Virus record (IMG/VR): IMGVR_UViG_3300030333_004050
Direction: 5' to 3' (one strand)
Origin: an uncultured virus (IMG/VR IMGVR_UViG_3300030333_004050)
Taxonomy: Duplodnaviria; Heunggongvirae; Uroviricota; Caudoviricetes
Length of the DNA stretch: 64,000 nucleotides
Position numbers and translations under genes: made by a program. The notes beneath the pieces are model-generated. The model ran no database searches and was not told the DNA's origin. It saw only the letters and a list, made by a program, of their open reading frames with translations. Shown here piece after piece: positions 1-64,000 of this stretch. The stretch's first letter is position 1; every line of letters starts with the position of its first letter.

Positions 1-1056
1 GCAACAGACCCACTCACGCCCGCGAAGCATGAGAAGTATGGGTTTGGCGTCAGACGACGAAAGACCGGACCGAATCGTAATCTCAAGTCTGAGTTTATTC
101 ACATACCACTCAACAAGGACGGCGAGCCAATGAAGCCGACACATGAAAATCATCCGTGTGCAATTTGGACGCGACTATGTCGGGGGAACTTTCGTTGGAC
201 CTGTCACTACGGACTCGCGTTGTGCAACCAGTATAGGGAACGCTACGGCAAAGAGCATCCGGCTCTCAAACCACTGACTCAACTCAGACAATACGACTTT
301 CTATTCGAGCCGTTCGACTACGACGGACGAGTCAAACACGCGACGCCGAATACATACTACACGCCGCACCCTCTCGCTATGCCGGACGAGTTCAAACCTC
401 TCGCGCACATGGACAGAAACAAAAGAGAAATCGCGCGCGCCTATCAGAAGTTTTACCGACACAAGGTCAAGACTCAACTCAATAAGAAGGGAGAGCCGAC
501 ATTGTATTGGAAGCGCGCGGTGAAGCCCATGTGGCTCATGGGTGAGACAGGGGCGGCGCGCGCGGCCGCGTCGCTGAGAACAACACGAGAGGACATTCTC
601 ATGCCTCAATGGCTCGACTTCGTTTGGGAGAATTACCACAAGCATGAATCATTCTTAGGCGAATCGAAGAAGCGTCCGAGAAAGACTATGACACTAAAGT
701 CGAGTGTTGTCGGCAGACTGTGGAATGAATACAGAAAGACGGCAGACGAGCGCGCTGACACTCTCGGACATAACTATCGAGGCGAGGCCATTCAATTGGC
801 GAATGAAATGTTGGACTACTGTATGAGCAACGGTGAATATCCACCTAACAGTCAACCAGTGTATGAATACATACCCGAACGACGCAACTTTTCGAGAGAG
901 AAGTTGGCGGCTCGGTTTGAAACAATTAGGAATGACATAAACCGTGAGCAAAAGGCACAAAACAGAATCAAGAGGCGAAAGAAATCGTGGGGCGGTGGAC
1001 TCCGACCAATCCCGCCTCAGCGACCGAAGCCAGGCGAAGGTGACAAAAATGTATAG
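1..1056 (+). CDS. Pyrimidine-dimer DNA glycosylase (DenV/endonuclease V)-like protein with C-terminal extension; 5'-partial
   Basis: Frame is open from base 1. Motif H-x-NHPCAIW-x-R...N-x-x-W...G-x-x-L...Y-x-x-RYGK-x-H plus PLAMPDEFK and AYQKFY, typical of this family. Confidence 0.6.
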   Translation, partial: ATDPLTPAKHEKYGFGVRRRKTGPNRNLKSEFIHIPLNKDGEPMKPTHENHPCAIWTRLCRGNFRWTCHYGLALCNQYRERYGKEHPALKPLTQLRQYDFLFEPFDYDGRVKHATPNTYYTPHPLAMPDEFKPLAHMDRNKREIARAYQKFYRHKVKTQLNKKGEPTLYWKRAVKPMWLMGETGAARAAASLRTTREDILMPQWLDFVWENYHKHESFLGESKKRPRKTMTLKSSVVGRLWNEYRKTADERADTLGHNYRGEAIQLANEMLDYCMSNGEYPPNSQPVYEYIPERRNFSREKLAARFETIRNDINREQKAQNRIKRRKKSWGGGLRPIPPQRPKPGEGDKNV

Positions 1057-1058
1057 GC

Positions 1059-1093
1059 TAAAGGTTATATATGCTAACCTCTTCCGAAGAAAC
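1059..1093 (+). promoter_or_regulatory. Class I TATA promoter, leaderless start
   Basis: TTATATA at 1065, 29 nt before aaacATG at 1094. Confidence 0.6.
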
Positions 1094-1198
1094 ATGGGAG
1101 CAACCCAACTACTACTGCCGCGCTCGTGGAAGTGTCACTGTTGCCGAATGTCTTTCAACAGTCAAGAGGCTCTCATCGAACACACCTGCATGGACTGA
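1094..1198 (+). CDS. 34-aa C2H2/C2HC zinc-finger microprotein
   Basis: MGATQLLLPRSWKCHCCRMSFNSQEALIEHTCMD fits C-x2-C-x3-F-x5-L-x2-H-x-C; start lies at promoter-defined distance. Confidence 0.6.
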   Translation: MGATQLLLPRSWKCHCCRMSFNSQEALIEHTCMD

Positions 1199-1211
1199 CG
1201 GGGTGTTGATT

Positions 1212-1334
1212 ATGACACCCGACCCGACGAGCGTTGAGTTCGCAATCTTAGACCTAACGAATCAAACAATAACCGTAATTCAAGCCGCTCTAAGTGACGG
1301 CTTCCCGTCGAGGGTGAAAGAGGACTGGGTATGA
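1212..1334 (+). CDS. Small hypothetical protein
   Basis: ATG at 1212; stop overlaps next start (ATGA). Confidence 0.4.
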   Translation: MTPDPTSVEFAILDLTNQTITVIQAALSDGFPSRVKEDWV

Positions 1335-1468
1335 CAAAACGAAATGAAACACAGAAAAGAATGAAACAATATCTGTCGGCTGACGGGTGGAAGGTGTTTA
1401 GCAATATGCCGTCCGAAAAGCAGTCCGCAGTCATTAGAGCGTTTAGAGCATGGGAGCATCGAATATGA
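1331..1468 (+). CDS. 45-aa hypothetical protein
   Basis: Hand translation MTKRNETQKRMKQYLSADGWKVF...; ATGA coupling at both ends. Confidence 0.45.
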   Translation: MTKRNETQKRMKQYLSADGWKVFSNMPSEKQSAVIRAFRAWEHRI

Positions 1469-1605
1469 GTCTCAAGTGCTTCGAGTGTGGTTGCGACCTT
1501 CGAGACGGGGTGCGTTGGAGTCACGACGCTTGGCCGTTCAAGGGTCGGTCCTGTGACGACTGTCATGTTATCGTTCTTCAAGAACGGTTCAATCGTTTGG
1601 AATAA
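1465..1605 (+). CDS. 46-aa zinc-binding microprotein
   Basis: Hand translation MSLKCFECGCD...CDDCHVIVLQERFNRLE with two CxxC motifs; ATGA-coupled. Confidence 0.5.
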   Translation: MSLKCFECGCDLRDGVRWSHDAWPFKGRSCDDCHVIVLQERFNRLE

Positions 1606-1710
1606 TTTTCCAATCTGTAAAAGCAGACCCGAACCAGGTTGTCATGAGTTTTTGAACGGAGTTGCTTAGGTTAGGCCGTCACAACCGTCTGTTGTGAGTT
1701 CCTGGTTTTG

Positions 1711-1926
1711 TCACCAGTGACAAAAACTGGCTCGATACTTTTCTCGCGGACTGCACATTTAGTCGATACTTACTCGATACCCTGCACATTTTATGCACAT
1801 CTTTTCGGGTGGTGGTGTGGATTTTGCACCAGTGCAATTTCAACACCAGTGCGGAAACTGCACCAGTGCGGAAACTGCACCGAGCCGAGCCAGTCGGCCG
1901 AGCCAGTCAGCCGAGCCGAGCCAGTC
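1711..1926. repeat. Non-coding cluster of short direct repeats (iteron-like)
   Basis: CACCAGTGC at 1827, 1844, 1861 (17-bp period, partial copy at 1878); GCCGAGCCAGTC at 1884, 1897, 1915; TCGATAC x3; CTGCACATTT x2. Confidence 0.8.
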
Positions 1927-1965
1927 GGCCGGACGGTCGCCCGTCCTTGAGGCGGTCGGCCTGCC

Positions 1966-2367
1966 TCAGTAGCGGCGACCCCCGCGCCTGTGCTTGAATG
2001 CCTGTGTGTTGCGCTTCTTTGCGCCCTCAGTGCCTCGCGCCCACTTGACCTTCATTGTGCCGCCATACTTCGCCACACGGCCGCGCACCCAGTCCTTAGT
2101 CATGGGTTGCGTTGAGCGGCGTAGGTATGCGGTGGTGACTGCGCCGTTTGTGACTATTAGAACCACCATGTCACCGTTAGATTCGACGCCTGCGCCGTCG
2201 GTGGTTCGGTGGCCGCCTAAGTCAAGCGCGACGATAGCCATAGAGGTCGCCTCGCTTCGGTTATAGACGAGAGAAGCGGCGGCGACTGCGCGCTCATATT
2301 CTCCGGCCTTCAATCTAATGCCTGCCCTGTCGAGGGCGTGTTGGGTGTTGCTGAGTTGGTTGCTCAT
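1966..2367 (-). CDS. Hypothetical protein, possibly BECR/RelE-like fold
   Basis: Start 29 nt after a minus-strand TTATATA; T-x-HA-x-x-R N-terminal motif and VVLIV...VTTAY strand pattern. Confidence 0.6.
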   Translation of the reverse strand: MSNQLSNTQHALDRAGIRLKAGEYERAVAAASLVYNRSEATSMAIVALDLGGHRTTDGAGVESNGDMVVLIVTNGAVTTAYLRRSTQPMTKDWVRGRVAKYGGTMKVKWARGTEGAKKRNTQAFKHRRGGRRY

Positions 2368-2400
2368 GGTGGGGCTACCCCGTAGGGGGTATATAACAAG
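2368..2400 (-). promoter_or_regulatory. Class I-like TATA promoter (divergent, leftward)
   Basis: Minus strand TGTTATATACCCCCTA, identical core to the rightward promoter at 2543. Confidence 0.7.
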
Positions 2401-2539
2401 TGCGTTCATATAGCCTCAAAAACCTATAATCTGGCCTGTTTTTCACAGGTTCAGCACAGAAAATTGAGAGGCTGAAATCGGGCGTTTTGACTGGTGAAAA
2501 ACCGCCCCAATCTATCAATTTTTCAGCCTCTATTGACCT

Positions 2540-2574
2540 ATATGTTATATACCCCCTATTGACTCGGAGATGAC
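2540..2574 (+). promoter_or_regulatory. Class I-like TATA promoter (divergent, rightward)
   Basis: TGTTATATACCCCCTA; TTATATA at 2545, ATG at 2575. Confidence 0.7.
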
Positions 2575-3573
2575 ATGGGAGCAGACCCGAAACACACCGC
2601 GAAACAAATAATGACCGAAATTGCTGAGGAAATCCTTGAGGTCATCCGCTCCGGCGAAATGCCGGAATGGGTGAAGTCATGGAGTGGTATTTTCAGCCCA
2701 ACAAATGCCGCCAGTGAACACACCTATACAGGGTTCAATGTGTGGCTTTGCATTAGCCACATGAGAAGGAATGGTTTTGAATCACCCCTCTATGTTGCAC
2801 CATCACAGGCTAAGAAACTCATGAAGGCATACAACGAAGAACACGGCACAAGCCACTTTGCAACCCCAAATAAGGCAACTCTAACGCTACTCCGCCCTCA
2901 TGGCTTTTGGGTCAAGAAGAAGGACGACGACGGCAAAGAGACAAAGCAATTCATCACTCAAGGCTTCGTAGGCTTCAAGGCTTGGAATATCGAAGAAACA
3001 AACATCCCTGCCGACTGGGCGCGCGCTCAAATGAGCGTTGAGACTCATGACCCCGTCAATGTTGGGAACATCGTTGAGAACCTTGAATCACATCTCGGCG
3101 TGACCATCAATCTCGGCGGCGGTGTGGCTTGCTACAACCCACGCACCGACACTATCTCAATGCCGCCTCTTGAGGCATGGTCTGAGGCTTCGGACTTCAT
3201 CACAGTGCTTCTTCATGAGGCAGGCCACGCAACAGGCCACAGGGGTCGCTTAGCGCGCCCTCTTGACTTCAACGCATTCAGCCGCGAGGGCTACGCGAAA
3301 GAGGAACTAATCGCGGAACTATGCGCGGTCGCTTCGGCTGGTATGCTGGGCGTCGAATACAACGCGCCACGCTCCGCCGCATACCTCGCAGGCTGGGCGA
3401 AGGCCACCAAGCACGAGGACGCGGTTGAGGCCATCCTTGAGGCCATCCCTGCGGCAACCAAAGCGGCCGACATGGTCGCCAACGGGTTCGCATGGAATCC
3501 CGACCTATTGACGCCCGTCGAAGGCGAGGACATGACTTCGACCCCGACGGTCCTTGAGACGGCCTCAGCGTGA
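2575..3573 (+). CDS. ardC: ArdC-like antirestriction protein (ssDNA-binding domain plus zincin-like domain)
   Basis: N-terminal W-x-x-x-W...P-x-N...Y-x-G-x-N; C-terminal ACYNPRTDTISMP, LLHEAGHATGH-x-x-RL-x-R, YAKEELIAEL, SAAYLAGW. Confidence 0.85.
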   Translation: MGADPKHTAKQIMTEIAEEILEVIRSGEMPEWVKSWSGIFSPTNAASEHTYTGFNVWLCISHMRRNGFESPLYVAPSQAKKLMKAYNEEHGTSHFATPNKATLTLLRPHGFWVKKKDDDGKETKQFITQGFVGFKAWNIEETNIPADWARAQMSVETHDPVNVGNIVENLESHLGVTINLGGGVACYNPRTDTISMPPLEAWSEASDFITVLLHEAGHATGHRGRLARPLDFNAFSREGYAKEELIAELCAVASAGMLGVEYNAPRSAAYLAGWAKATKHEDAVEAILEAIPAATKAADMVANGFAWNPDLLTPVEGEDMTSTPTVLETASA

Positions 3574-3605
3574 GCCTACGGGCGCGCGTTGCCTATCTTC
3601 TGAAT

Positions 3606-3639
3606 GGGTCGGGGTTGGTCCACGAGGCCACCCCGACCC
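3606..3639 (+). terminator. GC-rich hairpin downstream of ardC
   Basis: GGGTCGGGGT (3606-3615) pairs with ACCCCGACCC (3630-3639). Confidence 0.4.
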
Positions 3640-3844
3640 CCACCCCTTGTTCAGTCAGCACCATTTGAAAAGTCGATTTTATCCGCATACCCCCTTCGGA
3701 CGCTATGCGCGATTTTCGCTTATGAACTATATGAGATGTCAGTCTATATACTTTGTTATTCGCAATTATCATTTACGCTCGATTAAATAGGTGAGGCATG
3801 AAAAACCGTCTATACCCTTGAGGGGCTATGGGAGACAAGAGAGA

Positions 3845-4504
3845 ATGGCGGTTCGAGATAGACGAAGACCCGAAGAACATCGGGTATCTGATTCAGACAC
3901 TTATGTTGATGAACAAGAATACTGTATTTCAAGTGAGGCGGACGGGGAAGCATATATGCGTGGAAACCAGCGATTGAATTACGACGACATGAATGTGGTT
4001 CATCTCCACTTCTATTCTATCTGTAATGAGCGCGGGTGGAAGACTCCTGTCAATCCTACTGAGTTTGACTGGGTGTATCTCGATGTGGATAACCACATAG
4101 TCCAGGCACGAATCGAAACTCCGGCTAAGGGTGGGCGTAGTGTAATCCATTTGCACCCTTCCGCTTTCAGTTGGGAAGACCCTCACCTTCTCAAAGGACT
4201 CATCCATCATGAGTTGGTTCACTGGGTGGTTGGCCCTACACACGCGCATGATGAAGTATTCGAGATGATGGAGCAAGGTTGGGATGGATTCGAGGACTAC
4301 AAGAAGCAAACCGAACTGTTCTCGGCGTGGTTGCATCAAGCACATGGTAAATGGGTGCTAACTTGCCCTAATTGCGGTAAGACTATCCGTCGAAATCGCA
4401 AGCCTGCGAGCCAGTCAGCCTGTCGAGAATGCTGTATTGCTTTCAATAATGGCTTATGGTCAGATAACTACACCTTTTATATAGGTGGGGATGACGAGCA
4501 GTAG
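3845..4504 (+). CDS. SprT-like zinc metalloprotease with C-terminal Zn ribbon
   Basis: LIHHELVH...H-x-x-x-F followed by CPNC...CREC. Confidence 0.75.
   Translation: MAVRDRRRPEEHRVSDSDTYVDEQEYCISSEADGEAYMRGNQRLNYDDMNVVHLHFYSICNERGWKTPVNPTEFDWVYLDVDNHIVQARIETPAKGGRSVIHLHPSAFSWEDPHLLKGLIHHELVHWVVGPTHAHDEVFEMMEQGWDGFEDYKKQTELFSAWLHQAHGKWVLTCPNCGKTIRRNRKPASQSACRECCIAFNNGLWSDNYTFYIGGDDEQ
4477..4490 (+). promoter_or_regulatory. Class II promoter (TATA-like box plus GGTGGGG)
   Basis: TTATATAGGTGGGG, ATG at 4508. Confidence 0.6.
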
Positions 4505-4507
4505 TTA

Positions 4508-4981
4508 ATGACTGAAAGAGCAGACAACATAGCAAAGCGCGAAGTCCAAACTGAATTGCTGAGAAAGTTCGGCAAACACGGTATGGTCGCACTAAAGAAA
4601 TCGGCAGGCGCAGTGCCTTACTTCGCAATACGCGTAAATGAGGACTCGCACCAAAACGCCGCCGCAGTATATGGCGGACAGGGAACACCTGCGAGCGTTT
4701 GGGTGAAGGACATAGTATTCCAATCAATCAAAGAAGCACTCAAGTCCGCAGGCGCAGTAGTGGACGATGTGTCCTATACACATCGTGGTTTTGACTGGCG
4801 CATACACATTGACGACGCAAACGGAATAGTTGCTAACTTAGTAATTGGTGCAGTGAAGGCACACGGAACTACGCGTTGGGAAGCATACATGGAGCGACAG
4901 GAGAAGAAGGCCGAACTTCAAGCACGACGCGAAGCACGAAAGGCGCGCATGGACGCAATCAAGCGCGACCCGTTCGCATGA
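4508..4981 (+). CDS. Hypothetical protein
   Basis: 157-aa ORF after a class II promoter. Confidence 0.7.
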   Translation: MTERADNIAKREVQTELLRKFGKHGMVALKKSAGAVPYFAIRVNEDSHQNAAAVYGGQGTPASVWVKDIVFQSIKEALKSAGAVVDDVSYTHRGFDWRIHIDDANGIVANLVIGAVKAHGTTRWEAYMERQEKKAELQARREARKARMDAIKRDPFA

Positions 4982-4996
4982 AGCGACTTCGATAAC

Positions 4997-5185
4997 ATGA
5001 CAAAAATGGACTTGAAGGTATGGACCGTAGGTCAACTGAAAAAATGGCTCGCAACTGCTGAGAACGACACAGACATAGTAGTCGCCAACATAGACGGCAA
5101 AATGGCGTCTGACTACAACTTAGGCATGGTGAATGTCGAAGAGTTTATGTCAATGCTAACTGACCCCACATTAGACGGGGAATGA
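4997..5185 (+). CDS. Hypothetical protein
   Basis: 62-aa ORF, TVGQL-x-x-x-L motif common in small phage proteins; ATGA-coupled to next gene. Confidence 0.6.
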   Translation: MTKMDLKVWTVGQLKKWLATAENDTDIVVANIDGKMASDYNLGMVNVEEFMSMLTDPTLDGE

Positions 5186-5493
5186 ACATGGCGGGGGGCA
5201 ATAAGCACATTCTATTTTTGGAAGCCTGCGCCAGGCATCTCTCGGACTACGGCCCTAACATTGGTCGCAATCTCATTAAGTCTGTAAAGACGCCAACAAC
5301 GGGCAAACCATTCCGAAATGCACCCACGCCTAACGCACTGTCTAACTTTCTTCATCAAGACCCTCGCTTCTTCCCCATCAACACTCAACAGGGAGAGAAG
5401 TTCCCGCGAGTTTGGGGCGTCGTTGGAACGCATGAATCACTGGTTGGTAAAGTGCGAAGCACCAGTCGAGGCGAAGTCCGAGAACAGAAGTAA
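5182..5493 (+). CDS. Small putative winged-helix DNA-binding protein
   Basis: PTPNALSNFLHQDPRF...VWG pattern shared with 61139..61480 and 7037..7321. Confidence 0.55.
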   Translation: MNMAGGNKHILFLEACARHLSDYGPNIGRNLIKSVKTPTTGKPFRNAPTPNALSNFLHQDPRFFPINTQQGEKFPRVWGVVGTHESLVGKVRSTSRGEVREQK

Positions 5494-5504
5494 TACACTT
5501 CACC

Positions 5505-5517
5505 TTAAGACGGTGGG
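5505..5517 (+). promoter_or_regulatory. Class II promoter
   Basis: TTAAGACGGTGGG, ATG 29 nt downstream. Confidence 0.7.
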
Positions 5518-5533
5518 CGTATGCCTGTAATCT

Positions 5534-6565
5534 ATGACTTCATGGGTGGAACAGTATAGACCCGAATGCTTAGACGACATAATCGGTCAAGAACATATCA
5601 CGCGCAGGCTTGACTGGATGGTCAAGAAACTACACAGTGACAATCAGACCGACTGGCCTCACATGATGTTCGCAGGTCCAGCAGGTGTCGGCAAAACTTC
5701 GACTGCTATTGCTTTGATGAAAACTGCGTTTGGTGAACAGTGGAAAGAGAACTGGTTGGAACTGAACGCATCAGACGAACGAAGTATCTCCGTTATCCGA
5801 ACGAAGGTCAAGGACTTCGCTTCTCGTGGAGTCATCGGTTCGTATGAAGCGAATTGGACCGAAGGTTCAGCCAGTGGTGATATTCGACCCATACCATTCA
5901 ATGTGGTTTTCTTAGATGAGGCGGACAATCTGACACCGGATGCTCAAGCCGCTCTAAGGCGCATGATGGAGAGATACGATTCAACGGTATTCATTATCTC
6001 GTGCAACTATCCTCACAAAATCATAGAACCAATACAGGACAGGTGCGCCTTCTCAACTACTCGCTTCCGACCTATCTCGGATGACCTAATGTCCGGCTAC
6101 ATCTCAACTCTCGCCACTACTCGAAAGGTGACTTTGACCGAAGATGCACTTCAGAAAATAATCGAATCTTCTTCCGGTTCGATGAGGAAGGCTACGCATC
6201 TCCTTTACACAGTAAGCATTGTGCCTGGAGAAATCGAACTTGTTGATGTCGAAGAAATCGTGCAAACTCTAAATCCAAAAGAAGTGAAGTCAATACTCGG
6301 CGCGCTCGTCAAAGCGAAGAAAGCCGAAGACTCTCTATCCGTCTATCGAGATATTGACAAGATGATAGACAAACAACTCAAGTCGGGAATGATGGCTACT
6401 GACATTCTCAATTCAATGTATAGACTCGCGCGTGACGACGACGGTATGCCGAAGCAATTACGGCATCAAATCTTAGTCGGCATCGGAAGTGCTTTACACC
6501 ATGTATCAGTGAGTCAAGACCCCGCGTTAGCATTGAGATGCTTCGTGCGGAATCTTACGGTGTAA
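5534..6565 (+). CDS. rfcS: Replication factor C small subunit (clamp loader)
   Basis: WVEQYRP, GPAGVGKT, LELNASDER, LDEADNLT-x-DAQ-x-ALRR-x-ME, CNY-x-x-KIIEPIQDRC. Confidence 0.95.
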   Translation: MTSWVEQYRPECLDDIIGQEHITRRLDWMVKKLHSDNQTDWPHMMFAGPAGVGKTSTAIALMKTAFGEQWKENWLELNASDERSISVIRTKVKDFASRGVIGSYEANWTEGSASGDIRPIPFNVVFLDEADNLTPDAQAALRRMMERYDSTVFIISCNYPHKIIEPIQDRCAFSTTRFRPISDDLMSGYISTLATTRKVTLTEDALQKIIESSSGSMRKATHLLYTVSIVPGEIELVDVEEIVQTLNPKEVKSILGALVKAKKAEDSLSVYRDIDKMIDKQLKSGMMATDILNSMYRLARDDDGMPKQLRHQILVGIGSALHHVSVSQDPALALRCFVRNLTV

Positions 6566-6567
6566 AA

Positions 6568-6798
6568 ATGATACAAGCAGTGCGACAAATGAGGACGAGA
6601 ATTGGAGATTTAGTGCAGATTACTTTCAGTAGTTGGCCGGAGAATATAATCAAAGAAGGCATACTGATAGCGGCGGTTGCGGACGACACATACGGCCACA
6701 TTTGCGTGGTTCAAGGGAGCAATTCAGAAACCTATGTGTGCAGGGGCGACCGCACCACTTTACAGTGGATAGACTCAATATCAGAACCCACTCCTTAA
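6568..6798 (+). CDS. Hypothetical protein
   Basis: ORF fills the gap between rfcS and the next promoter. Confidence 0.55.
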   Translation: MIQAVRQMRTRIGDLVQITFSSWPENIIKEGILIAAVADDTYGHICVVQGSNSETYVCRGDRTTLQWIDSISEPTP

Positions 6799-6808
6799 GA
6801 CGGTGGGG
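6795..6808 (+). promoter_or_regulatory. Class II promoter
   Basis: TTAAGACGGTGGGG, ATG at 6826. Confidence 0.7.
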
Positions 6809-6825
6809 AATCGGTTTGTGGTTCA

Positions 6826-7077
6826 ATGACTGCTGAGTTTAGCGACGATAACCAACGCATACTGGAAATTATCAAAGAAAGGATGAAGGTTGGTGAGCGC
6901 AGATACGGACACGGACTGCGTATTCATGACGACACGACCCAGTATGGAACTAAGACCGACTCATGGACTGAGATGGGGCTTGAAGAAATACTGGATTTGG
7001 TTATCTATCTCTCAGCACAGATATTGAGGCGATTAGATGGCGAGGCGAAATTACAGGACGAGGCGAGAGAAGAATAA
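6826..7077 (+). CDS. All-alpha NTP pyrophosphohydrolase (MazG-like) small protein
   Basis: R-x-x-x-G-x-x-x-YG...W-x-x-x-x-x-EE-x-LD-x-x-IYL motif. Confidence 0.55.
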   Translation: MTAEFSDDNQRILEIIKERMKVGERRYGHGLRIHDDTTQYGTKTDSWTEMGLEEILDLVIYLSAQILRRLDGEAKLQDEAREE

Positions 7078-7321
7078 GTTGCTCGCTGAGTATATCGTTC
7101 CCCATCTCGTTGAATGGTTGAAGGTTGAAGGGCCATTGCCCGTCATGACCATTTGGAATACTATGAAGATAAACGGTGTGTCGATACAGAACTTTAGGAC
7201 TCCACATCCAACTTCTGTCGGGTTTAGAAATCACCACACATTGATTATGATTCTCAAGACCCACCCGCAATTCAAGATGCACAGGCAACCGAGCAACAAA
7301 CCAATTCTTTGGAGCGCATGA
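7037..7321 (+). CDS. Small putative winged-helix protein
   Basis: L-x-x-EGP...TLIMILKTHPQF...LW pattern. Confidence 0.5.
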   Translation: MARRNYRTRREKNKLLAEYIVPHLVEWLKVEGPLPVMTIWNTMKINGVSIQNFRTPHPTSVGFRNHHTLIMILKTHPQFKMHRQPSNKPILWSA

Positions 7322-7322
7322 T

Positions 7323-9893
7323 ATGATTTACGAGCCACTCTTGATTCTAAGCGTGAGGCCAATTGAAGAACCGAGCCGTTGGTGGACTGAGGTTCGAGCG
7401 AAGCGAAAGAATGGCGAAACTATCATTCTGAAAGTCACTGGTTGCACCCCGCAATTTTGGACTGAAAAATCAGTGTCGGTTTGTGAGGAAGTTTTTGTGT
7501 CAAAATTGACAAACCAGGATGTCATAAGATTTGAAGATAAGGGGATGCGTAGTATAGATGGTAAGTCGCTAACCACTGTAAGTGTCGAACGACCGTCAAA
7601 CATTCGTGAGATTCGAGACGAACTCTATCCTCATTATTGCGCGGACGCGAAGTGGGGTTCTCTCGTTCGGTGGTTGTATGGTTGGACTGCCGTCGTCAAA
7701 GTGCCGCTCAAGAATCTCAAACCGAGCGCGGATGGCTCGTATCTCGTGACACCTAAGAATATCCGGCCGTCTGATGAATCGCCGGATGGATTCAAGTTGA
7801 ACCTTCTATACTACGACATAGAAACTGCCGACTCACTCGACACTGAGAACGCACCGGAACGAATCGTATCTATCGCAATCTATGACGAGGCTACGGACAC
7901 CCATAAGGTTGGAACTACTGTTCCTACTCCTTCCAGGCTCGTCAAAAAGTTCCTGTCGAGTCAAGAAGCGTTGGAATCAGTAGTCGAACACACTAACCCA
8001 ATTCCACCACTGGACTTTGACAAAATCGAAGTTATCGCATTCGATGATGACGACGAGGACGAGCGCGAGCGCAAACTGATGTGGTGGTTTGACAACGAAT
8101 TGAAAACTCTCGACCCTGATGTAATCGCTGGTCAGAACATCTTAGACTACGACCACCCGTATGTAATCAACAGATGTAGGAACCAGGTTGGATTTCCCAA
8201 CATGAGGTATCTCAAGTATCTTCCATTCCTCGACACAAAAATTGCATACGCGGAACAGGTGAGAGGCGCGGCGGCTACAACTGGAGCGGCCAGTCTCGCA
8301 TGGATGGCGGGAGAAACTCTCGGCTACGGCAAAGTGCCTCGCACACGCATAACAGATTTGATGGTCCGCGACCCAGTAATGCTCGCTGTCTATAATGTGT
8401 GGGATAATGTATGCGCCGCGCGCTGTATGGAGAAGTTGAACCTACTTCCATTCTATGTGACTAAGACTGCCTATCACAACTCAACACTAACCAGTAGCCA
8501 TAGCAACATGATGTTGGTTGAAGACATGATGGGTCATTTACTGATGGACGAGAATATCGTAATGCCTTCCGCATCTCTAACGGCGTCTAAGATTGACGGC
8601 GGTATCGAGGCAGGGGGATTCGTGATGGACGCTCCTGTTGGAGTATGGGAGAACGCTATGGAAGTGGATAACTCAATGGAATATCCATCGGCCATGATAA
8701 CAGGCAACTTTTCACCGGACACTAAGATAGACCCGAACGACTATCCCGACGGCTTCCCATTCCCAGTGACTATTACTCCGAGCGGTCGGTATTACCGTCG
8801 AGACTTCGAGGGAATCATGCCTCGCGTCTTGAGGACATTAGCACAGGGTCGAGAGGACACACGAGGCCGGATGAAGACCGTTGAGTATGGGTCTGATGAA
8901 TACCTATCTTTGGATAGACGCCAGCGTGTCATGAAGGAAAATATGAACTCGTGGTATGGCGTATTGGGGTCGGGTCGAACTGAGAAGACGAAGAGACGAC
9001 CGTTCAGACTGGCTGACCCCGACATAGGCTCAGACATTACAGAAGTCGCGCGCCTACATAATGACTGGAATAAGAAATACATCAACAATCGAACCTTGAG
9101 TTGGAAGGGTCATGATGTTGAGTTTGAAACTCTCTATCAAGATACTGACTCGTGTAAAGTCGCTGTGAAGAACCAGGATGTCTTACCTACTATACTACGC
9201 GAGGACTTAGTTTGGTTTGCTGAAACATTGTGTGACGAGTTGAACGAATCGTTCGACGACTTCGTGAAAGAAACTCTCAATGTTGAGAAGAATGAGTTTT
9301 TCAGAATCAAACCCGACGCATACTACGCGCGTTATTTCCAATGGGGAGTCAAGAAGCGGTATGCCTATGTCGATTACAAGGGCAACTACGGATATAGGGG
9401 AGTTGAGATTCGACGGTCCTCGACACCAAAAATTGTGAAGGACATACAGAAAATAATTTTCGAGGCAATTCTCGCAGGTTCAGATTCTAAGGAGTTGAAT
9501 AGAATAATCAGACAACAAGTGGACTTCCTCAGAACCGACGCCCCTTCCATAGACTTCGGCAAACCTTCGGGAATGAAGAAGGCCGGAACTCAAGCACACA
9601 AGGCTTCGATGTGGTCGAATAAGAATCTCGGAACTGAGTTTGATTTAGGAGACAAGCCCTGCCTGTATCTCGCTAAGTCGGCGGAGCAACCATTACCGGA
9701 GAATAGGTGGGTTGCGATTGAATGGGGAGAAGACCCCGAAGACTTTGGTATCGTAGTTGATAGAGAAGGCAGTATCAACAAATACTGCGCCGAGTCTAAT
9801 TCATTCGAGGCCATATTGGGCGCGCTCGGCACTTCATGGTCGAAGGCATTGAATAGGACTGGCTCAGCGTCCTTTGACGAGTGGTTCGCGTGA
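7323..9893 (+). CDS. polB: Family B DNA polymerase with 3'-5' exonuclease
   Basis: ExoI YDIET, ExoII GQNILDYD, motif A D-x-x-x-x-YPS, motif B K-x-x-x-NS-x-YG, motif C DTDS, KKRY, RGVEIRR. Confidence 0.95.
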   Translation: MIYEPLLILSVRPIEEPSRWWTEVRAKRKNGETIILKVTGCTPQFWTEKSVSVCEEVFVSKLTNQDVIRFEDKGMRSIDGKSLTTVSVERPSNIREIRDELYPHYCADAKWGSLVRWLYGWTAVVKVPLKNLKPSADGSYLVTPKNIRPSDESPDGFKLNLLYYDIETADSLDTENAPERIVSIAIYDEATDTHKVGTTVPTPSRLVKKFLSSQEALESVVEHTNPIPPLDFDKIEVIAFDDDDEDERERKLMWWFDNELKTLDPDVIAGQNILDYDHPYVINRCRNQVGFPNMRYLKYLPFLDTKIAYAEQVRGAAATTGAASLAWMAGETLGYGKVPRTRITDLMVRDPVMLAVYNVWDNVCAARCMEKLNLLPFYVTKTAYHNSTLTSSHSNMMLVEDMMGHLLMDENIVMPSASLTASKIDGGIEAGGFVMDAPVGVWENAMEVDNSMEYPSAMITGNFSPDTKIDPNDYPDGFPFPVTITPSGRYYRRDFEGIMPRVLRTLAQGREDTRGRMKTVEYGSDEYLSLDRRQRVMKENMNSWYGVLGSGRTEKTKRRPFRLADPDIGSDITEVARLHNDWNKKYINNRTLSWKGHDVEFETLYQDTDSCKVAVKNQDVLPTILREDLVWFAETLCDELNESFDDFVKETLNVEKNEFFRIKPDAYYARYFQWGVKKRYAYVDYKGNYGYRGVEIRRSSTPKIVKDIQKIIFEAILAGSDSKELNRIIRQQVDFLRTDAPSIDFGKPSGMKKAGTQAHKASMWSNKNLGTEFDLGDKPCLYLAKSAEQPLPENRWVAIEWGEDPEDFGIVVDREGSINKYCAESNSFEAILGALGTSWSKALNRTGSASFDEWFA

Positions 9894-10003
9894 ATGTCGA
9901 AGAATGGGCTTCCTCGCGCGTAGCAACTATGCAACTCGTTAGAACAGTTGTAGGACTGTTGAAACTCATTGTAGCCATCTATGTGGTTGGGTGGGTATTG
10001 TGA
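9890..10003 (+). CDS. 37-aa membrane peptide
   Basis: Hand translation MNVEEWASSRVATMQLVRTVVGLLKLIVAIYVVGWVL; GTGA overlaps at both ends. Confidence 0.45.
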   Translation: MNVEEWASSRVATMQLVRTVVGLLKLIVAIYVVGWVL

Positions 10004-10476
10004 ATTGGAAGAGACACCTATACTATACATTGCGCGTGAGATGTGGATTTACCCACCACCAAGCCAGGCGAATTATTTTGGATAGATACGGAACGGCTGA
10101 GCAATTCAGAAATCTATTCCATCGAGAGGCGAAGAAAGAGGCGGAAGAGTTTGCACCCCTCATAGAATCAATCGTCATCTCGGCCGCATCAGCACCAACA
10201 CCCGAAGAGGCGAGTAATCGGATTCTCAAACAGGGGTGGCCGACTTATCCAAAGTCAGAACCAATTTTACCATACTCGATAATTTCTCAATCCACTCGGC
10301 AGGTAGCCCAGTTGAAGGAGTGGCGTAGTCCTTCGACGGAAGCCAGCAAGTTGTGGTATGGACCAAACAAGATTCTCAAACATGAAATCAAACAGGGCAA
10401 ACGCGAGTTTGAGGAACGCAACATTGGAACTTATCTTCAAATTAGGAAGGCGACGAAGTCTCATAATTCTCCTTAA
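10000..10476 (+). CDS. Hypothetical protein
   Basis: Long ORF with a GTGA-coupled start. Confidence 0.6.
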   Translation: MNWKRHLYYTLRVRCGFTHHQARRIILDRYGTAEQFRNLFHREAKKEAEEFAPLIESIVISAASAPTPEEASNRILKQGWPTYPKSEPILPYSIISQSTRQVAQLKEWRSPSTEASKLWYGPNKILKHEIKQGKREFEERNIGTYLQIRKATKSHNSP

Positions 10477-10486
10477 TAGGGTGGGG
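10473..10486 (+). promoter_or_regulatory. Class II promoter
   Basis: TTAATAGGGTGGGG, ATG at 10503. Confidence 0.65.
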
Positions 10487-10502
10487 AATGCCTGTTTTGG
10501 TT

Positions 10503-10673
10503 ATGGGTGGCGCGCGCTATAAGTGTAGTAAGTGTAAGAGAATCGTTCGTTTTTGGGCGGCGCAATCTCGCAAGCCGAAGAAGTGCGCTCGTTGTTGCAG
10601 GGAAGAAAGGGAAGAGAAGGGAACGCCATTTCCTACGCATAACCTTAGCCGAGAACTCGGCGGAAAGCGATAA
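10503..10673 (+). CDS. Basic zinc-ribbon microprotein
   Basis: CSKC...CARC; start at promoter-defined distance. Confidence 0.55.
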   Translation: MGGARYKCSKCKRIVRFWAAQSRKPKKCARCCREEREEKGTPFPTHNLSRELGGKR

Positions 10674-10847
10674 TGTCACTGGTGACAAAAATGAGTAGCC
10701 ACACCAAACGGTATGAGATGTGAAGACAATGCAATACTCCCCTATCCTATATACGCGAGAGCCTATACGAACGCACATCTTATATACTACCATGCAATCC
10801 GACAACTACCGCCGAAGAGAGGCGGGCCAACACAAGGACTGAGAAAA

Positions 10848-12035
10848 ATGAGTAAGCGAACACAAAGAGCAATGAGAGAAGCAACCGAAAGGGCAGGCGG
10901 GAGAATCGACGAGGCGACCTTCTTAGAAGAGACGCACCGTATCATTCACGCCAATGGTGGAGACACCAGTATGGAGTCATTGAAGAAAAATGCCTTCACA
11001 CGCTCACGACTAAGCGGCGCAGGCGTCGAGAGAGTCACAATCGGAACAGACAAGCAAATATGGCTGAGCGAATTAGCCGAGAGAGCGAGAAAGGGAGAAA
11101 TGGGTATCGGCGGCGGAACTGCAATCGCGGCAATCGCGCCTGCGACCGAAGGCGACTTCGGAGTATTTCACGGCGTAGCACGAGCAGACCCCGAACAGTG
11201 GCCTCAACACCTTCGCCACCTTATCCCCGAAGTCAAGGGCTATGTCGAATCCCCACGCGGGGAGTTTAGGCACATAGGCGCAATGGTTCGCCGAAGCCTC
11301 GCAGGTGACTCTTCTAACTGTCATCTGAATGCCGAAGGACCGACAGGTTGCGGTAAATCCCGAATGGCTATGGACTTCTTCGGAGAACTAAACTGGCCTG
11401 TAATCAGAATCAACATGAGCGACGGTGTGTCCGAAGAGACTCTTCTCGGACGCCTTCACCTTGAGGACGGAAATGTCTCATACCTTGACGGAGTATTGGT
11501 CGAGGCTATGGAGAACGGAATCCCAATCATCTGTGACGAAATCAACGCCATGAGAGACAACACGAGCATTGCTATGTTCTCCGCTATGGACTCCGGCTAT
11601 GTCATTCTCCCCGAAGACAATAACCGCGTCGTCCGCGCCAAAGAGGGCTTCATGGTCATTGGAACAATGAACCCTAACTACGCAGGCACTAACGAGCAGA
11701 ACGAAGCATTCCGCAACAGGTTCAGCCGAAAGTTAGTCTTCGAGTATTTGCCCGAAGACCTTGAGGTTGAGGTTATCCAAGCGCAGTCCGGCTTCACCAA
11801 CCACATGGTCGCCACGCAACTGGTCAAGTTTGCGAACGACCTTCGTGAGTTGAAAGAAATGCGAAAGGGCATCACGAGCGACACATCGACTCGTGCTTTG
11901 GTGCAGGTTCTCATGGACTTGCGAGACGGGTTCTCAATCACCGAAGCCCTTGACGAAAACTTCGTCGGCAACTACGGCGAGCGCGAGCGCGAGACAGTCC
12001 AGTTGACCGCACGAGCGCGCCTATCAGACTACTGA
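10848..12035 (+). CDS. MoxR/CbbQ/CobS-like AAA+ ATPase
   Basis: Walker A GPTGCGKS, Walker B IICDEIN, TMNPNYAGT, NEAFRNRF, STRAL. Confidence 0.88.
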   Translation: MSKRTQRAMREATERAGGRIDEATFLEETHRIIHANGGDTSMESLKKNAFTRSRLSGAGVERVTIGTDKQIWLSELAERARKGEMGIGGGTAIAAIAPATEGDFGVFHGVARADPEQWPQHLRHLIPEVKGYVESPRGEFRHIGAMVRRSLAGDSSNCHLNAEGPTGCGKSRMAMDFFGELNWPVIRINMSDGVSEETLLGRLHLEDGNVSYLDGVLVEAMENGIPIICDEINAMRDNTSIAMFSAMDSGYVILPEDNNRVVRAKEGFMVIGTMNPNYAGTNEQNEAFRNRFSRKLVFEYLPEDLEVEVIQAQSGFTNHMVATQLVKFANDLRELKEMRKGITSDTSTRALVQVLMDLRDGFSITEALDENFVGNYGERERETVQLTARARLSDY

Positions 12036-12119
12036 GCGAGGGAGCAAATACGGGGGGTGGGGTGCTACCCTCGCTCCGTGTGTTGGTATTCTCATACCCC
12101 ACTCCCCACCCTCGCTCAG
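12032..12119 (+). other. Intergenic element with two mutually exclusive stem-loops
   Basis: GAGCGAGGG (12034-12042) can pair with CCCTCGCTC at 12068-12076 or at 12109-12117; GGGGGGTGGGGT (12052-12063) pairs with ACCCCACTCCCC (12096-12107). Confidence 0.6.
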
Positions 12120-12128
12120 ACAACACCA

Positions 12129-12143
12129 TTCATAATGGTGGGG
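12129..12143 (+). promoter_or_regulatory. Class II promoter
   Basis: TTCATAATGGTGGGG, ATG at 12158. Confidence 0.6.
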
Positions 12144-12157
12144 CGCGAAGGGCAGGC

Positions 12158-12328
12158 ATGACTTCCGACGCGGATGACAGGATGACCCGATTAGAACACC
12201 GAGTAATGCAACTGGAGAGGATGGTTGACACCCTCTTAGAGCGCACCCGTCCAATGAGAATTGACACGGACATTAGTCAAGCAATTGACGAGGCTCAACA
12301 AATGACATTAACCGACTTCAACCTTTGA
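12158..12328 (+). CDS. Small coiled-coil protein
   Basis: RMTRLEHRVMQLERMVDTL heptads; promoter-defined start. Confidence 0.55.
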   Translation: MTSDADDRMTRLEHRVMQLERMVDTLLERTRPMRIDTDISQAIDEAQQMTLTDFNL

Positions 12329-13077
12329 AGGCAACCAACATGAAAATTATTCACGGCCCAACTGGGAGTGGAAAAACTACGCGCGCTCTTAGCGAGAGCG
12401 AGGCCGAAGGACTTGAGGTTGTCACTGGTGACAATCCGAAGAAAATCTTAGCCGACGCTCGGCATCCATCCTTCTTTGGAAAAGGTCGAGTTGCTTTGCT
12501 TGAGGCTGAGCATTATACCCGTTCTGAATGGAACGCCGTTAGAGCCATTCTAAGCGCGTCTCCACCCAAAGTGATAATCGAGGTCGTCAACCTTGAAAGC
12601 ATCCCATACGCAATACGCAGGGGGGCAAATACGGTGTATCATCCCGCACCCACACAATCGGAATTATTCAACTATCTCAGTGACCTATCAAATGGTGACT
12701 TTTCATTCGAGGTCATCCAATCTATCTCGGAGAAATGTTCGTCATACAACATGGCGAGAAATGAACTGCTGAGTTTTGGAGAAGGAGCAAAGACGACGGG
12801 AGTCCGTCAACCCGACGCGACTCGTGCTTCCTTGACTGGAACTTTGCATCCGTCTCAAAGTCCTCATCCACTGGGAGTTATGCGGTCGGCACTGTTCAAC
12901 GGTGAAGACCCCGAACGCGTCTCCGTAGCGAATCAAATCCATAGCCAGGCATGGCGAGTTGAAGGCATGGCTGAGGTATCTCAAACACTGGTTGAGACGC
13001 TTCGTAGTAATGCGAATTACCGAAAGCCCCCGTATTCATATAGACCCAACTCTTATATAGGGCGGTCGAGGTGGTGA
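12325..13077 (+). CDS. Degenerate AAA+ protein, probable RFC large-subunit analogue
   Basis: IIHGPTGSGKTT Walker A, SFFGKGRVALLE degenerate Walker B; RFC small subunit is encoded nearby. Confidence 0.55.
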   Translation: MKATNMKIIHGPTGSGKTTRALSESEAEGLEVVTGDNPKKILADARHPSFFGKGRVALLEAEHYTRSEWNAVRAILSASPPKVIIEVVNLESIPYAIRRGANTVYHPAPTQSELFNYLSDLSNGDFSFEVIQSISEKCSSYNMARNELLSFGEGAKTTGVRQPDATRASLTGTLHPSQSPHPLGVMRSALFNGEDPERVSVANQIHSQAWRVEGMAEVSQTLVETLRSNANYRKPPYSYRPNSYIGRSRW

Positions 13078-13081
13078 GGGT

Positions 13082-15349
13082 ATGAGCGCAGACGCGACCG
13101 CCAATCCAATGCAAGAAGAGACGAACCGCCTATCGGCAAAGTTAGGCCAATCCGCCATCAATGGCTTCAAGAATCGAGTAAGGCAACGCCGACTGGCTCA
13201 TGTTGCGAGAATCCTATCCGGTGAATGGAATAATGGTGGGGCAAAGGCAGTATCAGTCCAACTCAATGACGACGGCATAGCCGCTACTGACGGGGCTAAT
13301 GTCTTCATTCCACGAGTATGTATTCCCGAAGACGAAGCGGCTAATCTAATCGCTCAAGAAGCAATCCTCGCTCACGAGGCGGCAGGCCACCTTCGCTACA
13401 CTGACTTTGAGGCATGGAACGACCTTCGCCGAACAGTCAACAACGGAACAGACGACATACTCATTCACCCTATGGTGAACATCTTAGAAGACGCGAGAAT
13501 CAACCACTTAGTCGGTCAAGACTTTCATGGGTCGGGCAACAAAATTACATGGCTCAATCACTACTACACTCAGAAGCACGAAGCCGCATGGGCTGAGACT
13601 GGCGGAGACACACTAAAGGGTGTCATGTGTGGTATCATGACCGAAGTCATCAACGGCACACCTTCATTCATTGACGACGAAGAAGTCGAGGCAATCCTTG
13701 ACGACCTGCGCCCACTGTATGCAAACGCAGTCCGTCAACCATCCACTAAGGCAGTTATCAAGCAGGCTCGCCGAGTTATCAAGAAACTACGCGAGCATTT
13801 CCCACTTGACGAAGAAGACTGCGACTCGCCCGACTCAGACGACGGCGGCGACGCTGACTGCGACAGTGCATCAGACGGAGAAGGTGCAGGCACAGGCATT
13901 AGCAATGAAGCCCTTTTGGAACTCGACGAAATCACTGAAATGCTTGAAGAAATGGGAATGGACCGCCACACCCTCTCGGACTTAGAAGCCGCCATGCGCG
14001 AGCAACTAAGGCGAGCGGCGGCGGGTGAAGAAGTAGCCGAAGAAGTATCACCAACTCGCTTTGACGACATGAGCATCGGTGGCGAAACTGGCGAGGGCGG
14101 CGACGACGGAGACTCCGGTATCGAAGTCGAAGGCGCAGGCAGTGACAACTGTCCGGTCATGACAGGCGGAGAGAAGAAGCACGACGACGGAGACATGGGC
14201 GAGGCATACGACGAGACAATGGTCGGAGACGCCACTAACATGGACTCAGACAACTCAGAAGACGAAGCGGCAGGCTTTGGCGGAGTCGGCACTAACTCCA
14301 CCACTAAGGCAACCGCCGAAGGCGTGTTTGAGCAAATCATGAGAGCGGCAGTCGAGGCAATCGAAGTCGAGGACACAACCGTCATGACAGACGCTCAAGA
14401 CTACATCTTCGACGCTGAGGACTCATACGACATTTCCGAAATCCACAGTGGCCTTGACGAAGAAGGCCATGCAATCGAGACAGTCGAGTTTTTCGACGCT
14501 CGAATGGACCACAGTGGGCCGGACCACATGGACGAAGCAGTCGAACACTACGACCTAACAGTCGAGAAGAATGAAGACTCAATCCAAACCTTAGTCGAAG
14601 TCTATCAGCGCAAACTACGCGGCTTAGACACCCGTTGGAACACCCAACTACGCAGGGGCAAACTCGACACAAAGAGGCTCAACAGACACGGCCTATCTCG
14701 CAACCTATTCAAGAAGAGAAATGTTCAAGACGACCCAACCGCGAATGTCATCATCTTGGTTGACGCATCCGGTTCAATGGGCGGACACCACGAGGGAGTC
14801 AAGGGAACATCGAGAGCGCACTATGCGGCTGAGGCAGGCGTAGTATTCCACGAGGTATTCCACAGGCTCGGCTTCAATGTCGAAGTAGTTGACTTCTCAA
14901 GCGGCTACGGCAAAGGCACTTGCGGCTACACTCAAATTGCAGTCCAAAGGCAGGCAGGCCATCCTCTAACAGACCGCGTTAAGGCGGCTCTAAGGCTACC
15001 CGCCTATGGGTCGGAGAACGCGGACGGACGCGCTATCAACTGGTGCTACAACAGGCTCAAAGAAATGGGTATCGAGTCCGCATCAGCGAACATGGTTTTC
15101 ACCATCTCAGACGGCGCACCCGCAGGCCCGTCACCTAACGGAATCTCAACCAGTGAGGACTTGAAGAATGTAGCCGCCAACCCGCCACGCGGAGTTGAGT
15201 TATTCGCTCTCGGTGTGTGTGGCTCTCCAGTCAACCGCTACTACGAACACTCGCTATCCATTAACGGAATCTCGGACATTACAGACTCCGGTCTTCACCT
15301 AATCGAAGAAATGCTTGAGCGCGTCAGAATGAATCGGGTTGTGGTCTGA
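13082..15349 (+). CDS. vWA-domain (CobT-like) protein, partner of the AAA+ ATPase
   Basis: N-terminal AATDG...HEAAGH...NILEDARI, long acidic linker, MIDAS LVDASGSM and ISDGAP. Confidence 0.85.
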   Translation: MSADATANPMQEETNRLSAKLGQSAINGFKNRVRQRRLAHVARILSGEWNNGGAKAVSVQLNDDGIAATDGANVFIPRVCIPEDEAANLIAQEAILAHEAAGHLRYTDFEAWNDLRRTVNNGTDDILIHPMVNILEDARINHLVGQDFHGSGNKITWLNHYYTQKHEAAWAETGGDTLKGVMCGIMTEVINGTPSFIDDEEVEAILDDLRPLYANAVRQPSTKAVIKQARRVIKKLREHFPLDEEDCDSPDSDDGGDADCDSASDGEGAGTGISNEALLELDEITEMLEEMGMDRHTLSDLEAAMREQLRRAAAGEEVAEEVSPTRFDDMSIGGETGEGGDDGDSGIEVEGAGSDNCPVMTGGEKKHDDGDMGEAYDETMVGDATNMDSDNSEDEAAGFGGVGTNSTTKATAEGVFEQIMRAAVEAIEVEDTTVMTDAQDYIFDAEDSYDISEIHSGLDEEGHAIETVEFFDARMDHSGPDHMDEAVEHYDLTVEKNEDSIQTLVEVYQRKLRGLDTRWNTQLRRGKLDTKRLNRHGLSRNLFKKRNVQDDPTANVIILVDASGSMGGHHEGVKGTSRAHYAAEAGVVFHEVFHRLGFNVEVVDFSSGYGKGTCGYTQIAVQRQAGHPLTDRVKAALRLPAYGSENADGRAINWCYNRLKEMGIESASANMVFTISDGAPAGPSPNGISTSEDLKNVAANPPRGVELFALGVCGSPVNRYYEHSLSINGISDITDSGLHLIEEMLERVRMNRVVV

Positions 15350-15351
15350 AA

Positions 15352-17187
15352 ATGAAAGCCCCGCCACCGCACCCGCGCGCTACTGGAGCGCGAGTTGAAC
15401 AGTATCAAATGGAGCGCGAACTCGAAAAGTTGGAGAAGCACTATGAGGGCGCGAAAAGACTTGACCTTCCTTCGCTTAACTTCTCTCATTTTCTCCATGA
15501 AGTAATCGAAGGTGTCAATATCAATTTGGAAAAACACTTCTCGGACGAGAAGGCCAACGAAGTTAGAGACACCGCTCATATTCTGTTAGAAGCAATGGGC
15601 GAATCAAGGAATCCATCAATAACAAAACCAATCAAGACACCTATATGCGAGCCTTATTCACAGAAGGAGTTGAGAAGTAGTCTCGCTAAAATAATGCGTA
15701 GTCATGTTGACAATTTCCACATACGAAAAATCGAGGGAACTACCAAACACAATTGGTTGAATGGTGGTCATCGGTATCTCGGACGAGCCATTAAGGGCAA
15801 CCCCGACACTCGGTATAAGCCGCGCGCTATGGAAGCGTTGTTGGCTACCAATACGACTCACAATCTAATGTGGCTGACTTGCGGTAATACAGTAATTCAA
15901 GCGACTCAGACATACCGTGAATACTTCGACGACAATGACCTAATCAATGAACTCAATGAATGGAATCGTAGCAATCAAATATCGAAGTGTCGAAAGTGGC
16001 TTCCGTGTGAATCACACGACGGGTTCGGTGTCACACAGGGAACACACGGCTTCTTCGTTGACCCCAAAATCTCGACATGGAGAAGTCCATTCAACCATAT
16101 ATGGGAATACGACACAGACAGAATCGAATACTCCGAGTTCATTGAAGTCATTTTGACTGACATATTCATTCTATTACTAAGAGAATCCTTCACGCCTCTA
16201 TTCGTTGACCGTAGCACCCTTTACGGCTTAGACTCGAAACTGGGTTTGCTGAAACTGAAAATCAAGTCCTCAGCAAGTCATCGCCTTGACAAAAATGACG
16301 GCGACCCGTTGAAGCAATGGAACGCCTGGAATAATTTTGAAACTGTGTTGTCTGACGGTGGAGAGACAATGACTGACCTATTCACTCAAGCATGGCTCAT
16401 ACTACACACGCCACGCTCGCGCAAGGACTTAGGGGCTTATCTCCCCCTTTGCGGAATTGCCTCTCTCAGTGACGACACAATGGACTATCAAGCATGGGTT
16501 CGGGGGTATAACCAATTCGCCAAATCCTTCCCCTTTCTGTATGGTATGACAGAAGACCCGAATAACAAATACAACTGGGAGCGAACCTTTGCACGGCTAA
16601 GACACGAATACAAACAGGAGAAGCAAATTGCGGCCACGCTCAAGAAGCCGCAATCCAAACAAGAGAATGTCAAGCAAACATACGCTATGCTATTTCTTAG
16701 AAGTGCTATGCAACAGGAGTCATACGGACTAACTGAATCTTATTCTCGGTCTGTCGCTTTAGGAGAGGCAGAACGCTATCGTTTGAATCCGACTACACTC
16801 GTTGAGGCCATCGGAGTTCACACCGAAGGAGAACGCATTACACAACGAAAGTGTTGGTGGCTTGACAACTTGAAAGCACCATCAGCAGACATACACTACA
16901 ATTACATTACAGGTCGAACGACCGAACCTACCGAATGGGGGGAGACAATGACAGAAACAAAAATGGAAGACGCAACAAGGACGACGGAGTTTATTCCGTC
17001 GTGGAAAGACAACCGACCGCCTAAATTGGTGAATGTAAATGGCGCACCACCGAAAGGGTTTAACCACTACGAGGTTCGTTGTGAGAAGTGCAACGGACGC
17101 GTGACTCTCTCAACTCCTTCGGGCGGGTTGAAGACGAAGGTAAAGTGTCCTCACTGCAAGACACATGACATAGAGGTTGAAACATGA
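15352..17187 (+). CDS. Large hypothetical protein with C-terminal Zn ribbon
   Basis: 611-aa ORF; CEKC...CPHC at the C-terminus. Confidence 0.75.
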   Translation: MKAPPPHPRATGARVEQYQMERELEKLEKHYEGAKRLDLPSLNFSHFLHEVIEGVNINLEKHFSDEKANEVRDTAHILLEAMGESRNPSITKPIKTPICEPYSQKELRSSLAKIMRSHVDNFHIRKIEGTTKHNWLNGGHRYLGRAIKGNPDTRYKPRAMEALLATNTTHNLMWLTCGNTVIQATQTYREYFDDNDLINELNEWNRSNQISKCRKWLPCESHDGFGVTQGTHGFFVDPKISTWRSPFNHIWEYDTDRIEYSEFIEVILTDIFILLLRESFTPLFVDRSTLYGLDSKLGLLKLKIKSSASHRLDKNDGDPLKQWNAWNNFETVLSDGGETMTDLFTQAWLILHTPRSRKDLGAYLPLCGIASLSDDTMDYQAWVRGYNQFAKSFPFLYGMTEDPNNKYNWERTFARLRHEYKQEKQIAATLKKPQSKQENVKQTYAMLFLRSAMQQESYGLTESYSRSVALGEAERYRLNPTTLVEAIGVHTEGERITQRKCWWLDNLKAPSADIHYNYITGRTTEPTEWGETMTETKMEDATRTTEFIPSWKDNRPPKLVNVNGAPPKGFNHYEVRCEKCNGRVTLSTPSGGLKTKVKCPHCKTHDIEVET

Positions 17188-17627
17188 ACTCAAAGAAAAG
17201 ACGCGAAAGAATACTCAAGAATTGTATGTTGAAGGCAAAGCAACAGGGGCATAAAATCCTCTCCAGTGCTGACATTGCTGAACGCTACAATGACTCTCCA
17301 CAGGTTCGACCTAACATGGAGTTGACTGCAACTCAAGTCACATATTTTCTAAAGCAACTGGTCCGAGAGGACGAGGCGGTTGAATCGGTTGTATTGTCTA
17401 AGAACGGAGTTAACCGACATGGAAATGCGCGCGTGAAGTTGGGCTACATCATCAACGACTCAGCCACAGAAGACCCCGACATCCTACAACCTACGAAAGT
17501 CCGTAAGACAATCTCGGTAATCGTAGGAAAACAAGAATTGGAATATCTCGAAAAGTGCAAGGACGAGAAGAACGAATCTCCAGGCGCAGTCTTCCGCAGG
17601 CTCATTGCTGAGGACTTGAACCGTTAA
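17184..17627 (+). CDS. Putative DNA-binding protein (wHTH-like N-terminus, ribbon-helix-helix-like C-terminus)
   Basis: LSSADIAERY...LTATQVTYFL; TISVIV...LEYLEK...SPGAVFRRLI. Confidence 0.55.
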   Translation: MNSKKRRERILKNCMLKAKQQGHKILSSADIAERYNDSPQVRPNMELTATQVTYFLKQLVREDEAVESVVLSKNGVNRHGNARVKLGYIINDSATEDPDILQPTKVRKTISVIVGKQELEYLEKCKDEKNESPGAVFRRLIAEDLNR

Positions 17628-17632
17628 TACCC
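17623..17632 (+). promoter_or_regulatory. Class III (structural-gene) promoter
   Basis: GTTAATACCC, GTG start 29 nt after TTAATA. Confidence 0.65.
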
Positions 17633-17652
17633 ATCAGCCCTACCCAACCATC

Positions 17653-19164
17653 GTGACGACCAATACAGACCGTCTAACGCCCCAACAGGCGCGCGAAATC
17701 GCTCTCTATCCCGATAGGTGGTCACAATACTTCCGCACCATCAATGGTGGTCCATTCCTACTGCATGAGCGTCCTTATCTGATTGAGATATACCGACACT
17801 TCGGCGCGACAGGTAAGAATAAGAAAACGAAAATGATAGTTCTAAAGTGCAGTCGAAAAGTCGAGAAGACTGAGACAATCTGTAATCTCCTTCTCTATGG
17901 ACTGTTGAACATACCATACTTCAACGCCGTTTATACTGCGCCCCGTCAACCACAGGTGACGAGGTTTGTTGACGAGAGATTCAACGGCGCGCTAATGTCG
18001 TCAATCAATGGCGGCTGTTTGTTGAAGCCACGAGTGAAGACTTCGGTCAGTCACCAAACCTTCGACATCGGAGCAAGAAATCTCAATCATTTCTATGCCT
18101 ACTCCAACTGGGGTGACGCACACGCGTTGTTAGGAGTCGAAGCGGACTTGTGTTGCATCGACGAATACCAGGATTCTGACTCGGATGTTTTGCCGATGTT
18201 GATTGAGATGCTTGCACAATCTGAGTATAAGTGGGTGGTTGTTAGTGGAACTGCGCGTGAGCAAGGTTCGGAGTTTTGGAAACTATGGGAGAAGTCCACT
18301 AAGGGCGAGTGGGATGGCGAACACTGGGTGCATGGAGAGTCTGACATTATCGGTTATCACATCAGTCAAGAGATGCACCCCGATATTGACGAAGAAGATA
18401 TTGAATACAAACGGAACACATACACTCCACGAAGATTCGCAAACGAAGTGCTGGGTGAGTTCTTCGCAGGGGCTACGAAGCCCCTTACATTCGATGTCGC
18501 GCTCCAGGCTTGCGACCGCGATTTGTTGAGGAACGAGAAAGGATTGACACCACCCGCCGAATCAGTGATGGGTATTGACTGGGGCAACGAGACAACTGTC
18601 GTCATCATGACAAAGGAAGGAACGATTCTCGATGCTCTCAAATTGGATTCAAGGGCTGACCACGAGTCGGATGAGGTAGCAGTCATCAAAGACCTAATGC
18701 TACGCTACAACTGCACACAAGTTGTTGCAGACATAGGATATGGCGCAAGGCAGGTGAAGGAACTCCAACAGGAGTTCGGCGAGCGAGTCCGTTCGTGCTA
18801 CTACTCATCTCGGCCGATGACTCCGTTTGAATACAAGCGTCGAGACAACAATCGGAATCTCATCTATATGTTGGTGGTTGATAGAACGACCTATGTTGAA
18901 GAAACGATTGAAGCAATCAAGAATAACGAGATACGACTTCCCTACGGAGATACTTCGTTAGAATGGGTCTTGCACGAATGGTGCAGTTTGAACTCGTCAG
19001 CAGAAAATGACGAAAAAGACACTCGGCCTGTTCGGGGTCAGAAGTTGACTAAGTATGGAAGAGACGGAGATGACCACGCCTTCCACGCTCTCCTGTATGC
19101 GAGACTTGCGGCTGAATTGGTCGAAGATATTGGAATGCCCGAAGTAAGGGTATTCGGGGCATAG
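17653..19164 (+). CDS. terL: Terminase large subunit
   Basis: Walker A variant SRKVEKT, Walker B CCIDEYQ, motif III SGT, nuclease MGIDWG, VADIGYG, DDHAFHA; upstream of the portal gene. Confidence 0.88.
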   Translation: MTTNTDRLTPQQAREIALYPDRWSQYFRTINGGPFLLHERPYLIEIYRHFGATGKNKKTKMIVLKCSRKVEKTETICNLLLYGLLNIPYFNAVYTAPRQPQVTRFVDERFNGALMSSINGGCLLKPRVKTSVSHQTFDIGARNLNHFYAYSNWGDAHALLGVEADLCCIDEYQDSDSDVLPMLIEMLAQSEYKWVVVSGTAREQGSEFWKLWEKSTKGEWDGEHWVHGESDIIGYHISQEMHPDIDEEDIEYKRNTYTPRRFANEVLGEFFAGATKPLTFDVALQACDRDLLRNEKGLTPPAESVMGIDWGNETTVVIMTKEGTILDALKLDSRADHESDEVAVIKDLMLRYNCTQVVADIGYGARQVKELQQEFGERVRSCYYSSRPMTPFEYKRRDNNRNLIYMLVVDRTTYVEETIEAIKNNEIRLPYGDTSLEWVLHEWCSLNSSAENDEKDTRPVRGQKLTKYGRDGDDHAFHALLYARLAAELVEDIGMPEVRVFGA

Positions 19165-19194
19165 TGAATAACCACTTTGCATTTGCCTTCGGTC

Positions 19195-19443
19195 ATGAGT
19201 GACGGCGACGCTTCGCTTGAGATGATGAGAGCAATGCAAGACGACATTAGAACCATCCGTGATAATCACTTATTCCATATTGAAAAAGACATGAGAGAAA
19301 CGAGAGAGCAAGTGGTTCAGATAGACGCTCGCTTAGAATCCGTTGAATCATTTGTTGAGGAAATCAAAGCATTGCTGAAGAAGTATGCCTGGTATATCGT
19401 CGGTTTGGTATGCGCGTCCGTAGGCGCACCAATGATGATGTGA
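19195..19443 (+). CDS. Coiled-coil protein with C-terminal membrane anchor
   Basis: IRDNHLFHIEKD coiled coil then a hydrophobic tail. Confidence 0.65.
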   Translation: MSDGDASLEMMRAMQDDIRTIRDNHLFHIEKDMRETREQVVQIDARLESVESFVEEIKALLKKYAWYIVGLVCASVGAPMMM

Positions 19444-19548
19444 TTCGATGAATGATGGAGATGCGGCCTGCACTTTGATATGTGGCTTAGTTATCATTCT
19501 TGAATGGTTCATTTATGTTGCAGTTAGTGAGTTATTTGACAGGGTGAG

Positions 19549-20178
19549 ATGATGGCTTACGCGGAGATGATTCAGACGAGCATACTCTCAGTTTTGCTCG
19601 CGCTCCTGTGCAGTGCGGCTATCTATATGGGATTGTTGCTTATATACTTTGTTAGAAATACAGTCATAAACCATCGGTTATCACAGAAAATACCACCCTT
19701 AGAGAGCGTGTTAGAAATGAAGATGGGAAACCCAAACGAGAAACTGATGCTCACATTCGGATTTATGGTTGTAGTGATGTGGGTTCTGATAGCGGCCGTT
19801 GCATCATACTTCTCAATCGTCGATGAAAGAGAAATCACCGACTCACAATTAACGGTCATTGGTCTTCTCGGTGGTCCGGCACTTCTGATTATTACTTCTG
19901 TTCTCGACCTATTCAAAGGAAAAGAATCGGCTAAGATTAGCATACTACCCGACCAACTCGACGGGCAAGTCCAACAGGCTAAGGCAATCGAGGAACACAC
20001 ACGCGCGTTAGAATCAATGCGTCTTCAACACGACTTAGACATGGAGAAGATGCAGAAGGCGCACGAACTAAACATGGAAGCATTCAGTGTGACCGGAACT
20101 AACTCAGTCGCAACCGGACCTACTACTCCTAAGTCATCTCAAGTGCCTGCTACAAAGAAGCCGAAGAAGACTGAGTGA
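19549..20178 (+). CDS. Membrane protein (2-3 TM segments), possible lysis or egress role
   Basis: Hydrophobic stretches followed by a coiled coil and a basic tail. Confidence 0.65.
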   Translation: MMAYAEMIQTSILSVLLALLCSAAIYMGLLLIYFVRNTVINHRLSQKIPPLESVLEMKMGNPNEKLMLTFGFMVVVMWVLIAAVASYFSIVDEREITDSQLTVIGLLGGPALLIITSVLDLFKGKESAKISILPDQLDGQVQQAKAIEEHTRALESMRLQHDLDMEKMQKAHELNMEAFSVTGTNSVATGPTTPKSSQVPATKKPKKTE

Positions 20179-20264
20179 TTCTTCATGCGAGATGATTCGG
20201 GAATAACTCTCGATGTTCCCGACTGGCTGGAGTCAATTCTTAGATTCATAGGAGTGTTAGTCTG

Positions 20265-20606
20265 ATGTGGGAATACTTTGCAGATGTTCTTCGAGTGGTC
20301 GATGGCGACACAGTCGATGTGCGCGTGGACTTAGGATTCAATGTTCATTTCAAAGTCCGAGTTAGATTACACGGATTGAATGCGCCGGAATCTCGGACTC
20401 GAAATAAGGAAGAGAAGATTCGTGGCCTGGCCGCAAAGGAAAGATTAGAGGAACTATGTAAGGACGGCCGTATAGTAGTGAAGTCTCACGGTGTAGGTAA
20501 GTTCGGGAGATGCTTAGGGGAACTCAAAACTCTAAGCGGACGCAACATCAACAAGACTCTCATTTCAGAAGGACACGCCGTCGAGTATCATGGTGGAAAA
20601 CGCTGA
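20265..20606 (+). CDS. Thermonuclease (staphylococcal nuclease-like)
   Basis: RVVDGDT...VRLHGLNAPE...GKFGRCL...IN-x-x-LISEGHA. Confidence 0.9.
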   Translation: MWEYFADVLRVVDGDTVDVRVDLGFNVHFKVRVRLHGLNAPESRTRNKEEKIRGLAAKERLEELCKDGRIVVKSHGVGKFGRCLGELKTLSGRNINKTLISEGHAVEYHGGKR

Positions 20607-20608
20607 TA

Positions 20609-20644
20609 GCGTAAATGTTATATAGGCACACCCTGTCCGCTAAA
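20609..20644 (+). promoter_or_regulatory. Class I promoter driving ncRNA-A
   Basis: TAAATGTTATATAGGCACACCC; TTATATA at 20618. Confidence 0.75.
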
Positions 20645-20993
20645 ATGTAGTTGGGGGCGAACTGAACACTCGCCCCTCTTAGTCGGACAACAGGTGGGTT
20701 CACCCGCCAGTCGCAGACGGTAAATCAGACGAGCATTCGAGCAACTAATGATGTCTGAACCATTCTCCTACTCATGCCCTATACAGATTGAAACGGGGTG
20801 ACGCGGACGGTAAAATACGCCCCTGTGTGTAGCGGTCCATCTTAGTCCGGCTTGCTTGATAGTGGAATGGAACGCGCAAACCGACGGGTGATGGTCGGGT
20901 TGCTATTGCGCGGGGCGGCGGCCTGCAATCCCAAAAGCCACATCGAGAAGGCCGAAATATGAGAGAAGCACCGTAAAGTAGGCAAAACTACAT
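20645..20993 (+). ncRNA. Candidate structured ncRNA-A (~349 nt)
   Basis: No credible ORF; terminal stem ATGTAGTT/AACTACAT; 5' hairpin GGGGCGA-ACTGAACAC-TCGCCCC shared with ncRNA-B; internal TCAGAC/GTCTGA stem. Confidence 0.65.
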
Positions 20994-21034
20994 CTTCATA
21001 TACGCTTAAAAGCCATATCTGACTGGCTATTATC

Positions 21035-21286
21035 ATGGAGTTAGCATTGGATATAGACACCTTGCTACTGGCGGTCGTGGTTCTCGCAATCTTAGTGCCT
21101 GCCGTAATATGGGGTCTAAGACGCTACCAACAGTTAATGGCCGATGGTAAAATCACATTGAGTGAAGCCCTCGACGCTATCGAGGATGGAGCGGAAATCG
21201 CCAAAGACGCCAAAGAAGAAATCGAAGATGCGATAGACGCGCATAAGGCAAAGAAGGAAGCCGAGTCGAATGACACGAGCGAGTGA
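21035..21286 (+). CDS. Small membrane protein (N-terminal TM)
   Basis: One TM helix then DGKITL-x-E and an acidic coiled coil. Confidence 0.7.
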   Translation: MELALDIDTLLLAVVVLAILVPAVIWGLRRYQQLMADGKITLSEALDAIEDGAEIAKDAKEEIEDAIDAHKAKKEAESNDTSE

Positions 21287-21426
21287 TTTCAGATATTGCC
21301 TCGAAGGACCAGTGGATAGTTGCGCGTCGTTGGGTATTCCCGAAACCCAGTGGTGCGTCTGTTGTCGCATCAAAACCCTCGAAGTTAATCCGACATCGTG
21401 ATAAATCGTCGTGAGGACGGCTTACT

Positions 21427-22911
21427 ATGGCTGAGGAACGCAGACGCCTTCGAGATATTTTCAGAAGGCGTGAAACATCGTCGGCTGAAATCAAAATGCC
21501 GGACAGTGAACCAGCCGATTTAGTATGGGATGGAAAGGCGTTGGCCTCTCTATCAAAAATCGCTACTGTGTCTTCTAAGCGTCAAGGCGCGGGTGGTGCT
21601 GATACCGAAGTCTCGTATCATTTGCTTCGAGATATTTCCTTGAAGAGTGAAGTTGTGAATGCTATCCTACGGAGAACCGTCGATGATGTGCTGGCGAACG
21701 GCTACGAGTTCGCTCTCGCTCCAGGTGTTGAAGAAGGAGAAGAGGCTCAGTTAAACCGACTTCGTGAGTTCATGAAAACTCCAAACCCCGACGACATGGG
21801 TGATGAATGGTTAGAGTCTCTCGTCTATGACCTTGCATTATTCGGAGACGCATACCTTGAGTTGGATGGGTCGAATGACAAGAGCAACAAGAACGGAGAG
21901 GACTGGGTATTCGACGGCGACTTAGTTAGTGTGTGGCCTGTTCCGGCGGAGACAATCAAACTACTACCAGGCAATATGCGACCTAAACCACCTAAGATGG
22001 CGTATATCCAAAGCATACAGAAAAACAAGCGTCGCTTCGCTACAAACAAGATTCTTCACATCTCGAAGTTCAAACACGGAAGAGGCTACGGAACTTCACC
22101 ACTTATTCCACTCCTTAACATCATAGCCGGACAGATGAACCTAAGCAACTATCTCAACGAACTTTTCACAGGAACTTTGCCGAAGACAATCCTGAATGTT
22201 GGAGACATTTCTAATTCTGAAATGAAGGCCATGCTTAGTTTGTTGGAGCAACAACTGACATCCGGTAAGTCTCCATTCGGACTCGTAGCAATCAACGGCG
22301 GGTCGGGATTCAATATGCACAGGCTGATTGACTCAACTCGTGAAGGGCAACAGTTGGACTTACTATACTACTACCGCGAAGAGATATGCGCGGTCTTTGG
22401 TATTCCACCAATGAAACTCGGATGGGTTCAGACTGGAAAGTTAGCCAACCCCGAACAGCAATTAGACGCGTGGTATGATGTGGTCGAGTCTTACCACCAC
22501 AGACTATCCGCCGCCATCAATAACAAACTACTACCACTTCTCGGTGTGACTGACTTTGTAGTCAAGTTCAACACAATACGACCTTCAAGAGAGAGCGAGA
22601 GAGCAGACACATTCCGCCTACAAGCACAGGCAGTCGCCAACCTAAGACAGGAAGCGGCAATCAGCATTAACGAAGCGCGCGAGGTATTGGGGCTTGAGCC
22701 ATTACTTGACAATGAAGATGCAAACGACCCATTCTATCTCAGCCCTAAGTTAGCAATTAACAAAGGTAAGGTTGAGGACGGCGAAGGTGAAGATGATGAC
22801 CAAAGCACCGAAGAAGTCGCAGAAGACTTAGTCGAAGAAGGGATAGTATTCGATATGGAAGAACTCGTTGATTACCGCTTACTCGGTATTGAGAACGAGG
22901 ACTTGACATGA
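21427..22911 (+). CDS. Portal protein (HK97-like)
   Basis: PNP...DLALFGDAYLE...GYGTSPL...EEICAVFGIPP...ISINEAR-x-x-LGL. Confidence 0.92.
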   Translation: MAEERRRLRDIFRRRETSSAEIKMPDSEPADLVWDGKALASLSKIATVSSKRQGAGGADTEVSYHLLRDISLKSEVVNAILRRTVDDVLANGYEFALAPGVEEGEEAQLNRLREFMKTPNPDDMGDEWLESLVYDLALFGDAYLELDGSNDKSNKNGEDWVFDGDLVSVWPVPAETIKLLPGNMRPKPPKMAYIQSIQKNKRRFATNKILHISKFKHGRGYGTSPLIPLLNIIAGQMNLSNYLNELFTGTLPKTILNVGDISNSEMKAMLSLLEQQLTSGKSPFGLVAINGGSGFNMHRLIDSTREGQQLDLLYYYREEICAVFGIPPMKLGWVQTGKLANPEQQLDAWYDVVESYHHRLSAAINNKLLPLLGVTDFVVKFNTIRPSRESERADTFRLQAQAVANLRQEAAISINEAREVLGLEPLLDNEDANDPFYLSPKLAINKGKVEDGEGEDDDQSTEEVAEDLVEEGIVFDMEELVDYRLLGIENEDLT

Positions 22912-23318
22912 AAGCGGGCGTATCACACGGCTTCTTCAGATGCGCTAAGGATTTCCATTTCTTAGGTGCTAACATTGGCGACTCGTTCTCAGAACCAGTG
23001 ACCGATAAACTCGCAAAAGAAATCTTACGAATCTCACAGAAACTCGTTCCCGTAAGAACGGGCGCGCTTAGGGCAACTGGTCGAGTTGTGATGACCAGGC
23101 AAGCAATCAGTAAGTATCGTCGAGGTAAGGAAGTCCGTTATGGAGATTCAAGAGTTCGTTATGCGAATGTTGTTGAGTTTGGACGAATGTCGTTTGCACC
23201 CTTCGCTCCGAGACTCTATCTTACGCGCGCGAACCAGCAAGTGATGATGAAGAATAAGAAAATAGCAAAGAAGGATTTGAAAAAAGTAATCCGAAAGGGA
23301 ATCAAACGGAGATATTGA
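22908..23318 (+). CDS. HK97 gp10-like neck/tail component
   Basis: VPVRTGALR...YANVVEFG...PRLYL motif. Confidence 0.7.
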   Translation: MKAGVSHGFFRCAKDFHFLGANIGDSFSEPVTDKLAKEILRISQKLVPVRTGALRATGRVVMTRQAISKYRRGKEVRYGDSRVRYANVVEFGRMSFAPFAPRLYLTRANQQVMMKNKKIAKKDLKKVIRKGIKRRY

Positions 23319-23319
23319 A

Positions 23320-23688
23320 ATGGCGAAGACAAACTTTCCAAACAGGGGCGACGACCAAAAAGTCAGCCTCGCTAATTCTGAATACAAACAGTTCCCATTA
23401 TCTGAGGCTCAGAAACTCAAGGATGAATGGCCTCAGATATGGAAGAAGGGTGGGAACATTCTCGGTAATACACAATTCAAACGCTTGAAGAAAGTTAAGG
23501 AGACAGGAGTCAAAACTCCAACAGATGAGAAGGCGGTTCGTCTTAGAGAGGCATGGTCGGCTCGTCATTACAAAGACTTCCGACTTGCAGGTGTGGTTGC
23601 TCAGATTAAGTGGCTCATGGTCGGAAGTCGAGGACTTTCACACATGAGGAAAGTCATCAGTGACGAGAAAGCCAGGCTTCGGAAATAA
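23320..23688 (+). CDS. Hypothetical protein in the head module
   Basis: 122-aa basic ORF between portal and protease genes. Confidence 0.7.
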   Translation: MAKTNFPNRGDDQKVSLANSEYKQFPLSEAQKLKDEWPQIWKKGGNILGNTQFKRLKKVKETGVKTPTDEKAVRLREAWSARHYKDFRLAGVVAQIKWLMVGSRGLSHMRKVISDEKARLRK

Positions 23689-23725
23689 GGGAATCCGTCA
23701 TTAACCCCTTCGAGTCCAATGGCCT

Positions 23726-25462
23726 ATGATGGACACGCTATCGGCAACGCTCATCAAGGACCATAGGCTCTTTGATTCAATAGAAGGGGATGAAACGGAA
23801 GCCGTAATTCTCTATCGAGTCGAAACTCCATTCGTTCTAATGAAGGACGCGAATAAGGATGCGACTTCTGATGTCAGAATCAAAGGACCAGTGTATGTCG
23901 GTGACGATGATATGCTGGACCGACACAATGAGTTGGTTGACAATGATGCTATCATGGCCGCATGGGAAGGCTACAAGAAAAATCCAGTAGTCCTGTATAA
24001 TCACTCTAAGACCTACGGAGTCATTGGTGTCATGGAAGATGTGCAGTTGGGGAAGTTCAAGAAACCCGACGGCACTAAGATAGAAGTTCCAATCGGTGTC
24101 GCGCGTATAGATAGTGGCGAGAAGGACATAACCCGAAAGATAAGCAAGGGTATGCTACGAGCATTCTCAATCGGATTCATTGCTAAAGCCGCAGTCAAGG
24201 AATGCAAGGATGAGGATTCATGCTACATGAGATTCACCGAGATTGAGTGGTTAGAAACTTCCGTAGTTGATGTTCCCGCTTCTCCAGGCGCGCTATTCTC
24301 CGTCGAGAAGTCTTTGCTCTCGGCTGACATTTCCAATGTTGATTTCAGCATTGATGAGATATTCGATGCAAACAAAGCCGGACAGTTCCAGGCACAACCG
24401 AAGGTTCACGCTACGGTTCTCCGTAGTGCCGAAGAGAAATCTTGCGGTGGTGGTAGTTCTTGCACTTGCGATTCAAAGGAAGTTGAAACCGAAGAGAAGC
24501 ACATTGTCGCAATCGAAGAGGACGACTCGAATTACTACTTGACATTCGGTAAAGCCGAAGATTTGGACGATATGGACGACGCAGGCTACAAACCCGACGA
24601 TGAAGATAAGGATTTGAAGGGTGTAATCGGAGAACTGCTCGACAGAATTAGTATTCTCGAAGCCACTCTTGAGGCGGCTGAGGAAAAGGGCGGACTAAGC
24701 GATTCCGTTAATACCCCCCTATCGGACTCGGTAGGTTTGATGACTTCCGAGCAAGTAGTTGTTGAAGACGCAGACATTGAGGAAAAGACCCTCGAAGATG
24801 CTGAAATCTCCGATGCAGTGACAACTGAGGAAGTTGTCCTTGAGCCTACTCTTGAAACAAAGGACGCAGATGAGTCCGAAGAGGACGAGGCAGACGAGAC
24901 TGACGCTGAGGACGAGGCAGAAGAAGAGACAGACGAGACTGAGGCTGAGGCTGAGGACGACGACGCTGAGGACGACGACGCTGAGGACGATGCTGACGAA
25001 GAAGTCGAGGAAGAGGACGACGACGCTGAGGCTGATGAAGTCGAAGAGAAGTCCGATGACCTTCCATCCACTGTTGACATCCTAATGCAGGTTGTCAAGG
25101 CTCTAACTGATGTCGAGACATCGGTCGCTAACATGACCGCGCGCATTGACGAGACTGAGGAACTAAAGGCCGCTCTAAACGAGCGAGACGCACACATTCA
25201 AACTCTTACCGAAGAGAAAGCACAGGCTGAACAAGAAGCCGAGATTGAGGCTGAAGTCGCTAAGAGAATCGCCGAGCGTGTAGGGGATGCACCCGCACCA
25301 AAGGCAAAGGCTGAGAGGAAATCCCTCGTGCCTTCATACCCGCCAAAAGAGAAGACTGGCGTGACCAAACTCGACCCCCAACCGTCCGTGACTCCAGGCA
25401 TGGCCGGATTAGCAGGCTGGCTTGAAGGCCGCTTATCGGACAGAACAGGGGTCGAGAACTGA
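23726..25462 (+). CDS. HK97-family prohead protease fused to an acidic scaffold domain
   Basis: DRHNE...NPVVLYNH...AFSIGF...ETSVVDVPASP; acidic and coiled-coil C-terminal half. Confidence 0.9.
   Translation: MMDTLSATLIKDHRLFDSIEGDETEAVILYRVETPFVLMKDANKDATSDVRIKGPVYVGDDDMLDRHNELVDNDAIMAAWEGYKKNPVVLYNHSKTYGVIGVMEDVQLGKFKKPDGTKIEVPIGVARIDSGEKDITRKISKGMLRAFSIGFIAKAAVKECKDEDSCYMRFTEIEWLETSVVDVPASPGALFSVEKSLLSADISNVDFSIDEIFDANKAGQFQAQPKVHATVLRSAEEKSCGGGSSCTCDSKEVETEEKHIVAIEEDDSNYYLTFGKAEDLDDMDDAGYKPDDEDKDLKGVIGELLDRISILEATLEAAEEKGGLSDSVNTPLSDSVGLMTSEQVVVEDADIEEKTLEDAEISDAVTTEEVVLEPTLETKDADESEEDEADETDAEDEAEEETDETEAEAEDDDAEDDDAEDDADEEVEEEDDDAEADEVEEKSDDLPSTVDILMQVVKALTDVETSVANMTARIDETEELKAALNERDAHIQTLTEEKAQAEQEAEIEAEVAKRIAERVGDAPAPKAKAERKSLVPSYPPKEKTGVTKLDPQPSVTPGMAGLAGWLEGRLSDRTGVEN
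24707..24719 (+). promoter_or_regulatory. Class III promoter inside the protease ORF
   Basis: TCCGTTAATACCCCC, same core as the promoter at 26602-26616. Confidence 0.65.
24740..25462 (+). CDS. Nested in-frame scaffolding protein (MTSEQVVV...)
   Basis: In-frame ATG 32 nt after the internal TTAATA; acidic, coiled coil, C-terminal amphipathic helix. Confidence 0.6.
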   Translation: MTSEQVVVEDADIEEKTLEDAEISDAVTTEEVVLEPTLETKDADESEEDEADETDAEDEAEEETDETEAEAEDDDAEDDDAEDDADEEVEEEDDDAEADEVEEKSDDLPSTVDILMQVVKALTDVETSVANMTARIDETEELKAALNERDAHIQTLTEEKAQAEQEAEIEAEVAKRIAERVGDAPAPKAKAERKSLVPSYPPKEKTGVTKLDPQPSVTPGMAGLAGWLEGRLSDRTGVEN

Positions 25463-25484
25463 AACTGAAAAAAGAGGAATTGAG

Positions 25485-26549
25485 ATGACAAGCGAAGAAA
25501 TACAATTTACGGATGTTGTCGAGAGAGTCAAAGCGGCCCTCGCAGGCGCGGCTTCGGCTACTGGCGCAACTTTCCTACCGACCGAAACTGCCGAAGAAAT
25601 AATTGAATTGGTGTATGAGAGAAACTTCATGAGAAGCCTTCTCCCTGCTATGCCTATGTCAAGGAGAATCGTCAAAGTGCCTAAGTTAACTGGCTCAATT
25701 GACTTCCACCAGCAGACTCTAACAAACACTGAGTCCGGTGACTCCCCGACAGAAAGCCGCCATGCAACCAACGAGATTACACTTGAGTTGAAGACCATGA
25801 TGGCTAACATCCCTATCGGAAATTACCTGGTAGCGTATGGTGTTGAGGGTCTTCTATCTGTTCTCCGTGAGGACATTGCGAGCCGACTGGCTTTCAACGA
25901 GGCTAACCTATTCATCAATGCTGACACTGAGTCAACATTGGCTGACAACATCATGGGTGCTTACAACGCTTCAACCAACACTGGCGGTATCTCAACCACC
26001 AGTGGAAGCGAGAAGAACGACTACCTACTCGTCTTTGACGGGCTAAGGAAGTCCGCTTCCGCATCCGCAGTCTCCGTTAGCGGAACTTTTGCTCTATCAC
26101 ACCTACGAAGTGCTATCTCCAATCTCGGAGTATATGCAGACAACAGGGATGACTTGGCGTTTATCGTTCCACGAAACCTTGAGGTTCAACTACTCGGTCT
26201 AACTGAGTTGCAGACTGTTGACAAGTATGGTCCAGCCGCTACTATCCTAAACGGAGAAGTAGGACGAATCTATGGAATCCGCACCTTCGCAACTGGTGTA
26301 ATCCCAACCAACCAGGCATACGACGGAACTTCCGATGCTGGCTCATCCAGCACTCAGACTTCCGCTCTTCTAACCCATGTTAGAAGCCCAATGGTCGGAA
26401 ACTCCACTGTTGCCGAGCGAAGATTCAGCATTGGATTCCACGACGAGCCAACTAAGGACAGGTTCGTATTGATTCCAAAGCAAGATGTGGCGTTTGCAGT
26501 CCGCTATGGCCCAGCCATTTGCGAACTACAAGGCATTAACACAGTCTAA
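25485..26549 (+). CDS. Major capsid protein (HK97 fold)
   Basis: Position after the scaffold; GATFLPTE-x-A-x-x-II, FINAD, FDGL-x-K, GRIYGI. Confidence 0.88.
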   Translation: MTSEEIQFTDVVERVKAALAGAASATGATFLPTETAEEIIELVYERNFMRSLLPAMPMSRRIVKVPKLTGSIDFHQQTLTNTESGDSPTESRHATNEITLELKTMMANIPIGNYLVAYGVEGLLSVLREDIASRLAFNEANLFINADTESTLADNIMGAYNASTNTGGISTTSGSEKNDYLLVFDGLRKSASASAVSVSGTFALSHLRSAISNLGVYADNRDDLAFIVPRNLEVQLLGLTELQTVDKYGPAATILNGEVGRIYGIRTFATGVIPTNQAYDGTSDAGSSSTQTSALLTHVRSPMVGNSTVAERRFSIGFHDEPTKDRFVLIPKQDVAFAVRYGPAICELQGINTV

Positions 26550-26604
26550 GCAGGTGAAATGTAAGTTGTAGGGTGTGGGGCTTTGCCCCCGCCTTGACGA
26601 CTCC

Positions 26605-26616
26605 GTTAATACCCCC
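26605..26616 (+). promoter_or_regulatory. Class III promoter
   Basis: GTTAATACCCCC, ATG at 26635. Confidence 0.7.
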
Positions 26617-26634
26617 GTTTGGGTCTGTTGTAGC

Positions 26635-27273
26635 ATGGCTGAGATTGACTACTGCACTCTCGCTGATGTTGAGATGTATGCAGGTGTGGACTTTTCCGAA
26701 GGTATCGGTCCTACTGACGCTCAGATAGCGAGCATGATAACCAATGCTTCACGCATGGTTGATGCTTACGCTGGACGACAGTTAGCGGGAACTGAATCAC
26801 ATACAGAACACTTTGACGCATACTACGGCACACGACACATCACATTGGCTCAACGCCCAGTGGTGTCTGTATCATCCGTTGTCACCATAGACTCGAATGG
26901 TAATGAGACTACACTGGATGAAGGAAGACAGCGCGCGACTCACGACTGGTGGCTCGACGACGCTGACGCTGGTATCATTAGATTTCATTTTGCTAAGGCT
27001 GAACACCTACGGCAATACATCAAGGTGACATACACCGCAGGTAAGGCGACCGCACCAATAGAAGCGAAGATGGCGACCATAATGTTGGTAGCGAGACAGT
27101 GCGCGAGAGCGGCACTCAATGATGAGAACTGCACCGAGCGCATGAAGGCGTTTTGGCGACCCCTACTGGCCTCAACCGAGAAGGAATACAAAGAGATGCT
27201 CGACCGTGTGAAGCGTATGGCTCTCGTAGGTGTATCGACATACGGCATCTATGATACCACGCGGACGAGGTAA
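26635..27273 (+). CDS. Head-tail adaptor (gp6/gp15-like)
   Basis: YCTLADV...AS-x-x-VD-x-Y-x-GR...PVVSVSSV...IKVTYTAG...P. Confidence 0.8.
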   Translation: MAEIDYCTLADVEMYAGVDFSEGIGPTDAQIASMITNASRMVDAYAGRQLAGTESHTEHFDAYYGTRHITLAQRPVVSVSSVVTIDSNGNETTLDEGRQRATHDWWLDDADAGIIRFHFAKAEHLRQYIKVTYTAGKATAPIEAKMATIMLVARQCARAALNDENCTERMKAFWRPLLASTEKEYKEMLDRVKRMALVGVSTYGIYDTTRTR

Positions 27274-27278
27274 TCAAG

Positions 27279-27785
27279 ATGGCGATTACAGATAGTGGAG
27301 TTCCAACAACCGACCCACATACAATGCTCAAGACTCTCATTACGGACCACCTGGTATCTCCCGACGGAGTATGGACGCCCGTAGTTAACACTGGGTGGTT
27401 AGAGTTCAAGCGACAGAAAACATACCAAATCTCAATCATGCCTTCGTATGGTGAATCCGAAGATTCTCACTTTTCGGGTGCAACAACCATGCCTAAGACT
27501 GTATCTCAATTCTTTGTAGTCACACTTTATGCTCCAACGAGAGCGAAACATTGGGATTTATTTCAGAAGTTCACTGACCTAATGAATACGCGCGCCCTTA
27601 CTTGCCCCGACCTTACAGGGCAAGGAGTTGATGGTTCAGACTATCACTTTGTCAAGATGTTCCGGTCGGATTCGGTGAAAGCCATTGAACTCGAAAGCCC
27701 GAAGAAGGGTATGGGTGGTGATGCGGAAGGTGACTGCATCGGCTACCAGTCTCACCATAATATCTTGATTCGTTGGAATGAGTAA
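27279..27785 (+). CDS. Probable tail terminator/neck protein
   Basis: Size and position after the adaptor gene. Confidence 0.5.
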   Translation: MAITDSGVPTTDPHTMLKTLITDHLVSPDGVWTPVVNTGWLEFKRQKTYQISIMPSYGESEDSHFSGATTMPKTVSQFFVVTLYAPTRAKHWDLFQKFTDLMNTRALTCPDLTGQGVDGSDYHFVKMFRSDSVKAIELESPKKGMGGDAEGDCIGYQSHHNILIRWNE

Positions 27786-27829
27786 GTGATATACCCTAAT
27801 TCTTATATACCCTAACCCCTTCCCATAGA
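27782..27829 (+). promoter_or_regulatory. Class I promoter cassette driving ncRNA-B
   Basis: GTAAGTGATATACCCTAATTCTTATATACCCTAACCCC, near-identical at 29036 and 29193. Confidence 0.8.
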
Positions 27830-28004
27830 ATGTAAGTGGGGGGCGAACTGAACACTCGCCCTCAGAAGATACCGAGAACGCATGAGTCGGTGACGGCAAG
27901 GCCCAATGGCGGGTCGCGTGGGTGTGCAACCTGCGAGCGAGTTAGGACTTCCCTTCGGTATCAAGGCGAAAAGGGAGCAAAAAAACAGAAGCCGCAACAC
28001 TTAC
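27830..28004 (+). ncRNA. Candidate structured ncRNA-B (~175 nt)
   Basis: Terminal stem GTAAGTG/CACTTAC; 23-nt hairpin identical to ncRNA-A; GATACCGA/TCGGTATC stem. Confidence 0.65.
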
Positions 28005-28099
28005 TCCCCCTGCCTTGAGATGTGTTTAGCGACCATCTCTCGTAGGTTGCGCGTCTCCGGCGCGTTAAGACCGCCCTGTTCGGGTGTGTGTTTGGGGGA
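28005..28099 (+). ncRNA. Multibranch structured segment following ncRNA-B
   Basis: TCCCCC/GGGGGA closing stem enclosing three hairpins (GAGATG/CATCTC, GCGCGTC/GGCGCGT, CGCCC/GGGTG); G-U pairs favour the + strand. Confidence 0.45.
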
Positions 28100-28104
28100 T
28101 TCTC

Positions 28105-28145
28105 ATATATCTAAACTCTTATATACCCTAACCCCTTCCCATAGA
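28105..28145 (+). promoter_or_regulatory. Class I promoter cassette driving ncRNA-C
   Basis: TCTTATATACCCTAACCCCTTCCCATAGAATGTAAG identical to 27801-27836. Confidence 0.8.
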
Positions 28146-28204
28146 ATGTAAGGAACGAGTGAGCCGACCACATATCGTGATGACATCGGCCTCGTCTCCT
28201 TACA
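28146..28204 (+). ncRNA. Candidate ncRNA-C (~59-nt bulged hairpin)
   Basis: Nested stems TGTAAGGA/TCCTTACA, ACGAG/CTCGT, GCCGA/TCGGC. Confidence 0.65.
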
Positions 28205-28252
28205 CAACGGTTCAAGCCCCTTATCCAATAACCTCGTATCTATGCGAAGTTT

Positions 28253-28642
28253 ATGGCGGAAAAGGCGGCATTCATGCCCTATTTCGTGGCCCTATTGGTC
28301 GCGCAATCGGGGTGCTTTGGAATGATTCTAACTACGCCAGCCACATACCCAACTTCGATGTTTTTTTGGGAAGACGGCGAATGCTTTTGGCTCAACGGCA
28401 CGATAGAAGACAAGAGGATTCTTCACAACGAAGACGGATTCAACTACCTGTTCCTGGTCAACGGCACGATAAACAACGAGACTCCTTACTTAGCGGAAGT
28501 TGCTGGAGATAGGGTTCTGTATGCAATTTTACCAGTCGGGGCGAATCATGAAGACGAAGTGTGCGATTCAATCACACTACGCGAAGCCTTCACAAACGGC
28601 ACGATTAAACTAATTCATTGGGGTTTGAACCAAGACAGTTAA
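28253..28642 (+). CDS. Hypothetical secreted or membrane protein
   Basis: Hydrophobic N-terminus; several N-x-T sequons. Confidence 0.55.
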   Translation: MAEKAAFMPYFVALLVAQSGCFGMILTTPATYPTSMFFWEDGECFWLNGTIEDKRILHNEDGFNYLFLVNGTINNETPYLAEVAGDRVLYAILPVGANHEDEVCDSITLREAFTNGTIKLIHWGLNQDS

Positions 28643-28668
28643 GAGCCTAATTCGATGGTTGGGTGGTT

Positions 28669-29043
28669 ATGGAAGACCTATCCAGTCTATTGAAAGCCGA
28701 ACTCGTCTCGCTATGCGAGGAAAACGGACTTGCTACTGACGGCAAAAAATCTGTTCTCGTTGAGCGATTGACCGCTCATCTATACCCTTCCGAAGAAGCA
28801 GTTGAGGAAGAAGCAGTTGAGGAAGTCAAGGTGTCAAAGAATAACATGGACCTACCTTCGACTGACCTTGAAGCAATGAGCGTCAAGGACTTCGTCGAAG
28901 CCGCTTACCTTGCTGTCTTAGGACGCGAGGCTGACTTCGCAGGTTCAAGGCACTACCAACAACGCTTAGGCGTCATGGGTAGCATGACCCGCCAGGAAAT
29001 GCTTGACGATTTATTCAACTCAGCCGAATACAAGAGTAAGTGA
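28669..29043 (+). CDS. SAP-domain protein with DUF4214-like C-terminus
   Basis: LLKAELVSLCEENGLATDGKKSVLVERL (SAP); FVEAAYLAVLGREAD-x-x-G-x-x-HY...F-x-S-x-EY. Confidence 0.75.
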   Translation: MEDLSSLLKAELVSLCEENGLATDGKKSVLVERLTAHLYPSEEAVEEEAVEEVKVSKNNMDLPSTDLEAMSVKDFVEAAYLAVLGREADFAGSRHYQQRLGVMGSMTRQEMLDDLFNSAEYKSK

Positions 29044-29083
29044 TATACCCTAACTCTTATATACCCTAAGCCTCTCGCACAGT
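29036..29083 (+). promoter_or_regulatory. Class I promoter cassette driving ncRNA-D
   Basis: Direct repeat of 29193-29240; TTATATA at 29057. Confidence 0.8.
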
Positions 29084-29177
29084 ATAGAGGTAGCCCCGAC
29101 ACCGACACATCATCGTCGGCAGTAAGGACCAATAGGGCGGTTCGGCCGGACTGCGGGTGCAAATCCCGATGCCTCTA
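29084..29177 (+). ncRNA. Candidate tRNA-like ncRNA-D (~94 nt)
   Basis: Acceptor-like stem TAGAGGTA/TGCCTCTA, T-arm CGGG-TGCAAAT-CCCG, GCCC/GGGC D-like stem, no proper anticodon arm. Confidence 0.65.
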
Positions 29178-29192
29178 ACTTCAATTTCAAAG

Positions 29193-29240
29193 GTAAGTGA
29201 TATACCCTAACTCTTATATACCCTAACCCCCTCGCACAGT
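29193..29240 (+). promoter_or_regulatory. Class I promoter cassette driving ncRNA-E
   Basis: Direct repeat of 29036-29083; TTATATA at 29214. Confidence 0.8.
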
Positions 29241-29327
29241 ATAGAGCAAAAGGGCGGAAAAGACTGACTCGGACGGGCCTACTTTGAGAGGACATGGATG
29301 ACACCGCTCGGACCGCCTTTTGCTCTA
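29241..29327 (+). ncRNA. Candidate ncRNA-E (~87 nt)
   Basis: 15-bp terminal stem TAGAGCAAAAGG(G)CGG/CCGCCTTTTGCTCTA with one bulged G. Confidence 0.65.
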
Positions 29328-29351
29328 ACCCACTCTCCAACACAAATCACA

Positions 29352-29362
29352 GTTAATACCCC
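29352..29362 (+). promoter_or_regulatory. Class III promoter
   Basis: GTTAATACCCC, ATG at 29385. Confidence 0.6.
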
Positions 29363-29384
29363 TCTTTGATAGGGCTTTATTCAG

Positions 29385-29732
29385 ATGCCTTACAAAGACC
29401 CCGTAAGGCGCGCTGAATATAACAAAGAATACCAGCGTCATTACTACCACCGCAACAGGAATCTTATTCGTTCCCGCGTCAAATTGCGAAAGAAGCAGTT
29501 GAAAAAGTGGTTCTTAGAATACAAGAAAACTCTCATTTGTGAACAGTGCGGACACGGACACCCACCGTCCGTTCTTGACTTCCACCACAGGGATGAGCAT
29601 ACGAAGTTCATGGCCGTCTCTCAGATGGTGAATGAAGGGTATAGTCGAAAGCGCATCTTAGCAGAAATTGACAAGTGTCAAGTGTTGTGTGCGAATCATC
29701 ACAGGGAACACCACGCAAACCAAAGAAGATAG
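29385..29732 (+). CDS. HNH endonuclease
   Basis: CEQCG...LDFHH...KCQVLCANHHREHH after a basic helical N-terminus. Confidence 0.88.
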   Translation: MPYKDPVRRAEYNKEYQRHYYHRNRNLIRSRVKLRKKQLKKWFLEYKKTLICEQCGHGHPPSVLDFHHRDEHTKFMAVSQMVNEGYSRKRILAEIDKCQVLCANHHREHHANQRR

Positions 29733-29768
29733 AGTAAGTCCTATATAGGCCAAGCCCCTCTTGAGACT

Positions 29769-29978
29769 ATGAGAGCGGCAAGTATCAAACACGCTGAGTG
29801 GGAAATCCTACAACACATTCTGACGAGTATTGACCTAACAGATGTCAAGCGAGACATCGTGACTGACAAACACAGCGAAGACCGCTTCAACAAAGCCTCA
29901 GCCGAAATATGCAAACTATTAGAGAATATGCAAGACCGCAGGGCAAAGCATCTCCCCGAAGGACACGAGGCGTTGTAA
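29769..29978 (+). CDS. Hypothetical protein
   Basis: CTATATAGGC about 28 nt upstream; TAATG coupling to the next gene. Confidence 0.6.
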   Translation: MRAASIKHAEWEILQHILTSIDLTDVKRDIVTDKHSEDRFNKASAEICKLLENMQDRRAKHLPEGHEAL

Positions 29979-30325
29979 TGGGGAGAAGACCGAAAGGCAA
30001 ACCACCTGTCCGACATAAGATAGAGGGAACATGGCCTCGTGAACGAAATATATGTGGTGCTGAGATGCGGGGGTGGCCCGAAAAGTGGGTCGCTACCGAA
30101 GAATGGCTACACGAAATCAAAGCCTGTCCTAAGTGCAAGAAGTTAGACCCGACGCATCAAGGGTGGGATGACCTGCTCAAAGAAAAGTATGGTGAACATT
30201 GGAATAACTATGAGAAGCGTCGAGCAATCATGGAGAAAGAAATCAAACGGGCGCGAGTCGAAAGAAAGGCCAAGCACGAAATCTATCTCAAGGACTATTC
30301 AATTAAACCGAATCGCTATTCGTAG
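29978..30325 (+). CDS. Hypothetical Zn-binding protein
   Basis: H...CG...CPKC. Confidence 0.55.
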   Translation: MGRRPKGKPPVRHKIEGTWPRERNICGAEMRGWPEKWVATEEWLHEIKACPKCKKLDPTHQGWDDLLKEKYGEHWNNYEKRRAIMEKEIKRARVERKAKHEIYLKDYSIKPNRYS

Positions 30326-30328
30326 TGC

Positions 30329-30709
30329 ATGGACTACGGCCGCTACGAGACATTACGGTTAGCATTTCAAAATCCAACATGGTTAGTCCATGTTGATGAA
30401 TGGATTACATTAGCCGCCGAGACGAGTAATTGGATTGATGGAACGGGAACGGGTAGTCCGGCGAAGTATGCGCGCTTGAACTCAGACGACACAGGCATGA
30501 ATCTCCGCACTCTCGCGCCAGGCCATCTCGGTGTCATTAGACCAGGCTGGGGTCAGACTGGCGGTGTCACAACACCCAAACTAACCAGCAGTGGAACTCG
30601 ACTTGATTTGGATTCAACTTCTTATTCTGTTCAAGGTGGGAGTGGAACTTTGCAGTATGCAATGAACAAGAAAACTACGGCGACGCTTAGGTCGAAATAT
30701 GTAGTTTAG
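30329..30709 (+). CDS. Hypothetical protein
   Basis: 126-aa ORF in operon context. Confidence 0.6.
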   Translation: MDYGRYETLRLAFQNPTWLVHVDEWITLAAETSNWIDGTGTGSPAKYARLNSDDTGMNLRTLAPGHLGVIRPGWGQTGGVTTPKLTSSGTRLDLDSTSYSVQGGSGTLQYAMNKKTTATLRSKYVV

Positions 30710-30767
30710 TTCACTCCGTAGGTTTTCTTCCGCATGGTTCTAAAACCCAATCTGACTCGATATTCTC

Positions 30768-32108
30768 ATGGCGAAGCGCAAATCCAAGCAAAAGAAGTCG
30801 AAGAAACTCCGAATCCTATGGGGTTCTGAGCAACCAACCCGTCCTACTGGGTATGGTAAGGTGACAAGAGAGATATGCAAACGCTTAGTTAAGCGCGGTC
30901 ACGAAGTCTATGTCATGGGCTGGGATTACAACGGAGAGGATTTCAAACACGAAGAAGGATGGACGCTCGTCCATGCCGGAATCAATCAATACGGCGGAGA
31001 GAAGGTATCACAGGACGGGAACACCGTAATGGGTGCTACCATTGACCGCCTGCAACCCGATGTTGTATTCACGCTGATTGATGTTTGGTTCTGTGGTAAT
31101 AATGTCGTTGAGACAAACAGAAGGGGTGTGCCTTACATTGCGTATATGCCTGTTGATGGCTACCCACTATCATACAAGTGGAAGGACATCATCAAGATGA
31201 TGCACACACCACTATGGATGGCTAACTACGGTAAGGAACAGATGGAAGGGTTCGTGGACTGGCTATGTTCGGAAGGAACAGCCCCGCAATCCCTACGCGA
31301 CCCCTTAATGGATAGATACCTGGAAGGAAACACTGGGGAAGTCCTGTATCATGGTGTTGACTTGAAGACATACAAACCATTGCCGCCTTCGGAGAAACTG
31401 CTACTTAGACAACGACTGGGTATCACATGGGAAACAGTATTCCTATCCGTAGGAAAGAACACCAATAGGAAGCAACAACCGAGATTACTCGAAGCATTCC
31501 GTTTGATGTTAGAATCGCATCCCGACCCCGACAGTGTAGGGCTGATTATACACTGTGGAAGCCCATCTGACTCCTTCGGAATGGGTGGATGGGATTTACC
31601 CCTACTGGTCGAATCTTTTGGCCTCAAAAACAATGTAATTTTCAGTGACCAATCGGAGAATCCTTTGCAGGGTCTAAGTGAAGACGAAATGGCCGGACTA
31701 TACGGTATCTCGGATGTGCATATACTGGCTACTGGTGGAGAAGGGTTCGGTGTGCCTACTGCTGAGGCAATGGGATGCGGCATACCGTGTATCTTGCCCG
31801 ATAACTCAACTGGACCGGAACTCATCGGTGCTGACGAGGAAAGAGGACTACTGGTCGAATGTTCGACTTTCATTACTGGACCAAAGTGGGGAGTCAACAT
31901 GGGTTTGGTTGATGTCGTGAAGATGTCAGAAGCAATGCTCAAGTTGGCTACTGATAAGGAGTTGCGTAGGGAGAAAGGAAAGGCGGCCAGGAAGTTTGCA
32001 GAACAGAACTTCGACTGGAACGAAATCACTACTCAAGTTGAGAAGATATTGAGAACCGCCGCCGAGACTCCACACCCGTTAGGACATAACTCGGTGGCTC
32101 AATTATGA
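30768..32108 (+). CDS. GT-B glycosyltransferase (GT4-like)
   Basis: PTGYG, HGVD, VGKNTNRK, GEGFGVPTAEAMGCGIP, F-x-W. Confidence 0.9.
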   Translation: MAKRKSKQKKSKKLRILWGSEQPTRPTGYGKVTREICKRLVKRGHEVYVMGWDYNGEDFKHEEGWTLVHAGINQYGGEKVSQDGNTVMGATIDRLQPDVVFTLIDVWFCGNNVVETNRRGVPYIAYMPVDGYPLSYKWKDIIKMMHTPLWMANYGKEQMEGFVDWLCSEGTAPQSLRDPLMDRYLEGNTGEVLYHGVDLKTYKPLPPSEKLLLRQRLGITWETVFLSVGKNTNRKQQPRLLEAFRLMLESHPDPDSVGLIIHCGSPSDSFGMGGWDLPLLVESFGLKNNVIFSDQSENPLQGLSEDEMAGLYGISDVHILATGGEGFGVPTAEAMGCGIPCILPDNSTGPELIGADEERGLLVECSTFITGPKWGVNMGLVDVVKMSEAMLKLATDKELRREKGKAARKFAEQNFDWNEITTQVEKILRTAAETPHPLGHNSVAQL

Positions 32109-32383
32109 AGTGCGGGTGCAAGTGCGCCACGCATGGACGACCGTGTGAAATTGTAGTAGCATACAAGGACGATAGACAAGAAGTAGTTGAGAGACTAAAG
32201 AAGACATCAACGAACAGACACAATCGTTTGTCTAAGCATCTATGCGACCTTTGCATTCGGGAGAGAGACGAGAAGCGCGAGCCTGGCTACTATGCGATAG
32301 ACCCATTCGATAAGAAAGTGAAGCCGCGTATTCTCATCCGTATTCAGACCGAGCGACGCTGGGATAATCGAGGATATTACTGA
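32105..32383 (+). CDS. Small Cys/His-rich protein
   Basis: CGCKC-x-x-H-x-x-x-C...H-x-CDLC. Confidence 0.55.
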   Translation: MKCGCKCATHGRPCEIVVAYKDDRQEVVERLKKTSTNRHNRLSKHLCDLCIRERDEKREPGYYAIDPFDKKVKPRILIRIQTERRWDNRGYY

Positions 32384-32423
32384 TAACCTAAACCTTATAT
32401 AGGCATACCCCTTCCGCTTAAAC
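32381..32423 (+). promoter_or_regulatory. Class I promoter cassette
   Basis: TGATAACCTAAACCTTATATAGGCATACCCC...AAAC-ATG. Confidence 0.8.
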
Positions 32424-32789
32424 ATGAGCAACATAACCAACCCCGAATATGCTTACCAATACACCACGCACTACATGAGCGACTACGACGCTCATTCAGA
32501 CACACTGCACTTACTCCGCAAAGGAACTAATGACGAAGGTCATAGAGTGACTGTTTGCGGCTGTTCCGTAGTTAATGTTGACAACTCATTCAAAGGACCG
32601 CTAACCTGCATCGGTCATGACACACGCTGGGGAGAAATCATTTCTTTCGACGGCTCTAACTACCGCAGTCTCAAAACACTTCATGGCTTTGTTAACCATG
32701 AAGACCGTTGCTCCGCCTGCTTAGAAGTCGCGCTCGGAATTGCACTAATGGAAAGGCAGTATGACGAAAATGGAGTGCCGAACTTCTGA
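32424..32789 (+). CDS. Hypothetical protein (class I cassette cargo)
   Basis: Leaderless ATG 29 nt after TTATATA; H...CGC...CSAC. Confidence 0.7.
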   Translation: MSNITNPEYAYQYTTHYMSDYDAHSDTLHLLRKGTNDEGHRVTVCGCSVVNVDNSFKGPLTCIGHDTRWGEIISFDGSNYRSLKTLHGFVNHEDRCSACLEVALGIALMERQYDENGVPNF

Positions 32790-32816
32790 CCCGTCTCTTT
32801 CTAAGCAACCGCTTTA

Positions 32817-32829
32817 GTTAATACCCCCC
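32817..32829 (+). promoter_or_regulatory. Class III promoter
   Basis: GTTAATACCCCCC, ATG at 32849. Confidence 0.7.
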
Positions 32830-32848
32830 TTTGGGCTGGTTTGGCTCA

Positions 32849-33286
32849 ATGGCCCTACATAGTTTTACAGGTGTCACTGCATCCATCCGCACTTCGGGTG
32901 CTACAACTGGTGCGTTAGTAGGATATGTGAGCGGTGACTTTACTCTTGCCGCCGCTACTGGAAAATACACCGAATTAGGCTCGTCCTATGCAACCGCTAA
33001 CACACGCGGACTAAAGTCCGTCACTGGAAGCCTATCCGCCGCATGGGGATTGAAGGGCGAAGAACTACAATCAATGTTAACCAACGATGAAGAGTTCGAG
33101 ATTCGATTTGCCGCCGCCGGAACACAGGCAGTCGCAACAACAAGCGGAACAGAAGTATTCACACTCTCAAACTGTGTATTAACAGACCTGGCGATAGAAG
33201 GCATGGAAGCCGGAGCAGAAGGACCGTTGCTAATCAACGCGTCTTTTGAAGGCTTGAGTTGGTCCTTTACCGCCGCAGATTCCTGA
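32849..33286 (+). CDS. Major tail (tube) protein
   Basis: Beta-rich ~145 aa (RGLKSVTGSLS) directly upstream of the chaperone and tape measure genes. Confidence 0.7.
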   Translation: MALHSFTGVTASIRTSGATTGALVGYVSGDFTLAAATGKYTELGSSYATANTRGLKSVTGSLSAAWGLKGEELQSMLTNDEEFEIRFAAAGTQAVATTSGTEVFTLSNCVLTDLAIEGMEAGAEGPLLINASFEGLSWSFTAADS

Positions 33287-33290
33287 ATAG

Positions 33291-33617
33291 GTGAATGAAA
33301 TGAGTTGGCTTGACACTGCATTAGAAAAGGCTTCAGAACCAGTAGTTGTGGATGTAAGACCCTTGAACTTAGGGGTTGACGAAATACGGGTATTACCACT
33401 GTCCGTGAACGAATACAATGGCCTCAAGGCCAACCCCGAACTTAGAGGACTAAGTGAGGAAGAAAGAGTCGAAAGACTCGGATTCATGATGGTCTTTGAA
33501 ATGATGTTAAAGTGCGATTCAAGCCTAACTATGGATAAGTTCAACAGGCTTCCTCTAACCTTAATCGGGGAACTAACTCAGTTAATTATGGGGTCGATGA
33601 CAAACCCTTTAGAATGA
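33291..33617 (+). CDS. Tail assembly chaperone (gpG-like)
   Basis: Position between tail tube and tape measure genes; slippery site at the 3' end. Confidence 0.7.
   Translation: MNEMSWLDTALEKASEPVVVDVRPLNLGVDEIRVLPLSVNEYNGLKANPELRGLSEEERVERLGFMMVFEMMLKCDSSLTMDKFNRLPLTLIGELTQLIMGSMTNPLE
33602..33611 (+). other. Programmed -1 frameshift site (A AAC CCT TTA)
   Basis: XXXYYYZ heptamers AAACCCT and CCCTTTA in the correct phase; the -1 frame continues into 33614..33829. Confidence 0.75.
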
Positions 33618-33829
33618 TTGACGAGTATGCCGAGAGTGACGAGGGTCAATTTCTTTTTCATCTCTTTTGCGAATTAGGTATCACTCCGAATGACTGGAGA
33701 AACCTCGACCCGCGCGACGCGCGCTATCTCGTAGCCGCCTATTCGGTGAAAAACCGTCGAGAACACGATTCACATAGGAAGGCGGAGCGTAAAGCAAGAG
33801 CGCAAGAACTAACTCGCGGAAGGAGATGA
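33614..33829 (+). CDS. Tail assembly chaperone gpT-like extension
   Basis: ELGITPNDWRNL motif; -1 frame relative to the upstream chaperone. Confidence 0.7.
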   Translation: MIDEYAESDEGQFLFHLFCELGITPNDWRNLDPRDARYLVAAYSVKNRREHDSHRKAERKARAQELTRGRR

Positions 33830-33833
33830 ATAA

Positions 33834-36440
33834 TTGGCTGATACAACAACCACAATCGCCACGAGAATTACGGCTGATTCGTCGCAATTCTCAGCCGCAA
33901 TGTCCGATGTAGGACGCGGTCTTTTGATGGCTGGTGGTAAAGCATCTCGGTTCGGAACTGCAATGAACGCGAACTTCAAAGCGATTACAGTTGGTGCAAG
34001 CCTGTTAGGTGCTTCATTAGCGGCCAATCTATTCAAGAAATCAAGTGATGAGTTCATCGAGTTCCAAGATACTCTCGTTAGAACTCAAGCGGTTATGGGA
34101 ACTACTGCTGAGCAGGCAACCAATCTTGAACAGGAGATTAGAAGCATTGCGGCCGCTACCAGGTTCACAGCCGCTCAAGCCGCACAGGCTACGGAAGTCC
34201 TTGCTATTGCTGGTGTGTCTTACAACGAATTGATTGATGACAAGGTAATAGATAAACTGGTCAAGTTTTCTATTGCTGGTGGTATTGATATTCAAACTGC
34301 GACCAACATTGGTGTTGCAGGTGTCAAAGCATTCCGTTTGGAAATGGCCGACTTAGACATGGTCACTGACACTCTCGTTAACACCTTTACAAAAGCGAAT
34401 GTCGATGTAGTCAATCTCGGAGAGGCGTTGAAGTTCAGCGCGCCCGTTGCCGCCGCCGCAGGTATCGAAATAGACGAGACTGCGGCCGCTATTGGTGCGT
34501 TAGGTAATGCTGGTTTGCGTGGAACAGTAGCCGGAACTGGTTTGCGTATGGCGATTAACAAATTGCTCAAACCGACCTTCGATGCAAGGAAGATAATCAA
34601 TGAATTAGGAATTGACATATTCGTCCTCTCGGACGCAGGTAAGGCGGCTAACATTGCGTTGAAAGCGACCATGAGTCAAATGAAAGTCACGGAGAGAATT
34701 ACTGCTCAACTCCAAATGGAAGTCAAACAATTGGAAAATGCGCTCAGTGATTTGTCATTATCAGAACGAAGGAACTCCTTAGCAATCTCTCAAATTAGAT
34801 TGCGGGCGGCAAGTCAGAATCGAGAACTTACCGATGATGAAATCGAGAGAATCAGAAGACTCGAATTGGCTAACGACAGTCTTTCAGTCACAATGCAACA
34901 ACGCGAAATTGATTTACAAATCGCGTCAGCCGCCGCAGAACAGTCAGCCGCTAAACAATCAGCGTTGAAGAAACAGGCAGACGACTTAACGAAAACAGTT
35001 GAGCAACAAACAGTTGGGTTAACTTCCTTGACGGATATGCTTAGACAAATGGAAGCGGGCGGTTTGACCGCCGCTCAAGCACTGGAGATATTCGGAGTTC
35101 GTGGTGGAACAGCCGCGCTATCGTTGTTGTCTCAAAGAGAAGCATTCGAGAAGTTGGTTGCGTCAAATCGAGAGGCGACTGGTAGGACGGAAGAGTTCTC
35201 TCAAGTATTGAAGCAATCTCCGTTTGAAGCAATGAAAGTTGCTTTGTCTAAGTTGGCTGAACAGATGTTAAGAATTGGTGAAATCTTCGTCCGTGAATTA
35301 TTCGATATGACAAAGGACGGGCAAACATTTCATGGTGTAATAAGCGACATGGGTGATGGACTCAAGAAAATAGTTGATGACAACGAACCTCAGTTGAAGA
35401 AATTGGCTAAACTGTTTGCTGAGAATCTGAAAGTGTCAATCGGAATCTTAATTTCAACTATTCCAATGATTCTGAAAGTAGTTGAGGCAGTTATCCGAAT
35501 CATGCCTGCTATCGCTATGGTTTTCAAAATCATGGTAGCCATACTACAACCCATGTTCCAATTCATTAACGGTATAATGTCGCTCGTAAATGTCTTCACT
35601 GACTTAATCGGCGTGACCGATACTGGAACTTCTCTATTCGCCGCACTACGCGACATCTTAGAGCCAATTCTGAATGTTCTATTCCCAATCACTCTTGCGT
35701 TTAGAATCTTTAGAGATGTATTTAGTGGATTCTTCGAGCCACTGGATAAAGTGTTGAACCTACTCTATGATTTGTCTTTCTTCATCGGCGGTGGCTTCAT
35801 TCTTTCAATAGGAAAGGGTGGAGCGGCTATGGCTCGTTTTACTGCACGATTCCCTCGTTTGGCTGGCTTTATGTCAAAACTCAGTGGGGGCTTCAAATCA
35901 TTCGCAACGAGTCTCAAAAACTTCGTCACTAAGCCTTTCAGAATGTTAGATGAAGTGTTGAAATCCATAATCAAAGGATATGAAAAACTCAAATCATTCG
36001 GTGGCTTCCTGTCACGACTTATTCCAAAATCGCCTGGCGCGAGAGTGAGAGAAATGGTGTTGGGAAGTCAAAGACCTTTCACACAAGGAGAAGCAATGCG
36101 ACGGCAGACGGCTGGTGGCTTATCAGTAGCAGAAGGCACTACGCGGTTAAGTGGTTTAGCAACGGGTGGAGTTGTGACAAGTCCTACCATATCCATGATA
36201 GGAGAGGCTGGACCGGAAGCAGTGTTGCCTCTCAACCCATCCATTCTCAGTAGTTTAGGAGAAGCAATCGCCAGTTCGAGTTCTTCAACCACTCAAACTG
36301 ATTCGATGTCAGTTAATATAGGCGACATCGTGATTAACGGCGACACACGCAATCCAAACGAAATAAAGCGCGTTCTTGAAGCGGAGTTGCCTCGCATCCT
36401 CTCCAAATCAGTTAGGCGTGGAAATACGGGGGTCTATTGA
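33834..36440 (+). CDS. Tail tape measure protein (TP901 family)
   Basis: T-x-FTA-x-QAA...LG-x-AL-x-F-x-APVA...AGLRG-x-x-AGT-x-LR; C-terminal LATGGVV...IGEAGPEAVLPL. Confidence 0.92.
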   Translation: MADTTTTIATRITADSSQFSAAMSDVGRGLLMAGGKASRFGTAMNANFKAITVGASLLGASLAANLFKKSSDEFIEFQDTLVRTQAVMGTTAEQATNLEQEIRSIAAATRFTAAQAAQATEVLAIAGVSYNELIDDKVIDKLVKFSIAGGIDIQTATNIGVAGVKAFRLEMADLDMVTDTLVNTFTKANVDVVNLGEALKFSAPVAAAAGIEIDETAAAIGALGNAGLRGTVAGTGLRMAINKLLKPTFDARKIINELGIDIFVLSDAGKAANIALKATMSQMKVTERITAQLQMEVKQLENALSDLSLSERRNSLAISQIRLRAASQNRELTDDEIERIRRLELANDSLSVTMQQREIDLQIASAAAEQSAAKQSALKKQADDLTKTVEQQTVGLTSLTDMLRQMEAGGLTAAQALEIFGVRGGTAALSLLSQREAFEKLVASNREATGRTEEFSQVLKQSPFEAMKVALSKLAEQMLRIGEIFVRELFDMTKDGQTFHGVISDMGDGLKKIVDDNEPQLKKLAKLFAENLKVSIGILISTIPMILKVVEAVIRIMPAIAMVFKIMVAILQPMFQFINGIMSLVNVFTDLIGVTDTGTSLFAALRDILEPILNVLFPITLAFRIFRDVFSGFFEPLDKVLNLLYDLSFFIGGGFILSIGKGGAAMARFTARFPRLAGFMSKLSGGFKSFATSLKNFVTKPFRMLDEVLKSIIKGYEKLKSFGGFLSRLIPKSPGARVREMVLGSQRPFTQGEAMRRQTAGGLSVAEGTTRLSGLATGGVVTSPTISMIGEAGPEAVLPLNPSILSSLGEAIASSSSSTTQTDSMSVNIGDIVINGDTRNPNEIKRVLEAELPRILSKSVRRGNTGVY

Positions 36441-39400
36441 TGGTAAGAGCGGTTCAGAATATCACTAAACCATTCTCTCGTATCAAGAACGGGTTGGCTG
36501 AACTTCAGCCTATGTGGCCTGCCTACATCAAGAACGACGGAAAGGGTGGACTAACCATTGACCCTATGCTGTTCCGTAGTATATTCGGACCGGAGACAAA
36601 CTCGGATGTAGGACTTTTGGAAGATGTAGCGAACACGCCAGGTATTCGAGTCGAAGCAATCAACGACGACGGAACAGATGTGTCGGGAACAGAACCAACT
36701 ATCACAATCAGTGGCGCAGGTGGGTTTAGGCCAATGGCTCATATCTTTGACGGAACTAACACAATCAAGGTATTTCTTATCGCCCCTTCACCGGAAGGCA
36801 AGACAGCATCAGACCCCGATGGTCTATACTCAAACGACCCAACAAAGAGAAACTTCCCATTCTATGATGAAGCCAATAAGACTCAACACTACGGTCCTTA
36901 TCCTGTCTTCATGACTATACAGGAACTCGCCGAGTTCATTGACGATTATCGCCATGTAGGTGAAGCAAACGCCGACAAGCCCGCATGGTTGCCTCACGGT
37001 TTGATAGGCCGTGAAGCAAACTCAACTGCGGCCAATGTAGCACACGGTAGCGAGCCTCGCGGTGCGGGTAGTGATAGTTTTCAAGCGGCGAGTAAGTTCC
37101 GAGCAACCGTATTCCATCCTATGCTCTTAGATGTCAACCAATTCTCGAAAGACATTAGTGGGGCAACACAGAATGTGACGACAGGTGTGACCGCCGGAGA
37201 TGTCACATGGTCTAAGTATGCAGATAACGGAATAACAAGATACGACCCCGACCCCGAAACTGGCGATACCTCAGTTGTGAAATACAAGGTATTCGGCAAG
37301 TCCGGCGACCATAAGATAGGCAGGCTACACACTAACTACAACGACCATGATGGTCAGTCAAACTTCTTCCAATCATTCGATTCAACCGCAGTGCATCTTC
37401 CAAAGTATAGAATGAAGATGGCTCTTGCTTGCTTCTTGAAGAACGGCACATACAGTCTCAACGACGGTGCGTTGATTCCATACATATACGACCCAACGAG
37501 ATACATTGGCGGAACTACGACTACTACTCTTTACGCAGTGTGGGATGGTCAGAATGGATATGGTAGCCCATTAGACTCAACACACAACACGAGCAACTAC
37601 GATATTAGCGACGACTGCTCGGCACAGATTTACCCTTACTTCGATTTCACACAAGGACCACTTGCGCCGTCCGCTCAAAGCAACAACTGGTCTAACGAGA
37701 TGATGACCGATAGGCACACCACAGATGAGGCAGGGTCGTCTGAGCCTAATGTGTTAGCATTTGGAACTGCACCAGCACCACACAGGGCCGAGATAGTGGG
37801 GATAAGGAAGTCCGGTAATTGGGTTGAATTGTATTGTGTCCGCTCGAATACAGTAGGAACGAGTGGCGCGGAATTAGCAACAGGCGACCCAGTGTATATC
37901 GAGGGCTTACCTGGCTCTCTCGGAACTGATAGTAAGGCCGTCCATCCAAACGACTTAGACAAGATGTGGCCGGACAGGTGGGGCGAGAGAGGACAGAAGG
38001 AAGACCAAGTGCGCGACATGAATGGTTGGTGGATAACATCACAAAATGGCCTAAACACCATTGACGGTCAAAACACAAAAATTACCATTTCAAAGACAAG
38101 TGCTGGGTCAGCGCAGGCCACTCTTAACGGTGGAACGATAGCGTCGTCTGAATGCACCGAAGACGCGGGCGCGGGAACTGGAGACATGGACGACCATTGG
38201 GGAAGTCCATACGCTACTGGGGGCAATCACGAATACTATCTTCAAAGGATTAGGATTTACATTGCGTGGGAAGACAGCGCGAACGACGCGGTGTATCTCG
38301 TTCCTCGAAATACTGCTTATGTGAGAGTGGGTAGGGCTGGTGGCTCTCAACACAAATACCACTCAGACGGCGGCACAGGAGCGGCAGATTCCTACTTCCA
38401 AATACCCGACCGAGACGCTACGAAAGAAGGCGACCCTTCACACTACGCAGTGGGAACAGGAATACAAGTCGGCGTATCTCAGATGGACTCCAATGTTCCT
38501 GTCGCATCATCGTCCGATAGCACATTTCCAGGCCGACCTACTCTCGGTGAGAAGTCTGTTGCTTCGTCTGATGGAGTTCATAGAGATGGACGCCCAGTGG
38601 TTAGAGGCATTCACTTAGTCGGTATAGGAAAACAGAATACAATTCAGAACGCACAGGACCAATACGGAGAAGGTGGCGGCGCACTACGCATACCACCACC
38701 ACTGGGTTTTGACCTATGTGACAGATACAACGGACATGAAGCCAGCACTCTCACCCTACGGGCGGACTCCAAAGCACCAAACATGAATGGTGAGTATGGT
38801 CACGATAAGTGGGCGTATCGAGGGGTTAGCACTCCACTTTGGTCTTTCACTGACACTATGACAGGACGACGCGCATGGGATTACATCAAACCAACCGGAG
38901 TTAGTGGAACATGGACCTATGGAAGAAATCGTTGTTGGCCTGGTCACGAAAGACTCGGAACGAGATTATCCGCTTCACCTACGCTTCTCCGTAGCACTGA
39001 CCACTCCGCTACCTGGACTGTGACTACCACAGGAAATAATCTCGTCACCGAAAGAGAGGCAACTAAGAAATACGGCCTGTCCGAAATGGCTTGCTCACCA
39101 ATTCATCTTGACTTTGAGATGACTGCCTACTTCCCCGCGCAACAAAATAGAATGGTAATGATAGAGTTTGACGGTGGTGAAGAACACCCTCACTTCGGCA
39201 GACATTCTATGGTGGCTATGACCCCTGCACGAAACTATGGGTTTGGTATCGAGCCGATATGGGATGGAACAGATACACAAGGCGTGTCATGGTTCGATAA
39301 CTCACCACTCAATGTCTCCGGTAATGCGGTGACTGCAACTGGACTCATTGACCCCGACATAGGCCCAGTTGTGACTCAACCAACTAATAGTCCTCAGACA

Positions 39401-41965
39401 CTATACCAATTCTTCAGTCATGTCACAACCAGTGGAACTTCGATAGGAAGTAGTAATGATACCCGCGCTGGTGGCTACTTAACAAAAGCAAATCAAAACG
39501 ATTCAAGCCTTGATTTAGTGCCTGCTAAATCACTACAAAGGTTATTCTTCAATCATACTCCAAACGGTGCTAAAGGACCATTTGCAGACGCAACATTTGG
39601 CGTCGCGTCGGCTGATGTAGGCAAGACATTCCCGCCCACATCAACATACAACCGACCTGCAATATGGATGACTGCTGGCGCAAACCATCTAACGACCAGT
39701 GGCTCATGGACTAACCAAGTGCCGGAAAACGATTTCACACTTCCAGGCACAGGTGGGTTCGGAAGACTCGGTAATCGGTTTGGCTCAAGTGATTACTTCT
39801 CATTCTCGGAAGGAACACACACCCTACGAACTCTTTTCAACAGCAAAGGTATGACTTTCATTTGGAACGGAGATGTAGTCGGAACTGACCGTTCGTGTGC
39901 AATTCCGGTTTGGAATATGAGTATCAAAATGTGTGACTTGACAACCATGCCGATAAGGACTCCCTTAGTTCATGGAAGTGTTGCTGGTGACATGAGGACC
40001 ATGAACACAGGCAAACGAGATTACAACATCAGCACTCGAAACACATTCGGAAAAAAGAGAGGCGCGCAATTCCTTCTTAGAGTTGACAATTGCGATTATT
40101 CCGCATCACTAAACACACTAACACTACACACTGCGGATTTACCAACCGACCAAACAGTAGTAAGAAATGTTCTCGAAGGCACAAGCCCTGCGGCTTCATC
40201 TTACAATGCGCGATTTTTCATTAACGGTAATACTGCATACACTTTCACAGGTTTTGCGACAGTCGGTGGAGAGTTGGTTCTCAGTGGTTGCGCGGTTGTT
40301 AGCGGCTCAGAACAGGCAGACGCAACAGGTTCTCTAACTGTCTATATTCCACTCGACCGCAACCAATACATTCATTCTGATTATACACCAGCACATCAAC
40401 TGTCAACAACTGCACTCGTCACAGAAACAGCGATTGCTCCTTACCTTCCAGCCGCTCCTACATTCGCGCTCGACTCAAGAGGCGAAATAACACGATTGAC
40501 AAATCCAACCTTGCAGAAGTCGAATCAAGACCTACAAATTGATTCTATGACAATGCGTCATCTCCCTACTCCGGCCATGCTTCCTTTCACTGTTGACACC
40601 GTCAAGCAACAACCATCCGCCACTGTCGCCAAATACAACAACCTGTATGTGACGGCCGAGAATATAGACACGACCAAAGGAATGGATGTTAGAGTGACAT
40701 TGTTAGAGCCACCGACTGTTGCTACCATAGACCAAGAAGCGTCAACTGTCATCACTGGCTTTGATGATGTGGCTTTGGACTTCGTAGGCGGACAGGGTAT
40801 CTTGAGCCTCGCTGACTTACCTACAAGCGCGATTACCAACGGGTTCGTAATTCGATTCCTGTTCTCAATTCCTTCAACGGAAGAAACTCCCCTGCATCCT
40901 ATTGACTGGTCGGCAATACCCATCATTCGTTCGTGGGAAATTGATTATGACGAGAAGCCAACAGTTGATGTGGCCGTGATAACCAACTCATTCGATGGAA
41001 CTACTGCTACAAGTGTCGGCTCAAGTGATACATCATTCACAACAAAGGTAGGACACATCATAACCTACCGAGTCACTGGTGCTACCACTGACACTGCAAA
41101 GACGATAACGCATTTCAAAGTCGAGTATGGAGACGCAACAGACAGTGGGTGGGTCGAAGTGACCACACCTGCAACAAGCATCTCACAAGACATATCTCAT
41201 GTCTATGCTACAACTGGTGGAACTAAGGTAGTCAAAGCGTATGTCAAAGATAGTGCGGGCAACGAGTCGGCGGCTTCCGACCCCAGCATTACCTACACCA
41301 TTAGCAACGCCGCTCCAGTAGCGGTGCTGAAAGCAATTCCTTCAATGGTGAGAGCAGGCCAAGCAATACGGTTCGATGGAACTTCATCATACAGTATCAA
41401 CACAAGCGCAACTCTCAGCACATACACATTCTCGTTCGGTGACGGCTCATCTGACGCCGCATCGGCTACTGCCTACAATGACCATACCTACGCAGACGCA
41501 GGCGAATACCAAGCCACGCTTACCGTGACTGATTCCAACGGAACTACATCGGCTACTGCAAAAGTGGTAGTGAAAGTGTTGCCTGCAACATTGGTAGTTC
41601 CATTGACGCTCAATACAAAACCGAGTGGCTTCCGTAGGAGAAGGAGCGCGAGTCTCACCCAAACCCCAGTATTAGATGCAATCTATCCCGAAGTGACCGA
41701 CTCCGGTCAGCGCGGAGATGAGTTCGAGTTATCCGGTCTGTTCCTCAAAGCGACCGAGAACACTGACATTGAGTTTATGGAAGAGTTGCTCCACAGTGGC
41801 GCGCTCGTCGAGTTCGAGTGGGAAGCAGTCAATTACTCCGGCACTGAGACTGGAAAGACATTCGTTGGTAGGATGATTTCATTTGACTATGAGCGAACTG
41901 GTGGGAACACTGGTCAAACCCCATACACGGCCGTCTTCGTAAGAGAGGCTGGACTGGGGGTATGA
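36437..41965 (+). CDS. Giant tail protein with two PKD domains and a distal-tail-like C-terminus
   Basis: 1842 aa, T/G/S-rich; FDGTSS...YTFSFGDG...HTYADAGEYQATLTVTD (PKD). Confidence 0.75.
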   Translation: MMVRAVQNITKPFSRIKNGLAELQPMWPAYIKNDGKGGLTIDPMLFRSIFGPETNSDVGLLEDVANTPGIRVEAINDDGTDVSGTEPTITISGAGGFRPMAHIFDGTNTIKVFLIAPSPEGKTASDPDGLYSNDPTKRNFPFYDEANKTQHYGPYPVFMTIQELAEFIDDYRHVGEANADKPAWLPHGLIGREANSTAANVAHGSEPRGAGSDSFQAASKFRATVFHPMLLDVNQFSKDISGATQNVTTGVTAGDVTWSKYADNGITRYDPDPETGDTSVVKYKVFGKSGDHKIGRLHTNYNDHDGQSNFFQSFDSTAVHLPKYRMKMALACFLKNGTYSLNDGALIPYIYDPTRYIGGTTTTTLYAVWDGQNGYGSPLDSTHNTSNYDISDDCSAQIYPYFDFTQGPLAPSAQSNNWSNEMMTDRHTTDEAGSSEPNVLAFGTAPAPHRAEIVGIRKSGNWVELYCVRSNTVGTSGAELATGDPVYIEGLPGSLGTDSKAVHPNDLDKMWPDRWGERGQKEDQVRDMNGWWITSQNGLNTIDGQNTKITISKTSAGSAQATLNGGTIASSECTEDAGAGTGDMDDHWGSPYATGGNHEYYLQRIRIYIAWEDSANDAVYLVPRNTAYVRVGRAGGSQHKYHSDGGTGAADSYFQIPDRDATKEGDPSHYAVGTGIQVGVSQMDSNVPVASSSDSTFPGRPTLGEKSVASSDGVHRDGRPVVRGIHLVGIGKQNTIQNAQDQYGEGGGALRIPPPLGFDLCDRYNGHEASTLTLRADSKAPNMNGEYGHDKWAYRGVSTPLWSFTDTMTGRRAWDYIKPTGVSGTWTYGRNRCWPGHERLGTRLSASPTLLRSTDHSATWTVTTTGNNLVTEREATKKYGLSEMACSPIHLDFEMTAYFPAQQNRMVMIEFDGGEEHPHFGRHSMVAMTPARNYGFGIEPIWDGTDTQGVSWFDNSPLNVSGNAVTATGLIDPDIGPVVTQPTNSPQTLYQFFSHVTTSGTSIGSSNDTRAGGYLTKANQNDSSLDLVPAKSLQRLFFNHTPNGAKGPFADATFGVASADVGKTFPPTSTYNRPAIWMTAGANHLTTSGSWTNQVPENDFTLPGTGGFGRLGNRFGSSDYFSFSEGTHTLRTLFNSKGMTFIWNGDVVGTDRSCAIPVWNMSIKMCDLTTMPIRTPLVHGSVAGDMRTMNTGKRDYNISTRNTFGKKRGAQFLLRVDNCDYSASLNTLTLHTADLPTDQTVVRNVLEGTSPAASSYNARFFINGNTAYTFTGFATVGGELVLSGCAVVSGSEQADATGSLTVYIPLDRNQYIHSDYTPAHQLSTTALVTETAIAPYLPAAPTFALDSRGEITRLTNPTLQKSNQDLQIDSMTMRHLPTPAMLPFTVDTVKQQPSATVAKYNNLYVTAENIDTTKGMDVRVTLLEPPTVATIDQEASTVITGFDDVALDFVGGQGILSLADLPTSAITNGFVIRFLFSIPSTEETPLHPIDWSAIPIIRSWEIDYDEKPTVDVAVITNSFDGTTATSVGSSDTSFTTKVGHIITYRVTGATTDTAKTITHFKVEYGDATDSGWVEVTTPATSISQDISHVYATTGGTKVVKAYVKDSAGNESAASDPSITYTISNAAPVAVLKAIPSMVRAGQAIRFDGTSSYSINTSATLSTYTFSFGDGSSDAASATAYNDHTYADAGEYQATLTVTDSNGTTSATAKVVVKVLPATLVVPLTLNTKPSGFRRRRSASLTQTPVLDAIYPEVTDSGQRGDEFELSGLFLKATENTDIEFMEELLHSGALVEFEWEAVNYSGTETGKTFVGRMISFDYERTGGNTGQTPYTAVFVREAGLGV

Positions 41966-41968
41966 TAG

Positions 41969-44900
41969 ATGGCGTCTCGGCAAGTGGACTTACGCCCACC
42001 CATAGGTGCTGAGCCTGGTCTTCCCCTCACTTCTGAGATAACGGCAAGTGGAACATTCACTGAGTTAGCAACAAACAACGCCTCTCCGAATGTCGCTAAA
42101 CTACTTTTGAACACACAAGCACCGCGCCTTAATTTTGAGATGGGATGGCTCGAAACAAGCCAAGTGCGCGTCAGTTCACAAGGTGGTTCACTTCATAGTG
42201 CGGGCAACGCAACCAACTCAGTTAGTGGAACTTTCATGACAACATCTGAGCCAGGAAGATTTGCCGCACACAAAAGAAGGAGTGTGACAACAGCACAACC
42301 AGGCAATTTCACATTCACCGACCTACGCGATTCCGTCGAAATACCAGCACACGATACTTCCTTACTTAGTTCCTCAATTCACGAATCCGGTTTAGGTAAG
42401 TCACTCAACATCGTTCATTATTCGGCAACTGACCTTCCATCGAACGGCATGGGGATTGACTACAACTCAGCACACAACGGAGCATACTCAGTTCAGTTAT
42501 TCTCCGGCGGGCTACAAGCGTCGCCAAGCAGTCTTCAACTAACTGCTCACACCAATTATCAAAACTTAGAGGACAGTCAGTATTGGGGAGTCAATCTCGG
42601 AGTCAGACAAACCGTTCTTGCATCCGGCGTATCACTATCCGCTCCGCCGAACACACCGTCAGCCGCCGACAACACAAACATTCTAACTGACTTCTCAACG
42701 ATACAGACACCACTGGTTAGAGATGATTCTAACTTGAAGACAATTGGTTCAGTGCATAAAGGAAATCATGTAGTCGCTGACTCATGTGGTTTGTTGGGTT
42801 ATGAAGGAGTAATGGTAGCAACTGCTTTCTTCAACATACCCGATAACACATACGGTGGAACAGATGTGAAGACATTTGCTGGATTGAATATACAGGTTCA
42901 TTCCGGTCAGTCTTTGGTTAGGAATGGTAGGTGGTATGCTGACTCTTCCTTAGCCTCGACAGCGAGATACTACTACTCAGACGACACGGCAATAATGCCG
43001 ATACAAGAAGCACTGGCTACAAAGGGGATAAGGAAAAACAGTGGCGAATCCGTTGAATCAAATCAAACTCTATTTCACATTGGAAAAAATGTGAACACGG
43101 ATGGAGACGAACTCCAGGTTCAATCGGGAACTAACAACGGACGCGCGTATTCCTCAGCAAAAGCAGACGGAAACATATTCGGTGATGTGACTTCAACTGG
43201 AAATTGGAAGAAAACATCAGCAATCTCAACGACCTTCCTTGCTGATAAAGTTCCAACGCGAGTCCGTATAGTTCCATCTTTGGTATCTTACGAAACCGTG
43301 ACTGTTGGTTCAACGACATTCCGTAAGCCAATAGTGGACTATCATGTTCTTATCTCGGTTGTTGAAACACCAAAGTCAATCGTTCAAGGAAGCAGTGAAG
43401 ACTATGAAACTCGCAACGACCCAACCTATGCAAGTAATTTCATCAACGCTGATTATTCGGAAGATTCGGTTCTCATCTATCATGGTATATTCAGAATCAA
43501 CCCCAATGAACTGAGCGAAGTCAAACTGGGAACTACGCTACAATCAAACATGGTAGTTCCAAAGGACTGGGGCTTGCATCAACTTACGCCGTTCCGTCCT
43601 TTGGCTAACCCTAACTGGGCGCGCATTCCGAAATTGTGTGGAACGATAGAGTCGGGCGGCTTCTATCAAAGAGGGGGCATCAGCCATCTTTGGGATGCAG
43701 ACGCTTACGGTGGAGAACTACTGGTGGCGGCTGATGCAATAGACGCATCCGACTTCAATTCATCAGTATGGGGCAACGGGCAAGTTTGGTTAGACGGAGA
43801 TAAGACGGGAGCGGCTGACCCACGAGGAAGTGAACTGCTCATCTTCCGTTGGACTCCAACCAACGACGACCTCTATGAAGCAGGTAAAACAACACCAACC
43901 AGTAATCCTCTCTATACCCTTACAAACGGACAGACTGATTCCGGTTCTCTAAGGACGGGAATAAGCATAAGCAATTATCTGTATCAATGGGTAGTTCATG
44001 ACTGGGTATTTCCTCAAGTTGAATTGATGAGATATTTGGGTCAAGAAAGGAAGGATAGAGCCAGGCATCCCGACCATACTTCCTACGCGGCCGCGTTATT
44101 ACATCCTACTCTCCACTGTTCTTCCTTCAGAATTATGGAAGATGGAAAAATGATGATGGCCGCTATTCACCGAGATATGATAAGCGCGGACACTGAATAC
44201 CCAGCCGCAGATATTACGGCATGGCCTTTCAATCCCGATATGTTCTCCAACCCTTGCCCGCCAGGATATTACTACAACGGCACTGCGTGTGTGAAGATAG
44301 TTGACGAGCAGTCAGACCCAGTTAGCGGAACTGGTGGTTCAGTCTTCGCTGACCCAACGCCGCACGACTCCAACCCCGACCAGTCCTTTGGCGGTTCTAA
44401 CTTTGGTCGCGCTCCAACATGGGCGACACTGAAAGCCTCTTCGAGCGCGAGAAGTCTCATCCTTCTTTGGTCTGATATTAAAGCAGTTAATGGAAAAGTC
44501 AAGGCTGGTAAAGCGAAGTTTGAGATAACCTACTCAACGATTGATGGAAGCGAGAAGGGAACACAAAACTGGGTCGAGGAAGACACATGGTGGAGTGGTT
44601 CTCGTATCGCCTATTGGTATGAAGAATCAGCCCAGCGCGCGATACCAATTACTTACGGCTCATATCCCGAAGCGCGTTGCTCTCATGTGGTTCTTCCAAA
44701 GAGCCTACCTCACTTACTGAGCGGGGGAGACATCTTACACGGCTACCCATACCGAACTACGCTCGACCGTAGTTTTGCTAAAGCCGATTTCACAACCAGG
44801 CTGTCTTCTTGCGACACATGGATGACAGACAGAAGAGAACATCTCATCAAAACAAGATTCGTTCCTACGACAGTCGGCTTTGCTGACTTTGCCGCAGGCG

Positions 44901-47434
44901 CAAGTCCACACGGAGATGTCGGCTGGTCCGGTTGGTCATTCCCTGCTTCACTATACAATGCAAAGAATTACACTAACTCGAATGAATACGACGAGAGCGG
45001 CGGAGTTGCTACCGCACCATTCCGCACCTTACTAAGCGGCCACCTGTCCGTATTCCAAAACGGACCTATGTGTGGCTTCTCACACTTTGGTCCTCTCCAC
45101 TATGGTCTGTCAACAAACACCCATCCATACCGAACAGATAGAGTGTGGAAACAAGTTCATGCTGGTTTAGGCTACGACATTCCGTTGCACTTACTCGCGC
45201 CAGGCAAGGTGCAAGTAAGAGCAAGAGCGGGTGGGAATGCTTCACTTGACCTCGAACTCGAAACTCCATTTTCTCGGACAGACAAGATACACCTTGAGGG
45301 GGCTACGGACTTACTTACAGGATTCGACCAGGCTGGTGACGGGGGAACTTTGGGTCAGTATTACCTCAGCACTAATTTATGGAGAGACGACCAAAGACGC
45401 ACGACCAATTCCGGTAATGTGCTTTACAATGATATTCTGTTAGATGATGAACTCATAGGCGGTCCGTTCGTTAGCGGCAACTCCCTCTCGGCGTTTTGGA
45501 CTAACCACCCAACCGACCATTTCCACGCAGGCGCGATACCATCTATGGTAGGCACAGATTACGACTGGGATAAGGTGTATTCAGATGGCTCGCCTCATGT
45601 CACCCTCGCGCGCGCACAAGAATTGAGTAAGAAGGACTGGGTAGCAGTATCGGAACAGTTGAAATCTTCTGTCGAAGTCCATGTGTCTAAGGCCACGCGT
45701 CCATACTGGGATAGTGGAAGCATGGTCACAGCAAGAGGAAGTCCATTGGCTTCTTCCTATACAATATCGAATAGAGGCGAGAGTAGCGGCACTACTGCCG
45801 CGAACGAAAAAGAAGTATTTGGTAAAGGTCAAAGGGTGCTAAGGACACCCGACGGAACACTACACAACTTCACTCTCGGACCTTCCTTACAAAGTGGAGC
45901 GGCTAACCAGCCTACATGGATTCACTACACTAAACCAGTAGGCTCGGATTTGTTTTGGAACAGACATTCTGAGATACAGCAGGCGGCCGGAACAGCCGAC
46001 ACCACGCCTGGTAAAGACGAAGTTATGCTCTTGATTGACAGTGGTAATCCAAGTGTCCTCGACACGAATGACAAGATTTACGGCGCGGCGTTTGCGTCAG
46101 ACAGTGTAGGCACGATACACGCAGTATTGGATATACAACGAGACGATAATAACAGCATAAGCGGAGTTCCTAACAGGAGATTATTCTATACCTATGCAAC
46201 TCGAACAGTGGAAGCGACTTCCCCCGACCCTGTATATTCGTGGGATTGGTCAGTAGTGACTCCAGTTGCGATTAACGATTTCAACGGCCTGGCGACAGCA
46301 AAATCTTCTCTTCAATGCCCGTCCTTAGTTTGCGATTCTAAGGACCGCTTACACCTGGCGGCTCGACACGAATACACCAACGGAGATTCTTCGATTGTGT
46401 ATATGATGAAAACACCCGAAGGCAACTGGCCGACTATTCCCGAAACTGCGACATCGAGTTGGGATAATTCACAACTGGTTGTCATTGACAGTGCTGGTAA
46501 TGCTCACGACCTACCGAAGTTGTGTTTGCGAAGCGACGACGCTCCGTATGTATTCTATCGAAGGGAAGACGACGGTAGTGACGCTCATGTATTCTGTTCT
46601 GAGGGAAGTAAGGCCGGAGCGGAAGCATACACTTTCACAACTAAGAGAGTGTCATGGGATAATCACGCGGCAAAGTATTACGACGCCATTATTGACGAGG
46701 ATGATAGAGGATATGTAGTCTGTATAATGGATAACTACCATGCTACCATAAATGCGCTCGATACCCGAAAATCCATACCCACACCTGCAACAACTGGTGC
46801 TGGTAATTTCAAACATCTATTCGTTCCGGCGAGCGGCAATCCATACTCCTTCTCGGATGTGACGATGACTACCAACGGAAAAGGAGAAGTCCATATTGTA
46901 TTCCGGTGGAAGCCAAGTGATGCAGACTTCACAGGCACAGTTCCGACTCCCGAAGACGACGGACCTTACCCACTGAAATGGCCTGGCTTGCCTGGTGGAA
47001 CTACGCCTACCTACGGAGACGCTTCGGGAGCGTGGTCAGACAGAAGTCACTTCCTCGAAGTTTGGATGCCGTCGTTTGAGTTCGATACTGATAGTGGCGA
47101 ATCGGAGAATGTGATTCGTTCAATGAATGTCCGTTGGTTGTCTGTTCCGAGTATTGGGTATAATGGAACGACATCTAAGTGGGATATATTCGGCGCGGCT
47201 GAAACTCTTGCTGGGTCTGAGGACTTCACCCACGACTGCCCTCAACTAAGGTATCAGCGATACTGGGGGCATAACGCCGCCGACCTTGACTTAACATGGA
47301 TGACTAACCCTCTCGCATGGTATCGCACCCCACACGCAGGCGCGCAGTTATACTGGGCGTGGGCCGGAAGTCCTCTCTCCAAACCAGGCGACCAAGACGA
47401 CACTGCTCCGTCTTCCAACATTTACGGGTTATGA
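41969..47434 (+). CDS. Giant tail/receptor-binding protein, beta-propeller-like C-terminal part
   Basis: 1821 aa; repeated D-x-x-G-x-x-H strand motifs (DSVGTIH, DSKDRLH, NGKGEVH). Confidence 0.7.
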   Translation: MASRQVDLRPPIGAEPGLPLTSEITASGTFTELATNNASPNVAKLLLNTQAPRLNFEMGWLETSQVRVSSQGGSLHSAGNATNSVSGTFMTTSEPGRFAAHKRRSVTTAQPGNFTFTDLRDSVEIPAHDTSLLSSSIHESGLGKSLNIVHYSATDLPSNGMGIDYNSAHNGAYSVQLFSGGLQASPSSLQLTAHTNYQNLEDSQYWGVNLGVRQTVLASGVSLSAPPNTPSAADNTNILTDFSTIQTPLVRDDSNLKTIGSVHKGNHVVADSCGLLGYEGVMVATAFFNIPDNTYGGTDVKTFAGLNIQVHSGQSLVRNGRWYADSSLASTARYYYSDDTAIMPIQEALATKGIRKNSGESVESNQTLFHIGKNVNTDGDELQVQSGTNNGRAYSSAKADGNIFGDVTSTGNWKKTSAISTTFLADKVPTRVRIVPSLVSYETVTVGSTTFRKPIVDYHVLISVVETPKSIVQGSSEDYETRNDPTYASNFINADYSEDSVLIYHGIFRINPNELSEVKLGTTLQSNMVVPKDWGLHQLTPFRPLANPNWARIPKLCGTIESGGFYQRGGISHLWDADAYGGELLVAADAIDASDFNSSVWGNGQVWLDGDKTGAADPRGSELLIFRWTPTNDDLYEAGKTTPTSNPLYTLTNGQTDSGSLRTGISISNYLYQWVVHDWVFPQVELMRYLGQERKDRARHPDHTSYAAALLHPTLHCSSFRIMEDGKMMMAAIHRDMISADTEYPAADITAWPFNPDMFSNPCPPGYYYNGTACVKIVDEQSDPVSGTGGSVFADPTPHDSNPDQSFGGSNFGRAPTWATLKASSSARSLILLWSDIKAVNGKVKAGKAKFEITYSTIDGSEKGTQNWVEEDTWWSGSRIAYWYEESAQRAIPITYGSYPEARCSHVVLPKSLPHLLSGGDILHGYPYRTTLDRSFAKADFTTRLSSCDTWMTDRREHLIKTRFVPTTVGFADFAAGASPHGDVGWSGWSFPASLYNAKNYTNSNEYDESGGVATAPFRTLLSGHLSVFQNGPMCGFSHFGPLHYGLSTNTHPYRTDRVWKQVHAGLGYDIPLHLLAPGKVQVRARAGGNASLDLELETPFSRTDKIHLEGATDLLTGFDQAGDGGTLGQYYLSTNLWRDDQRRTTNSGNVLYNDILLDDELIGGPFVSGNSLSAFWTNHPTDHFHAGAIPSMVGTDYDWDKVYSDGSPHVTLARAQELSKKDWVAVSEQLKSSVEVHVSKATRPYWDSGSMVTARGSPLASSYTISNRGESSGTTAANEKEVFGKGQRVLRTPDGTLHNFTLGPSLQSGAANQPTWIHYTKPVGSDLFWNRHSEIQQAAGTADTTPGKDEVMLLIDSGNPSVLDTNDKIYGAAFASDSVGTIHAVLDIQRDDNNSISGVPNRRLFYTYATRTVEATSPDPVYSWDWSVVTPVAINDFNGLATAKSSLQCPSLVCDSKDRLHLAARHEYTNGDSSIVYMMKTPEGNWPTIPETATSSWDNSQLVVIDSAGNAHDLPKLCLRSDDAPYVFYRREDDGSDAHVFCSEGSKAGAEAYTFTTKRVSWDNHAAKYYDAIIDEDDRGYVVCIMDNYHATINALDTRKSIPTPATTGAGNFKHLFVPASGNPYSFSDVTMTTNGKGEVHIVFRWKPSDADFTGTVPTPEDDGPYPLKWPGLPGGTTPTYGDASGAWSDRSHFLEVWMPSFEFDTDSGESENVIRSMNVRWLSVPSIGYNGTTSKWDIFGAAETLAGSEDFTHDCPQLRYQRYWGHNAADLDLTWMTNPLAWYRTPHAGAQLYWAWAGSPLSKPGDQDDTAPSSNIYGL

Positions 47435-47474
47435 TAACCTAAACCTTATATACCCTAACCCCCTCGCGTTAAAC
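47432..47474 (+). promoter_or_regulatory. Class I promoter cassette
   Basis: TGATAACCTAAACCTTATATACCCTAACCCC...AAAC-ATG. Confidence 0.8.
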
Positions 47475-47651
47475 ATGAGAGACGACATACGAATACAATT
47501 GTTAGAAGACGGAATAGTGTATCTTGACATAGGCGAAGAACTGGTTGGGCCGTGTGGTCACAGCATGGACGAAGTATTGGACCAGTGGGTTGACTGTGAC
47601 TGTTGCGAAGAAGTCTTCGAGTTCACCATAGTCGAAGGGGTGGTATTATGA
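47475..47651 (+). CDS. 58-aa acidic microprotein
   Basis: Hand translation MRDDIRIQLLEDG...CGH...CDCCE; leaderless start. Confidence 0.65.
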   Translation: MRDDIRIQLLEDGIVYLDIGEELVGPCGHSMDEVLDQWVDCDCCEEVFEFTIVEGVVL

Positions 47652-47818
47652 GCAACTGGACCATAGAAGAATACGACGAATACGAATACCACCCGTATGT
47701 TGACCTGCCGCCGGAACTCCAAGAAGAAATAGAAAGGGAAGAAATAGAAACTGAACAGTATTGGTCTAACTTTCCTCAATGGGCCGCCGAACTTTATGGT
47801 GACTTCATAGTGTTGTAG
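47648..47818 (+). CDS. 56-aa acidic microprotein
   Basis: MSNWTIEEY...; ATGA coupling, GGGGTGG upstream. Confidence 0.6.
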   Translation: MSNWTIEEYDEYEYHPYVDLPPELQEEIEREEIETEQYWSNFPQWAAELYGDFIVL

Positions 47819-47826
47819 GTGGTATC

Positions 47827-47979
47827 ATGAGTTGTGTATTGTGTGACAAGCCCGTTCTCTTCGTGACGAATACTCCAATAGGCGAAAGAGGCTTTTGTAG
47901 TGAGAAATGCTACTGCGAGTATGTCGGACTCGACTACTATGGAGAAGGGTATTATGGACTGGTTAATGACGACATATAG
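47827..47979 (+). CDS. 50-aa FCS/TRASH-type zinc-finger microprotein
   Basis: Hand translation MSCVLCDKP...FCSEKC; AGGTGG upstream. Confidence 0.6.
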   Translation: MSCVLCDKPVLFVTNTPIGERGFCSEKCYCEYVGLDYYGEGYYGLVNDDI

Positions 47980-48015
47980 ACTAAACCTTATATACCCTAA
48001 CCCTATCCCACAAAC
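47975..48015 (+). promoter_or_regulatory. Class I promoter cassette
   Basis: CTAAACCTTATATACCCTAACCC...AAAC-ATG. Confidence 0.8.
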
Positions 48016-48348
48016 ATGAGCAACGAGACGACCGCCACCGTCATACTAACAAAAGCCAATGCTGACAATCAAGGAATGTTCGGCCGAACAGTCAGCGCGA
48101 GCGGCCGAGCGACTCGAATAAATGTCATCGAGTCCGCCCGAAGGAACACATACCAATGGTTTCCTAACTCAGTCATCATCCGAGAGAGCGACTCCCATGT
48201 TGAAGTCGCCGAATGGTTCGTCGTGAGAAATATGCGCCCGACATGGGAGCGGGTTCAAATCGCTCGACAGAACCGCGCTAACTTCGAGGCTTCTTTCACC
48301 AATGGCGGCCCTATCTATCAAGAGACGGACTACGGTTGGTGGAATTAG
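48016..48348 (+). CDS. Hypothetical protein (class I cassette cargo)
   Basis: Leaderless ATG; W-x-P-x-S...V-x-x-WF motif. Confidence 0.7.
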   Translation: MSNETTATVILTKANADNQGMFGRTVSASGRATRINVIESARRNTYQWFPNSVIIRESDSHVEVAEWFVVRNMRPTWERVQIARQNRANFEASFTNGGPIYQETDYGWWN

Positions 48349-49913
48349 ACCTCAGCGACCAACACTTCGGTTGTGAGGACTAACCCTGCAATCGAAGCGG
48401 CGGTCTGTAAAGAGTTGATAACGACCTTAGCGGGGTCAATGACTCCCTGTTCCATCAAGTCGCCGAACTCCATCGTGCGCGCGTTAAGACCGAATGTCGG
48501 ACTATTCTCGTGAAAGATGCGGTCTAAGGATTTGATACCATCCATACCGCAGTTGTAGCACAGTTGAAGGAACGGTTCGCATAGTGCTTCTTGAACCATC
48601 GACATACCGAGTAAAATATCTCCTTCCTCGTCATGAGCCGCGTCAAGGATTTCATCTCTCGCCCATAGATACATGAGAGAGCCGCCGACGACTATTCCTT
48701 CTTCAAGAGCCGCGCGCGTTGCATTCAATGAATCATCAACACGAGCAACACGCTCCTTCATCTCGGATTCTGTCTTACCGCCGATATGCAATACGGCTAC
48801 GCCACCGCTTAGTTTTCCGGCTCTCGCTTTGAGGGCTTCCTTCTCCCATGCACTGTCCGCTCCTTCGGACTGTTCCATCAATGCGTCCTGTCTCTCCTTG
48901 ATTTCATTCTTCATTCCACGACCACCGATGATTGTTGTTTTCTTATGAGTCACAACAACCTTCTTTGCACCACCCAATGATTCTATTCCATTGCGTTGTG
49001 TAGTCATTCCCTTGCTGGTGAAAATTGGAACTGCACCAACGACTGTCGTTATGTCAGTCATGATTTCTTCTCTTGAGTCTCCGAATGTGGGTGCTTCAAC
49101 TGCTACAACATCTAAGATGCCTCTTGACTTATTGAGAGCCAGTGTAGCCAACGCTTCTCCTTCAACCTTAGAAGCGATAATGAGAAGTGGTTTTTTGACT
49201 TCGACTGAGTAATTCAAAACATCAACGATTTCTTGAGCCGAGTTGAGGATTTCGTTCGTCACAAGTATGAGTGGATTTTCCAAAACAACTTCCTGGCTTC
49301 CGTCTGGGATGAAGTGTGGGCTAAGGACACCCTTAGCAAACTCCAATCCATCAACAATCTCCAGTTCTGTTTTCGTTCCGTTCGATTCGTCAATCGAGAC
49401 AATTCCGTTATGACCAACTTTGGTGAAAGCCTCAGCAATCAAAGAGCCAATGTCCTCGTCATTGTTTGCCGCAATCGTGGCGACATTGAATAACCAATCT
49501 TCCGTCACATCTTGACTTTGAGATTTGATATGCTCAACTGCAATTTCAACTGCTTTATCGAATCCTTGTTTGATGAAGATAGGATTACGACCTTCCTTCA
49601 TTTCATTGATGCCCCTTTCACAAAGAGCCTGCGTCATAATCGAAGCAGTTGTAGTTCCATCACCAGCGTTGTCTTGAGTTTTGGTAGCCGCTTCTTGAAT
49701 CAGACGGACACCGAGATTCTCATACGGGTCATCCAAGTGAATGTCTTGAGCAATCGTCACCCCGTCGTTAATCACGATGGGCGAGGCAAACTGTCTCTCA
49801 AGCACTACTGTTCTCGCGGCTGGACCTAATGTCGGCTTAACCGCGTTGGCGACTTCATCTATACCGCGCATGAGTGCGCTTCTCGCTTCTTCTCCGAATA
49901 GTGACTTCTTCAT
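48345..49913 (-). CDS. groEL: Group I chaperonin GroEL
   Basis: AVKPTLGP, NDGVTIA, AGDGTTTA, AGKLSGGVAV, DSLNATRAALEEGIV, GVIDPAKV, LTTE. Confidence 0.97.
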   Translation of the reverse strand: MKKSLFGEEARSALMRGIDEVANAVKPTLGPAARTVVLERQFASPIVINDGVTIAQDIHLDDPYENLGVRLIQEAATKTQDNAGDGTTTASIMTQALCERGINEMKEGRNPIFIKQGFDKAVEIAVEHIKSQSQDVTEDWLFNVATIAANNDEDIGSLIAEAFTKVGHNGIVSIDESNGTKTELEIVDGLEFAKGVLSPHFIPDGSQEVVLENPLILVTNEILNSAQEIVDVLNYSVEVKKPLLIIASKVEGEALATLALNKSRGILDVVAVEAPTFGDSREEIMTDITTVVGAVPIFTSKGMTTQRNGIESLGGAKKVVVTHKKTTIIGGRGMKNEIKERQDALMEQSEGADSAWEKEALKARAGKLSGGVAVLHIGGKTESEMKERVARVDDSLNATRAALEEGIVVGGSLMYLWARDEILDAAHDEEGDILLGMSMVQEALCEPFLQLCYNCGMDGIKSLDRIFHENSPTFGLNARTMEFGDLMEQGVIDPAKVVINSLQTAASIAGLVLTTEVLVAEV

Positions 49914-50191
49914 TCGCTTTCACCTACTACTGCTATTATGTCGTTCGTTCCTACGAGAAGATGAACTTCTCCTTCCCACTTGACGCTCGTTCCCGATTCT
50001 GAGTTAACAACTACTACATCACCTATGTTGAACCCATACACTTCTTCCTTGAAATGCTCATGAACTGCTACTACAAGACCGAAATTATAGGACGCAGAAT
50101 CGTCCTGTATAATCACACCCGAACTCGTTGTCTGTTCGGGAATCCATCTCTTAATCAGTATATGTCCGTTGCGTGGGATTAGAACCTTCAC
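49910..50191 (-). CDS. groES: Co-chaperonin GroES
   Basis: LIPRNGHILIK...TTSSGVII...GLVVAV...GDVV...DIIAVV; GTG start after TGATATACC. Confidence 0.85.
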   Translation of the reverse strand: MKVLIPRNGHILIKRWIPEQTTSSGVIIQDDSASYNFGLVVAVHEHFKEEVYGFNIGDVVVVNSESGTSVKWEGEVHLLVGTNDIIAVVGESE

Positions 50192-50258
50192 AGCGCGTCC
50201 TAAAGCCGTCGGTATATCAGATGAACGGTCAATAACCAAATAGACACCCGAAAGTAGC

Positions 50259-52061
50259 ATGGATGAGGCTACCGACAGGTATGTTCGCTTAGTTCGCAAC
50301 CATCAAGAGGACCGCCTCGTTATCACACCGCCCGACAGTATGAGAGAATTGGTGGATGAAATGGCGAGCGACCCTCGCCGCCCACGAACTGCTATTGCGC
50401 GCTTTGTATCAAGAACATGGGCTGAGAAACAGTGGTTGGACTTTGGCGCGGATGGCGAAATCGCTTACGCTTCAGTCACTAAGAATAAGGAAGATATTAA
50501 CAGACCAATTCACTATCCAACTGATTTTGGGTTAGGACTCATGCTACACCCCGATGCAACTACGGCTGGAACATGGACTACTGACACCGCGATAACCAAC
50601 TGCTACACAAACTTAGCATCACCCCACCCCTTCGACCCTCACATACACAACGGACATACTGGAGCAAGTGATGGATTCGGTTATCTCTATTCGACTTCTT
50701 CTCTTTTCTATGACCAATATGACCTAACATCTCGGCGTGGTGGCGGACCTCGTGGTGGGTTCGCATTTACTACCGGACCTACGGAAGGGAATTATCCATC
50801 CACTATTCTTCCCAGCCCAACTTTCAATTTGGGAAGACTCGGATATACCAACGGCGGGTGGAATCCCGAAGGTGTGCAATGGATGAATCGTCCACGCAGA
50901 TACAAACTGACCAATCTAAGAAATAATTGGCCTCACAAAGTATTCTTCTGTCGCTCTCGACAAGTCTTCAATAGAACGATTTACGGTCCACTATCAGAAG
51001 ACGAGGCAACACCGAGAACGCCTGTTGTAGTGATTAACGGAGTCAAGCCGTTGCATGGTGTTTTGAATATCAGTTCGTCGAGGACTATGAACAGCCCAAC
51101 AGAAATCCAGGTTAAGATTTCATCAGTCGCCGGACGACGGAGCGGCTTAGCCAAACTGGGTGACACTATCCAGGTTTTCCTGGCTGGTCGCTCATGGGCG
51201 AACCCGCCTCTAATTTTCACAGGCTTTGTATCGGGGATAACCGAAGAGACATCTTCCGTCACCCTCACTGCTTTAGACTCGCTGGGTTATTTGTCAAATG
51301 AACATCTTAGAAACGAACCAGCAGTCGGAACTGCAAACATTTCAACAATTATTAAACAAGTGATTGCTGAATCTTCTTACTACCCGCCAATTGGTTTTAT
51401 TCAATCGGAAATGCCTTTCACCGCGCCTTCCAATCTAAGACTGAAGGGCAAGACAAGACTGGGTGCAATCCAAACAATTCTGAATTATGTTAACGCCGCA
51501 CCGGATAGATTCACAATATATGCCGACGCGTATGGATTCATTCATGTGGCGAAGTTGCCGGACATAGATGACACGAACCTAACTCCGTATGTCGCCGGAC
51601 GACTGCCGAGAACTTCCACACCACAGGATTACTACCCGACTGAGATAAGTCGAGACAAAAGTGATGACGACTTCTTTAATCAAGTGACAGTAGCAAATGA
51701 TGAGTTAAACTTCAGCGCGACTGAAACTCTCAACTCAACTGAGCGACCAGTCGAGAGATACATTTTGGATAACAACATCAAGACAAGACAACAAGCACAA
51801 ACGATAGCCAGGCAGATTTTGATTAAGCAAGGAACTAAGGATGCGCGTTGGGTAGTGGAAGGACTACCAGAAAGATTCGATTTGAAACCTGGCGACATAA
51901 TCGACTTCGCGTCTGTTCAAGGTGGACTCGCTGGACGAAAACAAATCATGACAGTTAATTGGAACTATTCACCTACGGAATCGAATATGACTATGGTAGT
52001 TGGAAGAGAGCCAGCAGACATAGCAACCTTCGTCAGATTAGCGGCTACAAAGTCGCTTTAA
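50259..52061 (+). CDS. Baseplate hub / tail-associated protein
   Basis: IFTGFV...TLTALD-x-L-x-x-L, FNQVTV, DLKPGDII...QI-x-x-V-x-W...TMVVG. Confidence 0.7.
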   Translation: MDEATDRYVRLVRNHQEDRLVITPPDSMRELVDEMASDPRRPRTAIARFVSRTWAEKQWLDFGADGEIAYASVTKNKEDINRPIHYPTDFGLGLMLHPDATTAGTWTTDTAITNCYTNLASPHPFDPHIHNGHTGASDGFGYLYSTSSLFYDQYDLTSRRGGGPRGGFAFTTGPTEGNYPSTILPSPTFNLGRLGYTNGGWNPEGVQWMNRPRRYKLTNLRNNWPHKVFFCRSRQVFNRTIYGPLSEDEATPRTPVVVINGVKPLHGVLNISSSRTMNSPTEIQVKISSVAGRRSGLAKLGDTIQVFLAGRSWANPPLIFTGFVSGITEETSSVTLTALDSLGYLSNEHLRNEPAVGTANISTIIKQVIAESSYYPPIGFIQSEMPFTAPSNLRLKGKTRLGAIQTILNYVNAAPDRFTIYADAYGFIHVAKLPDIDDTNLTPYVAGRLPRTSTPQDYYPTEISRDKSDDDFFNQVTVANDELNFSATETLNSTERPVERYILDNNIKTRQQAQTIARQILIKQGTKDARWVVEGLPERFDLKPGDIIDFASVQGGLAGRKQIMTVNWNYSPTESNMTMVVGREPADIATFVRLAATKSL

Positions 52062-52257
52062 TGATGGGTGCTTTTTTTGCATTAAGTAATATAGTTGCAC
52101 CACTGTATATAGTCAGACCATCATACGCTGAGGAAAAGCGGTCATCATTAGCCCCTACGGGGCTACGGAAAAGAATACAATTCCAATACCCCTTACAAGG
52201 ACACACACACAAGAGTTGTATGTGTATCACAAGGTATGTTTTGTAATCATCATTAAA
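52057..52257. other. AT-rich intergenic element bounded by a 10-bp inverted repeat
   Basis: TTTAATGATG (52057-52066) / CATCATTAAA (52248-52257); internal TAGCCCC-TAC-GGGGCTA and other hairpins; T7 tract at 52072. Confidence 0.5.
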
Positions 52258-52261
52258 TCTC

Positions 52262-52303
52262 TATAACCTAAAGTGTTATATAGGCATACCCCCACCGACA
52301 AAC
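52262..52303 (+). promoter_or_regulatory. Class I promoter cassette
   Basis: TATAACCTAAAGTGTTATATAGGCATACCCC...AAAC-ATG. Confidence 0.8.
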
Positions 52304-52702
52304 ATGGAAACCACCACACGACCAATGAACGAAATCATCAGCGACATTTTGGCCCTGCCCGACGAGGCTCAAATCGAACTGCCGGAAAATTACCGTATGC
52401 CTCAGCGCGCAACATACGCATGGTGTCATATCACCAACCCAACAGTTCGACCAATGACCAGTGCTGGAATCCCTCGTGACCTAATCGTGCAAAACACTTC
52501 ATGGAGAGAAGTCAACGCAGGCCGCTCTCGCTTCCCGCGAACATTCTATCTCGGCCGAATCAACATTCCTCATGTGTCGGGTGTTGACGACTTCGACTGC
52601 ACTTGCGGTTGCATTGACCTAATCGACGAGTTAGCGCAAGCGGCCACCGACGCAGGCTTCACCGCTCGCTATGACTCTCGAACCCATTGGAATGACCGTT
52701 GA
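52304..52702 (+). CDS. Hypothetical protein (class I cassette cargo)
   Basis: Leaderless ATG 28 nt after TTATATA. Confidence 0.7.
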   Translation: METTTRPMNEIISDILALPDEAQIELPENYRMPQRATYAWCHITNPTVRPMTSAGIPRDLIVQNTSWREVNAGRSRFPRTFYLGRINIPHVSGVDDFDCTCGCIDLIDELAQAATDAGFTARYDSRTHWNDR

Positions 52703-52704
52703 AG

Positions 52705-52718
52705 TAATAAGGGTGGGG
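52705..52718 (+). promoter_or_regulatory. Class II promoter with no ATG at the expected start
   Basis: TAATAAGGGTGGGG. Confidence 0.55.
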
Positions 52719-52734
52719 CATCCCATTCCATATT

Positions 52735-52832
52735 GCCGACTGGGTAATCATATCCGATACAAGTCCTGTGCGGGGTGCGTCCGGTCGGTGTGGTTTTACT
52801 ATTCCCACTATTCATAACGCACCCCGCGCAGG
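52735..52832 (+). ncRNA. Candidate pseudoknotted ncRNA-F
   Basis: GCCGACTGG/CCGGTCGGT (9 bp) crossing CCTGTGCGGGGTGCGT/ACGCACCCCGCGCAGG (16 bp); all three wobble pairs are G-U on the + strand. Confidence 0.55.
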
Positions 52833-52852
52833 CACATATCATACTGCACTCC

Positions 52853-52866
52853 TTATCACGGTGTGG
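52853..52866 (+). promoter_or_regulatory. Class II-like promoter of the helicase
   Basis: TTATCACGGTGTGG, ATG 29 nt downstream. Confidence 0.5.
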
Positions 52867-52881
52867 TGACTACCATACACT

Positions 52882-54624
52882 ATGGGAGTGGTGAGACTCA
52901 ACATTCCGAGCAAGGCAAAGTTGCCGGATAAGTGGGATGAGATTCGAGAAGACTTCCCCATGCCTTCACCCCGAAAGTATCAGTCAGAAGTCCTATCCGT
53001 AATCTATCACGCTCTCGGCAAAGACGACTTCGATAACATCGTCGTTCAAGCCCCGACAGGTATTGGTAAATCCGCCATAGCAATGACAATCCAAAACCAA
53101 TTCCAATCAGCATACTTGCTCACGCCATCGTTAGGACTGGCGAATCAATACATGAGCGACTATGGTCATGTAATGAAAGAAGTAAGGGGGAGAGCAAACT
53201 TCCCATGTTGGATAAAGAGTGGAACTGCCGACGGCGCGCCGTGTTGGACGAAGCGTGGTGGTGCTTGCCCTCATTCAAAGGAGTTTGACCCCTGCCCGTA
53301 TTACGAACAGAAGTTTGACGCCGCCAACGCGCGCTTGACTCTCTCTAACCCCGCGTATCTATTCCGAGTCATACAGGGCGACCAACGATTCGAGAGGCGA
53401 GACTTCGCAATCATTGACGAAGCACATCAGATGGAAGACTTCTTGCTCGACCTTCTCGGAACTCGTATAACCGAAGCCGACTGGAAAAGGGTTCACGGTC
53501 CAAAGTGGAACTTCCCTATGCACTATCACCCCGCAGACTGGGTGGATGATATTCGAGACTTTGGTAAATCAGCCGAAGCCCATCTCAAGCGCGCTGAGGA
53601 TGAAGACAACGACACCGCAATGAAGACTTATCGTGGCCTGGTCGAAAAGGCGGCGACAGTTATGACACTCCTTCAAGAACCGGAGAATGTAATCGTCAAA
53701 CTTGACAAGAATAAGTTTGGTCGGTTCATCGACTTCAACCCTGTTCGTGTGCGTAAATATGCAGATGAGATGCTCGATACCGTCTCACGGAAGCGCATAT
53801 TCCTCTCGGCAACAATTCTCGACATTGACACCTTCCTTCATTCTCTCGGCCTCGAAGACCAAAAGACACTGTATGTCAATGTGACCGAAACTCCGTTCCC
53901 GAAAGATTGCTTCAACATTCACTACTGTCCGGTCGGTTCAATGTCATACTCCCGCCGTGAGAAAACCATTCCAAAACAAGTCAAAGCGATTCAAGGAATC
54001 ATGGAGAGATTTCCGAACAAGCGTGGAGTCATACTACCTCACTCTCATTACATACGCGAGTCCTTAGTAAAAGGACTAACCGAACTGGGCTTCGAGGACC
54101 GAATCGTGACTCATGGTTCAGATGTCAAAGGACGAGAAGCCGCGCTCGACTATTTCTTCAAGAGCGAGCGAGATGATTTGGTTCTCATCTCAACCTATGT
54201 GACTGAGGGGTTCGACTTCAAAGGCAAACTGGCCGAGTGGTTGGTTCTATGCAAAGTGCCGTATCTCCCGATAGCCAACAATCCGACCATAGAGACGCGA
54301 CTCAAGGAAGACGAACACCAATGGCGGCAAAAGTATGAGGGTGGGCCGGACTGCCCTTACGAGCCACCCACGAAGTATTCTAACGGTATGTGTGGGTCTT
54401 TTGCCTGCCCTGCTCCCTGCAAGAAGTGGTATAATCTTCAAACTGCACTCACAGTGGTTCAAGGCGCGGGGCGCATTGTTAGACAGCCCGAAGACAAAGG
54501 ACACATATTCCTCTTAGACCAGTCATGGGCGCGCTTTCAACGAATGAATGCGGGGCTTCTTCCTTCATGGTTTAGAAATAACATCAAAGAAATGCCGACA
54601 TGGCTAAGGAGATATGTAGCATGA
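52882..54624 (+). CDS. XPD/DinG-family SF2 helicase with Fe-S cluster
   Basis: Q motif PRKYQ, APTGIGKS, GRANFPC...C...C...CPYY, IDEAH, LSAT, EGFDF, KVPY, QGAGRIVR-x-x-x-D-x-G. Confidence 0.92.
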   Translation: MGVVRLNIPSKAKLPDKWDEIREDFPMPSPRKYQSEVLSVIYHALGKDDFDNIVVQAPTGIGKSAIAMTIQNQFQSAYLLTPSLGLANQYMSDYGHVMKEVRGRANFPCWIKSGTADGAPCWTKRGGACPHSKEFDPCPYYEQKFDAANARLTLSNPAYLFRVIQGDQRFERRDFAIIDEAHQMEDFLLDLLGTRITEADWKRVHGPKWNFPMHYHPADWVDDIRDFGKSAEAHLKRAEDEDNDTAMKTYRGLVEKAATVMTLLQEPENVIVKLDKNKFGRFIDFNPVRVRKYADEMLDTVSRKRIFLSATILDIDTFLHSLGLEDQKTLYVNVTETPFPKDCFNIHYCPVGSMSYSRREKTIPKQVKAIQGIMERFPNKRGVILPHSHYIRESLVKGLTELGFEDRIVTHGSDVKGREAALDYFFKSERDDLVLISTYVTEGFDFKGKLAEWLVLCKVPYLPIANNPTIETRLKEDEHQWRQKYEGGPDCPYEPPTKYSNGMCGSFACPAPCKKWYNLQTALTVVQGAGRIVRQPEDKGHIFLLDQSWARFQRMNAGLLPSWFRNNIKEMPTWLRRYVA

Positions 54625-55055
54625 CTGACCCTCGCGCCCAACAATTCAAGGTTAGATTCCCAACATTCGAGGAAGATTTAGAGGAAGCGAAAACGATTTG
54701 TTGCTTCCGTAAGCATTCAACGGGCGAACCGATTTACAAAAACGAAGAGTCTCTATGGAACAGATGCAATAACGAATATCGTAAGTTGGGTTTTCTTCAT
54801 CGACCTAACATGGATGAGTGGGTTGACTTTTGGTATAACAAGTGGGAACAGTTCAGACAGGACCACTTCGACTGGTTGGCTAAACAAGGACCGATGAAGA
54901 ACCTATACTCAACCGTGAAAGCGCGTGATGAAGCATTTGGAAAAGCACTTCGAGAAGCGTATGAGAAGTATGACCCCGACTGGTATGAGAAGTTCAAGAT
55001 GGATAGAGGCAAGTATGACCCCTATGACCCCGATTATGGAAGTGAGGAAAAATGA
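54621..55055 (+). CDS. Hypothetical protein
   Basis: ATGA-coupled ORF. Confidence 0.65.
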   Translation: MTDPRAQQFKVRFPTFEEDLEEAKTICCFRKHSTGEPIYKNEESLWNRCNNEYRKLGFLHRPNMDEWVDFWYNKWEQFRQDHFDWLAKQGPMKNLYSTVKARDEAFGKALREAYEKYDPDWYEKFKMDRGKYDPYDPDYGSEEK

Positions 55056-55330
55056 CTCGGTGGTTGTTGAACAGAACGATACCGGACCAGGTGATGTCTC
55101 CTTCCTTAGAAGATAAGGACGCGCGTATATGCGAAGTAGTTGGAACAGCAGTAATCGAGGAATGTCCGAACTGCAAAAGAGCCGGACCACTGGACGCGCT
55201 CATTTTGGGGCCAGGTGATATGTGGCCGAATTATGCAGTAGTTTGCGGTGACAAAGGATGCGGTGTTTGGTGGGCTTTGGTAGCCGCCTTCCCGCCTCAG
55301 ACTCAATGGCGGTCTGATGTGGATGCTTAA
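55052..55330 (+). CDS. Small Zn-ribbon protein
   Basis: CPNC...C-x4-C. Confidence 0.6.
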   Translation: MTRWLLNRTIPDQVMSPSLEDKDARICEVVGTAVIEECPNCKRAGPLDALILGPGDMWPNYAVVCGDKGCGVWWALVAAFPPQTQWRSDVDA

Positions 55331-55340
55331 GACGGTGGGG
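55327..55340 (+). promoter_or_regulatory. Class II promoter
   Basis: TTAAGACGGTGGGG, ATG at 55358. Confidence 0.7.
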
Positions 55341-55357
55341 AACAGGAGAGAAGAAGC

Positions 55358-57316
55358 ATGGTCCATGTCCGACAGTCAAACGAGAACGCTTCTCAGTATC
55401 ATATCGAAGAGTTGTCACATGAAGTGACCTTGACATTTCTCAGTGCGACTAAAGGTAAAATGGAGTTCTCCATCGAAGTGGATGGAACACCACGAGGCAA
55501 AGTGAATCTCCTATCCCAGCATAGCATAAAGCGACTGGCGAAGGACTGCAAAATAACAGATGACGACTTCATGACTGATATGCTCAAAGCAGGCATGATT
55601 CTCAAGGATGGAGAATACGAAGCCGCCACTCCAATAACTCGTGAGAAGGAAGAGGAAGACACACTGATGGCCGAAGACGGCGTGGACGAAACCACCATCT
55701 CGGACTTCATGACTGACGAATCATTGCTCGACCGAGTCAACGATATACTACACGAGTCAAGAGATATGCCGTTCGTTGGTGACGACGCAAACCTACTACT
55801 GACATTCTTAGTTATCCTGTCCTGTAAAACCGAAACTCCACTGAACCTTGAGATGATAGGACAGTCGGCGGCCGGAAAAACATACATGACTCTAACCGCG
55901 CGTAATGGATTTCCAAAGTCCATGTGCATGGTATTAGCGGGTGCATCTCGTGAGGCTTTGAAGTATGATTATGACGAAGTGGATGATGACGGGAACTTCA
56001 TTGTCAATGTGGACGGGAAGTGCATCATCGTCTTAGAGAAGGACGAATCATACGCCTTCATTCAGCGCATGAAGCCGCTCATGTCCGGTGACGATAAGGA
56101 GTTGGTTTGGAAGACGCCAATGAAGAACGAGATGACTGGCGAGATTGAAACCCGCGACTTCATAATTCGTGGCCGACCGTCGTTCGTGACGCTGACAACA
56201 CGCAACCCCAGTGAGAAAGAACAGGTGACAAGACAACTACTCATGACCCCTCAGACCTCATCAGACAAAGTGGCGAATGTTGTTAGTAATCATCTCGTTG
56301 CTAAGGCACGACCGGAGTCCTTTGTAGTCCACGAAGATTTGACTTTACTTCAAGCCTCGATGCTCACCCTTAGAAAGCGAAAAGTGAGAAACATATTCGC
56401 TCCGCTACTGGCGGCTTTCTTCCCCGCTCGAAGCGCGCAACATCAGCGCGACATAACCAAAGTGTTGTCAGTGATTGACGCAGTGACATTACTACACAGC
56501 CACCAACGCCCGATACAATCGGACGATACTGGAGAATACCTGCTCTCATCTATTGAGGATAATGTCATCGGGCTTCTCCTGTGTGATATTGTATTGCGCG
56601 CGTCACTATCGGGTGTGCCGGACGACGCATGGAACACATATATGCAAATGCAGGCTATGGACGAATCAAAGCGAAGACTGACTGTTGACGCCATCCTACA
56701 ATGGTTGAACCTTCACGCCTTCTCAGTATCTAAGAGCGCGCTGAAAGATAAGCACCTTCCAACTCTTGAGGATGCAGGGCTTATCGAAGTCGCTCGTCGT
56801 GGTGGTGGGCGCGGTGGTGGTCACAAGACATACCGCTTAGTCAAATCACGAGAGGGGCTGATGGACTCATACGCGCTCACGCCATTATTCATCGAAGCAA
56901 TCCGCGACGAATTACCATCTTTGATTTCAGAATATCGAGATGTGTTGGATTCGAGCAAAATGGAAAACGGAATGATTCTGTCCGCTCAACAAGTCAGACT
57001 ACTCCGTTCCGTAGGGTGTCCAGGCAAAAACGCCGCGAAAGTTTGGTCCGCACTGTTCCTTCCATCGTATTTTCGACCGAAGATGAAGGAGTCACTTCTA
57101 TGGGGAGTTATCGGAGATAGTGAACACCGACCAGTTTTGTTTAGCGGTGGTGCATGGTTCAACAAGAAATGGGATTCATCCGCAACCGAAGAATTAGAGG
57201 CTCGCCGAGAAGTGCGCGAGGCAATGAAAGAAGCGTCGAAGGTTGTTGATACTGCGAACGATGAACTATGGGAATCTCTAATGCACACGCATATAGAAGA
57301 AGAATACGAGGCATGA
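55358..57316 (+). CDS. Divergent MCM-like AAA+ replicative helicase with C-terminal wHTH
   Basis: Walker A GQSAAGKT, degenerate Walker B IIVLE, GRPSFVTLTT, Arg finger VTRQ, R-x-x-x-K...A-x-T-x-LH-x-x-QR. Confidence 0.6.
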   Translation: MVHVRQSNENASQYHIEELSHEVTLTFLSATKGKMEFSIEVDGTPRGKVNLLSQHSIKRLAKDCKITDDDFMTDMLKAGMILKDGEYEAATPITREKEEEDTLMAEDGVDETTISDFMTDESLLDRVNDILHESRDMPFVGDDANLLLTFLVILSCKTETPLNLEMIGQSAAGKTYMTLTARNGFPKSMCMVLAGASREALKYDYDEVDDDGNFIVNVDGKCIIVLEKDESYAFIQRMKPLMSGDDKELVWKTPMKNEMTGEIETRDFIIRGRPSFVTLTTRNPSEKEQVTRQLLMTPQTSSDKVANVVSNHLVAKARPESFVVHEDLTLLQASMLTLRKRKVRNIFAPLLAAFFPARSAQHQRDITKVLSVIDAVTLLHSHQRPIQSDDTGEYLLSSIEDNVIGLLLCDIVLRASLSGVPDDAWNTYMQMQAMDESKRRLTVDAILQWLNLHAFSVSKSALKDKHLPTLEDAGLIEVARRGGGRGGGHKTYRLVKSREGLMDSYALTPLFIEAIRDELPSLISEYRDVLDSSKMENGMILSAQQVRLLRSVGCPGKNAAKVWSALFLPSYFRPKMKESLLWGVIGDSEHRPVLFSGGAWFNKKWDSSATEELEARREVREAMKEASKVVDTANDELWESLMHTHIEEEYEA

Positions 57317-57324
57317 CAGTCCTC

Positions 57325-57339
57325 TTCATAAGGGTGGGG
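57325..57339 (+). promoter_or_regulatory. Class II promoter
   Basis: TTCATAAGGGTGGGG, ATG at 57357. Confidence 0.65.
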
Positions 57340-57356
57340 AATCCGTCTGTTGTATC

Positions 57357-58442
57357 ATGGCCCAAAAGAAATTGCCGAAATCAGTTGAAACGAGACTACG
57401 ACCTTACATCGACAGGGGGATTCAGAATGGAATCTTCGTGGATGAAAAGCCAGTGATGGAACTTTTCACCCGCAAAGCGAATGACCCCAACCTTCGTGAG
57501 ACAATCGACCAGTTAGGTGGAATGAAATCACCTGCCGCTCAAGGATTCGTGACCGACTGTGTATTGACCGACCTATCGAACATCCTACGACAGAAGTCCT
57601 ACACCGCCCACATGGATGTGTGGGAAGTAGCACACCGCACCGTTGGAATTGCTAAGGGCAACCCACGCCCAGTATGCTTCATTTACGGCCAGGCCGTTAT
57701 GGAAGACGGCGACGCTGTTATGGAATCCGCAATGTTCTCCATGTCTCTTTGGGATGATGACGCCGCATTGGCTGACGACCTCGTGCGTGGAAACTGGAAG
57801 GCTCAAGTCTCATGCCGAAATCTTGACGCTGAGATGCTCGACCTAAGACCTCTAAGCGGCTTAACTTCATTCAGTGAAGAGGACTACGAACACGCATCGG
57901 CTGAGGACACAGTGCGCGGCCTATACGATGTGACCGCCATTGCTGACCTTGAAGACGACATATCCCGCACACCGAAGGATTACCGCCTCGTTGAGGCTAC
58001 TGTCTCTTATGCGGGTGTGCAAACTTCACGAACCGGAAATCAATTCGGGAAAATCCTTCTCAAGGACGACTCGACCATGACAATGGACGCCATCGAGAGC
58101 GGAGAGAATCTGATGCTGAACTGTATCACAACACCGGACATTGCTTCTCGCTTTGGCCGCTACTCCCGAATCCTCGCTTTGGTATCAACAAAGATGAATG
58201 GCGAGTATGGTCTATCGGCCAACTTAGAAATCGCAGTCGGCTTAGTGGTGGTTGACCCACCGAAGCCCGAAGTGTCAGAATCCGTTGCAGGTGATGATGG
58301 GGCGGACGACGCGGCTACATACTTCGCGGACGACGACGACAGTGAGTCCGAATCAACAGAAGCCACCGAAGAGAAGACCGAGTCTAAGGACGAGGCTCAC
58401 GAAGCACCTTCCACCGATGATTCATGGGATGACTGGGAGTGA
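57357..58442 (+). CDS. Probable OB-fold ssDNA-binding protein (RPA/SSB-like)
   Basis: SMSLWDDDA and SRTGNQFGKILLKD OB-like motifs; acidic tail ending DDSWDDWE; replication context. Confidence 0.6.
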   Translation: MAQKKLPKSVETRLRPYIDRGIQNGIFVDEKPVMELFTRKANDPNLRETIDQLGGMKSPAAQGFVTDCVLTDLSNILRQKSYTAHMDVWEVAHRTVGIAKGNPRPVCFIYGQAVMEDGDAVMESAMFSMSLWDDDAALADDLVRGNWKAQVSCRNLDAEMLDLRPLSGLTSFSEEDYEHASAEDTVRGLYDVTAIADLEDDISRTPKDYRLVEATVSYAGVQTSRTGNQFGKILLKDDSTMTMDAIESGENLMLNCITTPDIASRFGRYSRILALVSTKMNGEYGLSANLEIAVGLVVVDPPKPEVSESVAGDDGADDAATYFADDDDSESESTEATEEKTESKDEAHEAPSTDDSWDDWE

Positions 58443-58446
58443 TTGA

Positions 58447-59346
58447 GTGGCGGCGAAGACTGCAAAGAAAAAGGCTCAGCGATACGCTGACTTAGTGGCG
58501 TCGTGTGACACAGGTGAAACTATGGTTCGCGTCCGTCCACGACACATGAAGTTGCAGGGCTTCTCCGGTGCAGGCAAAAGCACTTTTGCTATCAAGCACT
58601 TCTCCAACCTATCCAAAGGTATGAAGCCCGAAGAGTGCCTAATGACAGTCATAGACTGCGACTTAGAAGGCCAGGCTGACTTAGTAGCACGAGAGGACAT
58701 TTTGCCTCTTGAATTGCGCTCACGATTCTTCCGAAGAGTATGTCGCAACCCCGAAGAAGTCAACGACATGGTGTTGGCTTTCATTGACCTTCACAGGCAA
58801 CACGCTGAGGATTACCCCGAAGGTGTGCGCGTGATGCTCTTTGAGAACGAGGGTGCATACTATCTCTCATGCCGTGACCATTACTCTCAAGAAGTGCATG
58901 GTAAATCCGAAGGAGAACTACTACTGGCTCGTCAACAACAGGCAGTTGCAGAAGGCAAAAAGACCCTGCCTGCTTTTGCTGAGGGTCAAATGCACTCCTA
59001 CAAAGTGATTAACAAACTATTCTTCCAACCATACGAGAGGCTCAAGATAGGCGGTGAACTGTATGGGTATCATTTCCTATCCACCGTCCTTCTCAGACAA
59101 TACACACAGGACTTCGGAACTGCTCAAGAGAAGCAGGTTGTGTCCGCCGCAGGCAGGCCCGACCAAACCGACCCGTTGTTTGACTGGATAGTCGAGTTTG
59201 CTCAGCAACAAAGGACGAAGGGTGGCGAGACTCAAGTGCGCCATACGGCTCATGTCAAGAAGTCAAGAGCCTGCTCTCCGTTCAAGATTGAGAACCCAAC
59301 CCCCGAACGGTTTTGGGATGCGGCTACAAAGCAGGGGATGGCTTGA
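58447..59346 (+). CDS. RecA-like/AAA_24 (Sak4-like) ATPase
   Basis: GFSGAGKS, VIDCDLEG, VKKSR...IENPT. Confidence 0.65.
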   Translation: MAAKTAKKKAQRYADLVASCDTGETMVRVRPRHMKLQGFSGAGKSTFAIKHFSNLSKGMKPEECLMTVIDCDLEGQADLVAREDILPLELRSRFFRRVCRNPEEVNDMVLAFIDLHRQHAEDYPEGVRVMLFENEGAYYLSCRDHYSQEVHGKSEGELLLARQQQAVAEGKKTLPAFAEGQMHSYKVINKLFFQPYERLKIGGELYGYHFLSTVLLRQYTQDFGTAQEKQVVSAAGRPDQTDPLFDWIVEFAQQQRTKGGETQVRHTAHVKKSRACSPFKIENPTPERFWDAATKQGMA

Positions 59347-59910
59347 GTGGAACACCCCGCGTGGTTGATGTGGTCCGGTGGTATTGACGAGAAGACCATT
59401 GATGGATGGGTCGAGAAGTGTCAGAAATTACCAGTGCAAAAGGCAACGACTTTCAGAACCGGAGACACCGGAGAAGAGGACGACCACAGGCGCACTGACA
59501 TACGCTGGGTTGCTAACGACGATGTGTATAGGGAACTACACCAGCGAGTGTGGGATTTCGCTATCCAGGCAAATCAAGTATTCGACCTATCTTTGTCAAC
59601 ATTGCCCCCGCTACAATTCACTGAGTATTCTGAGGCTGGTCATAAGTATGATTCGCACCACGACATAGACTGGATGCGCCAGGACGGACGACACCGCAAA
59701 CTAAGCGTCGTCGTTCAACTGTCTGACCCCGAAGAATACGAAGGCGGCGAACTCGGATTCTCACACACGCAATCTCCGCCCCCAGTTGACATGATGAAGA
59801 AAGGCACAGTAATTGTCTTTCCTTCGTATCATGAACACTTCGTGACACCTATTACGAGCGGTCATCGGAAATCGCTCGTGGGGTGGATAGAAGGGCCACG
59901 ATGGCGATAG
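59347..59910 (+). CDS. 2OG-Fe(II) oxygenase (PKHD/prolyl-hydroxylase-like)
   Basis: QFTEY...H-x-D...RKLS-x-x-VQLSD-x-x-x-YEGG...FPS-x-x-x-H-x-VTP-x-x-x-G-x-R-x-SLV-x-W. Confidence 0.9.
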   Translation: MEHPAWLMWSGGIDEKTIDGWVEKCQKLPVQKATTFRTGDTGEEDDHRRTDIRWVANDDVYRELHQRVWDFAIQANQVFDLSLSTLPPLQFTEYSEAGHKYDSHHDIDWMRQDGRHRKLSVVVQLSDPEEYEGGELGFSHTQSPPPVDMMKKGTVIVFPSYHEHFVTPITSGHRKSLVGWIEGPRWR

Positions 59911-59952
59911 GCTTCCGGTCGCTTGATATACCGAGTCGGGTTCGCTCTTTGT

Positions 59953-61146
59953 ATGAAAGTTCCCTATCTGTCAGCCAGCAGACTCAAGATGGCTAAGAAT
60001 TGCTCTAAACAGTATGAATACCACTACGACCCAAAGGGCCACGATGAAGTGGCTCTAAAACAGAAGTCCAACCACCGTGACGGCTCTCAAGCCGCGCGCG
60101 TCGGAACTAATGTTCACAACGCGTTAGAACACTGGCGAAAGCCCGACAAGGATGGAAAGACAGGCAAACTATCATTCGCTCGTCTGTTGGACCTCTATGA
60201 AGAAGAGAACGCGAAGAACGAAGTTGACTTCCAGTTCTATATGGACGGGAAGCAAATGCTAACTCGTTGGTTCGACCGACGAGGACGACCACCTGTTCGT
60301 ATCATTGACACCGAGCGCGGCTTTGGTTCACACCGCAACCCATACAAATTATCCAACGGCACTCCTGTCTTTGGATTCATTGATGCTATTCTTGAACACC
60401 GAGACGGCACTATCGAACTCGTTGATTACAAAACCGTTCGTGCAAACATGACACAGGCTGAGGCTGACAATTCGATACAGGCTGGAATCTATCTCGCCGT
60501 TGCTCGTGAGTGGTGGCCGGATAAGAAAATCAAGTTCACCTTCGACTTACTACGCTACGGCGTAGTTAGCACGACCTGGACGGATAAGAAAATTGACGAT
60601 TTCAAAATATGGTTGAAGGCTCAGTATGAATGGATTGACTCGATAGAGGAAGGCATTGCTACAATTGGCGACGGGTGCAAATGGTGTGCTTACTCCGACC
60701 TATGTCCGAAGGCACAGGAACTCATGCAGAATGGCGCATGGGATATGATAGCACCCAGTGGTGAAGACTTAGACGAGATGCTAAACGAACTGGCTACAAT
60801 CAAAGCGTCTAAGCAAATGCTTGACCGCAGGCAACGCGCTATTGACGCTCACTTGAAGAACGAAGTATTCGACAGAAATATGCCTGTTGAAGATTGCGTG
60901 AAAGAGACACAGAACTGGTCTATGGTATGGGGCGAGACTACTCGAACTGAGTATGTTCCGTCGTTGGTGCAAGAGTTAGTGCCGCCTGCCGTATTCGGTC
61001 AAATGGTTAGTCTGTCGAAGACTGCCGTTGAGAAGGTTCTCCCCATACTCCCCGATGATGTCGCAACAGAAGTCCGCAAGACTGCCGTCGTCAAACCCCA
61101 ACGGCGAATGAACATCAAGAAAAAGGAAAGCACCATAGATGACTGA
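59953..61146 (+). CDS. PD-(D/E)XK nuclease, Cas4/AddB-like
   Basis: LSASRL...C, GTNVH-x-x-LE, GFID...VDYKT, Q-x-x-x-Y, CKWC-x5-C. Confidence 0.85.
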   Translation: MKVPYLSASRLKMAKNCSKQYEYHYDPKGHDEVALKQKSNHRDGSQAARVGTNVHNALEHWRKPDKDGKTGKLSFARLLDLYEEENAKNEVDFQFYMDGKQMLTRWFDRRGRPPVRIIDTERGFGSHRNPYKLSNGTPVFGFIDAILEHRDGTIELVDYKTVRANMTQAEADNSIQAGIYLAVAREWWPDKKIKFTFDLLRYGVVSTTWTDKKIDDFKIWLKAQYEWIDSIEEGIATIGDGCKWCAYSDLCPKAQELMQNGAWDMIAPSGEDLDEMLNELATIKASKQMLDRRQRAIDAHLKNEVFDRNMPVEDCVKETQNWSMVWGETTRTEYVPSLVQELVPPAVFGQMVSLSKTAVEKVLPILPDDVATEVRKTAVVKPQRRMNIKKKESTIDD

Positions 61147-61480
61147 CAAGAAACCAACCGACGAAAAATATGTTCCATCATCCAAATACGGACGCAGGCG
61201 TAAAGGGCGATTAGGAAAGTCGGACGGAAGAAATGTCAAGCGTCTTTGGACGGCTATGATGAAAGCGGGTGCAACCAGCCCCGACGGCAAACCATTGACC
61301 ACTGGTGAAATTGCGGCTTTGCCGAACCAACCATTCGAGATGAACCGCTTGTCAAATCACCTGGCGAAGAAGCCGCACCTATTCGTGTGCGTAGGAAGTG
61401 AGAAGATTTCCAGCGTGGATGGAAGAACTCGTTATCCGCAGAAGACATGGTTAGCCCTACCGGATGCGTATGACCTATAA
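61139..61480 (+). CDS. Small putative winged-helix DNA-binding protein
   Basis: LTTGEI...MNRLSNHLAKKPHLF...W. Confidence 0.55.
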   Translation: MTDKKPTDEKYVPSSKYGRRRKGRLGKSDGRNVKRLWTAMMKAGATSPDGKPLTTGEIAALPNQPFEMNRLSNHLAKKPHLFVCVGSEKISSVDGRTRYPQKTWLALPDAYDL

Positions 61481-61516
61481 CCTAAAGTTTATATAGGCAT
61501 ACCCCTACCGCTAAAC
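61470..61516 (+). promoter_or_regulatory. Class I promoter cassette
   Basis: 61470-61520 matches 61921-61971 at 47 of 51 positions. Confidence 0.82.
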
Positions 61517-61924
61517 ATGAACACAGGACGCGACCTAACCAACGCTGACAACTGGAACGACACCATAGTCGAAGGACAACGGGGGTATGTTCCCCTCAAC
61601 GACTTCGCAATCGGCTTCGAGGGCATCTCGAATGACAGGCAAAGAATTGTCGTCAATCTCATTAGGGCGGGAGTGTCAATGGAGAACGCCACCTGCGACG
61701 GAGAGAACCCATCCGGTCGAATCCAATACCACATCTTGAGTCCATACACCCTTCGCTACGACATCATAGCGGCTATCACAGGCGAACTACAAACGCCATC
61801 CGACATTGTGCGCGAGAGAAACCTAAGAGAAATCATCATCGGAGTCGAGGACTTTGGTGGAACGACCAATGTCATAGTCGGGTTCTGTTCGCCGGAGAAC
61901 TATGAATATCTCCTTGAGGCATGA
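61517..61924 (+). CDS. Hypothetical protein (class I cassette cargo)
   Basis: Leaderless ATG 28 nt after TTATATA. Confidence 0.7.
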   Translation: MNTGRDLTNADNWNDTIVEGQRGYVPLNDFAIGFEGISNDRQRIVVNLIRAGVSMENATCDGENPSGRIQYHILSPYTLRYDIIAAITGELQTPSDIVRERNLREIIIGVEDFGGTTNVIVGFCSPENYEYLLEA

Positions 61925-61967
61925 CCTATAACTTAAACCTTATATAGGCATACCCCTACCGATAAAC
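61921..61967 (+). promoter_or_regulatory. Class I promoter cassette
   Basis: Direct repeat of 61470-61516. Confidence 0.82.
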
Positions 61968-62201
61968 ATGAGTCACAACCACCCGAACCACCCAGCCTAT
62001 CGCCTCAGCGAGAACGAATTGAGAGCGGCACTAATGGAAACAGAACGCGAAGCGTCGAAAATGCAAGAAGCAATCCTGTTTTACTTCAGCGAGAAGTTCC
62101 GAACAGACGCTACCTTCACCCTCTCAAGCATGACTGCGACCGAAGCCCATCTATGGAGTGCGGCGGAACTAACTATCCACCAATTCGGCAATAATGAATG
62201 A
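61968..62201 (+). CDS. Hypothetical protein (class I cassette cargo)
   Basis: Leaderless ATG 28 nt after TTATATA. Confidence 0.7.
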   Translation: MSHNHPNHPAYRLSENELRAALMETEREASKMQEAILFYFSEKFRTDATFTLSSMTATEAHLWSAAELTIHQFGNNE

Positions 62202-62210
62202 CCTTTCACC

Positions 62211-62224
62211 TTAAGACGGTGGGG
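62211..62224 (+). promoter_or_regulatory. Class II promoter
   Basis: TTAAGACGGTGGGG, ATG at 62241. Confidence 0.7.
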
Positions 62225-62240
62225 TTGCCCCTTTAGGGGC

Positions 62241-63071
62241 ATGGTGAGAGTAAATACTCCGTCTTCCGAAGTGTCGCGCGCGGCCAACATTACGGTCTTC
62301 GCTGACGACATGGTGGAGTTCCTCAAGTCGGTTCATCTCGACGACCCACCGACCCCAGTGAGGATTCTATTCGACAACGACGGCATCTCGGTTTGGACTA
62401 CCAATCAAACTCGGACTTTGCAGGTATTCGCTGACAGGTGGGATATGGAGAGTTATAACATTGAAGCCCCATGTGTCATTCTCGTCAATCCGAAAGAACT
62501 CTCAGATATGCTTCAAACCAAAAGCAGGGGTCAAATCATATCCATTCGTGCTGATGCACACACGGCCATTGAAGTGACTAACTCCGGTGGCGGTGGCTTC
62601 TCCATCATGCCTGCCGACGAGGACGAGTGTCTGACTATACCCGACCGATGGGTCTTGCCTGTCAAGGACGGAGAGAGGATATTCCCGATGTTCCGCAACG
62701 AGAAGGCGGACTGGGTGATAGACATAGACATAGCAATGATGCGAGACATTCTCAAGGACATGACAGTGGCGAAAGCCCCGTATGTCGAACTGACCCTCTC
62801 CGAAGACGGGGGCAAAGCCGAGTCCGGCCACTGGACTTCAAAGACAACTCGTTCATGGACGGGCGTTGACTTCGTTTGGGTCAAGCCACACACGACAGAT
62901 TGCACTATCCGCTTCACTGACAACTTGAAGCAAATCCTTAGCACATTCCATAAAGACACGACTTCGGTGAGAATAAGCAAACACCGTGATGGTGCTTTCG
63001 TATTGATGGAAGCAAACAACGGAACGAAGAGTATCTTTGTGTTAGCCACTGAGGCGGTGAAAGAGACATGA
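62241..63071 (+). CDS. Probable DNA sliding clamp (PCNA-like)
   Basis: 276 aa, two-domain beta/alpha pattern (VRILFDNDGISV...ILVNPKELSDML); clamp loader is present in the genome. Confidence 0.6.
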   Translation: MVRVNTPSSEVSRAANITVFADDMVEFLKSVHLDDPPTPVRILFDNDGISVWTTNQTRTLQVFADRWDMESYNIEAPCVILVNPKELSDMLQTKSRGQIISIRADAHTAIEVTNSGGGGFSIMPADEDECLTIPDRWVLPVKDGERIFPMFRNEKADWVIDIDIAMMRDILKDMTVAKAPYVELTLSEDGGKAESGHWTSKTTRSWTGVDFVWVKPHTTDCTIRFTDNLKQILSTFHKDTTSVRISKHRDGAFVLMEANNGTKSIFVLATEAVKET

Positions 63072-63274
63072 GCGAGTTTATTGACAAAGCAAAACAGATA
63101 ATGGGAATGGATGATAACGACATAGAGGCGTTGAGGCTGTCAGTGACAGTAGCACTATTGGCGTCAGCATTGGGTCTGACTGAGGAACAGATAGACTTAG
63201 CATTAGAGCAACGAATGAAGGTCGAGATAAGCCAGGCAGGCGACCAACTCAAGGAACTATTGAAGGGAGAATGA
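63068..63274 (+). CDS. Hypothetical protein
   Basis: ATGA-coupled at both ends. Confidence 0.6.
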   Translation: MSEFIDKAKQIMGMDDNDIEALRLSVTVALLASALGLTEEQIDLALEQRMKVEISQAGDQLKELLKGE

Positions 63275-64000
63275 TGCGATTATCATTCGAGGACTTCGAG
63301 AGCCTTTGTGAAGAACTGGGCTTCACGACATATCCTCGTGCGATAGGCAACCCTCGTCAGCAATTCATTTACACACCCGAAGAAGCGTATGCGGGATTCA
63401 ACGAGTGGAACGGCAACCATTCGTGCTTCATCAGCACACAAGGATATGACAATCTCGGCTACGACGCGCATGGAAAACAACTGCCTTCCGTCATACAGTA
63501 TGGACTCACCTTCTTTGACTTCGACCACGACACTAAACCGGAGAACGCGTATGCGGACGCATGGAATCTATCTCGGTATCTTGAGGAACACGACATTTGT
63601 CATTGGGTTCAGTATTCCGGCTCGAAAGGGTATCACCTTTTCATCGTCCATAAACCAACACGATTCAAGTTCAATCACCAGGACGGTTCGGCAGATTCCC
63701 TACGGAGAATCGTCAATCAGACCCAAACTGAACTCAAGATTTTGCTTAGTTCAAATACTCTCGATGTTCAAACCACTGGCGACCCTAAGCGTCTGTGTCG
63801 TTTTCCCTTTACTCGTCATGTCAACAGACACGGCGAAGTATCGCTTCGACATTGTATGCCGTTGACAAAAGAGATGCTTTCATCCGGCCACGATAATATC
63901 GTTGCTCAGTCTCACCGACCGCGAATGACTGGAGACTATTTAATAGGGCAAAAGAAACTCACTTTGAAAGAACTCATTGAAACTCTAAGTATATCCGTCA
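63271..64000 (+). CDS. Archaeo-eukaryotic primase (PriS-like), 3'-partial
   Basis: Hand translation: motif I FFDFD, motif II YSGSKGYH, motif III LD...GDPKRLCRFP; not in the ORF track because it runs off the window. Confidence 0.85.
   Translation, partial: MMRLSFEDFESLCEELGFTTYPRAIGNPRQQFIYTPEEAYAGFNEWNGNHSCFISTQGYDNLGYDAHGKQLPSVIQYGLTFFDFDHDTKPENAYADAWNLSRYLEEHDICHWVQYSGSKGYHLFIVHKPTRFKFNHQDGSADSLRRIVNQTQTELKILLSSNTLDVQTTGDPKRLCRFPFTRHVNRHGEVSLRHCMPLTKEMLSSGHDNIVAQSHRPRMTGDYLIGQKKLTLKELIETLSISV

Follow-up and report, generated by a model that had tools for sequence, protein, structure and literature searches.

What is transcribed from a promoter that opens onto no gene? The 64,000-nucleotide stretch of viral DNA analysed here (the window) contains 18 copies of TTATATA, against 2.98 expected, and none of 100 shuffles contained at least 18. 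Among 12 of its + strand copies, 10 have an ATG 28–31 nt past the first T, opening ORFs of 34–755 codons. Five others, at 20618, 27803, 28119, 29057 and 29214, had been read in a first-pass annotation as promoter cassettes for ORF-less units closed by inverted repeats, and cassettes with stem-closed units downstream were indeed present at all five.

The window has the head genes of a tailed virus (portal, S78 protease, HK97-type capsid and terminase), together with PolB, RFC-like AAA, Cpn60/TCP1 chaperonin and helicase genes; its relatives are complete contigs of 69–83 kb from marine samples. The magrovirus description (PMC5434244) gives as hallmarks a marine genome of ~65–100 kb, tailed-virus head genes, a chaperonin of the thermosome type and replication genes of the archaeal type. 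By gene content, the carrier is of the magrovirus type, with Poseidoniales (Marine Group II archaea) as predicted hosts.

Promoter cassettes and closed units

The features of the region, all on the + strand, are as follows.

20265..20606, +, Staphylococcal-nuclease-like gene (Pfam PF00565, E 2.7e-11), immediately preceding unit 1
20609..20644, +, promoter of unit 1 (TATA box TTATATA, 20618–20624)
20645..20993, +, unit 1, ~349 nt, predicted fold
27777..27835, +, 59-nt promoter cassette, copy 1 (TATA 27803), overlapping the preceding gene's stop codon
27830..28004, +, unit 2 (module A), 175 nt
28005..28100, +, module B, a ~95-nt four-way junction directly after the closing helix of unit 2 (from the alignment and by eye)
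28093..28151, +, 59-nt promoter cassette, copy 2 (TATA 28119)
28146..28204, +, unit 3, 59 nt, an imperfect hairpin that starts with ATGTAAGG; candidate free RNA
29031..29089, +, 59-nt promoter cassette, copy 3 (TATA 29057)
29084..29177, +, unit 4, ~94 nt, multi-hairpin, closed by TAGAGGTA/TGCCTCTA; this strain only
29188..29246, +, 59-nt promoter cassette, copy 4 (TATA 29214)
29241..29327, +, unit 5, ~87 nt, 15-bp closing stem with one bulge

TTATATA is followed by GGCACACCC at 20618 and by CCCTAA at the other four sites. The stretch between the TATA box and the start of unit 1, ACCCTGTCCGCTAAA, is kept along with the RNA gene in other viruses. The final 36 nt of cassette copy 2 are identical to copy 1, so that direct repeats flank unit 2 and module B; at these two copies, a DNA contig jumps back 316 with 36 letters in common. 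Units 1–3 have an ATG at +27, followed immediately by a TAG or TAA stop, and units 4 and 5 have no ATG at this position. Transcription would start at the A of the ATG, as in the leaderless mRNAs of the same virus.

The closing inverted repeats lie at the predicted starts, as first described, and were recovered in the minimum-energy folds. Four of the five units have a strict 7-nt Watson-Crick repeat with its start no more than a few nucleotides from +27, against one of the 12 other TTATATA sites and 13.4% of 5000 random positions. Some details needed amendment: the arms of the unit 4 stem pair, but one pair is G.U; the “15-bp” stem of unit 5 is present, but interrupted by a 1-nt bulge; and the length of ~175 nt given for unit 2 holds for module A (27830–28004), whereas the structure continues to ~28100. 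No ORF is conserved, in keeping with the description “ORF-less”, but units 1 and 2 are overlapped by chance ORFs of 36–81 codons; in homologues, the longest + strand ORF has only 20–26 codons. When folding was compared with dinucleotide shuffles, proposed as a check, the z-scores were modest (-1.98, -1.11, -4.39, -1.85 and -2.99 for units 1–5), those of units 1 and 2 being unremarkable. The first reading did not include three features: module B, the 5' ATG-TAA/TAG start-stop and the strain-variable cassettes.

Units 1 and 2: paralogous members of a new RNA family

The five units had been presented as one family, a view that has to be narrowed: homology was found between units 1 and 2 only, and the promoter cassette and closed-end design are the sole features that units 3–5 have in common with them. 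Units 1 and 2 are built on one plan. A helix of 6–8 bp (P1) links the extreme 5' end, with its AUG-UAA/UAG, to the 3' end; a GC-rich hairpin (H1) has a covarying stem and a 9-nt loop, ACUGAACAC, that is never altered; a second helix (P2) surrounds strain-variable inserts; and an A-rich tail lies at the 3' end. In unit 1, P1 is ATGTAGTT/AACTACAT, H1 spans 20653–20676 with the invariant loop ACTGAACAC at 20661–20669, and GTCGGAC pairs with GTCCGGC in P2, the inserted domains varying from strain to strain. In unit 2, P1 is GTAAGTG/CACTTAC, the H1 loop lies at 27847–27855, P2 (GATACCGAG/TTCGGTATC) encloses three small hairpins, and the 3' tail of module A contains AAAGGG and AGAAGC.

The covariation check proposed for homologues supported a structured RNA for both units. 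The L012/L203 homologue, which is syntenic with unit 1, retains the loop and has three of the eight H1 pairs changed on both sides. P2 covaries (GAC/GUC versus GGC/GCC), its sequences in units 1 and 2 being quite unlike. Variants of unit 1 (L204, L234, L236 and L233) include a compensatory C-G to G-C change and, in L236, a paired 1-bp deletion. P1, the closing helix, does not vary within the unit 2 type. Pattern scans found the same RNA in four of 28 IMG/VR stretches and nine of 11 metagenome stretches; the remaining matches, in which the stem was missing, were attributed to chance, and a scan of 185,579 species genomes gave no match.

Module B consists of a closing helix, CCCCC/GGGGG, around three hairpins (Ha, Hb and Hc), with 4–7 nt between the third hairpin and the closing helix. 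A model built from two module B sequences (R1) detected L209 (E 0.007) and L203/L012 (E 0.008) in 828 kb. Nine of 21 pairs are changed on both sides and 98.6% of cells are paired, values matched by 0–1 of 500 shuffles and compared with 36–61% paired in slid controls; the alignment was fitted to its model and only four or five distinct lineages are available, several of them close, so these covariation statistics are low in power. The conserved G.U pairs fit an RNA of the + strand only, as they would be C.A on the opposite strand. The Hc loop, TGTTC (28077–28081), is complementary to the H1 loop in all four lineages, a match that arises in 8.2% of shuffled module B sequences; both loops are invariant, and therefore do not covary. 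Unit 1 has no UGUUC partner for its H1 loop.

As the first-pass annotation had anticipated, no known Rfam family was assigned to the units, either at the gathering score or, for the region, the units alone and three homologues, up to E 10 with lax filters. Covariance models of archaeal, bacterial and type T RNase P RNA gave no match at the gathering score or at E ≤10, and the Archaea_SRP model gave none for SRP (7S) RNA in the window, the region, the three homologues or the units alone. Rfam models of known ribozymes and introns (group I/II, hammerhead, twister and HDV-like, among others), GOLLD and ROOL, and the phi29-type pRNA profile, were also without a match. The sole box C/D sRNA profile matches (E 9.6–9.8) fall in the acidic repeat of the scaffold gene, and a CRISPR-DR20 match (E 8.2, minus strand) was considered noise. 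ARAGORN found no tRNA genes in the 64 kb. Across the four lineages, the middle hairpin of module B carries loops of 7, 3, 4 and 6 nt, so that it cannot hold an anticodon loop, and a tRNA-like module B was rejected.

RNA accumulation and cassette exchange

Unit 1 and unit 2 RNAs far exceed the capsid message in one marine metatranscriptome. In this run (X20), one RNA contig was confined to unit 1 (20696–20983, depth 97.4, no mismatches) and another to unit 2 and module B (27872–28098, depth 29.6), with a depth of 7.7–12.7 for capsid-gene contigs; these data come from one run of one study, as contigs, and show neither ends nor strand. Both contigs start 42–51 nt inside the predicted 5' end of the RNA. 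No cover was obtained for 20 of 30 bins of the stretch or for units 3–5 in X20, and three DNA runs covered the stretch evenly, at a depth of 2–7. The confined contigs bear out, for units 1 and 2, the prediction of discrete, abundant RNAs.

The RNA genes are cassettes, consisting of one repeated strong promoter and a payload, in slots otherwise holding small leaderless protein genes. Relatives that are 94–98% identical have such genes in place of RNA units: small ORFs occupy the unit 2/3 slot in L001 (98% identical) and L002 (94%), both of which lack unit 4, and unit 5 is missing from L002. The nuclease-like gene and unit 1 form an accessory block with no match in L003, L004 and L013; the nuclease-like gene is present in G002 and absent from G001. 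In G001, the RNA gene lies amid six like promoters driving small leaderless genes, ~4 kb from the terminase gene; RNAs of this virus type have T7 at the end, beyond which come an AT-rich spacer and a new promoter. In L230, module A is of the G001 type and module B of the window type, and the RNA genes are also shared with an unrelated 69-kb virus.

Units 3–5, for which there are near-zero comparative data, are probably further small RNAs on the same plan. The fold z-score of unit 3 is -4.39 on the + strand and -4.92 on the opposite strand; a variant in L231 has changes at positions 16 and 46, and GUGAUGA was seen by eye in the apical part, without a D box partner. Unit 5 was found in L001 and L343 with one C-to-T change.

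Nature of the RNAs and comparison with known systems

The region probably encodes independently transcribed, stable, non-coding RNAs of a magrovirus-type tailed archaeal virus. The alternative that fares best, although improbable, is that the units serve the downstream protein genes at 21035, 28253 and 29385 as 5' leaders or as riboswitch-, attenuator- or stabiliser-like elements acting in cis. Every unit is indeed upstream of a same-strand gene, no T run follows units 1–5 in the window, and unit 3 takes the form of a simple 5' hairpin, 49 nt before the start of the 28253 gene. Nevertheless, the RNA contigs end at 20983 and 28098, with zero cover of the downstream genes in X20; the same downstream genes are expressed in close relatives without the units; a TTAATA box of its own lies 29 nt before the 29385 gene (by eye); and the G001-type RNA has a T7 end, with a spacer and a fresh promoter after it.

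A somewhat smaller chance was given to a virion-assembly or DNA-packaging RNA like phi29 pRNA, with complementary loops joining copies into a ring at the portal or terminase. Unit 1 lies between the terminase (17653–19164) and portal (21427–22911) genes and unit 2 just after the head-completion gene; the RNAs are abundant, their complementary loops are conserved in four of four lineages, and module A, at 175 nt, is of pRNA-like size. However, relatives with capsid proteins 92–98% identical do without the RNA (L001 and L002 lack unit 2, and L003, L004 and L013 the unit 1 block), the G001 gene sits among small leaderless genes away from the terminase, no pRNA profile matched, and the loop complementarity could be due to chance, given its frequency in shuffled sequences.

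Two further explanations are very unlikely. The units could be a highly diverged cellular RNA (RNase P, SRP, tRNA-like or an intron/ribozyme) unseen by profiles. As with RNase P and SRP RNA, a helix closes both ends, the four-way junction of module B is cloverleaf-like, and GAAGGCCGGAG after the first hairpin and the GGUAAA motifs resemble conserved regions of RNase P. Against this, the profile searches and ARAGORN found nothing, the middle-hairpin loop of module B ranges from 3 to 7 nt, the units are dispensable and strain-variable and, to our knowledge, RNase P has nothing that corresponds to the part after P2. Alternatively, the repeats might act as DNA, as recombination or insertion hot spots or protein-binding sites, with the RNA a by-product of a strong promoter. 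Four copies of the 59-nt cassette do flank the units, gain and loss occur exactly at these repeats, and hairpin energies are similar on both strands; but compensatory changes preserve internal helices far from the repeats, the conserved G.U pairs favour the + strand, the 9-nt loop is fixed while its stem changes, and the RNAs accumulate well above neighbouring messages. Finally, the coding of tiny proteins or peptides that escape ORF rules can be set aside almost entirely: a 17-codon ATG frame in unit 1 stays open despite a 3-nt deletion in L236 (by eye) and chance ORFs of 60 and 81 codons cross unit 2 and module B, but the frame is wholly deleted from L234 and the changes in it affect both partners of a base pair, the longest + strand ORFs of the four unit 2 lineages (60, 24, 26 and 20 codons) lie in different places, and the 5' AUG is followed by an immediate stop in all members.

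If the region does encode free non-coding RNAs, the immediate stop codon and closing helix would keep them untranslated and protect their ends, and the invariant loop would be their working surface, able to form a kissing contact of 7–8 bp with the UGUUC loop of module B, within or between molecules. Such RNAs would be accessory, host-directed factors rather than virion machinery. Their context tentatively suggests that they engage a host protein, of RNA binding or of defence, as its decoy or scaffold. More speculatively, and with a low probability, they could be the first case of an archaeal virus with accessory weapons made of RNA: modular A+B RNAs in which ACUGAACAC docks with the UGUUC loop of the same or another copy. 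The compact particle or multimer so built would trap a host factor, whether a defence nuclease or a protein of translation or RNA processing, and viruses would exchange modules and whole cassettes as they do genes for anti-defence proteins. In that case, the 5' AUG-stop would amount to a leaderless “empty message”, bringing the RNA to initiating ribosomes or hiding it from them.

Adenovirus VA RNA and the Epstein-Barr EBERs, eukaryotic Pol III transcripts of ~160–170 nt with their own promoters, are protein decoys. Like the RNAs described here, they are virus-encoded, non-coding and very abundant, with an own promoter and a terminal stem, but no sequence or structural homology is known, and the decoy role here would be an analogy; we know of no archaeal counterpart of their partners, PKR and La. 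The phi29 pRNA is likewise a structured tailed-virus RNA of ~170 nt near packaging genes; its complementary loops join copies, but it is essential and conserved in its phage group, whereas the RNAs here match no such profile, are missing from near-identical strains and have a putative loop-loop contact. GOLLD and ROOL, the abundance of which is tied to the lytic cycle, share complex multi-domain folds in variable regions of tailed viruses, but they are bacterial, measure 500–800 nt and are not related by sequence or structure to the RNAs here, which are of 270–350 nt, from an archaeal virus and under TATA promoters. RNA anti-CRISPRs (Racr) and the phage pseudo-ToxI antitoxin RNAs are also small viral RNAs in accessory slots, mimics that disarm host defence; they are recognised by their likeness to a host CRISPR or ToxI repeat. 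The only CRISPR-repeat profile match here was the CRISPR-DR20 one considered noise. The T4 RNAs C and D (species 1 and 2), encoded beside the tRNA genes of that phage, are similarly small, stable, structured, non-essential and located among accessory genes, but they are cut from a tRNA precursor and have tRNA-like ends, unlike the RNAs of this virus, which has no tRNA genes or features.

Promoter sites lacking the usual ORF

The word TTATATA occurs 18 times in the window, against three expected. Outside the five sites considered here, 10 of the 12 occurrences on the + strand are followed at 28–31 nt by an ATG opening an ORF of 34–755 codons, the arrangement seen with archaeal TATA promoters of leaderless mRNAs. 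The first-pass annotation had reported five sites at which the usual ORF was missing, and no such ORF was found at any of the five. Units 1–3 have an ATG at +27, followed immediately by TAG or TAA; units 4 and 5 start with TATAGAG. Four of the five sites are included in a 59-nt repeated cassette (at 27777, 28093, 29031 and 29188). The payloads are:

20645–20993, + strand, unit 1
27830–28004, + strand, unit 2, module A
28005–28100, + strand, module B, directly after module A of unit 2
28146–28204, + strand, unit 3
29084–29177, + strand, unit 4
29241–29327, + strand, unit 5

The inverted repeat described as closing each unit at its predicted start was also recovered: the first bases of the predicted transcript pair with bases 58–349 nt downstream at all five sites, and the minimum-energy folds of all five units use these closing stems. 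A strict 7-nt repeat near the predicted start was present at four of the five sites, versus one of the 12 other TTATATA words and 13.4% of random positions. The fold z-scores proposed as a check were all negative but modest (−1.98, −1.11, −4.39, −1.85 and −2.99 for units 1–5), unimpressive alone, and those of the short units were equally good on the opposite strand.

The word GTTAATACCCC is found three times in the window (24707–24718, 26605–26616 and 29352–29363). Two copies, lying about 29–33 nt 5' of the ATGs at 26638 and 29385, resemble a TATA-type promoter of a second, weaker kind serving leaderless late genes; the remaining copy is inside the protease-scaffold gene. At 10780–10850, a TTATATA without an ATG at +28 precedes a predicted transcript that opens with a hairpin (CCGCCGAAGAGAGGCGG), the ATG lying about 70 nt downstream, and would head a leadered gene among leaderless ones.

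The RNA family of units 1 and 2

Units 1 and 2 constitute a single RNA family. The 5' end of both is AUGUA(G/A), and next comes a GC-rich hairpin, H1, whose loop is ACUGAACAC. The order of elements in module A is the 5' strand of the closing helix P1, H1, a short purine-rich joiner, the second helix P2, a 3' tail with AAAGGG and (A/G)AAGC motifs, and the 3' strand of P1. P2 differs by lineage and encloses 43–156 nt of lineage-specific hairpins.

Helices P1 and P2 of module A, by lineage
P1 (6–8 bp, containing the AUG), unit 2 type: GUAAGUG/CACUUAC
P1, unit 1 type: (A)UGUAGUU/AACUACA(U)
P2, unit 2: GAUACCGAG/UUCGGUAUC
P2, loci L209 and L230: GACCGGAG/CUCCG-A-GUC
P2, locus L203: GGCCGGAG/CUCUG-A-GCC
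P2, unit 1: GUCGGAC/GUCCGGC

Members of the unit 1 type were found in the window, L204, L233, L234 and L236, and unit 2-type members in L203/L235, in L209 (with identical copies on five more contigs), in L230, in the window and in L231, a near-twin of the window. A pattern combining the 5' motif and the loop matched 28 IMG/VR stretches, four of which had the flanking 8-bp stem, the other 24 being chance matches with 0–4 pairs; the same pattern gave 11 stretches in the metagenome collection, nine of them real, and none in the species-genome collection. A broader scan yielded at least 120 matches, with three real among the matches listed, making the family size a lower bound; a second broad scan also yielded at least 120, and of the six among those listed that have a TATA-like word upstream, one (L343) carries unit 5. 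Unit 1 variants differ by whole domains inserted or deleted at two sites; in the L236 variant, a C-G pair is replaced by G-C and one hairpin is shorter by a paired 1-bp deletion.

Module B, directly 3' of P1 in the unit 2 type, consists of a closing helix and three hairpins (Ha, Hb and Hc) with conserved joiners (UGC, GUU, UAAGNCC and G(A)UU). Unit 2 was therefore present as described, but the length of about 175 nt assigned to it was too short. A covariance model built from the window and L230 only recovered L209 (E 0.007) and L203/L012 (E 0.008) in 828 kb, and gave no other convincing match in 57 sources; a search of two complete virus records with the same model, through a first pass too coarse to be informative, gave no match, though both carry module B.

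Covariation bore out the proposal of structured RNAs for units 1 and 2. MAFFT alignments of both modules were poor in their variable parts, and model-based alignment and helices drawn by eye were therefore used. L012, a locus on the same contig as L203 (record G002), has a unit 2-type RNA at the place of unit 1, with an H1 stem of GGUGGUGU/ACACCACC versus GGGGGCGA/UCGCCC(C/U)C elsewhere and an identical loop; three of the eight H1 pairs were changed on both sides, with 100% of cells paired. In the module B alignment of four lineages, 98.6% of cells were paired and 9/21 pairs showed changes on both sides, values reached by 0 or 1 of 500 shuffles; sliding the partners by 1–3 columns reduced pairing to 36–61%. 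This evidence is good but not overwhelming, because the alignment leans towards the structure and has four rows only. Conserved G.U pairs, such as the Hb closing pair in three of the four rows, fit an RNA transcribed from the + strand. In L230, an L209-type module A is fused to a window-type module B, and the modules therefore recombine as units. In the four lineages of unit 2, the longest ORF on the + strand has 60, 24, 26 and 20 codons, respectively; these ORFs lie at differing places, and none is conserved.

All five units had been taken for one family, and this stands for the homologous units 1 and 2, whereas comparison of units 3–5 with these two revealed no homology. Units 3–5 do have the promoter and closed-end design, and are plausible, undemonstrated small RNAs. 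Unit 3 is a 59-nt hairpin, from which L231 differs at positions 16 and 46, changes that may represent both partners of a single pair. Unit 5 is shared with L001 and L343, apart from one C-to-T change, and unit 4 was found in the window only.

Other ORF-poor stretches behind TATA boxes were seen in the relatives. A 302-nt unit in L080 (7863–8201; also in L044 and L045), closed at its predicted start by a 9-bp stem (GAACTGAGT/ACTCAGTTC), has GAAGACC and GAAAGCC motifs in common with module A and also a 56-codon basic ORF, and may be an mRNA rather than an RNA gene. In L076 (3994–4150), L077 (13349–13505) and L078 (9419–9575), an ORF-less stretch of about 110 nt, closed by GAGAGG/CCTCTC, lies 5' of a gene; as a structured RNA this element was rejected, the two distinct sequences showing 0/37 covarying predicted pairs and two broken pairs. 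In L033 (− strand, 7121) and L037 (− strand, 9146), no ORF lies within reach of a TATA box, which is followed by GC-rich sequence conserved in both relatives, a candidate RNA or long leader.

Expression and the carrier viruses

Seven pieces of the 9.2-kb stretch were recovered from one public marine metatranscriptome kept as contigs (X20).

X20 contigs matching the window
20696–20983, 289-nt contig with no mismatch, wholly within unit 1: depth 97.4
27872–28098, 228-nt contig spanning module A into module B: depth 29.6
Within 25758–26819, three capsid-gene contigs: depth 7.7–12.7
24739–24930, one scaffold-gene contig: depth 3.5
28792–28825, foreign 34-nt match: depth 2016

The RNAs of units 1 and 2 are strongly expressed, as discrete pieces, in this one study, from whose contigs neither the ends nor the strand of a transcript can be read. 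The 228-nt contig stops 2 nt short of the end of the module B closing helix, and 20 of 30 bins had no cover, including the genes immediately downstream of unit 1 and of unit 2 with module B; both contigs are without the first 42–51 nt (P1 and H1). Three DNA runs from three studies covered the stretch evenly, at a depth of 2–7, so DNA carry-over was not the source of the RNA peaks. The earlier suggestion of independently transcribed, abundant RNAs thus holds for units 1 and 2, both at greater depth than the capsid gene; units 3–5 had no cover, which is uninformative at such short RNA lengths and was also the case for most genes. The 34 nt at 28792–28825, within a SAP/DUF4214 gene, match a contig that probably comes from another organism; two DNA runs showed this match as well, and its unlike flanks were the same there.

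The head genes of the window encode a terminase, a portal, an S78 protease-scaffold protein, an HK97-type capsid protein and a head-completion protein, and further genes encode a family-B DNA polymerase, an RFC-like AAA ATPase, a thermosome-type Cpn60/TCP1 chaperonin, helicases and an ArdC-like protein. The gene set of the window is that reported for the magroviruses, which are linked to Marine Group II archaea (PMC5434244); judged from its genes, the carrier would be such a virus. Relatives of the capsid protein are encoded by 101 of 102 candidate IMG/VR stretches (80 loci were kept), and the complete relatives are marine contigs of 69–83 kb. Among 50,697 phage records, the sole capsid-protein match was to a Microcystis phage (22.8%); the same query against the species-genome collection gave one locus, in a MAG labelled Legionellales, with no host information to be drawn from it. 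The ArdC-like gene (2575–3570) combines an ArdC-like N-terminal domain and a zincin metallopeptidase, of anti-restriction type, in an archaeal virus. An acidic, D/E-rich repeat in the protease-scaffold gene (24897–24995; 24976) is length-polymorphic in the sea, with 97 nt skipped in one DNA run and 9 extra nt in another.

The RNA genes vary between close strains. In L001 (98% identical over 4 kb), unit 2, module B and unit 3 are replaced by a small leaderless gene behind a promoter of the same kind; unit 4 is absent and unit 5 is kept. This small gene (MRDDIRIQLLEDG...; L001 4070–4250) is at another place in the window (47446–47620), and promoter-plus-payload cassettes therefore move within genomes. 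L002 (94% identical) has a different small gene in the unit 2/3 slot and is without units 4 and 5. Unit 2 and module B are flanked by 36 identical cassette bases, at which one DNA assembly closes on itself. Unit 1 forms one accessory block (20265–20993) with a staphylococcal-nuclease-like gene in the window, G002, L204, L233, L234 and L236; no match to this gene or to unit 1 was obtained in L003, L004 and L013, with capsid proteins 92–93% identical. A general link between nuclease gene and RNA was rejected, as it holds in the window type and G002 but fails in G001, which has the RNA and no such gene. In G001 (L362), an unrelated 69-kb virus of 42.6% G+C, the RNA gene stands out as a GC-rich island with T7 at its end, and the virus's own promoter, TGCTACAAAAAAA(CC/GG)TTATA, is present six times within 7545–11290, five copies heading small leaderless genes and one the RNA. 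The TATA-to-start stretch (ACCCUGUCCGCU) accompanies the RNA gene in the window, G001 and G002. The upstream word TGCTACAAA of G001 also makes palindromes nearby, and may therefore be a regulator site.

Proposed function and known RNA classes

The RNAs are compact, abundant and non-coding products of independent genes, dispensable and horizontally exchanged. Transcription would start at the A of the ATG, as in the adjacent leaderless genes; the stop as second codon and the burial of the AUG in P1 would keep ribosomes off the RNA, the closed ends would slow exonucleases, and the H1 loop, the element that never changes, would be the recognition surface. A search within the window for targets complementary to this loop (complement GUGUUCAGU) found none, and CTGTTCGGG occurs at two further window sites, both inside coding sequence. 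The loop bases CUGAACA are complementary to UGUUCGG in and beside the Hc loop of module B (7–8 pairs, 4/4 lineages); pairing between the two is put forward as a hypothesis, because the same complementarity arises in 8.2% of shuffled module B sequences and neither loop varies. Unit 1 has no such partner, and its H1 loop would therefore be free for contact in trans.

As the RNAs fill slots taken in related strains by small, fast-changing leaderless genes, we tentatively regard them as accessory host-directed factors, most likely serving as decoy or scaffold to a defence or RNA-binding protein of the host. A packaging or assembly role like that of phi29 pRNA would suit the gene order and the complementary loops, but is hard to square with the absence of the RNAs from near-identical strains, and we consider it very improbable. 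For the host-directed reading, RNAs that outnumber the capsid message, keep a 9-nt loop unchanged amid otherwise changing sequence and are traded between unrelated viruses point to a host-cell interaction that is both strong and specific. They would represent a new class of archaeal virus–host factor, would serve as a handle on the host partner and would mark active infection in metatranscriptomes; they would also caution that annotation centred on proteins overlooks genes in the 'intergenic' parts of environmental virus genomes.

The RNAs had been described as not assignable to any known family, and Rfam indeed gave no match in the whole window at gathering scores, and noise only (E 7–10) with lax filters applied to the 9-kb region, three homologues and each unit alone. 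Some unit motifs resemble those of RNase P; an RNase P, SRP or tRNA-like identity was rejected, having no Rfam support at any threshold, and ARAGORN found no tRNA. The three unit regions had no blastn match in the 50,697 phage records. A literature search found nothing on such RNAs, and the available portions of two magrovirus papers (PMC5434244 and PMC11706807) make no mention of non-coding RNA or promoters. Set against this literature, we rate the family as new in kind, although it may later fall into a known functional class by virtue of its function. Among the nearest in kind are phi29 pRNA and the large phage-borne RNAs GOLLD and ROOL, the profiles of which, like those of the other nearest kinds where one exists, the RNAs did not match. 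The RNA decoys of defence systems are also among the nearest in kind, as are VA RNA and the EBERs, abundant viral RNAs with closed ends.
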